IMG/VR virus record: IMGVR_UViG_3300037424_000222
Span: 1-55,598 of that record
Length of the DNA: 55,598 nt
Direction: 5' to 3' (one strand)
Source: a virus
Taxonomy: Duplodnaviria; Caudoviricetes
Within the stretch, counting starts at the first letter, position 1. Every line of letters starts with the position of its first letter. Both the position numbers and the translations under genes were made by a program. The notes under the pieces were generated by a model, which saw only the letters and a program-made list of their open reading frames with translations, was not told where the DNA came from and did not search any database. Positions 1 to 55,598 of the stretch are shown piece after piece.

Positions 1-126
1 CCCAGGTGTATGGGAATGCTCGGGTGTGTGGGAATGCTCAGGTGTATGGGAGTACTCAGGTGTATGGGGATGCTCAGGTGTATGGGGATGCTTGGGTGTA
101 TGGGAATGCTCGGGTGTATGAGGATG
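1..126. repeat. Terminal overlap identical to 55473-55598 (circular assembly join)
   Basis: Bases 1-126 match the last 126 bases, and the reading frame of the repeat gene is preserved across the join. The join lies in a tandem repeat, so copy number is uncertain. Confidence 0.85.
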
Positions 127-357
127 CCCAGGTGTATGGGAATACTCAGGTGTATGGGAATACTCAGGTGTATGAGGATGCTCAGGTGTATGGGAATGCT
201 CGGGTGTGTGGGGATGCTCAGGTGTATGGGGATGCTTGGGTGTATGAGGATGCTTGGGTGTATGGGGATGCTCAGGTGTATGGGAATGCTCGGGTGTGTG
301 GGGATGCTCAGGTGTATGGGAATGCTCGGGTGTGTGGGAATGCTCAGGTGTATGAGA
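1..357 (+). repeat. 18-bp coding tandem repeat, consensus GTGTATGGGAATGCTCAG
   Basis: Contiguous 18-nt units visible directly. Confidence 0.95.
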
Positions 358-413
358 ATAAAGACAGTAAACCATATACGCACATACTAGGCTCTCTTTG
401 GAGAGAGGTATGA
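1..413 (+). CDS. C-terminal part of hexapeptide-repeat (left-handed beta-helix-like) protein starting at 54614
   Basis: V[YC][GE][NDS][AT][QRW] repeats, in frame with 54614-55598 across the join. Confidence 0.8.
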   Translation, partial: QVYGNARVCGNAQVYGSTQVYGDAQVYGDAWVYGNARVYEDAQVYGNTQVYGNTQVYEDAQVYGNARVCGDAQVYGDAWVYEDAWVYGDAQVYGNARVCGDAQVYGNARVCGNAQVYENKDSKPYTHILGSLWREV

Positions 414-688
414 TACCAATAGGAAAGATAAGGGACGGACTGCGTGTTAAGGTTGATCCAACTGCATTCAGGAGTAATGCGTATAAAGAGCGTGTCTTAC
501 GGATACACCCCAGCCTGTTCACGGCTACTTTCAAAGTAAAGAGGGGTCGGGTTGGGGAGATATTCTTGGAGGGGTTAGGTTCTTTTGAGTTTGAGTATTA
601 TCTTCTCAACTATGTAGAGGGAATACAGCAATTCCTATCCAGAGAGTCAGCTAGTGGTGCGTGGAGGGTTGCTGAGAAAGGAAAGTAA
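410..688 (+). CDS. Hypothetical protein
   Basis: ATG at 410 after GAGG, overlapping the upstream stop (ATGA). Confidence 0.6.
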   Translation: MIPIGKIRDGLRVKVDPTAFRSNAYKERVLRIHPSLFTATFKVKRGRVGEIFLEGLGSFEFEYYLLNYVEGIQQFLSRESASGAWRVAEKGK

Positions 689-740
689 GTAGGTAAGGTA
701 TGTAGTTATTGTTGGTTGCACCAAGAGAACCTATAAGGGT

Positions 741-770
741 ATTATACCATTCTTTTCTTTCTATTGTCAA
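741..770 (-). promoter_or_regulatory. Sigma70-type promoter, antisense to the surrounding genes
   Basis: Minus strand reads TTGACA-N18-TATAAT with an extended TG. Confidence 0.7.
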
Positions 771-785
771 GGTTAATCGTACATG

Positions 786-801
786 TAATTAAAATTAATT
801 A
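786..801. repeat. TAATTA-N4-TAATTA box
   Basis: TAATTAAAATTAATTA; related copies at 4024, 9565, 15076, 20361, 52351 and 54556. Confidence 0.8.
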
Positions 802-822
802 GGAAAACAAAAGGAGAACACC

Positions 823-984
823 TTGCAAAAGAATAAGAAGCACAACTTCACCGTACTTTTCCGTGGGATCAACGGTATCACTGAGGTTTCCTCTCATTCC
901 TCCTTTATCTCAGCACAGAGAGAGGTAGCAGGGATCAATCTTGTGCAAGTTAATAGTGAAGGTTGCAGGTATTCGCATGAGTAA
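823..984 (+). CDS. Small hypothetical protein (53 aa, TTG start)
   Basis: AGGAG RBS upstream; stop overlaps the start of the next gene. Confidence 0.45.
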   Translation: MQKNKKHNFTVLFRGINGITEVSSHSSFISAQREVAGINLVQVNSEGCRYSHE

Positions 985-1219
985 TGCAAAGGTATCATAT
1001 ACCTATGTAGTTCGTGAGTGTTTACAGGATCAACTGTGGACTAACTCTATGAGTGAGTATGTGAATGATGGTAAGGTGTATACTATTACTGCTTCTCCAG
1101 GACGTGGGTTGTACTTGTGTGAGGCGGGTTTTTACTTCCCAAAGGAAGCACTCAGGTTTCTAAGTAAGGCCGAGGAGTTTGCCTACCTCAACGGTGGGCT
1201 GAGGGTGGTGAAGGTATGA
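977..1219 (+). CDS. Small hypothetical protein
   Basis: ATG 977 within ORF 941-1219; coupled to the next gene. Confidence 0.6.
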   Translation: MSNAKVSYTYVVRECLQDQLWTNSMSEYVNDGKVYTITASPGRGLYLCEAGFYFPKEALRFLSKAEEFAYLNGGLRVVKV

Positions 1220-1446
1220 AAAAGAAAATGATGTATGTGGGGTATACGGGCCGTAATAATCGGTTTGCTATACATGGTAGGGTTTATGAAGTTAGTACTA
1301 CTGAGTCACCCAGCCACGTGTTTATTAAGGAGATGAGATACTTCGTATTTAAGGATGATTTTGAGGTTCTCTCTGCTCCTGAGGTTATGCTGCATAAAGC
1401 CAGGATGCGTAGTGAAACCTGTGGTAACTGGAAGGTACAAAAGTAG
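1216..1446 (+). CDS. Small hypothetical protein
   Basis: ATGA overlap with the previous gene. Confidence 0.6.
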   Translation: MKKKMMYVGYTGRNNRFAIHGRVYEVSTTESPSHVFIKEMRYFVFKDDFEVLSAPEVMLHKARMRSETCGNWKVQK

Positions 1447-1474
1447 TTAAATAAAAACAGAGGAGTACACGTAA

Positions 1475-2242
1475 ATGGCAAAGGTATATATCTACCCCTA
1501 CAAAATGAGTAGCACCTCCGCAACACTTCTTGCATCTGCATTGAGGACAAAGAAGGTGTATCCTGACCGTAACTTTGATCCCCGTGGTAATAAAATTATT
1601 ATCAACTGGGGTTCTTCTCTTACTCCTAACTGGAATCAGGATAATATCTTGAATCATTCCCGCAATGTAGCTATTGCAAGTAATAAGTTGAGCGCATTTC
1701 AGGCACTCCGGGATAATAATAATATCCTCACCCCACCCTGGACTACTGAGAGGTGTGAGGCTAAGGGGATGCTCATGTATGGTGGGCTTCTATATGTCCG
1801 AACACTCCTATGTGCCTCAGGTGGTAATGGTATTGAGGTTATTACTGATAGGAATGCGGAAGTTCCCTCTGCCCCCCTCTATACAGGAGGGATAAAGTGT
1901 AAACGGGAGTACCGTGTCCATGTATTCAGGGGCAACGTGATAGATGTTGTTGCTAAGGTGAAGCCTGATGGTGGGGATACGGTTGTAAATGATTATATCC
2001 GTAACCATACCCGTGGTTACATCTTCGCCAGGGCTTCTGTCCGTATCCCCGATGAAGTACGTCAAGAGTTGCATGATTTGGCAATACGATCCATCAATGC
2101 ACTTGACCTTGACTTTGGGGCTGTTGATATTATTCGTGGTCTGGATAATTCTCTCTCAGTTCTTGAGGTGAATACTGCACCTGGGATTACCGGGAATACC
2201 TTGGAGGCATATGTAACTGCGATTACTGCACTATCCAACTAA
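1475..2242 (+). CDS. ATP-grasp peptide ligase (RimK-like, phiEco32/PaP3 type)
   Basis: IINWG, NKL, EYRVHV, IRNH..G, LDFGAVDI and LEVNTAPG motifs. Confidence 0.9.
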   Translation: MAKVYIYPYKMSSTSATLLASALRTKKVYPDRNFDPRGNKIIINWGSSLTPNWNQDNILNHSRNVAIASNKLSAFQALRDNNNILTPPWTTERCEAKGMLMYGGLLYVRTLLCASGGNGIEVITDRNAEVPSAPLYTGGIKCKREYRVHVFRGNVIDVVAKVKPDGGDTVVNDYIRNHTRGYIFARASVRIPDEVRQELHDLAIRSINALDLDFGAVDIIRGLDNSLSVLEVNTAPGITGNTLEAYVTAITALSN

Positions 2243-2297
2243 CCCTTGCTTAAATTCATCTATCTTTGAACAATAAAAAAAACAAAGGAATACTACA

Positions 2298-3950
2298 ATG
2301 AACTGTGTTAATTGCTCGGCTGTGCTTTCCCAGGATGATTCCCAGGATACTCTCATCGGAACCAATGAAAGTTCTTATGGCCCCTGCTGTAATACCTGCT
2401 GGGGTTTTGCAAGAATCTGTGATAATTGTTCTTCTATCTTTTCCTCTGATGCTTCCGGCATCATTGCTGGTGAACATGGACACCTCTGCCAAACCTGTGC
2501 CGAATCTGTGTCCTCCTGTTCTTGTTGTGGTCGTATCACAGATGAGGGTTCCCTTATTGACCTCGGTTCCTCAGGTAAGGTATGTCAATCCTGCAAAGAC
2601 TCAAAATACTTTCTTTGCCCCTCATGCAATACTTACCATAAGAAGATGGACTCCATCGAGAATGATAAGGTCATGCAGCTTAGGTTTCCCGGACTATGGA
2701 AAGCATACAAGGCAGGAAGACCCATTGGAAATCATTCTTGTATTCCTTGCTTCCTCTCTCTTAGAACTACGCATAAGGAGTACCGTGTATTCACCTGTAA
2801 GCGGTGCGGGGAACACAGTAACCACGTAATGGAAATGGTGGATGATGATGGTTCTCCTCTTGATTACTGCCATAAATGTGAGAGTCACGTATTCAAGTGT
2901 AAGGTATGCTCATCCTACCATACGGAGGGAAGTAGCGTAGCCTCTGTTGGTGGTAAGGTGTGTCAGGTTTGTATGAGGAACTTCTCCTACTGTCCGAGTT
3001 GTGGTAGTACAGTGCATAACTCACACTTTGATATGGAAGAGAACATGTGCAAGGTGTGTTTCAGTAAGGTAGTCAAGTGTCAATCCTGTGGAAGAAACAC
3101 AGTATCTACCCACACCATTGGGGGCAAGGTGGTATGTCCTGATTGCCATAGAAAAGCTGGTAAGTGTGATGTGTGTAGCTGTGTCTCTCTTAAACTGTAT
3201 ACCTATGAGAATGCTGGTGGTAAGTACTGCCGTAAGTGTGCATCCAGTCGCTTGCTTGGTCGAGCAGAGAGTTACTCCTTCAAACCTTACGCCGTTATGC
3301 ATGGAAAGAAAGCCGATCTATTTATGGGGTTTGAGAATGAAATCTCTGTGCGTAGTGGGGAGAGTATCCCTGTAAACATTGCCAAGGTACTCAACCATTA
3401 CTCTGAGGATCAGCTGTACATCAAGAGTGATAGTTCAGTATCTCATGGTTTTGAGGAGGTATCCCATCCCTTCACCTTTGATGAGTTTAAGAAGGTAAAC
3501 TGGGAGTATCTCTTCACCGCTCAGACTGTTAAGCATAACTCTTGTGGGTTTCATGTCCACCTGAATCGGTCTGCGTTTACCACTTTGCACATGTACAAGT
3601 TCATTAATTTTATTCACAACAACGAGGCGTTCATTGAGAAACTTGCTGGCCGTAAGCCGAACAACTATGCAAGAGATTTGCAGTATACTCCGAAGGAAGG
3701 GGCAAAGGTTAAACTTGGATGGGATAGATACAATAAGGTTAACCTGAATCCACTGGCAACCATTGAATTGCGGTTCTTTGCAGGGTGTGCTGATCTGTAT
3801 CACCTCATGTATCGTTTGGAGTTCTGCCATGCCTTGTATATTTTCTCCAAGAACAACAGTGAGAAGGGTATGGGGGTTGGTTCCTTTACTTCCTTTGTAC
3901 AAAAGAGTCAGAAGGACTACCCGTACCTCTCTGATTATCTCTCTGCATAA
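2298..3950 (+). CDS. Amidoligase (COOH-NH2 ligase) with long N-terminal CxxC zinc-ribbon array
   Basis: GFENE, KSDSS..GFEEVSHP, CGFHVH, RYNKVN and TIELRFF motifs; many CxxC pairs in the first ~320 aa. Confidence 0.85.
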   Translation: MNCVNCSAVLSQDDSQDTLIGTNESSYGPCCNTCWGFARICDNCSSIFSSDASGIIAGEHGHLCQTCAESVSSCSCCGRITDEGSLIDLGSSGKVCQSCKDSKYFLCPSCNTYHKKMDSIENDKVMQLRFPGLWKAYKAGRPIGNHSCIPCFLSLRTTHKEYRVFTCKRCGEHSNHVMEMVDDDGSPLDYCHKCESHVFKCKVCSSYHTEGSSVASVGGKVCQVCMRNFSYCPSCGSTVHNSHFDMEENMCKVCFSKVVKCQSCGRNTVSTHTIGGKVVCPDCHRKAGKCDVCSCVSLKLYTYENAGGKYCRKCASSRLLGRAESYSFKPYAVMHGKKADLFMGFENEISVRSGESIPVNIAKVLNHYSEDQLYIKSDSSVSHGFEEVSHPFTFDEFKKVNWEYLFTAQTVKHNSCGFHVHLNRSAFTTLHMYKFINFIHNNEAFIEKLAGRKPNNYARDLQYTPKEGAKVKLGWDRYNKVNLNPLATIELRFFAGCADLYHLMYRLEFCHALYIFSKNNSEKGMGVGSFTSFVQKSQKDYPYLSDYLSA

Positions 3951-3964
3951 GAGGTTTATCACCC

Positions 3965-4039
3965 AAGACTACGAAGTAGGCTTTGCCTCTTCTAAAGACT
4001 GCGAAGCAGGATTGTCCTACCTCTAATTAAAATTAATTA
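3965..4039 (-). repeat. Composite element: TAATTA box plus two tandem 30-bp double-hairpin units (inverted relative to the 15076 and 54556 copies)
   Basis: AAGACTACGAAGTAGGCTTTGCCT and AAGACTGCGAAGCAGGATTGTCCT, followed by TAATTAAAATTAATTA. Confidence 0.85.
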
Positions 4040-4042
4040 CCC

Positions 4043-4071
4043 TTGACATAAAGGGAAAGAGAGATTATAAT
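4043..4071 (+). promoter_or_regulatory. Sigma70-like promoter whose -10 overlaps the GATase start codon
   Basis: TTGACA-N17-TATAAT. Confidence 0.45.
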
Positions 4072-5023
4072 GTGTATTGCAATCTATAAACCCGCTGGTA
4101 AGGTACTGAGCAGAGAGTTGTTGAAGAACTGCTTTGATAATAACTCTGATGGTTGTGGTTTTTCCTATGTACAAACGGACAACGAGGGGAACAGCCACCT
4201 TAAGGCTAAGAAAACCATGTACTTTGAGGTATTCTACCGTCAGTATTTGAGGGCTACCCGATTGGAACCTACGAGTCCCTTCTTAATCCACTTCCGTATT
4301 GGTACACATGGTGTACTTAGCCGGTATAACTGTCACCCCTTTATCATCGACAAGAAGCATCACTTCATCCATAATGGTATCATCCATAAGATGCCAGCTT
4401 GTGCCAAGAAGAAGAAAAGTGATACGCAAATCTTCAATGATGTTATCCTCAAGAAGTTGGGTGAGGGTTGGTTCTACAACGAGGCTATCCTTGCCCTTAT
4501 TGAGGATTACATTGGTGCTGGTTCCAAGTTGATCTTTCTTAATGTGGATAAGGATGTGGTAATCTGCAATATGAAAGCAGGGGTATGGGAGGATGATGTG
4601 TGGTTCTCAAACTCCTCTTACAAAGAGCGTAAGGTGTATAATAACTACAGCAAGAGTAGCTACTACAACACCCATTCATGGAAGAAGGAAGAGAAAGAAG
4701 AGAAGAAGTTGCTGCCCTTTGTTAAAGAGAAGAAGGAAACTGTAGGGCAAAAGGTTGTGAACTTTGCTACGGATACCTTGGGGTATGGCCGTTCTCTTAC
4801 ATTATTTCCTGAGGATGAGCATGATGAGGTTGACCAGCAGTTTCTTGATAGCCTCGAGGAGAGTAAGGCTATTGAGAGAGACTCAACCTGTTTTGTGTGT
4901 GGCATTGTTGATATTACTGGTGGTATCCACAACGTACCCCTGGATGGTTACTTCACCCCTATGTGTGCAGCCTGTGAGAATACCTACAATAAGCATGGTA
5001 TGGCTGGATTGACGGAGCAATAG
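4070..5023 (+). CDS. Class II (Ntn) glutamine amidotransferase
   Basis: N-terminal MC nucleophile, N.DG.G, HFRIGTHG, NCHPF, HNG and SDT motifs. Confidence 0.9.
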   Translation: MCIAIYKPAGKVLSRELLKNCFDNNSDGCGFSYVQTDNEGNSHLKAKKTMYFEVFYRQYLRATRLEPTSPFLIHFRIGTHGVLSRYNCHPFIIDKKHHFIHNGIIHKMPACAKKKKSDTQIFNDVILKKLGEGWFYNEAILALIEDYIGAGSKLIFLNVDKDVVICNMKAGVWEDDVWFSNSSYKERKVYNNYSKSSYYNTHSWKKEEKEEKKLLPFVKEKKETVGQKVVNFATDTLGYGRSLTLFPEDEHDEVDQQFLDSLEESKAIERDSTCFVCGIVDITGGIHNVPLDGYFTPMCAACENTYNKHGMAGLTEQ

Positions 5024-5032
5024 GAGGCGGCT

Positions 5033-5245
5033 ATGATTAGCATACGAGAGGGAATGCTTGTTATGTGCGATGGTAGCATAGAAAGGGTGTTTGTACACAA
5101 CACCGATTATGTAGCATTCAGTGGTAGGAGAGGGGTATACAATAGGGAGGGACTATCTATTCCAAGTAATTTAGATATGTACCTGTATACGCATAAGAAC
5201 CTGACAAGGGTTAAGAAAGAAGGAGGCCCACTATGCCCACCTTAA
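5033..5245 (+). CDS. Small hypothetical protein (paralog of 5233-5436)
   Basis: GGAGG RBS; shares RVF and SNLD motifs with the next gene. Confidence 0.65.
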   Translation: MISIREGMLVMCDGSIERVFVHNTDYVAFSGRRGVYNREGLSIPSNLDMYLYTHKNLTRVKKEGGPLCPP

Positions 5246-5436
5246 CTGCCAATTTAGAGGGTAAGTATGTTATATACGGGAGCGCTATTCGCAGAGTATT
5301 TGCAAGTGGGGAAGAGTATGTCATGTTCTATAATGATGCATACACAGTTGCTAGGATACGGGACTTGAAACTCGCAAGTAATCTGGATTTGTTTGTCTTT
5401 AATAATATGGGGCTAAAGAGGATAAAAAATGAGTGA
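5233..5436 (+). CDS. Small hypothetical protein (paralog of 5033-5245)
   Basis: GGAGG RBS; RVF and SNLD motifs. Confidence 0.65.
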   Translation: MPTLTANLEGKYVIYGSAIRRVFASGEEYVMFYNDAYTVARIRDLKLASNLDLFVFNNMGLKRIKNE

Positions 5437-5731
5437 TAAAAGAAGAAATAACTTTATTGGTAAGCAGGTACAACTGACACCAATCCCAGGTAGTTACCAG
5501 TATGAGAAACTCCCAAGCACCATTGGGACTATTATCGGGGCATATGGGAAAGGACAACCTATCCACCCCAAAACAGTCCAGTACTGCCTGGAGTTGACCG
5601 AGAAGGACTGGCAGTTCCATGAGCTAGTTGAACTGGAGAATACCCAGAGAACAGTTGTACAAACTGTTGATATGGAAATCATTATCTTTGATATATGGCC
5701 AGGAGATTCCCCTGCTATGGTGCTGACATGA
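5429..5731 (+). CDS. Hypothetical protein
   Basis: Overlap-coupled ORF in the operon. Confidence 0.6.
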   Translation: MSDKRRNNFIGKQVQLTPIPGSYQYEKLPSTIGTIIGAYGKGQPIHPKTVQYCLELTEKDWQFHELVELENTQRTVVQTVDMEIIIFDIWPGDSPAMVLT

Positions 5732-5949
5732 GTGCCGATGAGAGGGAGTACTTGGTGTGTGTGGATAGTGGTGGTAATAGAAATGTAACTATGGGTAAGA
5801 TTTATATTATTCTTACCAAGAAGCAGTTGTATCCCCCAGATAAAAGAGGTAATAGGGCATACTACGCTTTAGTAAGTGATAGTGGTCGTTGGGTTACACT
5901 CTACGGGTACCGTTTCAAAAAGCTGCAAGTTAAGAAAGGAGACCGCTAA
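5728..5949 (+). CDS. Small hypothetical protein
   Basis: ATGA overlap; CVD...TMGKIY pattern typical of small phage beta-barrel proteins. Confidence 0.55.
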   Translation: MSADEREYLVCVDSGGNRNVTMGKIYIILTKKQLYPPDKRGNRAYYALVSDSGRWVTLYGYRFKKLQVKKGDR

Positions 5950-6221
5950 TGCGATGCAAGGCATGTAATAAGGCTATGTCTGAGAAGGAACAGTATTGGG
6001 ATGATAGGCGTAACTGCCTTAATGAGTATTGCTTAGAGTGTATTCGAGCCGATAACATGGGGCTTGATACACCAGCTATCATCGAGAGGTATGAGCAGCA
6101 GTTCGCAGATAGCGTAATGGAACAGAGGAGTAGCGGGGAGGTTAGTGGGCAACCAGTAGAACTTCTACTAGATAACCTAGATAGTCTGATTTTTACAGAG
6201 GGTATGGAGGTATGGGAATGA
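5949..6221 (+). CDS. Zinc-finger protein
   Basis: MRCKACN...YCLEC, a family often found upstream of podovirus primases. Confidence 0.65.
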   Translation: MRCKACNKAMSEKEQYWDDRRNCLNEYCLECIRADNMGLDTPAIIERYEQQFADSVMEQRSSGEVSGQPVELLLDNLDSLIFTEGMEVWE

Positions 6222-6562
6222 CACTAAGTATACTCCAGTTGAATGCAGTCTTCAATAACAAGGGTGTGCTTACACTATGTGAGTATTGTGGGTGTATCTA
6301 CGTGGGTGATCTGTGTGAGTGCCGTAGGATAGCTGCAATCAATAGTCACTATGGGGATGATCAGGTAGAGAGGCTCTATCAAAGAGCTATTATGGTAGAG
6401 CATCCGCATAGGACACCTCGAAGAGCTGTCGATTGGTTTGGTGAATCCTACGATGTTTCTTCTTTTGCACCAAGCTCAATAGAGGAAGAATTAGTAGAAG
6501 AGACAGGGGAAGAGGAGGTTAGTCATGCCATTAGCAATCGCAGAAATCCATGTACTTTTTAA
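6218..6562 (+). CDS. Hypothetical Cys4 protein (N-terminus paralogous to 6525-6806)
   Basis: CEYC...LCECRR. Confidence 0.55.
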   Translation: MTLSILQLNAVFNNKGVLTLCEYCGCIYVGDLCECRRIAAINSHYGDDQVERLYQRAIMVEHPHRTPRRAVDWFGESYDVSSFAPSSIEEELVEETGEEEVSHAISNRRNPCTF

Positions 6563-6806
6563 TAGTAAGTATAAATACTCCTACTGCCCAGAATGCGAGG
6601 CTTACCACCTAGGTGGTCTATGTCTTTGTAGACAGGTACAAGATATTGAAAGAGAACTTGATAGTGTGTATGATGACAGGGATGATGCTTCCTCCCAGAT
6701 TAGTGAGTTGGAGGATGAGGTGGCAGTTCTCGAAGACACCATATCTGAGTTACGTGATGATATAATTGAGCTACGAAGGCAACTAGAGGAAGAGAGGGAT
6801 GAGTAG
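6525..6806 (+). CDS. Cys4 plus acidic coiled-coil protein
   Basis: CPEC...LCLCRQ followed by an acidic heptad-rich tail; GGAGG RBS. Confidence 0.6.
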   Translation: MPLAIAEIHVLFNSKYKYSYCPECEAYHLGGLCLCRQVQDIERELDSVYDDRDDASSQISELEDEVAVLEDTISELRDDIIELRRQLEEERDE

Positions 6807-6916
6807 CGAGGTGGGACAGGATGGATTAAAAGTACTACGAATAAAACTCCTTGAACTTGAGGAGGAACTAAGGAGACTTGAGGATCAATTAAGGATTGCA
6901 ATAATGGGAGAAGAAA

Positions 6917-8617
6917 ATGAGTAAGGTAAAGTATACGATTGTGGGTGATGAGGGGTGTCCATCATGCCAATCTATTGGTAAAGATTCCTCTGGTAATCAC
7001 CTCATTGTTTTTAGTAATGGGGGTAAACATTGCAACAGGTGTAAGTATACTGTGCTACCTTCGGGGGATACGAAGGGTGGGTACTTGGCACCAACTAAGG
7101 GTGAAGGTTCTACGGGATTAACCCTTGCTCTAGACTCCCATATCACTGATCATAAGGAGAGCATGGAGGATACCAACTCCCTCCCCACAGGTCTTGAGAT
7201 ATTGGAGAGGGGTATTAGTAAGGATACAACTGCATTTTATGGGGTACGCTTTGGGCTTTCGCAAAGTGATGGGAGTACAATCACTGAACACTACTACCCC
7301 TACTACCTTGCAGAGGATACCAATAAACTTACGGGGTATAAGAAGAGGCTGCTACCAAAGAAGTTCTACTCAGTTGGTATGCTAAAGGTTCCTGTTACTT
7401 TCTTTGGTCAGCAAAAGTTTAGTGGTGGTGGTAAGAAGCTACTGATTACTGGTGGTGAGTTGGATACGCTGGCTGGATACCAGATGCTTAAGAAGAAGTA
7501 TCCTCAATCATTTCCACAGGTTGTATCTCTCCCAAAAGGGGAGGCATCTATTAGCGCATTTAAGGACAACATTGACTTCATACAGAGTTATGAGGAAGTA
7601 ATTGTAGCAACTGATATGGATGATGCTGGTAGAAAGATGGCAAAGGATATTGCCTCCCTCCTTGGACGTAAGGCACTACTTATGTCCTTCTCTGAGAAAG
7701 ATGCATCCGATATGTTGAAGTATGGAAAGGAGGAGGAGTTTATCTCAGCCTTCTACTCGGCTAGACCATACCGACCTGAGTGTGTTGTCACGGTTGATGA
7801 TGTGTATGAGGAGGCTATTAAGATGCCTGAGTGGGGTCTATCCTACCCTTGGCCCTCCCTTACACAGCTAACCTATGGTATCCGTGAGAAGGAGTGTATC
7901 TACCTAGGTGCTGGTGTTGGTATTGGTAAGACAGACTGGGCCTTACAGCTACAGGAACACATCATCAACCACCACAAGCAGGTACCTGGGCTATTCATGC
8001 TGGAACAGCCTGTAGCTCGAACACTGAAAACACTGGCTGGTAAGTTTGCCGGTATCCCGTTTCATAAGCCGGATGCTATCTTCACACACGACCAGCTTAA
8101 GGAGGGGATTGACCGGCTTCGTGGGAAGGTACTACTGTATAACCACTTTGGTACAAAGGATTGGGAAACCGTAAAACAAGCTATCCGTATTATGGTTATG
8201 GATGATGGGGTTAAGCAAATTTTTATTGATCCCCTCACAGCCCTTGTATCCCACCTCAGTAGTAGTGAGGCCAATGATGAGTTGAATAAGATAGCGGGAG
8301 AGTTAGCGAGTATGGCGCATGAGCTATCTTTCACCGTCTTTGGCTTTTCACACCTTAACCCACCAAAGACCAGCAAGCCACATGAGAGGGGTGGTAAGGT
8401 GCATGAGTCCCAGTTCACAGGTTCCCGTGGGCTTATGCGGTATGGTCATTACCTCTTCGGAATTGAGAGAGACAAAGACCCCGAACTGGATGAGGATGTA
8501 AGAAATACTAGTAACTTTGTCCTCCTAAAGGACAGAGAGTTTGGTAATGTAGGAAACTTCGAGATTTTTTATAATAAGAATAATACCACTTTTCTAGAAC
8601 CACTAATGGGGAAATAA
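6917..8617 (+). CDS. T7 gp4-like DNA primase-helicase
   Basis: Zn ribbon CPSC..CNRC; TOPRIM GGELD and DMDDAG; Walker A GAGVGIGKT; IFIDPL; SHL; GSRG; LKDR. Confidence 0.95.
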   Translation: MSKVKYTIVGDEGCPSCQSIGKDSSGNHLIVFSNGGKHCNRCKYTVLPSGDTKGGYLAPTKGEGSTGLTLALDSHITDHKESMEDTNSLPTGLEILERGISKDTTAFYGVRFGLSQSDGSTITEHYYPYYLAEDTNKLTGYKKRLLPKKFYSVGMLKVPVTFFGQQKFSGGGKKLLITGGELDTLAGYQMLKKKYPQSFPQVVSLPKGEASISAFKDNIDFIQSYEEVIVATDMDDAGRKMAKDIASLLGRKALLMSFSEKDASDMLKYGKEEEFISAFYSARPYRPECVVTVDDVYEEAIKMPEWGLSYPWPSLTQLTYGIREKECIYLGAGVGIGKTDWALQLQEHIINHHKQVPGLFMLEQPVARTLKTLAGKFAGIPFHKPDAIFTHDQLKEGIDRLRGKVLLYNHFGTKDWETVKQAIRIMVMDDGVKQIFIDPLTALVSHLSSSEANDELNKIAGELASMAHELSFTVFGFSHLNPPKTSKPHERGGKVHESQFTGSRGLMRYGHYLFGIERDKDPELDEDVRNTSNFVLLKDREFGNVGNFEIFYNKNNTTFLEPLMGK

Positions 8618-8618
8618 G

Positions 8619-8903
8619 ATGAAACGTGAGATAATTATGGTGTGTGAGTATGGAGAGATTGAGGACATTATCAAGGATACTTATGGGAAGTACTACGGGA
8701 TTCCCTCTGGTGAGGAGTTGAATAATGATTCCTCTCTTACTTTTAACTGCGCTAAGGGAGCACTTGATCAGTATGATCATGAGACACTAGATAGGTTCAT
8801 AGCTACAGGTAGTGGAGACTGGTTACTGAATATATTAGTAGCAGATTTATGCAATAAAGGTAAGTTGGCCGAAGGTAAATATGTAATGTATGTTTCTTGG
8901 TGA
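8619..8903 (+). CDS. Hypothetical protein
   Basis: Compact ORF in the operon. Confidence 0.6.
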   Translation: MKREIIMVCEYGEIEDIIKDTYGKYYGIPSGEELNNDSSLTFNCAKGALDQYDHETLDRFIATGSGDWLLNILVADLCNKGKLAEGKYVMYVSW

Positions 8904-8911
8904 GGTGTATA

Positions 8912-9184
8912 ATGGGATTAAAAAGAGCACCATCAAATGTTAAGGGGTTTAAGGGGGATGCACCTTACTTATGTAGGGTATCTAAGAAGTACCCCGATTT
9001 CAGTGGGGTAATCTTACTCCTAACTAGGGATACAACCAAAATCCTGGTAGGCAGCTATACAGGGACAAGGGAGGACTTGAGAGAGACATATAGGAATGGT
9101 GCCTCTTTTCCGCTTGGTTATGGAATTGCACTATGCCATATTATCCCGCTAAATAAAGAGAGAAAGGAGAGGGGGGAAGAATGA
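8912..9184 (+). CDS. Hypothetical protein (paralog of 9181-9441)
   Basis: GAGG RBS; shared D.PYL.R, ILL.T, G.YTG and PLN motifs. Confidence 0.6.
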   Translation: MGLKRAPSNVKGFKGDAPYLCRVSKKYPDFSGVILLLTRDTTKILVGSYTGTREDLRETYRNGASFPLGYGIALCHIIPLNKERKERGEE

Positions 9185-9441
9185 GAAAAGTACTATTGCC
9201 AAGCGGTGTCTCTGGGTCAAGTAAGGACTACCCATACCTAGCTAGGTTTGACTCCCGGTTTAAACACTACTCTACAATTATTCTATTAGTTACAAAGAAA
9301 AAACAGACAGTATTACTTGGTAGATATACTGGTCAAAGGTACAATGTAACCCCTGCATACTACACCCCCGGATATACCATAACAGATGATGATATGGTTC
9401 CAGAGACATACCTACTCCCACTTAATAGGGGAAGGCTATGA
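9181..9441 (+). CDS. Hypothetical protein (paralog of 8912-9184)
   Basis: ATGA overlaps at both ends; shared motifs. Confidence 0.6.
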   Translation: MRKVLLPSGVSGSSKDYPYLARFDSRFKHYSTIILLVTKKKQTVLLGRYTGQRYNVTPAYYTPGYTITDDDMVPETYLLPLNRGRL

Positions 9442-10223
9442 AACTTATCTCCGATACTGAGAGTGATGGTTTTAAGTATGAGGCAACAAGGCTCTGGTGT
9501 ATAGTCTCCTTTGATCCAGATGCCAAGTGGTGGTATATAAGTTCCCCAGAGGATATGCGTAACCTAATTAAAATTAATTACCCCCACTTACACCACGATT
9601 ATATCTCCTTCACGGATCATATAGCTTTACTGGGGGATGCTGAGAAGTTGGTTATGCACAATGGTATCATGCATGATGCCCCACTAATTAAGAAGCTGTA
9701 TGGTAAGAATCTAAGTAATATTGAGGACACCTTCATCATGTCCTCCCTATTTAACCCAGATAGGATGAGTCCTAAGGGGTGGGTGGGTCAACCAAAACCT
9801 CACAGCATAGCTGCATATGCACACAGATTTGGGATGGTAAAGGTGGGACATGAGGACTGGTCTTGCTTCTCCTGGAATATGCTGGATAGGTGTATCAATG
9901 ATGTGATGGTTGGGTATAAGACGCATGAGTATTTGCTAAAGGAGGCTGCTCAATGGGATTGGAAATTGTCCCTGAAACTAGAGCATGCTGTTGCTCATCT
10001 CCAAGCTGAACAAGAGATGCATGGTGTGCTCTTTGATAAGGAGCGTGCAATCATCCTACGGGATCAGATTGATAAGGAACTTGAGATGATAGAGGCCAAT
10101 GTGCTAGATAACATACCTAAGAGAGTCAAACAAGTAGGGGTGACAATCACTAAGCCATTCCTAAAGGATGGTTCATATAGTAAGAGTGTGCTTGAATGGA
10201 TAGGGGGGGATAGGCATGAATAA
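9438..10223 (+). CDS. polA: Family A DNA polymerase part 1 (3'-5' exonuclease and start of thumb)
   Basis: ExoI SDTESD, ExoII HNGIMHD, ExoIII RCINDV, QEMHGVLFD, KPFLKDG. Confidence 0.9.
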   Translation: MKLISDTESDGFKYEATRLWCIVSFDPDAKWWYISSPEDMRNLIKINYPHLHHDYISFTDHIALLGDAEKLVMHNGIMHDAPLIKKLYGKNLSNIEDTFIMSSLFNPDRMSPKGWVGQPKPHSIAAYAHRFGMVKVGHEDWSCFSWNMLDRCINDVMVGYKTHEYLLKEAAQWDWKLSLKLEHAVAHLQAEQEMHGVLFDKERAIILRDQIDKELEMIEANVLDNIPKRVKQVGVTITKPFLKDGSYSKSVLEWIGGDRHE

Positions 10224-10434
10224 GGATGATTGCTATGTAGGTATGCTGGTCAGGGTTGCCCGATCTGTTGAGGAAAGATCATTTGGATATAGGAACTGTA
10301 TAGTCCCTGAGATGCATGGTGAGGTTGGTAGTGGTAGGCTCCTAACGATTAAGGGGGTTCGTGACCAAGGTGTCTACTTTAAGGAGGTAAGCCTGGGGTG
10401 GGACTGGTCCTGGTTAGAGCCAGCAGATGTGTAA
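10216..10434 (+). CDS. Small hypothetical protein inserted in the split polymerase
   Basis: VGMLVRV...WDWSWLEP, a small SH3-like pattern. Confidence 0.65.
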   Translation: MNKDDCYVGMLVRVARSVEERSFGYRNCIVPEMHGEVGSGRLLTIKGVRDQGVYFKEVSLGWDWSWLEPADV

Positions 10435-10559
10435 ACAGCAACGGTATTTACTTTGATGATTCTCGGCTGGGTTGGGATTGGTCGTGGTTGGAACCAGTGA
10501 GTAACCTGGATAGTTTCCATAATAAGGTGAAGTGTAAGTATAAGAGGATAGGAGGGTAA
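10431..10559 (+). pseudogene. Start-less remnant of a diverged homolog of the 10216-10434 C-terminus
   Basis: Shifted frame reads NGIYFDDSRLGWDWSWLEPVSNLD..., versus QGVYFKEVSLGWDWSWLEP upstream. Confidence 0.65.
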
Positions 10560-10562
10560 CAT

Positions 10563-11687
10563 ATGAATATACTTGGCCCATTCTCAAGGATAACCTTTGA
10601 GGATATTAACCTAAACAGCAGTGATCAGGTTAAGGAGTACTTGCTATCTAAGGGTTGGCAACCCACACAGTGGAACTACAAGAAGGATGGAAAGCGGTGT
10701 GTGTATGATGAGAGGGGGGATAAGATACCCACCAGCCCTAAGCTGACTGAGGACTCTTACTCCTCTGTTAGGGGGGATATACCCTCCCTAGTAGCTAGAA
10801 GGAATATCCTCAAGCATAGGCGTTCCCTTATTGAGAATAGCAGAGACCCAGAGAACAAGGGTTGGCTATCTTACATCAGGGATGATGGTCGCATCGAGGC
10901 TAGGGGGGTTCCTATGGCTTGTAACACTGGTCGGTGGAGACACTCTGTTGTAACCTGCGTGCCCTCTGGTGATAGCGTGTATGGCCATGAGTTACGGAGT
11001 CTATTCAAGGTAGGTGAGGGTAGGGTTCAGGTAGGTGTGGATGCTAAGGCGATTGAGGCACGCTGTCAGGCACACAATGTTATGCCCTATACTGGTGGTG
11101 AGGAGTATGCAAAGATATTGCTAGAGGGGGATATACACACCCTTAACGCAGAGTCCTTTGGGTGTACTAGGAATGAGGCGAAGCCAATTTATTACGGGAC
11201 GTTGTATGGTGCCTCTGCTGGTAAGATAGCAGAGACATTGGGGTGTGATAAGAAGCGTGGTGAGGAACTCTTTGCCCTCTTTTGGGAAAAGAATACTGCC
11301 CTCAAGGAATTGAAGGAAGTCCTTATAGCTGAGTTCAAGAGTAATGGTGGTAAGAAGGGTGGGTATATCCGTGGGTTGGATGGTAGGAAGCTGTTTGCCA
11401 GGAGTGAGCATAGCTTAATCAACCTTAAGTTTCAGAGTGATGGGGCTATACTCTTTAAAACAGCTATGGTGTTCCTGTTCTCTAATTGGATTCCCAAGAA
11501 GAAGCTTGATGCACACTTAATGATCAGCCAACATGATGAGTTCCAGGCTGATGTAGCTGAGAAAGATGTGGAGGAGTACAGCGCACTAGCCCTGCGTTCC
11601 TTCGAGGTTGCTGGTCAGTATTATAACTATAGGGTGCCTATCGTTGGCGATATTAAGGTTGGTAAGAGTTGGAACGACTGCCATTAA
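10563..11687 (+). CDS. polA: Family A DNA polymerase part 2 (polymerase domain)
   Basis: GPFSRI..NLNS, NTGR, motif A DAKAIEAR, motif B R..AK...YG.LYG (Tyr at the 762-equivalent position), motif C QHDE; own GGAGG RBS. Confidence 0.95.
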   Translation: MNILGPFSRITFEDINLNSSDQVKEYLLSKGWQPTQWNYKKDGKRCVYDERGDKIPTSPKLTEDSYSSVRGDIPSLVARRNILKHRRSLIENSRDPENKGWLSYIRDDGRIEARGVPMACNTGRWRHSVVTCVPSGDSVYGHELRSLFKVGEGRVQVGVDAKAIEARCQAHNVMPYTGGEEYAKILLEGDIHTLNAESFGCTRNEAKPIYYGTLYGASAGKIAETLGCDKKRGEELFALFWEKNTALKELKEVLIAEFKSNGGKKGGYIRGLDGRKLFARSEHSLINLKFQSDGAILFKTAMVFLFSNWIPKKKLDAHLMISQHDEFQADVAEKDVEEYSALALRSFEVAGQYYNYRVPIVGDIKVGKSWNDCH

Positions 11688-11701
11688 AAGGAGCCAGAAC
11701 C

Positions 11702-11920
11702 ATGAGTATAACTATGAAACCATGCCCATTCTGTGGTGAAAGTAACAGCATTATCTGTTCGACAGAGTTTATCCCTGAAAATAGACTGGCACATGCTGTG
11801 AGTTGCAGAACAAGGGGCTGCAATGGAGCGGTTTATTCTTTAGCACTTGGCTTATTTGAAACAGAGGAGGAGGCAGTATCAGCGTGGAATACCCGTTATA
11901 AGGAGAAACAAAACCCTTGA
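11702..11920 (+). CDS. Lar-family restriction alleviation-like zinc protein
   Basis: KPCPFCG ... C..C ... EEEAVSAWNTR. Confidence 0.75.
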   Translation: MSITMKPCPFCGESNSIICSTEFIPENRLAHAVSCRTRGCNGAVYSLALGLFETEEEAVSAWNTRYKEKQNP

Positions 11921-11961
11921 CAACCACAGGGTTCACATGGTATAATACAATTAGTAGGTTT
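11917..11961 (+). promoter_or_regulatory. Sigma70-type promoter with conserved downstream element
   Basis: TTGACA-N18-TATAAT, then ACAATTAGTAGGTTT. Confidence 0.8.
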
Positions 11962-12009
11962 ACTCGGTACAACAAACAGTAAATAACTAGAGAAACTAAA
12001 GGAGCCTTA

Positions 12010-12216
12010 ATGGAGGTTTGGTATGTAGAGGTTGAGTCTATAATCAAGGAGCTAATTGGTGAACCAAGTTTCCAGTTAAAGAGTATGAGTGAGGATGTCG
12101 GTAAGGTACTGACAGAATTAAAAGGAAAGGATGTGACACCAAGCATAGCAGTCGCTCACTTAGTAGCACTCTTTGTCTCGGTGAATCAGAGTAAAGATAA
12201 ACAAACAATTAACTAG
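12010..12216 (+). CDS. Hypothetical protein
   Basis: AGGAG RBS downstream of the promoter. Confidence 0.6.
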   Translation: MEVWYVEVESIIKELIGEPSFQLKSMSEDVGKVLTELKGKDVTPSIAVAHLVALFVSVNQSKDKQTIN

Positions 12217-12228
12217 AGGTACTATTGT

Positions 12229-12675
12229 ATGGCATTAGTAAAAGGCGTAGCATATTGGGCTAAGGTATTCAGTCTTGATACAACCTATGAACCTAAGTGG
12301 ACTATTGATGTAGAGGTAAGTCCAGAGGATGCGGAGGTACTAAAGGGGCATGGTATGGAACCACGTACTGGTAAGGGTTGTGAGAGTGGGTTGCGTTTCC
12401 AGTTCAAGAGAAAGCTGGAGAAACGGGATGGTACTGAGCAAGACCCGCCTATTGTAGTAGATAAGAATAATCGTAAGACTAAGGATATAATTGGTAATGG
12501 TAGTGAGGTTATCATCCAGTTCCGTCCCTACGATTGGGAGTACAAGAAAAAGACTGGTAAGGGTTGTGATTTGCAGGGTGTAAAGGTCACTAGTCTAGTT
12601 ACCTATGGTGCTAAGGATGGTGCTGAGTTTGGTGAGATTGAAGAGGACTTGCCTGAGAATGACCCATTTGTATAA
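12229..12675 (+). CDS. Single-stranded DNA-binding protein (T7 gp2.5-like)
   Basis: G.AYWAKV, P.VVD, IGNGS.V, LQGVKV..LV.Y and an acidic tail ending DPFV. Confidence 0.8.
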   Translation: MALVKGVAYWAKVFSLDTTYEPKWTIDVEVSPEDAEVLKGHGMEPRTGKGCESGLRFQFKRKLEKRDGTEQDPPIVVDKNNRKTKDIIGNGSEVIIQFRPYDWEYKKKTGKGCDLQGVKVTSLVTYGAKDGAEFGEIEEDLPENDPFV

Positions 12676-12686
12676 GGAGAAAAACT

Positions 12687-12890
12687 ATAAATAACTTTAT
12701 CTTTGCCTACAACTTATTGAAAGGCCAAGGCTGGTTACGTATAGGAAGCTTCTGGGAAGACCCCGAGAATACTGGTCTTTACCTTAATACAAAAACAGCC
12801 TACTCTACCTTATGCGAGAGGATGGGGTATGAGAATAAGTGGGATGATAGCCTCTCCTTTAAAGAGGAGTTTACGGGGTATGATGGGTAA
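12687..12890 (+). CDS. Hypothetical 67-aa protein, apparent ATA start
   Basis: AGGAG RBS 7 nt before ATA; open frame fills the gap after SSB. Confidence 0.4.
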   Translation: MNNFIFAYNLLKGQGWLRIGSFWEDPENTGLYLNTKTAYSTLCERMGYENKWDDSLSFKEEFTGYDG

Positions 12891-13082
12891 ACTACGTTGG
12901 TTATAAAAAAAAATTACAAAGAGGATAAACACTGTGGGAAATAAGTTAGAGAAGCTTTTCTTTTTTGCCTTTGTTAGTTGTGCTGTGTTGTCAGTATACC
13001 GGAAAGAGTGGGGAGCAGCTAGTGGTTGGGCTTGTGCATCCATCTGTCAGTTTCACCCTGATTATGATAAGGGGGTGGCTAA

Positions 13083-13373
13083 ATGAAGGTACAGGACCAT
13101 TTGATGCTGCTTGGAATGCCCTGCAAAGACAGGGTAACTGGTATGCTGGGAACTATCACAAGCATTTCATTTGATTTATATGGTTGTGTTCAGGCTATTG
13201 TTCATCCTGGGTTAGATGAAAAGGGGGAGTTGAAGGATACCCTCTGGTTTGATGTTGCCCGGCTTGAGATTACTGGGGGAAAACCCGTTATGGATCGTCC
13301 CAACTTTGAGTATGGTTACATTGCTGAGGGTAAGAAGGGACCGGCTGAAAAGCCAAGCTATGGAAAATCATAG
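13083..13373 (+). CDS. Conserved phage hypothetical protein
   Basis: LG...KDRVTG..G......LYGC.Q...WFD..RL pattern. Confidence 0.7.
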   Translation: MKVQDHLMLLGMPCKDRVTGMLGTITSISFDLYGCVQAIVHPGLDEKGELKDTLWFDVARLEITGGKPVMDRPNFEYGYIAEGKKGPAEKPSYGKS

Positions 13374-13393
13374 TATCCACTAACCACAAGAGT

Positions 13394-13533
13394 TTGGGGT
13401 ATCCTCGAGGGCAAGGAGGCTTATCACTCATCAACATACAGTACGGTGTGGTTGGTAAGTACCAAATGAGTAAAGGCATAAGGGGGAGACTAAGACGGAC
13501 TCCCGATAACTTGAGCGACCTGGAGTACCCCAA
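13394..13533 (+). ncRNA. Candidate structured non-coding RNA, family unassigned
   Basis: Nested pairings TTGGGGTA/TACCCCAA, CAAG/CTTG, TTATC/GATAA, ACTCAT/ATGAGT, TTGGT/ACCAA and GGGAG/CTCCC. Confidence 0.5.
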
Positions 13534-13637
13534 TTTATTCACACAAGAGGAACCTATGAAGATTATTTACTTCTGTGGAGTACTAATCATACTCCTCATA
13601 GCCTCATCACACTTCAACCAGTGGAGGGAGTAATCAC

Positions 13638-14447
13638 TTGAGAGCAAATATAGATGGGGATATCTTGGTATACTCCATTGGCTTTGCTGGTGATCTTAGG
13701 TACTACGAGATAGACAATAAGATTTTCCAGTATAAGAAGGATGCAACTAAGTACTGCTTGTTTCATGAGATAGATCAAGGTGAGGTACAGTTAAAGCTAT
13801 TTCCCGGTTCCCTCCACAATACACTACGTACTCTCAACACAGTAATCGAAAAAATTAAATTTCATTCTCGGTGTGATCAGTACAAGGTATACCTTACAGG
13901 GAAGGGCAACTATCGGGAGAAGCTAGCAGTAACAAATAAGTATAAGGGTAACAGGGATGGTACGTTGAAACCCTTTTACTATGATGAGATTAGAGCATAC
14001 CTAGTAAATATGCACAACGCTATTGTAGTGGATGGTATGGAGGCTGATGATGCTCTTGGTCTTGCTCAGAGTGAGAAGACTGTTCTGTGTTCCAAGGATA
14101 AGGACTTAGATACTATACCCGGACTGCACCTGAACTGGGACAAGCTGGATCGGGGAATCTACACAGTAACGGAGGATGAGGCTAATGCATTCTTCTATAA
14201 GCAAGTTCTTATGGGGGATAGCACCGATAACATTAAATCAATCCATGGACTAGGGCCGAAGACAGCTGAAGCTATGCTGTGTGAATGCGTGGATGAGGAG
14301 GAACGGTTCTCTGTGTGTATGTGTGCATACCTTGAGAAGGCTTCTTATGAGAGGTTTATTGAGAATATGTATCTCTTATTCATACAAGGAGCAAACCACC
14401 TAGCAATCCTAGGGGAGGGATATGAGAAAGCCTGGACTGATAGTTAG
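13638..14447 (+). CDS. 5'-3' exonuclease (T7 gp6-like)
   Basis: IDGDIL.Y, NYR, YKGNR, EADD, SKDKDL, GDSTDNI..G.GPKTA. Confidence 0.9.
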   Translation: MRANIDGDILVYSIGFAGDLRYYEIDNKIFQYKKDATKYCLFHEIDQGEVQLKLFPGSLHNTLRTLNTVIEKIKFHSRCDQYKVYLTGKGNYREKLAVTNKYKGNRDGTLKPFYYDEIRAYLVNMHNAIVVDGMEADDALGLAQSEKTVLCSKDKDLDTIPGLHLNWDKLDRGIYTVTEDEANAFFYKQVLMGDSTDNIKSIHGLGPKTAEAMLCECVDEEERFSVCMCAYLEKASYERFIENMYLLFIQGANHLAILGEGYEKAWTDS

Positions 14448-14814
14448 TAATGGTATCAAGGTAAAGCCTATGAGTGTTAACCAGTCCTACCTTGGACGTA
14501 AGGTTAAGAGTGCAGCATACCACAAGTATGAGAAGTTGGTCTTAAGTATCTTGGAGTTTGATCCAGTTCCTGAGAAGGGGCTTCTTGAGATTGACTTTGT
14601 ATTTGGGGTATCCTCAAAACTGGCTGATCTTGATAACCCAATCAAGGCTCTCATGGATTTACTCCAGAAGTTACACACCTTCAATGATAACCGTGTGTTT
14701 AAACTAAGTGCTGTAAAGAAGCTGGTGCCTAAGGGAGAGGAGTTCTTTCATTATTCCATCTTCCCCTATGTTGGTAATATCAATTTAAAGCTGGAGGATA
14801 TTCTTAGTGTTTGA
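14422..14814 (+). CDS. RusA-like Holliday junction resolvase
   Basis: PMSVN ... DLDNPIK...DLL ... FNDNRV. Confidence 0.8.
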   Translation: MRKPGLIVSNGIKVKPMSVNQSYLGRKVKSAAYHKYEKLVLSILEFDPVPEKGLLEIDFVFGVSSKLADLDNPIKALMDLLQKLHTFNDNRVFKLSAVKKLVPKGEEFFHYSIFPYVGNINLKLEDILSV

Positions 14815-15000
14815 TATAGATGAGATGGTAGCCGTATGGCCCGATGGGTTTCTGTGTTACCTAGATGATATCGAAGACTACCCTACGAGGGGAGATGATT
14901 ATGAGGTTATTCCTTTCCATGAGTTGGATGAGGATCAGCAGGATGAGTTAATCTAGGTTGTGGGTGATATGAGAGTTGAGTCTGGTGTGGTAAAACTTGT

Positions 15001-15074
15001 AGGGGTATAGTGTAGTGGTAACACACAGGGCTATGATCCTGTATCTCTGGTTCAAATCCAGATACCCCCACCCA
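15001..15074 (+). tRNA. Atypical or degenerate tRNA (Gln-like body, loop CT-ATG-A, anticodon arm one base short)
   Basis: Acceptor GGGGTA/TACCCC; D arm GTGT/ACAC; T arm TCTGG-TTCAAAT-CCAGA. Confidence 0.65.
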
Positions 15075-15075
15075 T

Positions 15076-15120
15076 CAATTAAAATTAATTAGAAGAAGGC
15101 AAAGCCTACTTCATAGTCTT
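15076..15120 (+). repeat. Composite element: TAATTA box plus double-hairpin unit
   Basis: CAATTAAAATTAATTAGAAGAAGGCAAAGCCTACTTCATAGTCTT; 29/30 identical to 54571-54600. Confidence 0.85.
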
Positions 15121-15297
15121 AGGGTATACATATTGATTAAATACTACGTGTTTAAACTAGGCGATACAACTATATACGAGTTTGATAGTTCCTCCTCAGC
15201 TAATGAATTTCTAGAGGAAGCTAAGTGGGAGAAGGAAGAGATTGTGGTAATTGTTGGGTTTAGACAAAATTAAGAAGAAAGACAAAGAGGAAAGCAA

Positions 15298-15483
15298 GTG
15301 TCATTTACAATAGATGAATTGCTAGAACTCCTTAAGGAACGGGAAGATACAGATGATATACTCGAACTACTATCTCCTACACCTGAGGAGTTGGTGGAAG
15401 CACTTTCGTACATGGTGGAAGATAACCCTTCTATTATGTATTCCCTACAACAACGATACGAAGTAGATAGAGAGGATAACTAA
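15298..15483 (+). CDS. Small acidic hypothetical protein
   Basis: ELLELLKE...ILELL..TPEELVE, common in podoviruses. Confidence 0.65.
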   Translation: MSFTIDELLELLKEREDTDDILELLSPTPEELVEALSYMVEDNPSIMYSLQQRYEVDREDN

Positions 15484-15484
15484 C

Positions 15485-16201
15485 TTGCTTAAAGCATATA
15501 AGAATGATAGGCTTCTATTTATCTCTGATACCCACCTACCCTACATGCATGACGATGCCCTTAGGTTTCTCCATGCAGTAAAACAAGAGGTGAGACCTGA
15601 GAGAGTATTCCATGTTGGAGATTTAACTGACCAGTACTGTTTCAGTAGGTATCCTAAAGACCCTGAGGCAGATGGTGTACCACTAGAGATTAAGCATGTA
15701 TGGAGGGGGGTTGCCCAATTGGGTAGCCTTTTTCCGTCTATGACTATTGTTAGTAGTAACCACGATGATCGTGTGTATTCCCGATCACGGTCTGCTGGGG
15801 TACCTAAGGGATTCCTCAGACCATACCCCGAGTTGATAAAGAGTGGTAAGTATGATTGGAAGTGGGTGCATGATTACACGCTACGGTTACCAAATAAACA
15901 GCATGTGTATATCGTTCATACCAAGGGTGAGAGTAGTGTAGCCCTGGCTAAGAACATTGGTATGAACGTAGTAGTTGGTCACCACCACACTAAGCATGGC
16001 ATTCAGTACTTCGCTAACCCTCATCACAATTTGTTCTGTGTTGATACGGGCTGTCTGATTAGTGATGATAACTATGCCTTTGCGTATAATAAAAGCAGCA
16101 TCATCCGTCCTGTACTTGGGTGTGCTGCAATCATTGACAGCAAGCCTATGCTCTTTACCATGAGAACTGGTAAGAACGGTAGGTGGCTGGGGGGTTTATG
16201 A
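15485..16201 (+). CDS. Calcineurin-like metallophosphoesterase
   Basis: SDTH.P, GDLTD, SNHD and GHHH motifs. Confidence 0.85.
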   Translation: MLKAYKNDRLLFISDTHLPYMHDDALRFLHAVKQEVRPERVFHVGDLTDQYCFSRYPKDPEADGVPLEIKHVWRGVAQLGSLFPSMTIVSSNHDDRVYSRSRSAGVPKGFLRPYPELIKSGKYDWKWVHDYTLRLPNKQHVYIVHTKGESSVALAKNIGMNVVVGHHHTKHGIQYFANPHHNLFCVDTGCLISDDNYAFAYNKSSIIRPVLGCAAIIDSKPMLFTMRTGKNGRWLGGL

Positions 16202-16560
16202 TATGGGGGGCAAGTACGAGGTGGTTTGTTACTGTATGTGTACCCGTGATGGAGGTTATGGAGGTATCTGCGGTAACATCAGCCGAGGCTGAGGAGTTCT
16301 GTATGGATACCCCAGGGGTATTGTTTGTTAAGGAGGTTAAGCACTGGAGTGAGTGTGAGGAGGAGTGATATGAAAAAGATACCCAAGATAATCCAGGTTG
16401 ACAAATACACGGATGATAACAATAAGCCGGTATGTGGGGAGTGTGAGTGGAACCCAAGACACAGCTGTATGTTTGCTTTTATAGACGCAGACGGGCAATG
16501 GTCTCCAGACGCGGATTGCCCAATTTGGAAGTAAGACAACATAGGAGTGGAGATAAAGAG

Positions 16561-17253
16561 ATGCAAGTAAACATTATTGAAGAGGCGGGGTATAATGCTG
16601 CACTCTACGGATTCAGCCTTTCATATAAGGATCGGGCTATTCCTAGGGAGGAGTGGTGGTGTGGAGACGCAGATTGTAAGCATGAGAGTGGCGATCTTCA
16701 CTATTTTTGTGGGTCATGCGATATACAAAAAAGAGAAGATCAAATATCCAAGACTGCAACCGCCAATGCAGGTCGTGATGGTGGGCACAACAAGTTCCTA
16801 GAACATATCCAGGTGTGGTTAGATATTGAGGCATCCCTTGAGTTCTGGAAACAGATGGATACCTACAGGGTGGGTGTTAGTAAGCAGAGTGAAAGTTCCA
16901 TGCATACCCTAGATCGTAGGGATGCAGTGGTGGAAGACTTTGAGTTGACCAAAGATGAGTTAGCTCTAAACTGCATAGCTGATCCATCGGAGATGGGTGA
17001 TCATAGCGTACCCACACTGAAGCATATCCTTGGTTTATACTTAAATTATCTAAATCATATGTCTCCACGGTTGAAGTCGAAGCTGTTACCACAGGGGTAT
17101 CTTCAACGAAGGGAGTTGGTTTTAAGCTATAAGGTGCTTAGACACATCATAAACCAGCGTAAGGGACATAAGTTACCAGAGTGGTCCTACTTCATTGATA
17201 CTATCTATGCACAGGCACAGCATCCAGAGCTACTTCCACAGATAGGAGAGTGA
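16561..17253 (+). CDS. ThyX-like protein (divergent flavin-dependent thymidylate synthase fold)
   Basis: GH.KFLEH, WKQMDTYRVG..KQSESSMH, LPQG, SYK.LR...QR..HKL.EW; the canonical RHR motif is absent. Confidence 0.65.
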   Translation: MQVNIIEEAGYNAALYGFSLSYKDRAIPREEWWCGDADCKHESGDLHYFCGSCDIQKREDQISKTATANAGRDGGHNKFLEHIQVWLDIEASLEFWKQMDTYRVGVSKQSESSMHTLDRRDAVVEDFELTKDELALNCIADPSEMGDHSVPTLKHILGLYLNYLNHMSPRLKSKLLPQGYLQRRELVLSYKVLRHIINQRKGHKLPEWSYFIDTIYAQAQHPELLPQIGE

Positions 17254-17625
17254 ATGGACCACAAAACTAAGGTACTACCTAAGTACCCAAACCGTGTAAA
17301 TACCACACTAGCCAAGAAGATGGGGCTTAGTGCTGAGGAGATTGCTACTATCTCAGATTTACAGCAGCAACGTAGAGACTACTACAAGGGGATGGAGATA
17401 GCCCCGGTATCCGATTTACCCACCTGGGATAGCAAGTGTACGGAACTAGAGTTTCAACTACAGAAAGCATGGGGGTTTCAGCAGGATTCTAAGTATCATA
17501 AGTTTTGGGATCGTCCACGATGTACTTGCCCTAAGATGGACAATGATGATGGGTATCCCTATGGATACTATACAATTAGCGGTGTATGTCCACTACATGG
17601 AGGCAAATATACCTCGGCAGTCTGA
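17254..17625 (+). CDS. Conserved phage hypothetical protein
   Basis: LQKAWGF..D..YH.FW..P.CTCPKMDN...CPLHG. Confidence 0.7.
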   Translation: MDHKTKVLPKYPNRVNTTLAKKMGLSAEEIATISDLQQQRRDYYKGMEIAPVSDLPTWDSKCTELEFQLQKAWGFQQDSKYHKFWDRPRCTCPKMDNDDGYPYGYYTISGVCPLHGGKYTSAV

Positions 17626-17710
17626 TGATGTATCTGATATAATTTCTGAATGTTCATCTCAGTCATACTATATGACAAACTAGATGGAATAGACAAGGGG
17701 GTAACTAAGT

Positions 17711-17947
17711 ATGAGTACAACTATAACTAAGGATGTGTCTGATTTGATGGAGGCAGGGCTACTGTCCCTCATAAAAAATCAGCTATTTAAGAATATAGAG
17801 GATAGATTAGTTGAGGATTTCAGGGAGAATATAAAGCCGATCCTATTTGAAGAAGTAGAGAAGATTACCACTATCCATGTAAAGCATATGCGTGATATGC
17901 TGAAAATGCATGATGATTTATGCGTAGATATAAGAGTGGGGAGATAA
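17711..17947 (+). CDS. Hypothetical protein
   Basis: ORF in the operon. Confidence 0.55.
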   Translation: MSTTITKDVSDLMEAGLLSLIKNQLFKNIEDRLVEDFRENIKPILFEEVEKITTIHVKHMRDMLKMHDDLCVDIRVGR

Positions 17948-17958
17948 ATAATAATAAT

Positions 17959-18381
17959 ATGGCAGTATTCATAGACATGGTAATAGAGAAAGGAGGAACC
18001 CCACCCACAACCTCTGATGGTAATGCTGGTATTGATCTATACGCCAGTGAGGGTGGGTGTATCCCAGCTTGTAGAAGCAAGCGGATAAACACTGGTCTAC
18101 ATATGGCAATACCCACGGGCTATAAGGGCGTTGTGTATGGGCGAAGTGGTCTCGCATTCAGTGAGGATATTGTACCACACCTTGGGGTAATCGATAGTTC
18201 CTATCGCGGAGAGATTAAGGTACTACTGTATAACATGGGGGATGAGGATTACCGCTATAAGAAGGGTGACCGTATGGCACAACTATGTATTGAGCCATGC
18301 CCCTATGTCCAACTTAGGGTGGTAGATGAGCTTACAGAAACTAATAGGGGTTCAAGTGGTTTTGGTTCCTCAGGAGTTTAA
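17959..18381 (+). CDS. dut: Trimeric dUTPase
   Basis: AGIDL, GRSGLA, GVIDSSYRGEI, GDRMAQ, RG..GFGSSG. Confidence 0.95.
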   Translation: MAVFIDMVIEKGGTPPTTSDGNAGIDLYASEGGCIPACRSKRINTGLHMAIPTGYKGVVYGRSGLAFSEDIVPHLGVIDSSYRGEIKVLLYNMGDEDYRYKKGDRMAQLCIEPCPYVQLRVVDELTETNRGSSGFGSSGV

Positions 18382-18383
18382 CT

Positions 18384-18641
18384 ATGCTATATGATTATGA
18401 GTGTACAAAGTGTGGGTACAAGAGAGAGGTATCCCTATCTATAGCAAACCGTGATTCCTTAGTAGGTACACAGTGTATCTTCTGTGGTGATGGTGCTATG
18501 GTACGAGTACCTACCTCTGTTCCTTTTATCCTAGGGAACAAGGGTAATTGTGGGTGGGCAAGTAATGGATATGCTGATAATACTGTTGGCAATACCAGGG
18601 AATTTAAGGAGAGCGGAATCTATACCAAGGGAGAAGATTAA
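18384..18641 (+). CDS. FmdB-like zinc-ribbon protein
   Basis: M.YDYECTKCG ... CIFCG ... G.GW. Confidence 0.75.
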   Translation: MLYDYECTKCGYKREVSLSIANRDSLVGTQCIFCGDGAMVRVPTSVPFILGNKGNCGWASNGYADNTVGNTREFKESGIYTKGED

Positions 18642-19054
18642 TGGATCATATCAAATATGGACCTAATGCAGCATTTAAACCATTCTGGGCTTGTGGAGAA
18701 CTTGGCGATGATGTGCTTGATGGGGATGGGGATTGGAATGTAGGGAACCTCATACCCCCAAAAGTAGAGCCTGATAACTACAAGGAACTTAAGATGATTC
18801 TGGATCGTGCATACCTACAGGCAAGTGTTGGGAAGGGGAAGGATAGACATGCCAATGGGTTACCATTCCACCAACAGCCTATCCTAGTAGAGACTAGATC
18901 GGTAGGGATTGGGTTCCCAGCGGGTCAAGCCAGAAAGAAGGTGCAGGAAGCGACTAATTGTTATAAGGATCACCCCGAGCGGGCTATTGCAGACCTCCTT
19001 GGTGCAATTAACTATATTGCTGCTGAGATTATCTTCATTGAGGAAGGTATGTAG
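18641..19054 (+). CDS. Conserved phage hypothetical protein
   Basis: QAS.GKGK.RHA...PF..QP ... GQA.KK..E ... LLGAINY. Confidence 0.7.
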   Translation: MDHIKYGPNAAFKPFWACGELGDDVLDGDGDWNVGNLIPPKVEPDNYKELKMILDRAYLQASVGKGKDRHANGLPFHQQPILVETRSVGIGFPAGQARKKVQEATNCYKDHPERAIADLLGAINYIAAEIIFIEEGM

Positions 19055-19130
19055 TATGGAGTGTAATGGCGGGTATTGTGAGATGTGCAGTAATGATATC
19101 TACATGAAATGCTATGGAAGGAGGGAAGGT

Positions 19131-19619
19131 ATGGTAGAGGTAATACCTAGATTATTCGTCGGTTCCTATGATAATTACATCAGGGAACGTAAGTCATTTG
19201 ATTATATTGTTTCAGCATGCAAGGAACCTTGCCACCGATCAGCACTTGGGTATACAACCAATGCTGCCCCAAAGGATAAGGACTACTACTTTGTAGAGAA
19301 AGGTAACCAACTGATCCTAAATCTAGTTGATGCATACAGCGTGGACTACATCCCACCCACCATAATCAACAAGGCACTCACAACGCTTCGTAAGAGGCAT
19401 ATGGAGGATGGTGGTAGGGTACTGGTACATTGCAACCAAGGACACAGTAGAGCACCCTCTATAGCCCTCATGTACATTCTCCTTAATATGGATATCCTTG
19501 GTAAGGATTATGACAAGGCAGTAGAAAGATTTAAGGAGTTGTACCCTAGGTACCACCCAAATAATGGTATGAGGGATTATGTGTCTCTCTTTATAAAAGA
19601 TAAGAAGAGGAAGAAATAA
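19131..19619 (+). CDS. Dual-specificity/tyrosine phosphatase family protein
   Basis: EVIPRLFVG and VLVHCNQGHSRA (HCx5R); GGAGG RBS; alternative start at 19056. Confidence 0.85.
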   Translation: MVEVIPRLFVGSYDNYIRERKSFDYIVSACKEPCHRSALGYTTNAAPKDKDYYFVEKGNQLILNLVDAYSVDYIPPTIINKALTTLRKRHMEDGGRVLVHCNQGHSRAPSIALMYILLNMDILGKDYDKAVERFKELYPRYHPNNGMRDYVSLFIKDKKRKK

Positions 19620-19620
19620 C

Positions 19621-20211
19621 TTGAACGATCTAGAGCCACAACACGGCGGTAAAAGTATGGTTGGTGAGGTACTTGGCATCTATACTGTGCTGGACAAAGC
19701 TAAGGAGTATAGGGATAAGTACGGTAGGCTCAAGAATATGTACTGGTTAGTTAGGTGCAAATGTGGTAATATACTGTGGGTATATCGCAATCGCGTACTG
19801 GAACAGAGGGGGTTATTCTGTAAGATATGCTATGGGGTAGGAAACAGAGGAGACAAGAGCATACATTGGCGAGGCAGTGGTGCGGTTCCTTATTCTGTCC
19901 TGAGTAAGATTAAGTCAACCTTAAAGCGTGGGCGGATTATACCATGCGACCTATCCATAGAAGACCTAGCGGATGTGTGGGAGAAACAGGGTGGTAGGTG
20001 TGCTCTGACTGGTAGATACCTACTGTTTCCAGATGTGCAGTATAGGGACACTAAATCAGGTACTGCATCTGTGGATAGAATAGACTCTATCCTGGGGTAT
20101 ACCAAGGATAATATACAGTTTGTGCATAAGGATATTAATAATATGAAACAGGGACATAGCCAAGCCTACTTCATAGAACTATGTAAGGAGGTGACACTTT
20201 GGAAGAAGTAG
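19621..20211 (+). CDS. Free-standing HNH-type homing endonuclease
   Basis: W..RCKCG; Q.GRCALTG; SVDRIDS..GYTKDNIQ.V...IN.MK. Confidence 0.8.
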   Translation: MNDLEPQHGGKSMVGEVLGIYTVLDKAKEYRDKYGRLKNMYWLVRCKCGNILWVYRNRVLEQRGLFCKICYGVGNRGDKSIHWRGSGAVPYSVLSKIKSTLKRGRIIPCDLSIEDLADVWEKQGGRCALTGRYLLFPDVQYRDTKSGTASVDRIDSILGYTKDNIQFVHKDINNMKQGHSQAYFIELCKEVTLWKK

Positions 20212-20219
20212 GGTACAAG

Positions 20220-21971
20220 ATGAATGAGCTTCAAAAATATATTTTTCTTAGCAAGTATGCCCGTTGGCGAGAAGAGGATAAACGCCGAGAGACCTGGGAA
20301 GAGACAGTAGATCGGTATATCACCTTCATATCTAATCGAGTACCAACTGAGCATCATGGCCAATTAATTTTAATTAGGGAGGAGATGATGAAGCTAGGGG
20401 TTGTCCCTAGTATGCGTGCTCTTATGACAGCAGGGGAGGCTGGTACCCGCGATCAAGCTTCACTTTACAACTGTTCCTACGTAGCTGTTGATAACCCCCG
20501 AGTATTTGATGAGATATTCTACTTGCTTATGTGTGGGTCAGGCGTCGGCTTCTCAGTGGAGCGGCAGTTTGTAACTGGTAGTGCAAAGATGATTGAGGTT
20601 GCTGATAACTTCTTTGAGAGTGACACAACGATTGTAGTAGCAGATAGCAAGATTGGTTGGGCATCTGCTCTACGGGAACTTATCTCCCTCCTATACATCG
20701 GTAAGGTACCTAAGTGGGACTTGAGTAAGATCAGGCCAGCGGGGGCTAGGTTGAAGGTGTTTGGTGGTCGTGCCTCTGGACCAGCACCACTAGATGCGCT
20801 CTTTAAGTATGTAGTTACCTTATTCCGGTCAGCCTCAGGCAGGAAGTTGAATAGTATCGAATGCCATGATTTGATTTGTAAGATTGCAAATACGGTTATC
20901 GTTGGTTCTGTTCGTAGATCAGCGTGTATATCTTTCAGCAATCTGACAGACCAACGAATGGCTAAGAGTAAGGCTGGTAGTTGGTGGATTGAGAATCCCG
21001 AGAGAGCACTGGCTAACAACAGTGTTATGTTCACAGAGAAACCAGACTTGGCCTCCTTCACTAAAGAGATGCACAATCTATATGAGAGTAAGTGTGGGGA
21101 GCGTGGGATTGTAAACCAGAAGGCATTGAAGTTAAAGGCTGTTGAGTGTGGGAGAGACCCTGAGATACACTATGGTCTTAACCCTTGCTTGATAGGCTCT
21201 TCTGTAATACACACCGTTGGCGGTCCTATGATGTTGAAGGATATAGTTAAACCCACCAACGTATACTCAATGGGCCATGATGGTAGCCTTTGTATTAGAA
21301 AGTCCACTGCTTCTTGGGTTTCAAAGAGAGACACTGAGACAGTGGTAATCACATATAACAATGGTAAGTCTATCACTGTTACTCCTGACCACAAAATCTA
21401 TGTACTTGGTGCAACTAAGGGTAAGACAAGGGGAATCCACTCTTGGGTAGAAGCTAAGGATTTGAAGGTTGGTGATAGGCTTAATGCACTCTCAAGAACT
21501 CGTAGGGGTGCTGGGTATGTGGGGATTAAGTTGTCTACGGATACTGACTATCGTATGGAACATAGGCTGGTGTATGAGGGCATGAATGGCCCCATCCCAC
21601 ATGGCCACGATATTCACCACATGGATGATGATGGTTACCACAACTCTATAGGGAACCTGGAGTTAATCTCACACAGCAAACACTCCTCACTTACTCGGTA
21701 TACCCGAAGCAATGACCACATGGTCTGGGATTCAGTAACTGGTAAGTTTCTTAACCAGGGGGGTACTAAGAAAAAGGTTATCATTCCCTTCCCCTTGGAG
21801 TGGAAGCTAGGTATCAAGGGTGGTAGTCTTTGTGTAGCATCTGTAACACCTGGGCCTGTAGTTGATGTGTATGATATGTCAGTTGAGGATACTCACAATT
21901 TTGTAGCTGATGGTATTATTGTGCATAACTGTGCAGAGGCTATCCTTCGCAGTAGTGGCTTGTGCAACCTT
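20220..21971 (+). CDS. nrdJ: Class II (B12-dependent) ribonucleotide reductase, exon 1 (contains the intein)
   Basis: SKYARW..RRETW.E, PSMR, YNC, G.GVGFS, FGG.ASGP.PL, VRRSA, ANNS, NP[intein]CAE...CNL. Confidence 0.92.
21186..21929 (+). mobile_element. Intein (248 aa) with HNH endonuclease at the RNR NP/CxE catalytic cysteine
   Basis: N-terminal CLIGSS, block B TPDH, VYDMSV..THNF, C-terminal VHN/C; internal HRLVY...IHH.D....N...NL. Confidence 0.92.
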
Positions 21972-22744
21972 TAATACACCGGAGGTTGTAAAACTAGGAG
22001 AATTGCTGGAACACCCTAACGGATAAGACGAGGGCAATCAGCAGCCGAGCCTGTAGTAAATACAGGAAGGTTCAACGACCAGAGAGAAATCTCGTACACC
22101 CAAGTGGGTGGAAGCACCTAGCTCCGTAGTAAACGGATGATGATATGGTCTAAGCTGCATAGAAATATGCAGATGGGTATTGACAAACCTGTATTTGTAT
22201 GTTATACTATATGTAACAATGGTAAGTTACATGGAACTTAACTACTAATCACTGGAGATGTCAATGAGGAAGAATTTATCTGGTTATCTTGAGTCTGATA
22301 CACACAGAGAGTGTACAAAGTGTGGGGTTATCTTTGAAAAGACCAGCAAGATGACGCTATGTAAGCAATGTAACAGCACAAGGGTTAAGAGTATGAGGCC
22401 GGAGTGGAGGATGCACCAACGAGCAAGGTCTCGGTGCAGAAAGTCTGGTATGGAGTTTGGTATTACCGTAAGTGACTTGGTTATACCAGATGTGTGTCCA
22501 GCCCTAGGGATTCATATGAATATGAACTCAGGTAGACCAGGGGCATACGATAACTCCCCGTCTCTTGACAGGATGGATAGCACGCGTGGATATACCAAGG
22601 ATAATATCCATGTTATATCCCAGGCAGCCAACAGAATGAAAGGCAATGCTACCAGGGAACAGTTGCTGTTATTTGCTAAGTGGATAAATGACACATTCCA
22701 AGAAGTCCCTGCTGTGGTGCAACGAGCCACAGTGAATACAACTG
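21972..22744 (+). mobile_element. Group I self-splicing intron in nrdJ
   Basis: P1 TGCAACCTT/GAGGTTGTA with a U.G pair at 21971; P GAATTGCTGGAA; Q AATCAGCAG; R GTTCAACGACCAGA; S GATATGGTCT; terminal G at 22744. Splicing restores CNL-SESIIRP in frame. Confidence 0.92.
22180..22208 (+). promoter_or_regulatory. Intron-internal promoter for the homing endonuclease
   Basis: TTGACA-N17-TATACT with an extended TG. Confidence 0.7.
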
Positions 22745-22749
22745 AGTGA
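22258..22749 (+). CDS. Intron-encoded HNH-type homing endonuclease
   Basis: CTKC..CKQC; IPDVCPALG; SPSLDR.D...GYTKDN...IS..AN.MK. Confidence 0.85.
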   Translation: MSMRKNLSGYLESDTHRECTKCGVIFEKTSKMTLCKQCNSTRVKSMRPEWRMHQRARSRCRKSGMEFGITVSDLVIPDVCPALGIHMNMNSGRPGAYDNSPSLDRMDSTRGYTKDNIHVISQAANRMKGNATREQLLLFAKWINDTFQEVPAVVQRATVNTTE

Positions 22750-23662
22750 ATCTATTATACGCCCTACAGACACCTTGGAGGATATTAAACGAAAGGTTAC
22801 CTTTGCTACTATCCTTGGTACAATCCAATCCACTTATACTGACTTTAGATACCTCCGTAAGATATGGAAGGACAACGCAGAGGAGGAGAGGTTACTAGGT
22901 GTCTCACTGACTGGCATATGTGATCATCCTATTATGAGCGGTAAGGAGGTTGATTGTGCTGGTGAGATGTATAATTTCTGTGGGTATGAGGGTGCCTCTT
23001 TAAAGGGCATCCTTATAGAGTTGAGGAACACAGCAAAGGATACTAACAGAGAGTGGGCAGCTATCCTGGGTATTAATGAGAGTAAGCAGATTGGCTTAGT
23101 TAAGCCCTCTGGTACTGTCTCCCAGTTAGCAGATTGCTCCTCTGGGATACACCCACGGTATAGTAAGTATTACATCCGAAGGGTTACACAGGATAATAAA
23201 GACCCACTTACACAGCTTATGATTGATCAAGGTATCCCCTATGTACTCACTGGGGATAAAACAATCTTCTCTTTCTACTGTAAGGCTCCAGATACCACTG
23301 TTATGCAGAAGGATATGGATGCTATTCAACAGCTAGAACTTTGGAGTACATATCAGAAACATTGGTGTGATGGTAACCCCTCACAATCAATCTACTATCA
23401 GGATGATAACTTTCTTGACGTATGCTCATGGGTATGGAAGAATTGGGACTCTGTTGGTGGTCTCTCCTTCTTTCCATATAATGATCACTGTTATGATAAT
23501 GCACCTTATGAGGCACTCACACCTGAGGAGTATGCTAATAAGGTATTTAACTTCCCTGTCTCAGTTGAGTGGGGTAAGTTAGGAGGGTATGAAACTGAGG
23601 ACTGTACTGTATCATCTCAAACTATGGCTTGCTCTGGTTCTGGGGGGTGTGATATTCTTTAA
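22745..23662 (+). CDS. nrdJ: Class II ribonucleotide reductase, exon 2
   Basis: EERLLGVSLTG, VKPSGTVSQL..SSGIH, YIRR, APYE, C-terminal ACSGSGGC. Confidence 0.92.
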   Translation, partial: SESIIRPTDTLEDIKRKVTFATILGTIQSTYTDFRYLRKIWKDNAEEERLLGVSLTGICDHPIMSGKEVDCAGEMYNFCGYEGASLKGILIELRNTAKDTNREWAAILGINESKQIGLVKPSGTVSQLADCSSGIHPRYSKYYIRRVTQDNKDPLTQLMIDQGIPYVLTGDKTIFSFYCKAPDTTVMQKDMDAIQQLELWSTYQKHWCDGNPSQSIYYQDDNFLDVCSWVWKNWDSVGGLSFFPYNDHCYDNAPYEALTPEEYANKVFNFPVSVEWGKLGGYETEDCTVSSQTMACSGSGGCDIL

Positions 23663-23714
23663 CCCCACCCCACTAGCTCCAGCACTTTACACTAAAATGG
23701 AGGAACAAACGGAT

Positions 23715-24179
23715 ATGTCAATTGATAAAGATCAGCTACGAAAGCTCATTACTGGGGTACTCAAGGATATCAACCACGTTATCCCCTACAGTGACAGTGC
23801 AGTTGAGTTACTCATGCTTACGGCAGCTACAGAGAGTAATCTTGGTACATATATTATGCAGGTAGGTGGACCAGCTAGGGGTATCTTCCAGATGGAGCCA
23901 GCTACTGAGAAAGACATTATTGAGAACTATGCTAAGTATAAGCCTGAGTACATGGCTATCATCAATAAATATAAGAGTGTGGATACTGAGTACAATCTAA
24001 CCGGTAACATTCCATACCAGATTATTATGTCTAGGTTGCTCTATCGTAGATCAAAGAGGGCACTCCCGGATACCCCCAACCCTGCACTTCTTGCACAGCT
24101 ATGGAAGGATGTGTATAATACTAGATTGGGGAAGGGTGTGGTTGCGGTGGCAATTGAAAAGTATGGGAGGTACTGCTAA
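23715..24179 (+). CDS. Lysozyme-like endolysin or lytic transglycosylase
   Basis: LL..TAATES, GPARGIFQMEPAT, WK..YNT..GKG. Confidence 0.7.
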   Translation: MSIDKDQLRKLITGVLKDINHVIPYSDSAVELLMLTAATESNLGTYIMQVGGPARGIFQMEPATEKDIIENYAKYKPEYMAIINKYKSVDTEYNLTGNIPYQIIMSRLLYRRSKRALPDTPNPALLAQLWKDVYNTRLGKGVVAVAIEKYGRYC

Positions 24180-24225
24180 CTCTTATTAACCCAAGACAAA
24201 TATACTCAACTAAAGGAGGCACACC

Positions 24226-24498
24226 ATGCCTAAGGTATGGAACAAGAGAGACCCCGAAACACCGCATGACGCTGTTTATATTGGAAGGGGTTCCATATAC
24301 GGCAACCCCTTCCAGATTACCGGGTATAGGAACAGAGATAATGTCTGCGATTTATATGAAGAAATGGTTGAAGGAAACCCTAAGTTGAAAGCTGACTTTA
24401 TCCGAGACCTCTGTGGGAAGCACCTTGTCTGCTTCTGTGCTCCACTAAGGTGCCATGGGGACTACCTACTGCGGATTGCCAACCCACTAAAGATATAG
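24226..24498 (+). CDS. DUF4326-like protein
   Basis: VYIGRGS.YGNPF ... L.GK.LVCFCAP..CHGD.L. Confidence 0.85.
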   Translation: MPKVWNKRDPETPHDAVYIGRGSIYGNPFQITGYRNRDNVCDLYEEMVEGNPKLKADFIRDLCGKHLVCFCAPLRCHGDYLLRIANPLKI

Positions 24499-24809
24499 GA
24501 GGTATTGCTAATGCGGAAAGAGATCATGGAGATTACCCTAGATACCTTCATAGGGGTTTCAATTGGGGCTATCCTAGGTATTGGGATATTCATGCTGCTT
24601 AGTAGGGGGTTCCTTCAATGACAGACTCCAATGTGTGCATCCTAGTATTCAGTGTGGCAGTTGTTATTATAATCTTTGCAATTAAGAGGGTAATGAATAT
24701 ATGAATGATAAACGAAAAGTTGGTGAGTGTTACTATGATTACCGTGCCCGATTGATCATGCTTGCTAAGGAGTTGAAGAAGTACCTTAAGGGCACACCTA
24801 AGAGGTAAT

Positions 24810-24870
24810 AAAAGAAAGGCACCTACCCTATGGTAACCTCACGGAAACCTCAGGGTGGTGCCTTTCTTTT
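24810..24870. terminator. Bidirectional intrinsic terminator between the convergent arms
   Basis: AAAAGAAAGGCACC ... GGTGCCTTTCTTTT inverted repeat with A and T tracts. Confidence 0.75.
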
Positions 24871-24934
24871 CGTTTTATGGGCTATCTAATCAGCAACCCT
24901 TCCCACCCTTACCTTTCCCTTTCCTCTTCATCCC

Positions 24935-27808
24935 TTAGTCCTCCCATTCTGTTTCATCATAAGCATCTCTAAATGCTTCCCTCTTACTCATCAACTTCCT
25001 ACGTTTCTTAAGAGCATCTGAGTCCTTGACAAGACTGGCCTTATACTTACTCCTCAAATCCTTACCCTTAATTACCATATCAGGGAACCCAGCCTTCCTA
25101 GCTGCCCTATTATGTGCAGAGACTTCCTCACTGACAGCGGAGATACCCTCAGAAGCAACCCGAGTGTAGATATCCTTCCTGCTCATATCCAGCTTCATCT
25201 CTTTATTCACATCAAAACGTCCCGTGATAAACTTACCAATAAGCGGGATATCCTGTATTGACTTTGCCTTGTATCCCTCCCCATTTATAATACCAAATAT
25301 ATCAGCAATGAAGTGATCAGCGAAACGAACTGGTGGAAGTACACCATCTATAACATTGGATATAAAGCGATCCTGCTTGATACCCTTGGCCATACTGTAC
25401 CTGTTAAGGAGGAATAGTTGAAACATATTATCAACTGTGTTATCATCCAAGGCTTTCATCATCCCATCAAAGGAACGATCCTTAGTATCTATTTTACTAC
25501 CAGTCATGGTCAGAAGCAGTTCCTTAATCTCATCAGCACCAGCCCCACATGCAGCGAGTAGTGTTACAAGGTAAGTAACCTTCAACCCAGCCTTAGCGTA
25601 GTTTCCTCTCTTTATCTCCAGGGCTGCCTCATCATACATTACATTGAGTGCCTTAATAGAGAAGGTCTTAAGCATGTAGAATACCCGTAGGTTACCACCC
25701 TTGAGGTATGCCTGTGGTAGTTCTGAGAGACTGATTGGTTGTTTATCAGACAGTGCATTAAAGAGCATGAATACTACACGTTCTGTCTCCTTACCATCTC
25801 TCAGATCATCAAAGGTAGCTTGAGTATCCTCACCGAGATACCTCTCCCACTTAGCGAAGAACCTCTTGTTATCCCCAGACTTAGCTACATCACCCCACTT
25901 CTTTAAAGATGCCTGTAGGTGTACTTCCTTACCGAAGAGGTCTATAGACTTTAGACCAGAGTAAGTGAGCACCTTGTCTAGCATCTTAGCAGTAGAGGAA
26001 GAGGATGTAAAATCAGAAATAGAATGACCAAAATCAAAGTACTTTCTGGTTAGCTGACCCTTCTGTACTGTAGAAGCTATTGCCCTAGCTGTAGCTGACA
26101 TAGTGTTAAGAACACCAGTGTCATAGATGATGAATGCAAAGTCACCCAACTGAGTGATAGCTGATAGTGGGTTACCAAGGGTTGTAGCAAGCATGATATT
26201 ACGGGCTGCACTTACAACACCATACGCACCCCTCTGTTTGATACGACCCCTAAGCAAATCAATCACCTGCTGCTGGTCCTTCTTATCAACGGTCTCAGAG
26301 ATAACAGCTGCTATCGAGGTCTCAAGGATTCCCTCTGATTCCTCTAGCTTATTCCCCATATCATTAAACTCAGAACGAAGCATAAGTTTCTCACTTGCTA
26401 TCTGGCCTAACCTCTTCTCATTATCCTTACCCTTAGCTAATCTAGTCTCCTCATTCCTAAGCTTATCAATCCTACGAGAGAGAGAGCGTAACTTTACTAA
26501 CTCCTTCTTCCTACTAGTTACACCAAAGGTCTCACGGATATTAACAGCATCTGTCATATCATAAGTCCCTTCAATAGCGGAGGAGATTGGGTCTGCATAA
26601 AACTTAAGGGCTGATGGTGGGATAGTTCTAATCATACGTTCCTTACTTCCTGCTGGCTTCTTAATTACATTACCATACCCAGCATTAAGCATATCCCCTA
26701 TGACCTGATACCTATCATTCTTTGAGAACCCCTTACCCTCCCTAGCGAACTTCTTACTTCTCCGCTCTATCTCCACATCAATCATATTGGCTATGTCTGG
26801 GTTCTCCTCATGTAAGTGGAGCATGAGACCCTCATAGTCCTTAATCTTCCTGTGGTGGTAGTATCCATCTACGAGATGATCAACAAGACCAACAGATACA
26901 GCACGGTCACGAAGCTCCTCCTGCATAGCATCAAAGGAGGTAATGTCAATATTGAACTCCTTAACTAAGGCATTCTTAAGCTCTACGTTACCACTGTATA
27001 CTGCATCTGCCCACATCATCTTCTGCTTCTCAGTCAGCTTACTGTAGCTCTCTGCATAGGACTCTATGGCTACCTTATACTTCTTCATATCTTGATGTAC
27101 TCCATTCTCATACCTCTGTAGCATCTCTGCTACCTTAGTGGAGTACTCTGCAATACGTGATCGGGTTGATCTGAATGCCTCTGATGCTAGGTTCCTAACT
27201 TCCTTAAACTTGGATAGGACTGGTGTAAGTTTACCAGTGGAGTTTAGTGCAACATCAGCACGATCCTCAGCTTGACGAAGGAGCTCCTCCTTAGAGAGAG
27301 GTACCTCTAGTTTACCTTGGGTACTTGGCTTTCCTTTAACAGAGAGTCCATCCCCTCCAGCCAATCCTTTGGTGCTCCCATCTTTCTTGCTTGCTCCAGG
27401 GAGTTCCATGCCTTTTTGTACACCTTGTCTTGCTCCTTTTGCTCCAGCATCCCTTGTAGTCCTCCCCGACCAATCTATGGTTTCCTTAGTTCTGTGGGTG
27501 TAAATCCCAGCAATGACGTTTGCTAACTGCTGAGGGAAAGACTTCCCAATATACAGCTTTGATTCCCTCACCTTACTAAACACATCAGCCATTAACTCCT
27601 TGTGGTTATCGGGTATCAGTGACTCCACATAGTCTAGGAACTTATCAGGGTTATCAAAGGAAATATCCTCCTTAGCATTGGAAGTAATTAAATCTAGTCT
27701 CTCCCTAGCTTTGTCGAGCTTATCCTGCAAGAAGGACTCATCCTTGAGTATCCTTGCACGTTCAGCCATACTAACATCTAGCTTCTTTAGCTCATTCGAA
27801 CAACTCAT
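24935..27808 (-). CDS. Large internal virion / DNA ejection protein
   Basis: 957 aa, helical, last gene of the structural arm; call is positional. Confidence 0.6.
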   Translation of the reverse strand: MSCSNELKKLDVSMAERARILKDESFLQDKLDKARERLDLITSNAKEDISFDNPDKFLDYVESLIPDNHKELMADVFSKVRESKLYIGKSFPQQLANVIAGIYTHRTKETIDWSGRTTRDAGAKGARQGVQKGMELPGASKKDGSTKGLAGGDGLSVKGKPSTQGKLEVPLSKEELLRQAEDRADVALNSTGKLTPVLSKFKEVRNLASEAFRSTRSRIAEYSTKVAEMLQRYENGVHQDMKKYKVAIESYAESYSKLTEKQKMMWADAVYSGNVELKNALVKEFNIDITSFDAMQEELRDRAVSVGLVDHLVDGYYHHRKIKDYEGLMLHLHEENPDIANMIDVEIERRSKKFAREGKGFSKNDRYQVIGDMLNAGYGNVIKKPAGSKERMIRTIPPSALKFYADPISSAIEGTYDMTDAVNIRETFGVTSRKKELVKLRSLSRRIDKLRNEETRLAKGKDNEKRLGQIASEKLMLRSEFNDMGNKLEESEGILETSIAAVISETVDKKDQQQVIDLLRGRIKQRGAYGVVSAARNIMLATTLGNPLSAITQLGDFAFIIYDTGVLNTMSATARAIASTVQKGQLTRKYFDFGHSISDFTSSSSTAKMLDKVLTYSGLKSIDLFGKEVHLQASLKKWGDVAKSGDNKRFFAKWERYLGEDTQATFDDLRDGKETERVVFMLFNALSDKQPISLSELPQAYLKGGNLRVFYMLKTFSIKALNVMYDEAALEIKRGNYAKAGLKVTYLVTLLAACGAGADEIKELLLTMTGSKIDTKDRSFDGMMKALDDNTVDNMFQLFLLNRYSMAKGIKQDRFISNVIDGVLPPVRFADHFIADIFGIINGEGYKAKSIQDIPLIGKFITGRFDVNKEMKLDMSRKDIYTRVASEGISAVSEEVSAHNRAARKAGFPDMVIKGKDLRSKYKASLVKDSDALKKRRKLMSKREAFRDAYDETEWED

Positions 27809-30800
27809 TTTTTACCACCCTTTCCTTTACGTACACAAGCCAATGCATTCTCAAGATCAGTGACATCCTCTACTGCATTCTTCACCTTTCCATCTCCAAT
27901 ATCTTCTGCACGTATGGTTGAGTGTACTATTGCACCATCAACCTCATACATAATTGGGGTACCAATCTTAATGTCCTCTAGTTCCAAGTTAGATATCGCA
28001 CCAGTCCGAGCAACTATAAGGGCTTCTCTCTTAGTATTTATCTCCCTCTCGGAAACCTTACGAATACCCTTACCCGTATCCTTAATCTCCTTAGCTGGGA
28101 GTTCCTCAACTACCTTCTTCTCTGCAACTAACTCCTTAGGTTTCCCCTCTCTACTTGGTGTGAAGGATTCCTCTAAACTTGTCTTCTCTAGCTCACCCTT
28201 CTTAAGAGGTGTCTTACCTTTCTCACTAGCAATCTGTGCAGCAAACTCATCACCAAAGATATCACTGGCTCTCTTACTACCAGTTGCTACCATCTGCTCT
28301 GAGGGTTTGTGTGCTATCCCTAGGTTCTTCTCAAATGCAATCTGCAACTGTCTGTTGTCTGCACCACTTGGTGCAACTACATTACCCTGCTGGTTATTAT
28401 CACCACGATAGATAGCCTTTCCAACCTTAGGGGTAGGGAACTTAGCACCCTCTTTAAACTCATAACCACGCATAATCATGTATTTAACTGGAGTATTACT
28501 TCCCTCAGGCTTATACTCAGTATTTAGTATATTATCCTTGAGTGTCCAGGTAAGCCCAGTCTGTACTACACCAGCCTTAGAGAGCAAGAGCTTATTAGCC
28601 TTAGCAATAGTATTAGCTACTCTGGGGAGGGCCTTGCCCCTATCAGAAGGAGGAAGACTAGCTACAGCATTCTTAGCAGCTAAGAGGAGGGTGTTGGTAT
28701 GCGTATTAGCAAGTTCCTCTGGGGTATCAGCCAACTTGCTATCTGTGAAATCAGCTAAATGCTCCTTAATAGCATTAATATCATCATTAAGGATAGCAGA
28801 TACAATAGGATGTTTGATACTCTCCTGTGGCATACTTGGTGCTAGGTTCTTACTGACTAGCTTCTTTGCGGGGGCGGCAGCTAGTTCCTCCTCCTCAGTT
28901 GGGTAGATAAGGGATTCAGGAGACATTGATACTGCCTGACCACCAATATATCCAGTCTTGGCTGAACCAACTTTTGTCGTAGTTGCCTCCTTCTTCTTAC
29001 TAGCAACCTTTTGAGCAATGGTTTGTGGTTTAACACTAACTTCCTCGACTAAATCAGGGGTTTCCTTTTCCAACTCAGAAGCCCCATACTCCTCCATGAA
29101 AGCCTTCTGCCCCTGCTCTGCACGTAACCTACCACTCTCTACTGAGGCTTTCCTAGCCCTAATCTCAGCAATATACTTAGGATTATTCCTGTTGGCTACA
29201 TACTCCTTGTAAGCTGCTTCATGCTCTGTAATAGAGGATGCCTCAGCTGCTGTCTCCTCCTGTTGTTTCTTAAAGTCTGCGATACTCTTCTCTTCCTCAC
29301 CAACAAGGGAGGGTGAGTAGGATTTATGAGCTTCTTCCCAAGAGGCAAGTAACTCTCCTCTCTTTAGCTCTGCACTTCTAGCGGCAATCTTATCTTCCTC
29401 TCCAACATTAGAAGCCTGTACATAGTCTCTGGAGGTCTGCCCAAAGATTGCCTCTGGTCCAAGTATGTCAGCAGTAAGTGGAACCTCTGCTTCCTTACTC
29501 AGGAACCTACCGCTATCTGGCTCTATGCCATTCTTACGAAGTAGCTGATCCACATAGGGAGTAGACATAGGATCATTGTCCTTATCATTCTCCATTTGTG
29601 AACTAGCAAAGTCGATAAGCTTGGTACTCATGTCAATAGGAGTTCCAGCTTCAATAGCTAGATTAGCTCCATTTAGCCATGACTGAGCAAACTCATCATT
29701 ACCAGTACCTTCTGCAATACGCTTAGATATAGAATCAGCTACATGCGAACGGATAGCTTTGACTTGCTCGGGTGTCCTGTTCTCTGTTACTGGTGCATTG
29801 AGCCCCTTATAGAAACCATCCTGCTGTACCTTACTGAGACCAAAACCACCAGCACCAAAGCCAAGTGACATGAACACCGTTGATAGGGCTGTTACTGCTA
29901 GGGCATCCTGCATATCCTGCTTGGGGTAGCCCATACGTTCATCAGATTTTAATGCAGTATAGGTAGTTGCAAGCTCACCAGTAAGCTCTACTGGCATAGT
30001 CTTCATAAGGAGAGAGCCAAATTCCTTTAGCCCAACACTTTTAATCTCATTAAGGGTAGCATTAAGACCACCCTTGACTACAGTGCCAGTCTTACCAAGT
30101 ACCCTATACAGTACAGCATCACCTACCCACTCAGGGATAGCCTCAGCCATACCCTGTACACCAGCTTCCTTCATAGCAACATTATGAGATACCCCACGTG
30201 AGATAGCCTCATCATACTTCATCTTTGCAGTACCACCACCAAAGGATAGGGCTAGGGCAGCCGTACCAGCGACAACACCAATGGCTGGTGCTACTGGGAG
30301 GGTGAATGGATTGGAGGCTGCTAGGGCTGTTGCAGAGGCTCCTACGGCCCATGGCGTCATAGAGCCAGGAGTACTGCCAATAAAGGAGTCCCAACCCTGC
30401 CCAAGGGTACTTCTCTCACCACGTAGTTCCGGTTGTGTTGGGCGTGCTGGAGAACTGTTGGAGATATACTCACCAACATTACGAATGGACTTACCAACGG
30501 TATCTGCTACTGTTCCCTCATCCTTAAATCCGCTGCTATCAAGTAACTGGATACCAGCACCAGTCTGCTGAATTGTTTCACCTACACCACCAAGCAACTT
30601 ACTAGCAATGTTTCCCACTGCACCACGTTGTTCTGCTGGTGCTTGGAAATAATCCACTGCCTTAAGTGCTTGCTGTGTATAGTTATCCCTTACAGCAGCA
30701 ACCTCCTCTGGTTTCATGGAGAGGAGTCTAGGATCATCTTTGTACTTCTTATTAAAGTAAGTTTGAATAACGGGAGCACGTTCCTCTGGCTGCATATCAA

Positions 30801-30834
30801 ACATTCTTTTATCATTGAATATATCAAAAGCCAT
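27805..30834 (-). CDS. Large internal virion / ejection protein
   Basis: 1009 aa with Gly/Ala-rich hydrophobic segments; call is positional. Confidence 0.6.
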   Translation of the reverse strand: MAFDIFNDKRMFDMQPEERAPVIQTYFNKKYKDDPRLLSMKPEEVAAVRDNYTQQALKAVDYFQAPAEQRGAVGNIASKLLGGVGETIQQTGAGIQLLDSSGFKDEGTVADTVGKSIRNVGEYISNSSPARPTQPELRGERSTLGQGWDSFIGSTPGSMTPWAVGASATALAASNPFTLPVAPAIGVVAGTAALALSFGGGTAKMKYDEAISRGVSHNVAMKEAGVQGMAEAIPEWVGDAVLYRVLGKTGTVVKGGLNATLNEIKSVGLKEFGSLLMKTMPVELTGELATTYTALKSDERMGYPKQDMQDALAVTALSTVFMSLGFGAGGFGLSKVQQDGFYKGLNAPVTENRTPEQVKAIRSHVADSISKRIAEGTGNDEFAQSWLNGANLAIEAGTPIDMSTKLIDFASSQMENDKDNDPMSTPYVDQLLRKNGIEPDSGRFLSKEAEVPLTADILGPEAIFGQTSRDYVQASNVGEEDKIAARSAELKRGELLASWEEAHKSYSPSLVGEEEKSIADFKKQQEETAAEASSITEHEAAYKEYVANRNNPKYIAEIRARKASVESGRLRAEQGQKAFMEEYGASELEKETPDLVEEVSVKPQTIAQKVASKKKEATTTKVGSAKTGYIGGQAVSMSPESLIYPTEEEELAAAPAKKLVSKNLAPSMPQESIKHPIVSAILNDDINAIKEHLADFTDSKLADTPEELANTHTNTLLLAAKNAVASLPPSDRGKALPRVANTIAKANKLLLSKAGVVQTGLTWTLKDNILNTEYKPEGSNTPVKYMIMRGYEFKEGAKFPTPKVGKAIYRGDNNQQGNVVAPSGADNRQLQIAFEKNLGIAHKPSEQMVATGSKRASDIFGDEFAAQIASEKGKTPLKKGELEKTSLEESFTPSREGKPKELVAEKKVVEELPAKEIKDTGKGIRKVSEREINTKREALIVARTGAISNLELEDIKIGTPIMYEVDGAIVHSTIRAEDIGDGKVKNAVEDVTDLENALACVRKGKGGKK

Positions 30835-30847
30835 TAAGGTGTCCTTA

Positions 30848-31786
30848 TTATTTAATTCCAGTCCATCTCTTTACATTCTCTTTCGCATTCCTACCAAGCT
30901 CACTGGCTGAGGTATTACTAAAAACCTCCTTAGCACCACCAAGGACTCCCCTACCAACTTCCTTAATCTTTTCTGTATCAACCTTATAGGGGGCTTGAGA
31001 GGATGTAGGGGAGGAAAGCAGTCCTGGTCTTACTAAAGTAGCGGGTACTCTTGATTTTACTGGAACTGGGGGAGTAGTGGGAATGACTGGTTTAGGGGTT
31101 GAAGTAATTACACTCCCAAGCTCATCCTCTACAACCCCAGTAGATAGTGTCTGGCCAAGCTGAATCTTCGTCATAGTATCTGCTGCCGCTGCTTTCTCTG
31201 CTGCTGAGGCTTTCTCATATGCTGGATCATTATCAACAAGGGTAGAGTTAGCTCGATAGATACTAGAGTATTGCGTAGATAACTCATTTTTAGGGTTCAT
31301 AAGGTCGAGTTTTGTTACCTCTGCAACAATCGCCCTCTGCTCCTGCTCGGGGGATAGCCCCAGAGACTTAATCTGTGCAATAGCAGCAGCTGTCTCCCTA
31401 CCCTTAGCTGTAGCAGCTATCCCAGCAGCAGCCTGAGCAACCTTAATCTGCATCTCACCCTGCCTCTTATTCACCTCAATCTGGCCACGTGTAGCATACC
31501 CACCTGGGCCATGCGCTGCTTCATCGGCTTTGGTCCTATATCCCTCTGAGCCCCATGCAGACTTATCGGCTTCAGTCTGGTTTGCAATATTGGCCTTATT
31601 AATCTCCATGGCATTTAACTTACTAACCTCAGCCATGTGCTCCTCTTTAAGGGCCTTACTATTCTCTAGTAGCTGCTGCATAGAGAACTCTTCCTGCCTA
31701 GCCAGGGACTTCCCATATGCATCAAAACCTAGCATACCCCCACCAGTAACTGCACCAACCATCAGGTCTCCAAAAGATGCCCCCAT
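30848..31786 (-). CDS. Putative internal virion protein
   Basis: Ala/Gln-rich; position in the structural arm. Confidence 0.5.
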   Translation of the reverse strand: MGASFGDLMVGAVTGGGMLGFDAYGKSLARQEEFSMQQLLENSKALKEEHMAEVSKLNAMEINKANIANQTEADKSAWGSEGYRTKADEAAHGPGGYATRGQIEVNKRQGEMQIKVAQAAAGIAATAKGRETAAAIAQIKSLGLSPEQEQRAIVAEVTKLDLMNPKNELSTQYSSIYRANSTLVDNDPAYEKASAAEKAAAADTMTKIQLGQTLSTGVVEDELGSVITSTPKPVIPTTPPVPVKSRVPATLVRPGLLSSPTSSQAPYKVDTEKIKEVGRGVLGGAKEVFSNTSASELGRNAKENVKRWTGIK

Positions 31787-32469
31787 TATACTGTACCTCC
31801 CTGCTGTACTTGTGCTAATAGGCCCTTAAGTCTAGCATTCTCTTCCTCTAGGGGCTTAACATTATCACCGATAATTTTCTGTTGTGCCATCTCCTCAGTA
31901 GGTTCGGGAGGAACACCAGACTGTTTAGCTCCCTGGGAACCAATAGTGCGTTGGGTCTGGGACATGAGGGGCTCAACCTGTCTCTGTAATGCAATAGGAT
32001 CAATAGATCCATCCTTCATACCGGCTTCCATAAATGCCTGTAGGGACTTCTCCATAATGATGGATACAGTGTTGTAGTCCTCCATGCTTACATTGAAGAA
32101 CCCACCAGCATTACCAAGCTCCATTAGGTCTGCAACAAGAACTACAAAAGAGGCCAACATGACATCCTGGGGTATCTTCTGATTTGCTTTTGTTGATGCC
32201 TGTTTAAAGAGCCTAATGATCATCATAGAAGTAATTGGGATGCTCTGCTCTGGGGGACCACTCTTAAGCTGTTCCGTGACAGATGCCCTAGTCTCCTTAC
32301 CATGCGCTAACCGAAGCAACCCAGCAGAGATAACGTCTACCTGACGCTTTAGTGCTGGGTTCATATCAGTTGTACTAGTATCTTCCATCTGCTTAGTAAG
32401 AAGCCCAGAAGACCTTTCCTCCTGATTCTTACTACGAATCATTTGTTTCTTTAGTTTTCCACCAGCCAT
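31786..32469 (-). CDS. Putative virion protein
   Basis: Overlap-coupled ORF. Confidence 0.5.
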   Translation of the reverse strand: MAGGKLKKQMIRSKNQEERSSGLLTKQMEDTSTTDMNPALKRQVDVISAGLLRLAHGKETRASVTEQLKSGPPEQSIPITSMMIIRLFKQASTKANQKIPQDVMLASFVVLVADLMELGNAGGFFNVSMEDYNTVSIIMEKSLQAFMEAGMKDGSIDPIALQRQVEPLMSQTQRTIGSQGAKQSGVPPEPTEEMAQQKIIGDNVKPLEEENARLKGLLAQVQQGGTV

Positions 32470-33233
32470 TATTGTAGGCCCTCCTGGTTATTTGAACCTA
32501 CCTTCAATGCAGATAGGTTATCTGTTCTTCTCTTTGTGCTTTCCTCAAAACGCTGCCTCATTGCATCAAGGGTCTCCTTATGCAAATCAACCTCACCCTG
32601 GACCTGCCCTTGTGCTAATGCCAACTCACCCTGGTACTTATTAAGGTTCGTTAGGTATTCTTGGTATGCTGAGTCATATAAGCTCTTAGTCTCAGTAGAC
32701 CAACTAGAGAAAACAGGGTCGGTAGCAAGACCAGTACCAAGCTTTGAGATAGTGCCATACTCCTGTATCTGTCCAACCATTGGATCACCAATAGAGGATG
32801 GGATGTAGATAGAGGGTAGGGTTGCTAGCGGAACCTTTTTCTTTAGGATATCACTAGCTGGGATAAGAGCACCCTCACTCTTATACTGTGAAGGGGAAGA
32901 TACATTTATATACTCACCCATGGGCTGTGAAGAGTACCAACTCTTATAGGCATCCACTGATGGGTTCTTATACCCTTCAAGGGTTTGAGTAGCTTCCGTA
33001 GTATACTTATCAATCTCCTGCTGTCCAGCATCTAGGGAAGCTTGCATCCCACCTATATAATCCGCAAAGGCTAGGTCTTGGGCCTTCTGTGATGCTATTC
33101 CACTCTGTGTGGAGGTTGTACCATACTCTTTTGAGTATACATACTTATCTTCCTCTGGTAAGTCTCTATTTAGCCTAGACTCCCCACCAATATCTCGTAA
33201 GTACTTCTCATACTCCGCTTCCTGAATTGTCAT
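32469..33233 (-). CDS. Putative virion protein
   Basis: Overlap-coupled ORF. Confidence 0.5.
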   Translation of the reverse strand: MTIQEAEYEKYLRDIGGESRLNRDLPEEDKYVYSKEYGTTSTQSGIASQKAQDLAFADYIGGMQASLDAGQQEIDKYTTEATQTLEGYKNPSVDAYKSWYSSQPMGEYINVSSPSQYKSEGALIPASDILKKKVPLATLPSIYIPSSIGDPMVGQIQEYGTISKLGTGLATDPVFSSWSTETKSLYDSAYQEYLTNLNKYQGELALAQGQVQGEVDLHKETLDAMRQRFEESTKRRTDNLSALKVGSNNQEGLQ

Positions 33234-33242
33234 ACAGGTGCC

Positions 33243-34004
33243 TTATGCTGGTGAGGGGGTTAGGAAGGGCTTTGTACTAAGGGAGAGTAGTCCAGTTGAC
33301 CTACGCTTCCTAGCCTCTTCCTCTTCCTTGGCCGGATTTAAGAGTGCCTCTCTCTGGAACCCAACATTGACATCTTGTGCCCGTTTAGACTCTGCAATAC
33401 TAATATCCTGTTGCTCTCTCTGCTGTACCCCGATTAGCTTCTGTCTCTCAAGGGCATCAGCGTTGTTCTGTGTATTGATTGCGATACTAGTAGCAGCAGT
33501 AGATGCAGCCGTTTCCTTTGCAGTATCAGCAGCCTTACCAGCAGAGTACATTGAACCAAGTCCACTAAAGACACCCTGGCCAATACCAGCATAGATACTC
33601 TTTTCCTGCTGTCCTGCGATAAGCTCTCTATTCGCTTTATTCTCTTCCTTATAAGTCTCTGCCCAGGAGGGGGCTAACATACCAGCCGCCTTAGTCTCAC
33701 CACCGGTAGTTGGTTGGCTTGGCTGTGGTTCAACCCTTCCGGTATCCCTAATGGCTACCTCAGCAGATCGTTCTGCATCCATCCTATTCTGAATACCATT
33801 AGTAAAATACTCAGTAAAGCCCCCAGCAACAGCACCACCAACAGCACCAAAGAGGATACCCTTACTAAGAGACCCTCCAGAGATAAGGGCTGTGATACCC
33901 CCAATAGCAGCACCAACTATAGCTCCCTGTATAACTGCTGTTACTACAGAGGCTACAGCCGTACTTGTAAAGAAACTACCAACAACCGATGATAACCAAT
34001 CCAT
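33243..34004 (-). CDS. Putative DNA pilot / ejection protein
   Basis: N-terminal glycine-zipper hydrophobic segments (GAIVGAAIGG, GAVGGAVAGG). Confidence 0.55.
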   Translation of the reverse strand: MDWLSSVVGSFFTSTAVASVVTAVIQGAIVGAAIGGITALISGGSLSKGILFGAVGGAVAGGFTEYFTNGIQNRMDAERSAEVAIRDTGRVEPQPSQPTTGGETKAAGMLAPSWAETYKEENKANRELIAGQQEKSIYAGIGQGVFSGLGSMYSAGKAADTAKETAASTAATSIAINTQNNADALERQKLIGVQQREQQDISIAESKRAQDVNVGFQREALLNPAKEEEEARKRRSTGLLSLSTKPFLTPSPA

Positions 34005-34031
34005 AATATATTCCCCTTAGTTTCCCTTACC

Positions 34032-34985
34032 TTAGACAGCCGTAGAAGGAGAAGCTGTAAAGCTAATCGCGTTTGTCATTGCAGTTAAGTATGGAGACAC
34101 ATCAATAGATACTGAATCAGTGAGGAACCTAATCTCTCCAACGGTCTGTGCAAGTATATTATTTAGTGTTTGCTGAATCGTGGCAGATGGTAACTGAGTA
34201 AAGTCAGGGTCTTTAAGTAACTGCTCTACTGTTACCTGATAGTTTTCCAGGAGAGAGTGTGACTGATTCATTGCATCCTGTGCCTGTGCTGCATCAATCT
34301 CCTGTGTCTTCAATTTCTCATTAAGGGATGCATTAAGAATCGTCATTGAGGAGCCTGTGAGATACTTATAGGACTCCTGCACACCAATCAGGGCAGACTG
34401 CTGCTCTGTAGTCAATTTAGCTGTAAGTCCAGCAACCTGCGTCTCAAGCATCTTATTAAACTTACTCTGCTGTTGCTCAATACTGGCTGCTTGTTCCTTA
34501 AGAGACCCGGATATCATACCGCTGGCTTTATCAGCTGCTACTTGACTCTCAAGAGCTTGCTGGCCCTTCATCTTATCAGCATATGTAGCAGCATCACTAG
34601 TAGCAATGGGGAGCATACTCTTCATAGCCTCACCCTGAGCAGCACCAACAGCCATGGATGAGGATAAGAGACCCATCTTATTAGCCTGTAAATTAGCCTT
34701 AGTTTCGGCTTGCTTCATAAGGGGGGAGTTAGAGGATAGCAGGGAAGCCATCTGATTAGATACAAGTGATTCTGGGGTTACATAGTCAGAGCCACTTTTA
34801 ATACCTGTGTTCAACTGTTCAGTAGTCGGACCAGAGTAAGTGGTAGGAGTAAAACCAGTGGAACTATTAAGTAGTCCAGTAGTATCCCCAACAGTGGTAT
34901 CCATATTACTGCTAGCTGTATTTAACAGGGATGAGGTTCTTTCCTCTGCTGGTACTAGGGGATCATCAGCAGTTCCTATTGTCAT
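34032..34985 (-). CDS. Putative internal virion protein
   Basis: SPLMKQA...GLLSSSMAVGAAQ...LPIA..DA motif. Confidence 0.55.
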   Translation of the reverse strand: MTIGTADDPLVPAEERTSSLLNTASSNMDTTVGDTTGLLNSSTGFTPTTYSGPTTEQLNTGIKSGSDYVTPESLVSNQMASLLSSNSPLMKQAETKANLQANKMGLLSSSMAVGAAQGEAMKSMLPIATSDAATYADKMKGQQALESQVAADKASGMISGSLKEQAASIEQQQSKFNKMLETQVAGLTAKLTTEQQSALIGVQESYKYLTGSSMTILNASLNEKLKTQEIDAAQAQDAMNQSHSLLENYQVTVEQLLKDPDFTQLPSATIQQTLNNILAQTVGEIRFLTDSVSIDVSPYLTAMTNAISFTASPSTAV

Positions 34986-35048
34986 TATTCACTCCTTGTA
35001 CTACAAAGGTTTATTAGTTATGATAGGTATGTTGGTTTAACACAACAG

Positions 35049-35093
35049 AAACCTACTAACTGTATTATAACATATTGAGTATTCTGGTGTCAA
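35049..35093 (-). promoter_or_regulatory. Sigma70-type promoter with conserved downstream element, ahead of the ejection genes
   Basis: TTGACA-N18-TATAAT, then ACAGTTAGTAGGTTT. Confidence 0.8.
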
Positions 35094-35102
35094 GTGTTTT
35101 CT

Positions 35103-35498
35103 TTAGTCTCTGCTGACTATTCTTGATCCGAACCAGTTACTGACATTTGCTTCTAGGAATACCCGTGTCCCTGGATCAACCGCTGTAAGACCAAATACAG
35201 TTGCACCTAAGATGAGTATTGAAGCTACTACTGTCACCGGACGTATGGCTGCTCGTAGATCAATAACCCATAGATGTGGTGTACCTATCACATCCCTATT
35301 AAACCATTGAATATCAACCTTAAGTTTCTCAGTTATAGCAGAAATATAAGGAACCATAATCTCTGGCTTAGTATCTGCCAATGCTGATAAAGTGGCTTCA
35401 ACTGTGTCCTCTTCTGGTTTTAGAAACTTCTTCTTAATAAAGTCGTAGATAGGTGGGGCCACTAATGATACTAGGCTTACTACCGCATCAATTACCAT
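35103..35498 (-). CDS. Holin-like membrane protein
   Basis: WV..LRA.IRP, then a hydrophobic helix and a terminal WFGSR. Confidence 0.55.
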   Translation of the reverse strand: MVIDAVVSLVSLVAPPIYDFIKKKFLKPEEDTVEATLSALADTKPEIMVPYISAITEKLKVDIQWFNRDVIGTPHLWVIDLRAAIRPVTVVASILILGATVFGLTAVDPGTRVFLEANVSNWFGSRIVSRD

Positions 35499-35500
35499 CT

Positions 35501-35887
35501 TTACTCCTCTCTAATGTAAATTACCACTGAACCCTGAGCAGAAACAACTGAGTTCCCTGTGATAGTGAGTGTAAGTGCCCCAGCTACAGGACACTCCCAG
35601 GGTACTGTTGCTACTGTAGGGAAGCACTGTTCAGTTACCGTAGCTGATCTATCTGCACCAGCCCCACCCAACACATCAATACCATTACTATCGGTAAGCG
35701 TGATATCATACAAGGTTGTTGGTGCTGGGTCTCCTGGATCAGTTACTACTCTTAATACTACACCAGAGAAGGCTCTTACAGCCTTAGGAGGCACCGTTCC
35801 ATCGGTGGCATCACCTACCCATGTACATTCAATTTTCTTAACCTTTCCACCTGGATTACCATTGTTCACAGTGATAAGACCAGCCAT
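35501..35887 (-). CDS. Putative small structural protein
   Basis: Beta-rich; PTTLYDITLTD..G.DVL.GAG. Confidence 0.5.
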   Translation of the reverse strand: MAGLITVNNGNPGGKVKKIECTWVGDATDGTVPPKAVRAFSGVVLRVVTDPGDPAPTTLYDITLTDSNGIDVLGGAGADRSATVTEQCFPTVATVPWECPVAGALTLTITGNSVVSAQGSVVIYIREE

Positions 35888-35898
35888 ACTAGTTTCTC

Positions 35899-36270
35899 CT
35901 ATTTAGTAATATGTTGTAATATAGTTGCGACGATTAAAAGTGCAGTACTTGTTACAAGCGTAATCATTATCTTATCCCGAGCAACAAATCTTCTATCACA
36001 CTCAAACGACTTATCAAGACACTCCTTGTGTACTGACTCTATAGTTTTATCCAGAAAATCCTGACGCAACTTACAAGTTGTTGAACAAGATGCCAATGAT
36101 AGATTAATATTATCTACCTTTAGCAAGGTCATATTCATTAACTTTAACTCTTGCTGCATTAGTCCTTGTGATGTGGCAATCTGTTGAAAGATATCCCCCA
36201 GTTTGTCAACCTTAAGTTCTAGTTTAGTAAACCTATCAACCATATCCATCATCCCCTCATTATCTTTCAC
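35899..36270 (-). CDS. Coiled-coil protein with C-terminal transmembrane helix
   Basis: Hydrophobic C-terminus IMITLVTSTALLIVATIL. Confidence 0.55.
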   Translation of the reverse strand: MKDNEGMMDMVDRFTKLELKVDKLGDIFQQIATSQGLMQQELKLMNMTLLKVDNINLSLASCSTTCKLRQDFLDKTIESVHKECLDKSFECDRRFVARDKIMITLVTSTALLIVATILQHITK

Positions 36271-36334
36271 ATAAGCTCCTAGTAGTTATCCCCTCAGATA
36301 CTATTATCAGTATGCCCCGGATTAATTAAAATTA

Positions 36335-36772
36335 CTATGCAGTTACTCTCCTACTCCAGCCTATGTTAATAAGGATTAAGTACAATTGGTATGGTGTTAG
36401 TCGGTGTGTATTAGGTACATTTATGATTCCATGTCTATGTAGCAACTCTGATACAAACTCAATACAAGTTACCTTTTTACTCTCCTGTGCTTCAATCCTG
36501 AATGGAAAGGAGAGGAGGGAAAGTAGGTCATACTTAGTACCTATCATCTTCTTGGCCTCTTCTAGTACATTTCCACCCTCGATTGTAACATCAGAGTATG
36601 AACTATAATCCCCAATTTCCCTTTCCTTTACACCACCTATTAACCTTGCACCAAGTGTCTTACCACTGCTTAATAGAAATTCTACATGAGAGAATGGAGA
36701 AAATGTCCACCACTTAATCCACTGTGAGATTATGGCCTTTTGTGCTGAGAATCTAACGGTTATTGTAGACAT
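36335..36772 (-). CDS. Permuted papain-like (NlpC/P60, YiiX-type) protein
   Basis: FSHVE precedes G.KYD ... C.EFV ... TP..L. Confidence 0.7.
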   Translation of the reverse strand: MSTITVRFSAQKAIISQWIKWWTFSPFSHVEFLLSSGKTLGARLIGGVKEREIGDYSSYSDVTIEGGNVLEEAKKMIGTKYDLLSLLSFPFRIEAQESKKVTCIEFVSELLHRHGIINVPNTHRLTPYQLYLILINIGWSRRVTA

Positions 36773-37314
36773 TATGCAGCCCTCGCATCACAATAAGTTT
36801 GATAGTCAGTTACTGTTTGCTCAGTTATTGTAGCACCATAATAGGCAGTTAGGTAGGCTGCCTCAATCTCTGTCATCTTCTGCCCAGCAAGGAGGTTCTC
36901 GGAAAAGATGTATGCTTCAAATTGAGATGCTGTCATACCAAGACGGACTCCAAAATCTCCCAGATGTTGAGCAGGTGTCTTTCCATTTCGGAGTATAGTA
37001 GTAGTATCACTAGCCCCTTTTAAGGCTGCCTCAAAATTTTGCTCATAGACAGTGGCAATGCCAGAGTTCTTCGGGAACCTATCAAGAGCAGAAGCACGAA
37101 TAGCTTTAACTCTATCCCTGAGTTTCTGTTCCTCTCTGGCAGCCCCATTATTAAAGTGGGCCAGGATTACAGTACTTGCATCCCCCTCCCCCAAATAATC
37201 AACACTTCCGGGAGCAGTGCTGATTTTATTCCCCTCAGCTCCAAAGGTAGCAACGAGTTCCTGCCGGAGAATCTCTGGGTCAAAGGATTGCCATTCCGTG
37301 GTTGTGTATTTCAT
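36772..37314 (-). CDS. Putative tail fibre-associated / chaperone protein
   Basis: Position after the tail fibre. Confidence 0.5.
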   Translation of the reverse strand: MKYTTTEWQSFDPEILRQELVATFGAEGNKISTAPGSVDYLGEGDASTVILAHFNNGAAREEQKLRDRVKAIRASALDRFPKNSGIATVYEQNFEAALKGASDTTTILRNGKTPAQHLGDFGVRLGMTASQFEAYIFSENLLAGQKMTEIEAAYLTAYYGATITEQTVTDYQTYCDARAA

Positions 37315-37487
37315 TTTACTTTCTCCATCATTTTGTCAACAGCTTGCCGAAGAGTGATATTGTCAGGATCACCGCCCTCTGGTTCACACCACTCCAAAGA
37401 AGCCCTGTCACGAGGATTCTCCGCTAAGAACCTAAACCGCGCTGCGTCTTGCTCTATTTTTATGAGGTCTTCTGGTGTGTATTTCAT
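37311..37487 (-). CDS. Small 58-aa protein inserted between tail fibre and downstream gene
   Basis: MKYTPEDLIKIEQDAARFRFL...LRQAVDKMMEKVK; overlap-coupled at both ends. Confidence 0.6.
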   Translation of the reverse strand: MKYTPEDLIKIEQDAARFRFLAENPRDRASLEWCEPEGGDPDNITLRQAVDKMMEKVK

Positions 37488-40465
37488 TATGATTTTGCCT
37501 CCACTTTGAGCATTCTTCTTACGCCACTGCTCGTAAGTGTTCCACTACTGCCCTGATTCATCTTTGACTCTATTTTATGCAGCCCGACACTGGTCGAAAC
37601 TTCTTGAGGCAGTAAGAGTGGACCACCAGTATTGGTCAACGCGGTGTAGTCAACGGCATATGAGCCAACAGCACCATCTAGCCACGAGGACAAGCCAACA
37701 ACATTACCAGCAGCTTGGGATGACAGCAGGGTTGTTTGATGCGTGGCACTTATCTCACTACCTATTACATAAGCCTCCATTTCAGGGATTAACACAGAAG
37801 TAGAACCAGAAGCTGAGGTTGGCGCTGATGTTACCCCCCTCCTCACTTCCTTCTGCACAACCCCCTCACCCATACAGTTCTTCTCCACCCCGCACAGTTG
37901 CTTGACAGATACTGGAGAACCGGCATTCCACAGAGGAGCGAAGAGGTCGGATTTATCTCCAGACCAATGTGCGAACTCTGAGCAGGTTCCGGTGGTGGCG
38001 ATGGGGAGGAGCATTCCGCCTTGGTAGTATTTGATGTATGACCAGATGGCATCTGCGTTTTCACCTGCAACACCGGTTAGGTCTCCAATATTAATGGTGT
38101 TAGCGGTATTGGCCGTAAGCAATTTTCCAGTACCATCAATAGCTAACACACCATCGATTAACAGATAGTAATTGCTACCTTGTCCACAGAGTATAAAGAT
38201 ATGATCCTGAGTCTTGAAATCGCCTTGAACAGTAAAGTCAGTGGAACTGGTCCCATTACCTGTGGATACGAAATATTCCTGAATGCGTAAGGTGATTCGC
38301 TTCGCCCCATCAAATACATCAATCACGCATCCTGCCCCCGCTGCGCTATTGGTATTAGATAAACACCTCAATTTTGCTGAAACCGCCCAACCTGTTGTAT
38401 TATTGAGCACAACTGTCTTTTGATATATACCATCATCTGTACTCGCATAGCCATTCGCGTTCTGATAGAGCTTCCCGCCTATGACGCTAATGGCGTTGGC
38501 TTCGGTGGCTGTACCTGTCCAAGTCCACCCCTGAGCACTAGGCAGACTCGTCATCTGCATGTCCTGAGTCCAGGTGGGGATTATCCCAAATCCATCCCCA
38601 AGCCTTGCAGTACCAAGCTCACGGAAGTTCTTATCCACGGTGAAGGTCTGGGCGGTCAAGGGAGTACCAACAGATACACCATCGACGTAGAGGGTGGCGT
38701 AGTCTGCTCCATCACCTACCGTGCGAACCTTGAAGCTCACATCGTGATTGCCAGAAGCTACTGAGCCAGTGCCGGTCACTTGGGCAAGGGTACGATCAGA
38801 CTCATAGATGGAGAGAACTGGATAACCAGAAGCATTGGTGGTCAGAGTGATCCTGTCGTGATCTAACCCAAACAAGAAGTCAGCTACGTTACTACTTACG
38901 GCATAGGTTCCCCTGTGGATGAAGGAAAACTCCTTTCCGTCGAAGAAATTGGCGAGAGGCTGCGCCACGGAACGTGATTGATTCCAAGGATTGCCGGGGT
39001 TGAAGGCCAGTTTGTAGTCGAACATCCCACCAGGTTGAAGGAGGGAGTTGGCGGCGGGGTTTTGGAGAAACGAGCAAAGGGTCGCGGTAGTGGTAGCTGT
39101 CCATGCGGGGGTAGCATCACCAGCATTTGCATACCCATGCGGATATTTGCTAGACCCCGTTGCCTTTATCACATAGTAGTTTGACGCATCTACGGCACCA
39201 CTGCGCGAGAACACTTCATGGTATTGAGTTCCTGCTGTCAATGAGGCTGTCGTCCCACCTATATAGTATAACTCCCCATCCGTCTTAGATGTAATCTGTT
39301 TGCCTGGAAGTGTGAGGGCTGTGAAAAGATTTGCCCCTGTTGGTGCGCCTGCGCTATTCGCCCGCATTGACCAAGTTAGATTATCGGTAGGATTCCCTAC
39401 CTTATAAACTTTCACCCACGTTCCTGGTGGGGTCATCGTTTCACTAACAACCCTCCCGGCAGATTGATATGTTCTCGCCGCAGCATCACCCAATACTCTG
39501 GTCGTATCATCCTGAATATTGCCCGTGGCCACACTGCCGAGACTTCCGTCCGGCAACCCACCCCATTGCGGTCCACCCCATTGCTGGTTGTAGCAAGAAG
39601 GTAGCCACCCTGCGCGGTACTTGTCGCGGAAACCGCCGTCGAGGGTTGGATGGTAGAGGTGGGTGAGGGAGTTAGGGTTGTATGCAGCAATATTACCAGC
39701 ACCGAGTATGGTAGTACCATTCACCGTCTTAATGTCAGTCCCAGATTCAGCAGCACCAACAACACCTGATGTACCCTTAAGGATACCAGAGGTAGTTGCT
39801 GCCTTAGCAAGCTTCCCGGTTGTACCATCAAAGAGCACTAGCTGGCTATCTACAGCAGACACAGGCCCTACAATAGCTGAATCAGCTAGGCTGGTCCACA
39901 CGGTTCCAGAGTATACCCGTAGTTCTGGTATAGCTGTATTCCAGTATAAGGCCCCAGTAAGTAGGGCAGCACCATCATTATCAAGAGTTGGGTCAGCAGC
40001 CTTAGCACCAAGGTACCTATCATCAAAGTTATCATAGGATGCAGCAGCAGCAGAAGCCGAAGCAGCAGCAGAGATAACATCAGCATTAGTAGCAACTTTA
40101 TCTAATCCAGTGGATACAACATCTGCATTTGTTGCAATCTTATCAATGGCAGTTGCTGCTGCATCTGCATGAGTAAGTACAACATCGGCATGGGTGAGTA
40201 CTACGTCTGCATGAGTAAGTACTACGTCAGCATGAGTAAGTACTACGTCAGCATGAGTAAGTACTACGTCAGCATGAGTAAGTACTACGTCAGCATCAGC
40301 ATCTGAGATAAGGGCAGCTGTATCAGAAACTATGGTCTGTAAAATCTGATCCCCAAGATCAAATGCAGTCTCCACAGCAACACTAAGATTATTCAAATCA
40401 GATGCTTTAGCTATATCACCATCATAGACTGTCAATGGTGCTGCTGTAAAATAAGGGTTAGCCAT
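37487..40465 (-). CDS. Tail fibre / receptor-binding protein
   Basis: Heptad repeats, FDDRYLGAK..DPTLDNDG..L..GALYWN motif, DIKTVNG..ILG.GNI, lectin-like C-terminal domains. Confidence 0.8.
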   Translation of the reverse strand: MANPYFTAAPLTVYDGDIAKASDLNNLSVAVETAFDLGDQILQTIVSDTAALISDADADVVLTHADVVLTHADVVLTHADVVLTHADVVLTHADVVLTHADAAATAIDKIATNADVVSTGLDKVATNADVISAAASASAAAASYDNFDDRYLGAKAADPTLDNDGAALLTGALYWNTAIPELRVYSGTVWTSLADSAIVGPVSAVDSQLVLFDGTTGKLAKAATTSGILKGTSGVVGAAESGTDIKTVNGTTILGAGNIAAYNPNSLTHLYHPTLDGGFRDKYRAGWLPSCYNQQWGGPQWGGLPDGSLGSVATGNIQDDTTRVLGDAAARTYQSAGRVVSETMTPPGTWVKVYKVGNPTDNLTWSMRANSAGAPTGANLFTALTLPGKQITSKTDGELYYIGGTTASLTAGTQYHEVFSRSGAVDASNYYVIKATGSSKYPHGYANAGDATPAWTATTTATLCSFLQNPAANSLLQPGGMFDYKLAFNPGNPWNQSRSVAQPLANFFDGKEFSFIHRGTYAVSSNVADFLFGLDHDRITLTTNASGYPVLSIYESDRTLAQVTGTGSVASGNHDVSFKVRTVGDGADYATLYVDGVSVGTPLTAQTFTVDKNFRELGTARLGDGFGIIPTWTQDMQMTSLPSAQGWTWTGTATEANAISVIGGKLYQNANGYASTDDGIYQKTVVLNNTTGWAVSAKLRCLSNTNSAAGAGCVIDVFDGAKRITLRIQEYFVSTGNGTSSTDFTVQGDFKTQDHIFILCGQGSNYYLLIDGVLAIDGTGKLLTANTANTINIGDLTGVAGENADAIWSYIKYYQGGMLLPIATTGTCSEFAHWSGDKSDLFAPLWNAGSPVSVKQLCGVEKNCMGEGVVQKEVRRGVTSAPTSASGSTSVLIPEMEAYVIGSEISATHQTTLLSSQAAGNVVGLSSWLDGAVGSYAVDYTALTNTGGPLLLPQEVSTSVGLHKIESKMNQGSSGTLTSSGVRRMLKVEAKS
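40169..40294 (-). repeat. Six 21-bp tandem repeats encoding ADVVLTH
   Basis: Four identical and two synonymous-variant copies. Confidence 0.9.
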
Positions 40466-40481
40466 TAAATGCTCCTATCTA

Positions 40482-41153
40482 TTACTTTATAAAGGTTTGC
40501 CTAGAGCCTAGTGTATTGCACTGGTAGTGTATCCCAAAGTTCGGTACAAATGCATCACCAGTATATGTATCATTCGCATGTGTCCCTTCCCTAAATATTC
40601 TAACACATAGGCCAGAACCAATCTTCATACCTGCACCAGATATCGTAGGGAAGGATACTACTTGGTGTGTACCAGCAACCGATGCAACAGAATCTACATA
40701 TATGGAGGTTGATGTTGTTCTAACATCCCCAGTATTCACCCAGGCATACTCTAACCCCCACCGTACAGTTCCTGAGCTAGTAGTCATAGGAGACCAATGG
40801 ATGTGTGGGATTATGTCAGTCCCTTCCTGATAGTCATGAAGTATCTCTGTACACCCGTGTAAATCCTGATCCTTACTAGCAGAGAATGTGTATCCAGCTA
40901 TTGAACCAACTATGATAGTCCAATCTGGCGATGTTACACCCAGTTTTAAATTTGATGCTGGAAAGTTAATATCGTTCCATACAACTGCATCCCCACTGAA
41001 AACCAATGTACCATCAGCCTCTACGCTGATATTGCCATAGCTGAATGGGAGTTGAAGTATATTATTTGTCCTTCTTATAATCTCATTTAGCTGCGTCTCT
41101 AGTGATGAGTCTGTAAACGTGAATAGCTTACGAATCTTCTGGATTATGTTCAT
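40482..41153 (-). CDS. Putative tail or structural protein
   Basis: HDY.EGT...PHIHW ... VRWGLEY; position in the tail module. Confidence 0.55.
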   Translation of the reverse strand: MNIIQKIRKLFTFTDSSLETQLNEIIRRTNNILQLPFSYGNISVEADGTLVFSGDAVVWNDINFPASNLKLGVTSPDWTIIVGSIAGYTFSASKDQDLHGCTEILHDYQEGTDIIPHIHWSPMTTSSGTVRWGLEYAWVNTGDVRTTSTSIYVDSVASVAGTHQVVSFPTISGAGMKIGSGLCVRIFREGTHANDTYTGDAFVPNFGIHYQCNTLGSRQTFIK

Positions 41154-43426
41154 ACTTGCTTAGGCCCACTAGTAAAGTCAACAATGAAGTTATGTAGTGT
41201 ATGTTGCTTCTTATACTTACTGGATGTACGTAGCTGAACACCCATGTTTGTACCATACCCAGTGAGGTAGTACACGATACGACTAGCAGCAGAGGCACCC
41301 CAAATAAACGCACCCCAGAGAATCTCCCCATACTTACTACTGGATGAGGTAGATGTAGTCGTTTCAGAGTATGGCATGGTAGGTACGTTTGGCTCATTAT
41401 AGTCAAAGACTAGCCGTATCCCTATCTTAGTACCAAGTTCTCCGGTTCCCTCAAAGACTATACGCTTAAAGTACTTCCAGATGCGTGGTGTCTTGTAGTG
41501 ATAATATGAGGTGGTTAGCTGTGTATTAATGGCCTCTCCATCAAAGGAGGTACCACTATCAAACTCATATACATACCCAGTTGGGGATACAAAGAAGCGA
41601 AGGGTGTCCCGTGTGGTTGATGGCCCCTCAGTGATATAGGAGATGTTCTTACCATAGGAAAGTTTTGTTGCTCCTTTGACCCTTTTCTCTAGGTCAAACG
41701 TGAGAATCAAAACATCCCCAGTATTAAAGTATATTAGATACTGACTCAACTTCTCATTTACTAGGCAACCAACTATGGCGTCTCTATTAGCCAAGTAGGT
41801 GGTCTGCACCTTACTCGTTATAACAGCGCTCTCCATTGACCCATAGGTGCTAGATGACTCAAGGGATACGATGCCATCATGGTCTGCAAAGTAAACAGTA
41901 CCTAAGATGCTCCTTGCTGTATTCTTCTTCGATCCACGACTCCTACTAAATGTTTCAACCTGGAATGCCCACAGTGTATCCTCATAAAGTACACTCTTAA
42001 TGATCTTTATAAAAGACTCACACGCCACAACCAAGACATTACCTGGTGCCTCTGTGATATTAGTTATAGGTGAACCTAAGAATAACTCACCAGCAGATGC
42101 TGTGATTGAGGAGTAGTTAGTTGGATCACCAACATCTGAGAATATAACAGAACCTTCTGAGTAGCCTAAGAATAGCCTATTATCATATGCCCCACACAGG
42201 GATGCATACTTGGGCGTTACTTGGTTATCTGGCAGCTCTGCACTAGTAAGCATAGTAGTTGTAGTCCCATCAAATATCCTAGGGATAGATGCACCATCCA
42301 CTATTACCATGACTATATCATTAGTACTAAAGGATTCAAATCTGTACTGTACGGTGAATATAGATGACCCAACCGCAAAGTCATATCCGGTAGGTTGAAC
42401 TACCTCCACCCACCCTGCACTTGTCCCTTTATACATGACTGTACGGGTAGCTGCGGTTGCACTATCCTCCCTCCACCCATATAGAGTATCCTTATAGTAA
42501 GCAATACCAGCTACACGACCTGACCCTGGTAGTGCTTCAATGAGGGCCCTTTGAGTCTCCCTATCCCTATCATCTACTAGCTCATAGAAGTATTCATTCC
42601 TCAGTGAGAAGAGGCTAACAGGGGGAACAAAGTTAATTGGATACCTAACTTTAGAAGACAGTCTAACTTGGTCCATGTTGAATGCAAGAGTTGTAGAACC
42701 AAAAACAAGGTCTCCTGTACTCGGGATGATAGGAGTTGCAAGAGTAGTAGGCAGTCCAAGACTACCATTGATAGATACATATATATCTTCTGAGATGTTT
42801 TGAACCGCATAGTGAAACCACCTATTTGTCTGTATGCTAGAAGAGGGGATTACAGTATCATATGTCACTCCATCTGTGCTACAATGAAAGTCGATTGTTG
42901 TTGTATTAAAAACTACCTTGTATTCCCCAGCCTTTTCAAATAGGATGCCATTAGCACTTCCAGCTGGTATGAATATATACCCCTCCCAACAAAAGTCACC
43001 AACCAGTGAGAGTGCAGGGTCATGTAGTATGGTTAGCGTAGATAACTTAGGGAATAGGAACGAAGAGGAGCCATTCTTATATCGGGTTGTAGTTAGGATA
43101 ACCCCATTATTGATAGTATCATAGGAATGTAGGGATAAGTCAACAATATTCGACTCCCCCTCACCAAGCAGGATAACATCCCCATCAATACCATAATCAA
43201 TCGTAGTTACTGTAGGTACATCTGATGCTTTACCCATCCCATTAACACGCTCAAAACCACCGATGGATGTGTATCCGCTATATTGTCCTGAGATTTCCTG
43301 GTAGTTTACACAAGATATAAGCTCCCCACTCTTCAACTGCAAGGAAGAAACCTCTTCATTTAAACCACCAGTAAGGTATACTACTTCTTGCTGCAATCTT
43401 GGCATACTTACTGTGGGTGCTCTCAT
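41150..43426 (-). CDS. Tail nozzle / stabilization protein with an inserted LamG-like domain
   Basis: GGLN N-terminus, propeller-like NRLF and VYFAD segments; insert GDFCWEG...WFHYAV...MDQVRLS..RY..NF.PP. Confidence 0.65.
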   Translation of the reverse strand: MRAPTVSMPRLQQEVVYLTGGLNEEVSSLQLKSGELISCVNYQEISGQYSGYTSIGGFERVNGMGKASDVPTVTTIDYGIDGDVILLGEGESNIVDLSLHSYDTINNGVILTTTRYKNGSSSFLFPKLSTLTILHDPALSLVGDFCWEGYIFIPAGSANGILFEKAGEYKVVFNTTTIDFHCSTDGVTYDTVIPSSSIQTNRWFHYAVQNISEDIYVSINGSLGLPTTLATPIIPSTGDLVFGSTTLAFNMDQVRLSSKVRYPINFVPPVSLFSLRNEYFYELVDDRDRETQRALIEALPGSGRVAGIAYYKDTLYGWREDSATAATRTVMYKGTSAGWVEVVQPTGYDFAVGSSIFTVQYRFESFSTNDIVMVIVDGASIPRIFDGTTTTMLTSAELPDNQVTPKYASLCGAYDNRLFLGYSEGSVIFSDVGDPTNYSSITASAGELFLGSPITNITEAPGNVLVVACESFIKIIKSVLYEDTLWAFQVETFSRSRGSKKNTARSILGTVYFADHDGIVSLESSSTYGSMESAVITSKVQTTYLANRDAIVGCLVNEKLSQYLIYFNTGDVLILTFDLEKRVKGATKLSYGKNISYITEGPSTTRDTLRFFVSPTGYVYEFDSGTSFDGEAINTQLTTSYYHYKTPRIWKYFKRIVFEGTGELGTKIGIRLVFDYNEPNVPTMPYSETTTSTSSSSKYGEILWGAFIWGASAASRIVYYLTGYGTNMGVQLRTSSKYKKQHTLHNFIVDFTSGPKQV

Positions 43427-44067
43427 TATGCTATTGCCCTCTTCCTTAAAACAAGTTGTGGTAGTTCCTTACGAAGTAAGTAGCCCATAGACTTATTATA
43501 GTTAATAACTGCTTTCTGATAAATCTCAGAGGAAATAATAGAGACTAAATTCATAAGTGCGAGGTGAACAATCAAGTAGTGATGCTCACTCGGCATAATG
43601 GGGGTATCGGTATTATTAACTAGTATCTGTGGCTTAAGGTAATAGTGTGCTGAGATAGAGTATGTACCATTTACCTTATTGAATATTAATGCATCATCAT
43701 ATGGCCTGATTGCAACCATGTTTGGGGTACTTGGTGTATCCTTAGCTGGGTCCATAAGAACAGATGAATCATAATCTATGACCCGAACTGGTAGAAAATT
43801 ATACAGTATCAGCTTCTCGTTCCAGGCAGATAGAAAGTCACCACTTAAAAGGGTTGTCGGTAGATATGTAGTAGTAGCAGGGGTTATAGAAAATGTAACA
43901 TCCCTTCTTAAAAAATTCCAATTTGTTCTTTCCAGTTGGATATCTATAAAGGATTGCCTAACCGCCTCTACGAGTTCCGCTTGATATCCAGTGGCCATTA
44001 CTGAGCTAACATCCCCCTGGAACTCACCAACTTGGTTTACCTTTTTACATATCTCTAGGAAATTCAT
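43426..44067 (-). CDS. Head-tail adaptor / tail tubular protein A-like
   Basis: MNFLEI, W.FLR, L....DTP..P..HH.LIV; follows the capsid gene. Confidence 0.65.
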   Translation of the reverse strand: MNFLEICKKVNQVGEFQGDVSSVMATGYQAELVEAVRQSFIDIQLERTNWNFLRRDVTFSITPATTTYLPTTLLSGDFLSAWNEKLILYNFLPVRVIDYDSSVLMDPAKDTPSTPNMVAIRPYDDALIFNKVNGTYSISAHYYLKPQILVNNTDTPIMPSEHHYLIVHLALMNLVSIISSEIYQKAVINYNKSMGYLLRKELPQLVLRKRAIA

Positions 44068-44264
44068 TTCTTAGGTCGCCCCATCTTCTTAGGTTCAACA
44101 GGAATCTTCTCCTCCACAACAGGAGGGACTTCTACTACTACTTTTGGAATCTCTCTCTCTTCTTTCTTCTCTTCCTTAATAAGCTCGAAATCACTTGCAT
44201 ACAGTTTATAGTACGCCTCATTCAACTCATATATAACACCGGTATCAATACGCTTGGCTTTCAT
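44064..44264 (-). CDS. Small protein with terminal GRPKK motif
   Basis: GAGG RBS; overlap-coupled. Confidence 0.55.
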   Translation of the reverse strand: MKAKRIDTGVIYELNEAYYKLYASDFELIKEEKKEEREIPKVVVEVPPVVEEKIPVEPKKMGRPKK

Positions 44265-44275
44265 GTATCCCTCAT

Positions 44276-44316
44276 AAAAAAGGGGAGTAGATAACAGTTT
44301 CCCATACCTACTCCCC
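44276..44316 (-). terminator. Intrinsic terminator after the major capsid gene
   Basis: GGGGAGTAG/CTACTCCCC stem followed by a T run on the minus strand. Confidence 0.7.
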
Positions 44317-44325
44317 CTATCTTAA

Positions 44326-45282
44326 TTAACCCTTATAGAACGAACCTACGGTAAGTCCAGTAGGCTGTACTACCTTACGGCCATACACAAACAGTGTACG
44401 CCAGTACTCACCAAAGGAATCAGGAATCTGGAGAGTATCCGTCTTACTTACCTGCATTGCAAAGGAAGTAGCTTCCTTAGTACCCGCTACAGCATAGAAA
44501 CACTCATTGCCACTGAGGGTTGCATGGGTCAGGTTATTAGACTGGTAGATCATGGTACGGTCAACCTGACCAATAAGGCCAGACCGGATTACACCAGTAC
44601 CATCACCAGATACATCTGCCCGACGAAGATCACCAAGCTTCAACAGCGCGCAGTACCAAGCCGGGAGCACCAAGAAACGACCCTCGGAACTCTGATTAGC
44701 CTCATCCAATACCTGATTCATGTATACAATGTAATCAACAGCATTGGTGGAGGTGATGGCAATACCACTGGTACCAACTACACCAAGGTCAATGTTTGCA
44801 GAGAGAGCACCAGCGGTTGCACCAACATTGGCTGCGTCTGCCCCGGTGGACATATAACCGAGGATATCAGTATCAGTAGCGATACGCAGTCTCTCGGATG
44901 CATCGTCAGCAAACATATTGATGAGACCAATGTCAGACTGCGCCTTATCAATGTCATCTACGCGGAATGCAACATAGTTGGCCTTATCAATGGTAAGGAA
45001 GGTATTATCAGCCTTCGGTACCTCATACGTGATCGGGAGACCAATGGTGTACGGGTTTACGGTGAGGGTGGGGGTCCGACGGATGATAACCTGATCCCCG
45101 GCATTCTTAATCTCACCTTCGTAATCGGTGTTACAAATATCATTGTAGAACGAGTTAGCATAGAAGTTCTTGAGAACCTTCTTGCTGTACAGTTTCGGGA
45201 TATACTTAGACGCCGAGTCAGAACCGTAATGATCGACAGTCGTATCACCATAATATCCACTAGTAATTGCTACGCGAGCCAT
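44326..45282 (-). CDS. Major capsid protein
   Basis: YIPKLYS, NTDYEGEI...GD.V.I, LTIDK, F.VDDID..QS, GR..V.P, VYG.KVV.P; follows the scaffold gene. Confidence 0.88.
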   Translation of the reverse strand: MARVAITSGYYGDTTVDHYGSDSASKYIPKLYSKKVLKNFYANSFYNDICNTDYEGEIKNAGDQVIIRRTPTLTVNPYTIGLPITYEVPKADNTFLTIDKANYVAFRVDDIDKAQSDIGLINMFADDASERLRIATDTDILGYMSTGADAANVGATAGALSANIDLGVVGTSGIAITSTNAVDYIVYMNQVLDEANQSSEGRFLVLPAWYCALLKLGDLRRADVSGDGTGVIRSGLIGQVDRTMIYQSNNLTHATLSGNECFYAVAGTKEATSFAMQVSKTDTLQIPDSFGEYWRTLFVYGRKVVQPTGLTVGSFYKG

Positions 45283-45317
45283 GTTTAAATCTCCTTACTT
45301 TTTATTTTTCTTTTCAT

Positions 45318-46268
45318 TTATTTTCGGACCTTTCCTTGTAGGATAGCTTGGTCAATCTTGAACTCAATCTCCTTTGCCAAAGCTGCACGGCCCTTATATT
45401 TGCCATGTGTTACGTCATCATAAAACTTATCAATGAATCGCATATCTACTACGAAATCATCTCCCTGCTTCACTGACTGAGTACCAGTGTTAGTACCGGT
45501 TGGTGTAATCTTACTCTCAAGGGAATTACCCTTCGTCATGTTCTTGAAGGTTACAAAGAACTCTGCAACTCTAGCAACATCCCCGTTTGCTTCTGCTCTC
45601 TTGAACAAGTCCTTACGGGCTGCTCCAGAGTAGTCTTCGATACCCTGCATCCACTCAATAAACTTGGGATTGGTATCAATAGTAGCAAAATCGGGTACGA
45701 GTCTGCCGAGTCTAGACAGAAAGTTCCTCTGCGAGGTCAGCCTATCGTTATCCGCTTCACGCTCAAGTTGCTTCATGCGCAACTCTTTCTCCTTTCGCAG
45801 TTCCTCTTGCAAGGGGGCAATAGCATGATTAGTTGCTTTCTTCATAGCAGCAATGGCTTCATCACCGAGGATATCTCTCTCTTCTTGAGAGTAAATATCA
45901 ACATCTTTTGCATTGCTGTGTGCAGAATCCTGCAACTCTGAGATACGTTTACTTGCTGAAACAAGGGAGGTTTTCAACTCCGATACCTCTTTACGCAAGT
46001 CGAAGGCCAGTGCATCGTGATGGGAACGAAGGGATACATACCGAGTTTTCCAATCGGTATACTTCCGCTTCTCTTTAGAGTCAGTTGATTCTTGACTGAG
46101 GTCTGCCTCAGCAGAAGGGCCATTATCCTCTTCCTCATTATCCTCTGCTTCCTTTCCTTCCTCTTCGTCACTCTTCTCCTCAATAGTGGGCTTGCCCGTA
46201 GTATTAAAGATTGCTGCTTCAAGCTCATCGGTCTCTTTTTCCAACTTATCCAACTGACTGTTACCCAT
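45318..46268 (-). CDS. Scaffolding protein
   Basis: Acidic N-terminus, WK.RY..L, VPDF..I...P.F..W, EID.A..QG.VR. Confidence 0.75.
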   Translation of the reverse strand: MGNSQLDKLEKETDELEAAIFNTTGKPTIEEKSDEEEGKEAEDNEEEDNGPSAEADLSQESTDSKEKRKYTDWKTRYVSLRSHHDALAFDLRKEVSELKTSLVSASKRISELQDSAHSNAKDVDIYSQEERDILGDEAIAAMKKATNHAIAPLQEELRKEKELRMKQLEREADNDRLTSQRNFLSRLGRLVPDFATIDTNPKFIEWMQGIEDYSGAARKDLFKRAEANGDVARVAEFFVTFKNMTKGNSLESKITPTGTNTGTQSVKQGDDFVVDMRFIDKFYDDVTHGKYKGRAALAKEIEFKIDQAILQGKVRK

Positions 46269-46350
46269 TTACTGCTCCTTTGTTGACCTGGGTGTACAAG
46301 GTTACTTAGGGTACCCATTATTGGGTCTAAGTAGTAGCTTATACAGGGGC

Positions 46351-46539
46351 CTATTTGATTACTAGCCTTAGTGCCCTACAAAACTTAGTGGCACCTTGAA
46401 TGAATTGTACATCCTTCTTCTCTTCTAGTAGACGATCTACCAGAAGTCTCTCTTCTTCCTCTAGGGCTTTACGGAGTATTTCCATATTGCCCCCTCTAAT
46501 TCTGTCTATCTCATCTTGCGTTAGTCTATTTAGTAACAT
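46351..46539 (-). CDS. Small protein between portal and scaffold
   Basis: Helical, IQG motif; typical position. Confidence 0.55.
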   Translation of the reverse strand: MLLNRLTQDEIDRIRGGNMEILRKALEEEERLLVDRLLEEKKDVQFIQGATKFCRALRLVIK

Positions 46540-48793
46540 TAGTTTTTATCTCTTGTCCCTTTAGTGCTACCGCAGCATTTCTCTTATTAGCAATGTCCCT
46601 CTGTGTCCCGGTCATCTTAGTGGCCTCAAGCAGTGCAGCTGTCTTAGCAGCTATCGACTCCTTCTTAAGCTCAATGTCCTGTACCTTAAGGGATACATCT
46701 GCATCCTGCTTCTCCCTCTTAATAGCCAGGGCTTCTCTTTGAACAGCTTGTGCCCCAGCAGCCATCTCCTTCTGTCCATCTACCTGAACCTTAGTCGCCT
46801 CAATGGATGCAGACTCCTTAGTGGGCTTGCTAGCTGCATCAGCCGCTGCTTTCTCCTCACGGTCCTTTAACTCCAGTCTAGACGGGATCGGGTTATTAAT
46901 AAAGCCGATATCCTTGGCAACCTCACGTAGTATTGTAGAGCGTCCCTCCAATCCGAGAATCTGCATATCAATGGGGTTGGAGGTAAGCTGTAGGAACTCA
47001 TTCCTTCTCAGCTGCTCTGCACCACGAATAGTGATAGCCATGGTTCCACGTGGGATTACACAAATATCACCAGTAAAAGTGCTAGACTCCTTACTACGGA
47101 TATTATAGTAGAACTGAAACTCTACACGTGGTTTAATTAGGCCAGTATCAATATGCCTGATAGCATCCTTAATACTTTTGGTTGAGCTATCTATAAGCAT
47201 GCTGAGACCACCTACAGTGGCCGCTGCACCGCCAACCTTCTCATTACCATACGCATACCTAGGAACGCCCGTAGCGTCGTCTGCACGCTGCTCAAACTCC
47301 TTATAGACAGCGAGTAACTCTGCTGCATTACTTGAGGGCTGGAAGAAGTTGATAGCACGGCCACCAGCACCAGTAGGATCAGAGGTAAGCTGCCAGATAT
47401 GCCAGGGACGCATCCCCTCAATAGCACCCTTATCGGCCAACCGATCCACATAAACCTCAACCTGGGGTCCAGAGGCCATTCCCATATTATTAGCCAGAGC
47501 ACGTGCTGTTGCATTGCACATCCTGGCAATATCTCTCATCAAGTTGGGGAGAGAACGACCCCAGATGGAACCTGGGCGATTCTGAAAAGATGCTGCATAG
47601 TATGGTCTACGAGAAAGCGGGTCATCATTGATAGATGCCTTAATTACCTCATTACCAATTAGTACTGCCTCAATATCAAGTTCTACTGTGTCCTCATACT
47701 CTAAACCTGTGAGGCCCCATTCCTTTAGTAATTTTGCAGAGGCTGACCCAAAGTAGTGAAGACCATGTACCATTCCCTTGTTTGCGTCTAGCTGGGTTCC
47801 CTTCATCTCCAACTGTGCTTTCTCAGACTCAATACCTGTAAACAGGGTATCAAAGGATTGATCAAGGGCTAGTACAGCCTCAATCTTCTCACTATCATAA
47901 CCCTCTACACCCTTAAGATCATTGATTTCCTTACGTGTATACCGTACATGCTCAACTAGGTTACCCTCCTCAATGCGACTTGCACTGGGAGATGGGTAAA
48001 TATCAAAAGGGGATACCCGCTTATTGAGGAAGGAGAACTCTGAGGAGGTCTTAGCTATACCATTAACCCAGGTCAACTTACTATTCTTAGTAATAATTGG
48101 GCCTTTCATAAAGGCGGTAGGGAATACTGAGAAGTCCTCAATAAAATCAGTTAAGGCAGTGTCCCAACGACCCTCAAGAAGCTGATCATATACCTCAGTC
48201 TCCATCTTCTTAGCCTGATACTTAGCCTCAGCCATGATTTCCTCCATGACTGCCTCTTCAATATCTCTACGATTCTGGTTTAACTCTTTTATTTTCTTCT
48301 GTGCAGTCTTGGTATCTACACCACCCTCTTTGTGGGTAGCTTCGAGCATGGACTTCCATTCATTTTGGATAGATGTGGTAATTGTATCTTGGATATCTTG
48401 GGGTAAATTCGGGAGGGGAGTAGGTTCAAAGGAGAAGGGCTTATCCTTACTAAGCAGAAGGTCTCCAATCCACGAAGTAGCTGTCCTACATTTTGTAGCG
48501 GTAAGATTCATGTATATTTCTGAGCCACCCTCCTCACGAATCTTCATCAGATCAGAGGGATCATACTCACCATTGTACGCACGCAAGCATGAGAAGAGTT
48601 CCTCTTCAATACCGGAGGACTTCTTAGCATCTTTATTGGTATCAAATACAGTACGAATATGGGAAGCGAGTGAAGAAGAGAATGCGTCTAGGTTTTTCTC
48701 ATTCTCCTTCTCAGTTACCCCATCCATCTGTAGCAGTTCCTGGTCTACAAGGTCTTGTGTACCAAGTACTATAAGTCCTTTAATCTCTTCCAT
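46526..48793 (-). CDS. Portal protein
   Basis: 755 aa after TerL; VSPFDIYP.P, WG..LP.LMRD, NM..ASGPQ, AD..TGVP, T..GLSML. Confidence 0.88.
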   Translation of the reverse strand: MEEIKGLIVLGTQDLVDQELLQMDGVTEKENEKNLDAFSSSLASHIRTVFDTNKDAKKSSGIEEELFSCLRAYNGEYDPSDLMKIREEGGSEIYMNLTATKCRTATSWIGDLLLSKDKPFSFEPTPLPNLPQDIQDTITTSIQNEWKSMLEATHKEGGVDTKTAQKKIKELNQNRRDIEEAVMEEIMAEAKYQAKKMETEVYDQLLEGRWDTALTDFIEDFSVFPTAFMKGPIITKNSKLTWVNGIAKTSSEFSFLNKRVSPFDIYPSPSASRIEEGNLVEHVRYTRKEINDLKGVEGYDSEKIEAVLALDQSFDTLFTGIESEKAQLEMKGTQLDANKGMVHGLHYFGSASAKLLKEWGLTGLEYEDTVELDIEAVLIGNEVIKASINDDPLSRRPYYAASFQNRPGSIWGRSLPNLMRDIARMCNATARALANNMGMASGPQVEVYVDRLADKGAIEGMRPWHIWQLTSDPTGAGGRAINFFQPSSNAAELLAVYKEFEQRADDATGVPRYAYGNEKVGGAAATVGGLSMLIDSSTKSIKDAIRHIDTGLIKPRVEFQFYYNIRSKESSTFTGDICVIPRGTMAITIRGAEQLRRNEFLQLTSNPIDMQILGLEGRSTILREVAKDIGFINNPIPSRLELKDREEKAAADAASKPTKESASIEATKVQVDGQKEMAAGAQAVQREALAIKREKQDADVSLKVQDIELKKESIAAKTAALLEATKMTGTQRDIANKRNAAVALKGQEIKTNVTK

Positions 48794-48796
48794 TAA

Positions 48797-50176
48797 TTAT
48801 GCCCACAGGTATGAGGATTTTACTACTTGCCTAGGTTTATATCGCATAGGGGAGTATGAGAGTGTATTTATAGCGAATGTGAGTGCAAGTGCATCAGAGT
48901 AATCTGGACTATCTTGCCCCCTCTTCTTCATATCCCTTTTGCTTTCTAGTATAATCTGTAACTTGTTATTGTAGGAGTAATTGATACCAACCAAATCAGA
49001 TCGTAACTGAGGGTGATAGGGTAATGAGGCGTTACTAATCCAGTCCCTTACCTCACCATACAACTCTGATCGTAGGTTGTAGAATGTCTTCTGCTGCGTA
49101 GAGGGGGAGGATACGTTAATGTCTAGTACTGGAATATCAAAGCGTTTAAGCTGATCAACAACACCAGAGCCTACACCAATACCATCTACTGCTACAGCTG
49201 AGTAGGAGTTAGACTGGTAGTACTCTAGGATTTTCTCTGTAAAGCTGACAGTATCAATCCCCTTAAAAGCTATTAAGTTATGCAGCTTAGGCCCCTGTCT
49301 ATCAGCGATAACACAACTATCATTACCGAAACGGGCCACATCACAACCCAGGATACGCTGGTAGTTCTGGTATTCCCTAGGCATCAGCTGCCTTTGCATA
49401 GCCTCATCTATTACTCCAGCTGAGAAGAACTGTGCCTCGGACAAAGTGGGGAACTCCCCAAGAACTCGCATCTTATAGAAGTCTGAGGTAATACCATAGT
49501 ACTCCTCTACTTCCTTTATCCACACTTTGTCTACGTTCGGGGATTGATCAGCAGTAAAGGTAAATCGTGACCAACCGGTAACCTTATCAGCGAAGAGGTC
49601 GTAGAAAGCACCCTCTGCACGAACCGGGTTACTCACAAGGATGAAGCTAGTATCACCGGAGGAAAGAGTACCATACAAGGTATCAAAGATTTCCTTAGGG
49701 AGTGCCGAAGCCTCATCAATCATTATCACAACCTTAGAGGCATGGAGACCAGCAAAGTTCTCTTTATTATCGGAGGAGCCAGTAATCCATGAACACATCT
49801 GTGTACCTTTCTTACCCTCAATATAGCAGTTATCATTCATGATATTGTAGAAGGGTTTAAAGAGAGGGTTCATACGTCCGTGCCATAGTAATAACTCTGA
49901 TCGGAATACACGGAAAAGCTGTGAGGCTGTGGGTGCTGTAACCAGCATCTTACAATCGGGGTAGCAGATAAGGAAGAAGAGGGTAAGCCAAGCCAGTACA
50001 GCAGTTTTTCCAGAACTGGTGCAAGACTTTACTGCTACACGGCTATTCTCTCCAACCGCTGCAAGGATCAAATCTATCTGCTGATCTGTGGGAGATGCGC
50101 CTATAACATCCCTAATGAATGCTAGTGGGTTCTCCTTATACATAGCTAGTAGTGTGACTAACTTATCAGTAGACAT
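48797..50176 (-). CDS. terL: Terminase large subunit
   Basis: Walker A SGKT, TAPT..QL, AGLH, IDEAS, SNP, LGCDVARFGND, SPD.SDALALT. Confidence 0.95.
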   Translation of the reverse strand: MSTDKLVTLLAMYKENPLAFIRDVIGASPTDQQIDLILAAVGENSRVAVKSCTSSGKTAVLAWLTLFFLICYPDCKMLVTAPTASQLFRVFRSELLLWHGRMNPLFKPFYNIMNDNCYIEGKKGTQMCSWITGSSDNKENFAGLHASKVVIMIDEASALPKEIFDTLYGTLSSGDTSFILVSNPVRAEGAFYDLFADKVTGWSRFTFTADQSPNVDKVWIKEVEEYYGITSDFYKMRVLGEFPTLSEAQFFSAGVIDEAMQRQLMPREYQNYQRILGCDVARFGNDSCVIADRQGPKLHNLIAFKGIDTVSFTEKILEYYQSNSYSAVAVDGIGVGSGVVDQLKRFDIPVLDINVSSPSTQQKTFYNLRSELYGEVRDWISNASLPYHPQLRSDLVGINYSYNNKLQIILESKRDMKKRGQDSPDYSDALALTFAINTLSYSPMRYKPRQVVKSSYLWA

Positions 50177-50296
50177 GTGATCCTTTCTATTTTATTTAGA
50201 GTGGGCTCTTTGTTTCAAGAGAGGAGCCCCAGTAGACTCTCTATTCTAGAAGGGTTGACTGTAACCATACGGCCAGGGAATCAACCACGATTAATC

Positions 50297-50578
50297 TTAA
50301 GCTGCATTGGTTACCAGCTTGAAGACACATGATGCAGAGGTACCTACATTTACGTAGAGACCAGAGGTACCAGTAGCAACATCGGTATCAATGAAGAGGC
50401 AGCCCTTAGCATAAGTAGTGCCCGCATCAGCTGGCAGGGTAGTGCCTGTAGCAAGGAGGGTTTTACCAAGGGAGTCTTTCATCAGCACAGTTACACCAGT
50501 AGCACCAGCAACACCAACAGCCTTCAATTCATTTACAGACAGAGAACCAACACCCATACGAGAAATAGTATTACTCAT
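50297..50578 (-). CDS. Small putative virion (decoration or fibre-like) protein
   Basis: AAGGAG RBS; YAKGCLFID...LYVN.GT motif. Confidence 0.55.
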   Translation of the reverse strand: MSNTISRMGVGSLSVNELKAVGVAGATGVTVLMKDSLGKTLLATGTTLPADAGTTYAKGCLFIDTDVATGTSGLYVNVGTSASCVFKLVTNAA

Positions 50579-50629
50579 GTTATACTCCTTTTTGTGGGCC
50601 TGACTGCTGCCCTTTAATAAATAATGTAA

Positions 50630-50705
50630 TGGTGGCAGATAAGGGACTCGAACCCTTGATTCCAAAGTTATGAGCCTTGTGAGATAGCCGCTTCTCTAAT
50701 CTGCT
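50630..50705 (-). tRNA. tRNA-Met(CAT), initiator-like
   Basis: Cloverleaf with loop CT-CAT-AA, 1:72 mismatch, A11-U24 pair and encoded CCA. Confidence 0.85.
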
Positions 50706-50710
50706 ACAGG

Positions 50711-50786
50711 TGGGGCTGGATACAGGCATCGAACCCGTGACCCTCTGATTACAAAACAGTTGCTCTACCAACTGAGCTAATCCAGC
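50711..50786 (-). tRNA. tRNA-Thr(TGT)
   Basis: GCTGGATTAGCTCAGTTGGTAGAGC, loop TT-TGT-AA, GGTTCGA, encoded CCA. Confidence 0.85.
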
Positions 50787-50793
50787 ATACAGA

Positions 50794-51732
50794 CTACTCC
50801 ATAGTCCATGTTTCACTTGGTGTACCAGAGATAGGGACTTCCTTAGCATCTGCTGGCATTAACCTCTTCTTACTAACTTCCTTCTTAGCTAGGTCGAGTA
50901 GAGTATCCAAGGCTTGGTCTGGCCTAATCTCTTCAATTCTGATTGTTTCTGTAAATGCATTGCATGTACGACCAAGTAACTCTACCGAACGGAGAAGTTG
51001 TGCTCTATTACTCTTATCCTCAACCTCTTCCTTTAGTGCCTCAATCTGATCAACAAGGACAGACTGAATGTAGCCCTTATCAATCTTTAAGTCCTCAAGC
51101 TTACGTTCCCGTAGGGAGATTATATACTCCTTTACGTTATCCTTACTACGAAGGTAGAAGCCCCTTATCTTAGCTGCATTCTGAAAAGAGACAGGTTCCA
51201 ACCTAGGGGTACCATCACTCTCTTTTAGTTTCCCATGCAGGAGGAGTCCCTCTGCGAGACCAGATTGTTTAAGGGCCTTCATGTTATCCCCGGTGAAGGT
51301 GTAAATCCAAGCGTAGGATTGTTCCTTCTCGGTGAGGATAGGTGCGTTGGGGTGGGAGAGGAGTGAGAGAAAAGCATCGTTGATTAATACTGGATCAGCC
51401 CTACGCATGAGTGCTTTACTGGTAGTGGAGAACTTATTCTCACCACAATCAACTAGCTTGTATGTTTCTGCAAGATTATTAATATCATTCTGAAAGTCTC
51501 TGATACACTTACGAATTGTGTCATAGTGTACCTTGTACTTCTCAGCTAAACTCTGGTAGGTGCCTTTACCATAAACAAAGGAAAAGACAATAGCCATTTT
51601 ATCCTGCAAAGAAAGGACACTATTAGTATCCTCAAGTTTCTCCTTGAGTGTGATGGTTTTCTTGTCCTTGCTTAACTTACCTCTCTCCACTTTACTTTTA
51701 ACTGGAGTATTGTTAATTTCTAAGAGAGCCAT
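50794..51732 (-). CDS. Terminase small subunit-like protein with extra N-terminal HTH
   Basis: YQSLAEKYKVHYDTIR HTH; LTEKEQ.Y...Y....A...SG, VKEYI and ELLGR pattern; first gene of the packaging arm. Confidence 0.6.
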   Translation of the reverse strand: MALLEINNTPVKSKVERGKLSKDKKTITLKEKLEDTNSVLSLQDKMAIVFSFVYGKGTYQSLAEKYKVHYDTIRKCIRDFQNDINNLAETYKLVDCGENKFSTTSKALMRRADPVLINDAFLSLLSHPNAPILTEKEQSYAWIYTFTGDNMKALKQSGLAEGLLLHGKLKESDGTPRLEPVSFQNAAKIRGFYLRSKDNVKEYIISLRERKLEDLKIDKGYIQSVLVDQIEALKEEVEDKSNRAQLLRSVELLGRTCNAFTETIRIEEIRPDQALDTLLDLAKKEVSKKRLMPADAKEVPISGTPSETWTME

Positions 51733-51793
51733 GTAAGTCCTTTTGTATTACTTAAGTTTGCGTTTGTATTAGTAGGTACAACAATCAGCTAAT

Positions 51794-51813
51794 AAAAAAC
51801 CTCCCTTCGGGAG
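51794..51813 (-). terminator. Short terminator-like hairpin in the late leader
   Basis: Minus strand CTCCC-GAA-GGGAG-G-TTTTTT. Confidence 0.45.
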
Positions 51814-52195
51814 CCTACTAAGTATTAGCAAGGAATACCTATGTTAATAGTTTACATAGTTATTATATACTATTGATTGATTATCTTAAGAGTAGTAAGA
51901 AACACCTCGCGTATACTGAGATACTCTATGTATACCTTACTAAACCTCCTAACTGTATTATACCATTTTATTTTTATCTTGTCAAGTAGAAAAACACAAA
52001 AATATAAAACTATTTTTGCTTTCCCAGTGTTTCTAGATACTTACAAGTAGCCTTTTTATCAGCTCAAAGTAGGCTAAATATCGACTGTATTGGGTACATA
52101 TTGGGTAGAAGTACCCAACGATTGTAGGTACATATTGGGTATATCTGGCCTATATCTTGGGTATATCTTCCCTTTCCTTGCTAATACTCCGTAGG
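51814..52195. repeat. Inverted repeat pair (15 bp perfect, 20/22 extended) flanking the late promoter
   Basis: AGTATTAGCAAGGAA at 51821-51835, with its reverse complement at 52174-52188. Confidence 0.8.
51942..51985 (-). promoter_or_regulatory. Sigma70-type promoter for the structural arm, with conserved downstream element
   Basis: TTGACA-N17-TATAAT, then ACAGTTAGGAGGTTT. Confidence 0.8.
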
Positions 52196-52500
52196 AAGGA
52201 ACCTTAGGGGGAGTAAGGGTTGTGGGGATGGTGTTGGTACCACTGTTTTCAAATTGTGTTCATAGGGAGACGGGGGGTAACCCCCACCAACCCCCGGATA
52301 CCCATCCCAAAAGAGGGTGCTACCCCCCTCAAACACCCCCCACCGGGGTCTAATTAGCTTTAATTAGGAAAATCCTAGGAATACCCTGGAAACCCTCTGG
52401 AATCCGTGGGTTGTGGGAGTAGGGTTTGCGGGTAGGGGGTGAACCTACGGAGGGCGTTTTTAGGGTAAGAAGAGTAGTAAAAGGTTCGGTGGGGATACCC
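52087..52500. other. Non-coding divergence region, candidate genome termini or origin
   Basis: TTGGGTA short repeats, G and C tracts, a TAATTA box, and the switch of coding strand. Confidence 0.5.
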
Positions 52501-52828
52501 TGGCATACACCAGCACCCCACTACCAACCTTGACCAGTCTGCCAGTTATCCCGGTGCTAGGGATCATTCGGGTCGAATCGTTCTCTCACATAGACCTTGG
52601 AAACGTAAGTCAACCGGACAATTTCTTGTCCCTTGCGTTTTCATGGTGGCCCATAGGGGGCAGAAGTATACCATACTTGCCGACTGGTGTCCCTTGACAC
52701 AGGGATATAACAACGGTGACACATGGGGGAGATTATACCGCCGAGTTAATCTCTGGATTCCACCCATGCAAACGCGACGTACCAGGGTTAGGCGAAAGAT
52801 GCAGATTGCTCTGTAAGCTATGGTGTTC

Positions 52829-52882
52829 TTTGGTAGGGTAGTGCTGTACTGCCCCTGACGAGTCCATAAGGACGAAACCAAA
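52829..52882 (+). ncRNA. Type III hammerhead ribozyme
   Basis: Stem III TTTGGT/ACCAAA, GUA site, stem I GGGTAGT/ACTGCCC, core CTGACGA, stem II GTCC/GGAC, GAAA. Confidence 0.9.
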
Positions 52883-52900
52883 AATGAATGAGGTGTTATC

Positions 52901-53488
52901 ATGGCAAGCGCAAAAGTTTCTTTAAAGTTGGATGCTGTAAAACAGGCTGTTATTTCCTCTGGTTTGGCTATCTCCAATGCCGATATGACTTGTAAGGCCG
53001 TATGGGAATACTGCAAGAAAACCAAGATGCACCACACGGCTCTCCTGGCCTCTTGGTTCACCCTGCCAATGCGGGAAGATGCGCTCGGAAAGGGAAAGCC
53101 CGTAGGCTGTCAGGCTCTTATTGCATCCGGCAAAAAAGATCTGGTTGCAATCGGCCATTTCAGCCAGCACATGTCTACCTGGGTATCCACACACGTTGAA
53201 GACGCCGACAAGGTGTTCGCCTATGCCAAGAGAGCATCCGGTGCTGGTCGTAAGAAAGGACAGCCTGCTTCGCAGTCTGCTACCAAAACCAGTGATTCCG
53301 GCCTTTCCCCGGTTGGTAGACGTGCCTTTGCCAAGCTGGAAGAAAGTAAGAAGAGAGCCGAGAATGCCGTAGTCGTATCCGGCATCACCACAGAACAAGC
53401 TATCATGCTCTTGGAAGAACAGGCAAAGCTGGCCCACAACACTACGGCCTCTGCTCTCCTGGCTTCCATTCGGGCCTTGATGTTATAG
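52901..53488 (+). CDS. First early-arm protein, basic and Ala/Lys-rich, function unknown
   Basis: GAGGT RBS, 195-aa ORF, own terminator. Confidence 0.8.
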   Translation: MASAKVSLKLDAVKQAVISSGLAISNADMTCKAVWEYCKKTKMHHTALLASWFTLPMREDALGKGKPVGCQALIASGKKDLVAIGHFSQHMSTWVSTHVEDADKVFAYAKRASGAGRKKGQPASQSATKTSDSGLSPVGRRAFAKLEESKKRAENAVVVSGITTEQAIMLLEEQAKLAHNTTASALLASIRALML

Positions 53489-53533
53489 ATCACGATTCTT
53501 TCAGAATCCTGCTAAGTATACCAGGGATTGAGA

Positions 53534-53567
53534 GTAGGGAGCGGCTGTATTGCTCCCTATTTTCTTT
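53534..53567 (+). terminator. Intrinsic terminator
   Basis: TAGGGAGC/GCTCCCTA stem followed by TTTTCTTT. Confidence 0.75.
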
Positions 53568-53671
53568 CCCCCACTTAACAGGATAAAAAACATGAACGCT
53601 AAACGACAAGAGATTATTGTATGGATACCCCGGAAAGCAGGGGATACCGCAGAGTGTGAAGGAGGAGTAAA

Positions 53672-53770
53672 ATGGTTTATCTTGTTCTTGTCTTTATCCT
53701 TGCATTCTTTCTCTTCTCTATCGTTGCATTCTCTATTAACCATGAGGCAAGAAAAAGGGAGGAAGAATAG
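53672..53770 (+). CDS. Small single-pass membrane protein (32 aa)
   Basis: AGGAG RBS; MVYLVLVFILAFFLFSIVAFSINHEARKREEE. Confidence 0.5.
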   Translation: MVYLVLVFILAFFLFSIVAFSINHEARKREEE

Positions 53771-53857
53771 ATGAAACTCTATTATAAGTGTAAGCTGGAG
53801 AAGAAATGTACAGGGGGGACCTGTAATTACACCCCCAAACACCAATCAGGAGACAAT

Positions 53858-54262
53858 ATGTGTGATATAAAACAACCTAAGCTAATTGAAATGGATAAGA
53901 AGTATACCTTTAAGGGGCACCCCGTGAGGATTCTTTGTGTAGACAAGGAAGGAGAGAACTCAGTAGTAGCACTCTACAATGACAATGGTGTTGAGGTGGT
54001 TATAACCCTAACTAAGTATGGCCGTTACTCTTTTTCTGTCTCCCTTGAAGAGGTATCCCCATATGCCGGTTGGAAAATGGATGATGCGGTTCTCGTATCA
54101 GACTATAAGAATGGGCCATGGTATGAGGCTCATTTCAGTCATGTAGAGGGGAGTGGGGTAGTGGTATTCCCTAAGGGAATGACCTCCTGGACTACAAAAA
54201 GATTCTCTTATATGGAAAAGGTTTGTTGGTGGAGGTTTGGAAAGAAACTAAGTATAAGCTAA
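53858..54262 (+). CDS. Hypothetical phage protein
   Basis: AGGAG RBS; G..VRILCVD......VVAL motif. Confidence 0.65.
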   Translation: MCDIKQPKLIEMDKKYTFKGHPVRILCVDKEGENSVVALYNDNGVEVVITLTKYGRYSFSVSLEEVSPYAGWKMDDAVLVSDYKNGPWYEAHFSHVEGSGVVVFPKGMTSWTTKRFSYMEKVCWWRFGKKLSIS

Positions 54263-54410
54263 CTAGAGGCCCCGTAAATGCCCCACCACGCCACCCTCAT
54301 ACCAAACCATACCACCACACCAGCCAATGCGTAAACGTGCCGCTACGGTGCCTTTAAGGTGCCTTAAAAGGAAAGAAGTTCCTTCTTATAGAAGCAAAGG
54401 AGTAAAGCCA

Positions 54411-54572
54411 ATGAAAGATACTGAAATGTATAATAAACACATTGCCAATCCGGGTGGATGGACACTTTTCCACATGATGGGGGATGCGAAGAGGGGGAGT
54501 CCTTGTGGTGCATACAGCCTCCGGTTTGCCCGTTTCTTTTCCAAGCATCGTACCCTAATTAGTTTTAATTAG
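54411..54572 (+). CDS. Small hypothetical protein
   Basis: AAGGAG RBS. Confidence 0.45.
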   Translation: MKDTEMYNKHIANPGGWTLFHMMGDAKRGSPCGAYSLRFARFFSKHRTLISFN

Positions 54573-54600
54573 AAGAAGGCAAAGCCTACTTCGTAGTCTT
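54556..54600 (+). repeat. Composite element: TAATTA box plus double-hairpin unit
   Basis: TAATTAGTTTTAATTAGAAGAAGGCAAAGCCTACTTCGTAGTCTT, directly before an AGGAG RBS. Confidence 0.85.
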
Positions 54601-54613
54601 AGGAGAAAGAAAA

Positions 54614-55598
54614 ATGGATAAATATACCCTACTACCAGATGATACAAAGGTAGTAGAAGGAAGGACACTTTACCGTATAAAAGCATTAAGGGGGGTATGC
54701 TCGGGTGTACCTAAGGGTACATTAGGTGGGTACATTGAGTCACTGGCAAACCTATTACAGTATGGGGATGCTTGGGTGTATCGGAATGCTCAGGTGTATG
54801 GGAATGCTCAGGTGTGTGGGAATGCTCGGGTGTATGGGAATACTCAGGTGTATGGGGATGCTCAGGTGGATGGGAATGCTTGGGTGTGTGGGAATGCTCG
54901 GGTGTGTGGGAATGCTCGGGTGTATGGGGATGCTCAGGTGGATGGGAATGCTCAGGTGTGTGGGAATGCTCAGGTGTGTGGGAATGCTTGGGTGTATGAG
55001 GATGCCCAGGTGTATGGGAATGCTCGGGTGTGTGGGAATGCTCAGGTGTGTGGGAATGCTCGGGTGTGTGGGAATGCTCAGGTGTATGGGAGTACTCAGG
55101 TGTATGGGGATGCTCAGGTGTATGGGGATGCTTGGGTGTATGGGAATGCTCGGGTGTATGAGGATGCTTGGGTGTATGAGGATGCCCAGGTGTATGGGAA
55201 TACTCAGGTGTATGGGAATACTCAGGTGTATGAGGATGCTCAGGTGTATGGGAATGCTCGGGTGTATGAGGATGCTCAGGTGTATGGGAATGCTCGGGTG
55301 TATGAGGATGCTTGGGTGTATGAGGATGCTTGGGTGTATGGGAATGCTCAGGTGTATGGGAATGCTCGGGTGTGTGGGAATGCTCAGGTGTATGGGAATG
55401 CTCGGGTGTGTGGGAATGCTCAGGTGTATGGGAATGCTCAGGTGTGTGGGAATGCTTGGGTGTATGAGGATGCCCAGGTGTATGGGAATGCTCGGGTGTG
55501 TGGGAATGCTCAGGTGTATGGGAGTACTCAGGTGTATGGGGATGCTCAGGTGTATGGGGATGCTTGGGTGTATGGGAATGCTCGGGTGTATGAGGATG
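54614..55598 (+). CDS. Hexapeptide-repeat protein, N-terminal part (continues to 413; about 423 aa if the join is correct)
   Basis: AGGAG RBS; MDKYTL...RTLYRIKAL...KG.LGGYIES..NL, followed by V[YC]GNA[QRW] repeats. Confidence 0.8.
   Translation, partial: MDKYTLLPDDTKVVEGRTLYRIKALRGVCSGVPKGTLGGYIESLANLLQYGDAWVYRNAQVYGNAQVCGNARVYGNTQVYGDAQVDGNAWVCGNARVCGNARVYGDAQVDGNAQVCGNAQVCGNAWVYEDAQVYGNARVCGNAQVCGNARVCGNAQVYGSTQVYGDAQVYGDAWVYGNARVYEDAWVYEDAQVYGNTQVYGNTQVYEDAQVYGNARVYEDAQVYGNARVYEDAWVYEDAWVYGNAQVYGNARVCGNAQVYGNARVCGNAQVYGNAQVCGNAWVYEDAQVYGNARVCGNAQVYGSTQVYGDAQVYGDAWVYGNARVYED
54761..55598 (+). repeat. 18-bp coding tandem repeat
   Basis: Contiguous units to the end of the window. Confidence 0.95.

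Follow-up and report, generated by a model that had tools for sequence, protein, structure and literature searches.

The closest described counterparts of the element reported here are the promoter-early stem-loops (PeSLs) of T4-type phages, composite promoter-terminator cassettes that mediate modular shuffling (PMC2839356; PMC4122927). Each is a small conserved intergenic composite in which an AT-rich stretch and a stem-loop are joined to a Shine-Dalgarno sequence and its start codon. They carry a strong sigma70-like early promoter (-35/-10) whose upstream region is AT-rich, and a stable stem-loop that works as a terminator or attenuator. They lie between non-essential early genes, where close relatives differ by insertions, deletions or replacements (PMC2839356). 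A second counterpart is the SAS/ESAS family of Cluster K mycobacteriophages, which PMC3203893 defines by an asymmetric 13-mer containing AGGAG (Shine-Dalgarno), 3-7 bp from the start. These short repeats are confined to the non-structural half of the genome, just upstream of starts and sometimes including the upstream stop codon; about half have a second, inverted-repeat part, and they are conserved next to unrelated genes, with a role that is not established in the same text (PMC3203893). The stoperators of mycobacteriophage L5 and Cluster A are also mentioned there (PMC3203893).

The window analysed here is the complete 55,598-bp virus record IMGVR_UViG_3300037424_000222 (positions 1 to 55,598, terminal repeats present), which is podovirus-like in its gene content and has replication genes of the T7 type. 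The sediment and soil samples behind runs X1 and X2 are among those rich in this phage. Searches against PHROGs and Pfam identify a T7-type primase-helicase (6917-8617), a split family A DNA polymerase, a gp2.5-like single-strand binding protein and an exonuclease, and nucleotide-metabolism genes and a trio of ATP-grasp, amidoligase and amidotransferase genes are also encoded. The + strand genes extend from ~52,900 across the window end to ~24,600, and the structural genes occupy the - strand from 51,732 down to 24,935. GC skew tracks gene direction and does not locate an origin in the window. In the primase-helicase, identity to the nearest cultured phages is about 40-47%; a phage database queried with 20 kb by megablast had nothing to match, and distant blastn of 5.1 kb matched only the tRNA.

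The element is built around a 16-bp box, TAATTA-N4-TAATTA, whose two half-sites are one helical turn (10 bp) apart, and which is adjoined at three intergenic loci by ~30-nt units, four in total (Table 1; G001, G002 and G003 are related records, described below). The preliminary description of this DNA had taken the box for an AT-rich melting or binding site coupled to the hairpins; by the counts the box behaves as a distinct site and is a separate motif. It occurs in seven copies (≤1 mismatch), against 0.32 expected and 0/100 shuffles that reached seven, and the unit is absent at four of the seven (786, 9565, 20361 and 52351). All seven lie from 52351 through the window end to 20376, in the non-structural half, with none in the 27-kb structural block.

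Table 1. Positions of the boxes, units and adjoining signals in the window
Feature	Position	Strand	Remarks
Box, locus 3	54556..54571	no strand	With unit; 42 nt before ATG 54614; kept in G003
Box, locus 2	15076..15091	no strand	First half-site CAATTA; with unit; ~42 nt before start; identical in G001
Box, locus 1	4024..4039	no strand	Two inverted units; 30 nt upstream of ATG 4070
Box without unit	786..801	no strand	21 nt upstream of TTG start 823
Box without unit	52351..52366	no strand	Head of + strand early block; ~535-nt leader to first early gene
Box without unit	9565..9580	no strand	Within DNA polymerase ORF; no start nearby
Box without unit	20361..20376	no strand	Within ribonucleotide reductase ORF, 8 nt upstream of in-frame GGGAGGAG-ATG; kept in G001
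Unit Ua, locus 3	54572..54600	+	Hairpin 54572-54592 (4+4 bp around A.A mismatch), then tail GTAGTCTT
Unit Ub, locus 2	15092..15120	+	Hairpin as in Ua; G to A at position 22
Unit Uc (variant), locus 1	3995..4023	-	Full 9-bp stem GAGGTAGGA-CAA-TCCTGCTTC on - strand, two G.T pairs
Unit Ud, locus 1	3965..3992	-	24-nt core identical to Ua (24/24); 5' arm one base shorter
Consensus sigma70 promoter, 12/12	4043..4071	+	-10 overlaps ATG of glutamine-amidotransferase-like gene (N-terminus MCIAIY)
Second hairpin CCCTT-GACATA-AAGGG	4040..4055	+	Begins at first base on other side of box 4024

In its composite make-up and its placement the element resembles the PeSLs, most closely at locus 1, where stem-loops and the AT-rich box are followed by a 12/12 sigma70 promoter. 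However, loci 2 and 3 have no sigma70 -35/-10 (no site ≥9/12), the stem-loop carries neither a U-tract nor polyG/polyC, lies downstream of the AT-rich part and is absent from a terminator scan, and the genome that carries it is podovirus-like with T7-type replication and not that of a T4-type myovirus; moreover, the present case comprises only four units and seven boxes. The likeness to SAS/ESAS is also one of location, but the box is AT-rich, symmetric and 8-42 nt upstream of starts, and the substitutions described below preserve pairing, whereas the authors of PMC3203893 report little support for RNA hairpins in the ESAS. The element thus behaves like PeSLs and SAS/ESAS but fails the defining sequence features of each, and is a member of neither.

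Tentatively, we favour a reading in which transcription is started or controlled at the box, as a site specific to the phage, and the unit is a leader hairpin ending in a ribosome-binding site, the two together making a portable gene-start cassette. The box would then be the phage's own signal for early and middle gene modules, acting either as a promoter core or as a site at which a phage or host factor docks and thereby allows RNA polymerase to initiate. The unit would be a transcribed leader whose first 21 bases fold into a hairpin from the first base after the box, thereby placing a protective stem-loop at or beside the mRNA 5' end, with the tail leading into the Shine-Dalgarno sequence. 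In other words, we infer a start of transcription at the box, an action of the hairpin in RNA and a protein that reads the box. A similar layout is found in 5'-terminal stabiliser stem-loops (ompA leader, T7 late leaders), which have few or no unpaired 5' bases and are followed by a Shine-Dalgarno sequence; the present case has the stem-loop at a putative mRNA 5' end and the same order, and differs in that the locus 1 copy is antisense to the genes.

Scanning with a 24-mer unit core returned 3965-3988 (-), 54577-54600 (+) and 15097-15120 (+, one mismatch), with no match in 100 shuffles, and a looser pattern added the variant unit at 3995-4018 (-), giving six matches, four of them units, against 0.95 expected. 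The two others are 15084-15107 (-), which overlaps Ub, and one at 53256 in coding sequence. This last stretch (53256-53279), in a conserved early protein-coding gene, has 15 consecutive bases in common with the variant unit and was left out of the unit count; since the homologous G003 codons differ at three of these bases, it represents chance or micro-conversion and no unit. The scans confirm the four units at three loci, each abutting a box, that had been described before, and the letters quoted at the time (CTAC-GAA-GTAG, CTGC-GAA-GCAG, CTAT-GAA-GTAG, AGGC-TTT-GCCT and AGGA-TTG-TCCT) are all present as written. The earlier statement that the element occurs in both orientations relative to transcription also holds: at loci 2 and 3 the order is box, unit and gene on the + strand, whereas locus 1 is inverted between two + strand genes. 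The polarity of the unit relative to its adjacent box is constant at all loci. Ua is followed by the Shine-Dalgarno sequence AGGAG (54601-54605) and the ATG at 54614, Ub precedes a 46-aa ORF starting at ~15134, and the conserved unit tail, RYAGTCTT, runs into the Shine-Dalgarno sequence.

Two families of ready explanations for such repeats were tried and set aside. An intrinsic terminator has a G+C-rich stem with a T-run behind it; the units are not listed in the terminator scan, and what comes after their stem is GTAGTCTT when read one way and TAATTA when read the other. The genuine terminators of this phage look different. REP/BIME and MITE elements are dispersed in many copies, MITEs having terminal inverted repeats and target duplications and REPs an associated RAYT transposase; the units number only four, with no flanking inverted repeats or duplications seen and no Rfam match. 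A correspondence to a terminator, REP or MITE family, which the preliminary description had named as a finding that would speak against it, was not found in these searches, and Rfam has no family matching the units.

To determine which pairing is selected, we compared the predicted folds of the units and the effect of their substitutions. Minimum-energy folds with RNA and DNA parameters agree on one hairpin, GAAG.AGGC-AAA-GCCT.CTTC, which begins at the first base after the box; this start at the box edge is seen in Ua, Ub, Uc and the G003 unit, with up to 9 bp. As RNA, the hairpin has -9 to -12 kcal/mol, and with DNA parameters the folds beat shuffles (z -1.7 to -3.2). When the 29 positions of Ua and Uc are compared, seven are different; five of the seven belong to the long stem, where all changes keep or add pairs (C-G to A-T, A.A to T.G and A-T to G.T). 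Random substitutions reach ≥9 pairs with P 0.0037, and the P for the CTRC/GYAG mini-hairpin alone is about 0.16. In the G003 unit the AGGC/GCCT mini-hairpin is lost, a perfect 6-bp stem, GAAGCA-ATTC-TGCTTC, stands at the same place, and CTGC-TTC-GCAG and the tail are retained. The mini-hairpin after box 52351 (52367-52375) also changes on both sides, from GGA-AAA-TCC in the window to GGG-AAAA-CCC in G003. Based on the variant-unit substitution test, the retained stem in G003 and the paired changes at 52351, the long stem is the best-supported element. That the variant and G003 units keep their stem through changed letters supports selection of the units for pairing, although the copies come from one narrow lineage (four records, to which G001 contributes only an identical Ub), so that the covariation rests on few independent events. 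The CTRC/GYAG pairing shows covariation as well (A-T to G-C) and is a competitor of the long stem, to which it may be an alternative state, so that the long stem is the probable fold only. The two G.T pairs of the variant unit form only on the box-to-unit strand, and since such wobbles work on one strand only, they fit a transcript or one single strand and not a symmetric cruciform.

These results bear directly on the original proposal of a structure-selected DNA signal with two overlapping mini-hairpins. The selection for pairing stands, given the pairing kept in the variant and G003 units; the overlapping pair as the selected structure is not supported, with one of its members missing from G003 and the other changed no more tellingly than the above P value indicates. 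In the mechanism suggested, the AT-rich box would melt and the unit would extrude as single-stranded C-GAA-G hairpins for a primase, a recombinase or an N4-type polymerase, which we consider very unlikely. The letters given for the mini-hairpins are correct and include one double change from A-T to G-C, the DNA-parameter folds are better than those of shuffles, and the phage encodes a primase-helicase, polymerase and single-strand binding protein of the kinds listed above; every unit contains GTC, the T7 primase recognition core. Nevertheless, stems of 4 bp are marginal, the long stem is the one favoured by the folding programs, CTRC/GYAG is weakened on the sense strand in Ub, and four of the seven window boxes have no unit to extrude. 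N4 virion RNA polymerase promoters are small hairpins with a 3-nt loop, and need a virion polymerase of ~3500 aa. The small 3-nt-loop hairpin tied here to early-region start signals is alike in this respect, but it comes after the putative start site and not upstream, most boxes lack it, and no motif, PDB or family match to such a polymerase was found. The largest ORF in the window has 1009 aa, which removes the giant virion RNA polymerase that an N4-like hairpin promoter would require. This 1009-aa protein and one of 957 aa, the two largest without assigned function, gave empty PDB sequence searches, and their nearest Atlas clusters have LPD domains; the two look like injected polyvalent proteins.

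Hairpins at the box edge are not restricted to the units. Ten non-homologous boxes, with 20 flanks in all, have such a hairpin at five flanks, where the background rate is 4.4% (P 0.0015), or at 4 of 20 when the two unit copies are counted once (P 0.010), with thresholds that were chosen after the data were seen. Box 4024 has edge hairpins on both sides, the order on its gene side being box, hairpin, Shine-Dalgarno sequence and ATG 4070, and box 52351 likewise has hairpins on both, the one before it being a GC hairpin. In the stretch after box 52351 (52367-52405) we also noted four GGAA(N)CC mini-palindromes.

The position of the boxes relative to genes was then examined at 12 sites, seven in the window, four in G003 and one in G002, the latter two records having been found by the box pattern scan, among the matches listed. 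At eight of the 12, a start codon follows after 8-42 nt on the + (gene) strand (window 786, 4024, 15076, 20361 and 54556; G003 10581 and 11838; G002 10849). Among the remaining four, a leader of ~535 nt comes after 52351 and after its G003 homologue, 9565 falls within an ORF, and the G003 homologue of locus 3 (12482) is ~150 nt before the first ORF of ≥40 aa. At 54556 the stop codon of the upstream ORF (54570-54572) overlaps the end of the box, and box 15076 is directly 3' of a tRNA gene (15000-15074). As a separate observation, a 20-nt stretch comprising box and flanks is identical at the intergenic site 4023-4042 and in the DNA polymerase ORF (9564-9583).

Several of these positions would suit an element that works at the RNA level, with the AU-rich box of a polycistronic mRNA as a single-stranded RNase E/RNase Y-type site and/or an S1-binding translational enhancer close before the Shine-Dalgarno sequence, and the hairpins protecting the new 5' end of the downstream product or the 3' end of the upstream one. 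Such an element, which we regard as unlikely, would explain the tolerance of either unit orientation, as the inverted locus 1 units would give amidoligase mRNA 3' hairpins. It would also agree with boxes 8-42 nt upstream of starts, with the overlap of the upstream stop codon at 54556 and in G002, with the box directly after the tRNA 3' end in the window and G001, and with hairpins adjoining the box on either side, or on both at 4024 and 52351. On the other hand, an RNA site does not need two exact palindromic half-sites one helical turn apart, and the tandem 10-bp TAATTA repeats with G/C runs in distant relatives look like DNA recognition. Box 52351 and the first start codon are ~535 nt apart, full pairing of the variant unit is confined to the antisense strand of locus 1, and the missing early-block promoters are left unexplained.

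The window has six consensus sigma70 promoters (11-12/12), of which four 12/12 copies with a common initial transcribed sequence belong to the operon of the single-strand binding protein, to the two structural operons and to a transcript running leftward. On the + strand, sigma70-like sites ≥9/12 are absent from 51950-55598 and occur in 1-4042 only inside the ATP-grasp-like ORF at 1475-2242, and the same early region of G003 has no site ≥10/12 between genes. The sense-oriented boxes 52351, 54556, 786 and 15076 sit where promoters would be needed. The promoter at 4043 cannot serve the start codon of the amidotransferase-like gene, since its -10 overlaps ATG 4070; box 4024, 30 nt upstream, could by its position be the signal that does.

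The four 12/12 promoters lie at 11917-11946 (+), 51985-51957 (-), 35093-35064 (-) and 770-741 (-), each with TG just before the -10 and with ATAC..TTAG.AGGTT. The promoter at 51985 is followed on the - strand by a hairpin and T-run (51815-51794), ahead of the first structural gene, which suggests control by antitermination; the promoter at 770 has no obvious gene downstream.

If the box is an early or middle transcription start, as in the cassette reading favoured here, this lineage uses a signal unlike sigma70, T7-type or N4-type promoters, and keeps its sigma70 consensus promoters for the replication and structural operons, which would amount to a two-signal timing scheme. Several points count against this reading. 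The box does not look like a sigma70 promoter, two boxes are inside essential ORFs, some implied leaders would have only 8-10 nt, and the locus 1 units point away from the genes and would head an antisense RNA without obvious product. Because the box is nearly symmetric it has no intrinsic direction, which counts against a start site, and the G next to it provides no reliable one, being present on both flanks at 52351 and 54556. No RNA polymerase or sigma factor was found among 40 ORFs scanned (PHROGs and/or Pfam), which counts against a promoter as well, and no RNA run was listed as containing the phage. Sigma70, ECF, sigma54, Bacteroidota-type and activator-dependent readings of box and unit were judged a poor fit by eye and by reasoning only, and a T7-type promoter, an asymmetric site of ~20 bp that goes with a phage-encoded polymerase, was rejected, as the box is symmetric and no single-subunit RNA polymerase gene is present among the scanned ORFs. 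A literature search for TAATTA as a phage promoter gave nothing relevant among the matches listed.

A bolder version, which we find improbable, makes the twin-TAATTA box the promoter of a system unseen by current models. An injected or early factor would redirect RNA polymerase to a symmetric 16-bp AT-rich site that lacks -35/-10, the hairpin would be part of start-site recognition or promoter escape, and locus 1 would be a bidirectional start.

Stoperators are asymmetric, orientation-dependent sites bound by a known repressor, with many copies in short intergenic gaps of the early region. The boxes are likewise many copies of one short site in such gaps, but they are symmetric and no regulator has been identified for them. 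In an operator reading the box would be bound by a dimeric or tandem-binding phage repressor or roadblock protein, and the hairpins would be incidental leader structures. We hold this to be rather unlikely, although the identical palindromic half-sites at 10-bp spacing, and the confinement of many copies to the early and middle half, are as expected for an operator. Two boxes also adjoin consensus promoters, box 4024 being 3 nt upstream of the -35 of the promoter at 4043 and box 786 being 15 nt upstream of the -35 of the leftward promoter at 770-741, and boxes inside ORFs would be tolerable for a roadblock. A possible regulator is the first early protein (52901-53488, 195 aa), whose helix-helix-helix-strand-strand order could be a winged helix in a poor AlphaFold model (pLDDT 63.7, pTM 0.44); its homologues were found only in the same lineage, and Foldseek gave nothing at E ≤0.001. 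The box geometry differs by 13 bp between the two promoters, so that the operator position would not be fixed, a promoter that could be repressed is not recognisable at most boxes, and the exact start of the hairpin at the box edge is left unexplained. Should the box be an operator or an RNA-processing site, it would add nothing unusual to what phages use in gene regulation, apart from its place in an uncultured lineage.

The preliminary description had suggested checking whether gene content varies at these sites in relatives. Relatives were sought with both patterns. The unit pattern gave one match with relatedness in the viral and metagenome collections, G001 (32 kb), and the box pattern gave at least 118 loci, mostly chance matches, from which tblastn on the 118 picked the relatives and through which the variant unit of G003 surfaced. 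Among the matches listed, L114 and L126 are clear relatives and L046, L053, L061, L038, L058 and L107 weak ones. Two matches of a degenerate unit pattern in the viral collection (L013 and L014) were rejected as unrelated high-GC contigs. In the metagenome collection the unit pattern gave 0 matches and the amidotransferase protein 0 relatives, the amidoligase protein had no match in the viral collection, and the primase relatives L006-L010 (30-40% identity) have no box and no unit.

G001 has two boxes and covers only locus 2, where box and unit are identical to the window. The tRNA upstream, Ile-TAT, differs from that of the window up to the first base of the box, after which identity is 100%. 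G003 (13.8 kb, among the matches listed) has four boxes, two homologous to 52351 and 54556 and two new ones, 10 and 16 nt upstream of start codons. A strong intrinsic terminator (-30.7 kcal/mol, z -6.65) lies 12 nt ahead of the former of these, which is 10 nt before its ATG and forms the edge of a ~1.1-kb inserted block of small ORFs absent from the window. The locus 3 cassette of G003 is a 103-nt island with 82.5% identity to the window; the gene to its left is 66% identical, and to its right three unrelated small ORFs replace the gene with an 18-bp repeat. Between these two records a 20-nt core, CTRCTTCRYAGTCTT, and the Shine-Dalgarno sequence are kept where the flanks are not. G002 (44.9 kb, complete, among the matches listed) has one box, which overlaps the upstream stop codon 24 nt before an ATG and is adjoined only by the 5' arm of the unit (GAAGTAGGA). 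Two distant records, G004 (amidoligase genes in common) and G005 (portal and capsid genes), have tandem TAATTA-containing repeats ahead of + strand genes, flanked by G/C runs; the 10-bp spacing of these repeats was read at the matched sites, both records having been found through the box pattern itself.

Gene content at the sites thus differs among relatives: the tRNA swap at locus 2, and the replaced genes and inserted block at the G003 boxes, confirm that these are indel and replacement junctions. Since the cassette is kept while its neighbours vary, it would also be a junction for gene-module exchange, and if this is true it is a second, independent example, after the T4 PeSLs, of regulatory cassettes serving as seams of genome exchange.

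The same junctions raise the question of whether the units have a function of their own or are recombination scars between box-containing junctions, copied by gene conversion. Ud is an exact copy of the Ua core and is variable in the population, as a ~92% identical relative in run X5 has ~20 nt missing across 3952-3998, which spans Ud. Only four units exist, G002 retains no more than the 5' arm, and most window boxes do without one, all of which would be in line with scars. We nonetheless find this quite improbable, since the Uc and G003 substitutions preserve pairing far beyond chance and the 20-nt core with its Shine-Dalgarno sequence is conserved where the flanks are not.

Other features of the window and its relatives were noted in passing. 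Transfer RNAs vary among the close relatives: the gene at 15000-15074, whose anticodon was not called, corresponds to tRNA-Ile(TAT) in G001 (L011 226-302), and G003 has a tRNA-Asn (L114 5973-6047) where the window has a tRNA-Met beside a tRNA-Thr. The ATP-grasp (RimK-like), amidoligase and N-terminal-Cys amidotransferase-like genes (1475-5023) recur in the 65-kb record G004 at ~28-42% identity. The late and early blocks diverge from a non-coding region of ~900 nt, which contains iteron-like repeats at 52090-52170 (GGTACATATTGGGTA twice, plus related copies) and may be an origin or a genome end. The leader before the first early gene contains a candidate type III hammerhead ribozyme at 52829-52882 (+), with all core letters and three stems readable, which scores 26.8 bits with Rfam Hammerhead_3, below the gathering score of 48.5.

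The ribonucleotide reductase gene (20220-23662) has two interruptions, an intein with an HNH endonuclease (Pfam Intein_splicing, HNH_3) and a group I intron (21899-22172, 67.8 bits), the latter having behind it a promoter of its own (22180, 11/12) and then a small zinc-ribbon ORF (22258-22749). An 18-bp tandem repeat encoding hexapeptide repeats spans both record ends (54616-55598 and 1-487) and is open on both strands; the + strand product of this gene matches phage families without known function, its non-repeat N-terminus included. A 21-bp tandem repeat in seven copies (40117-40305) lies within a 992-aa tail-fibre-like gene.
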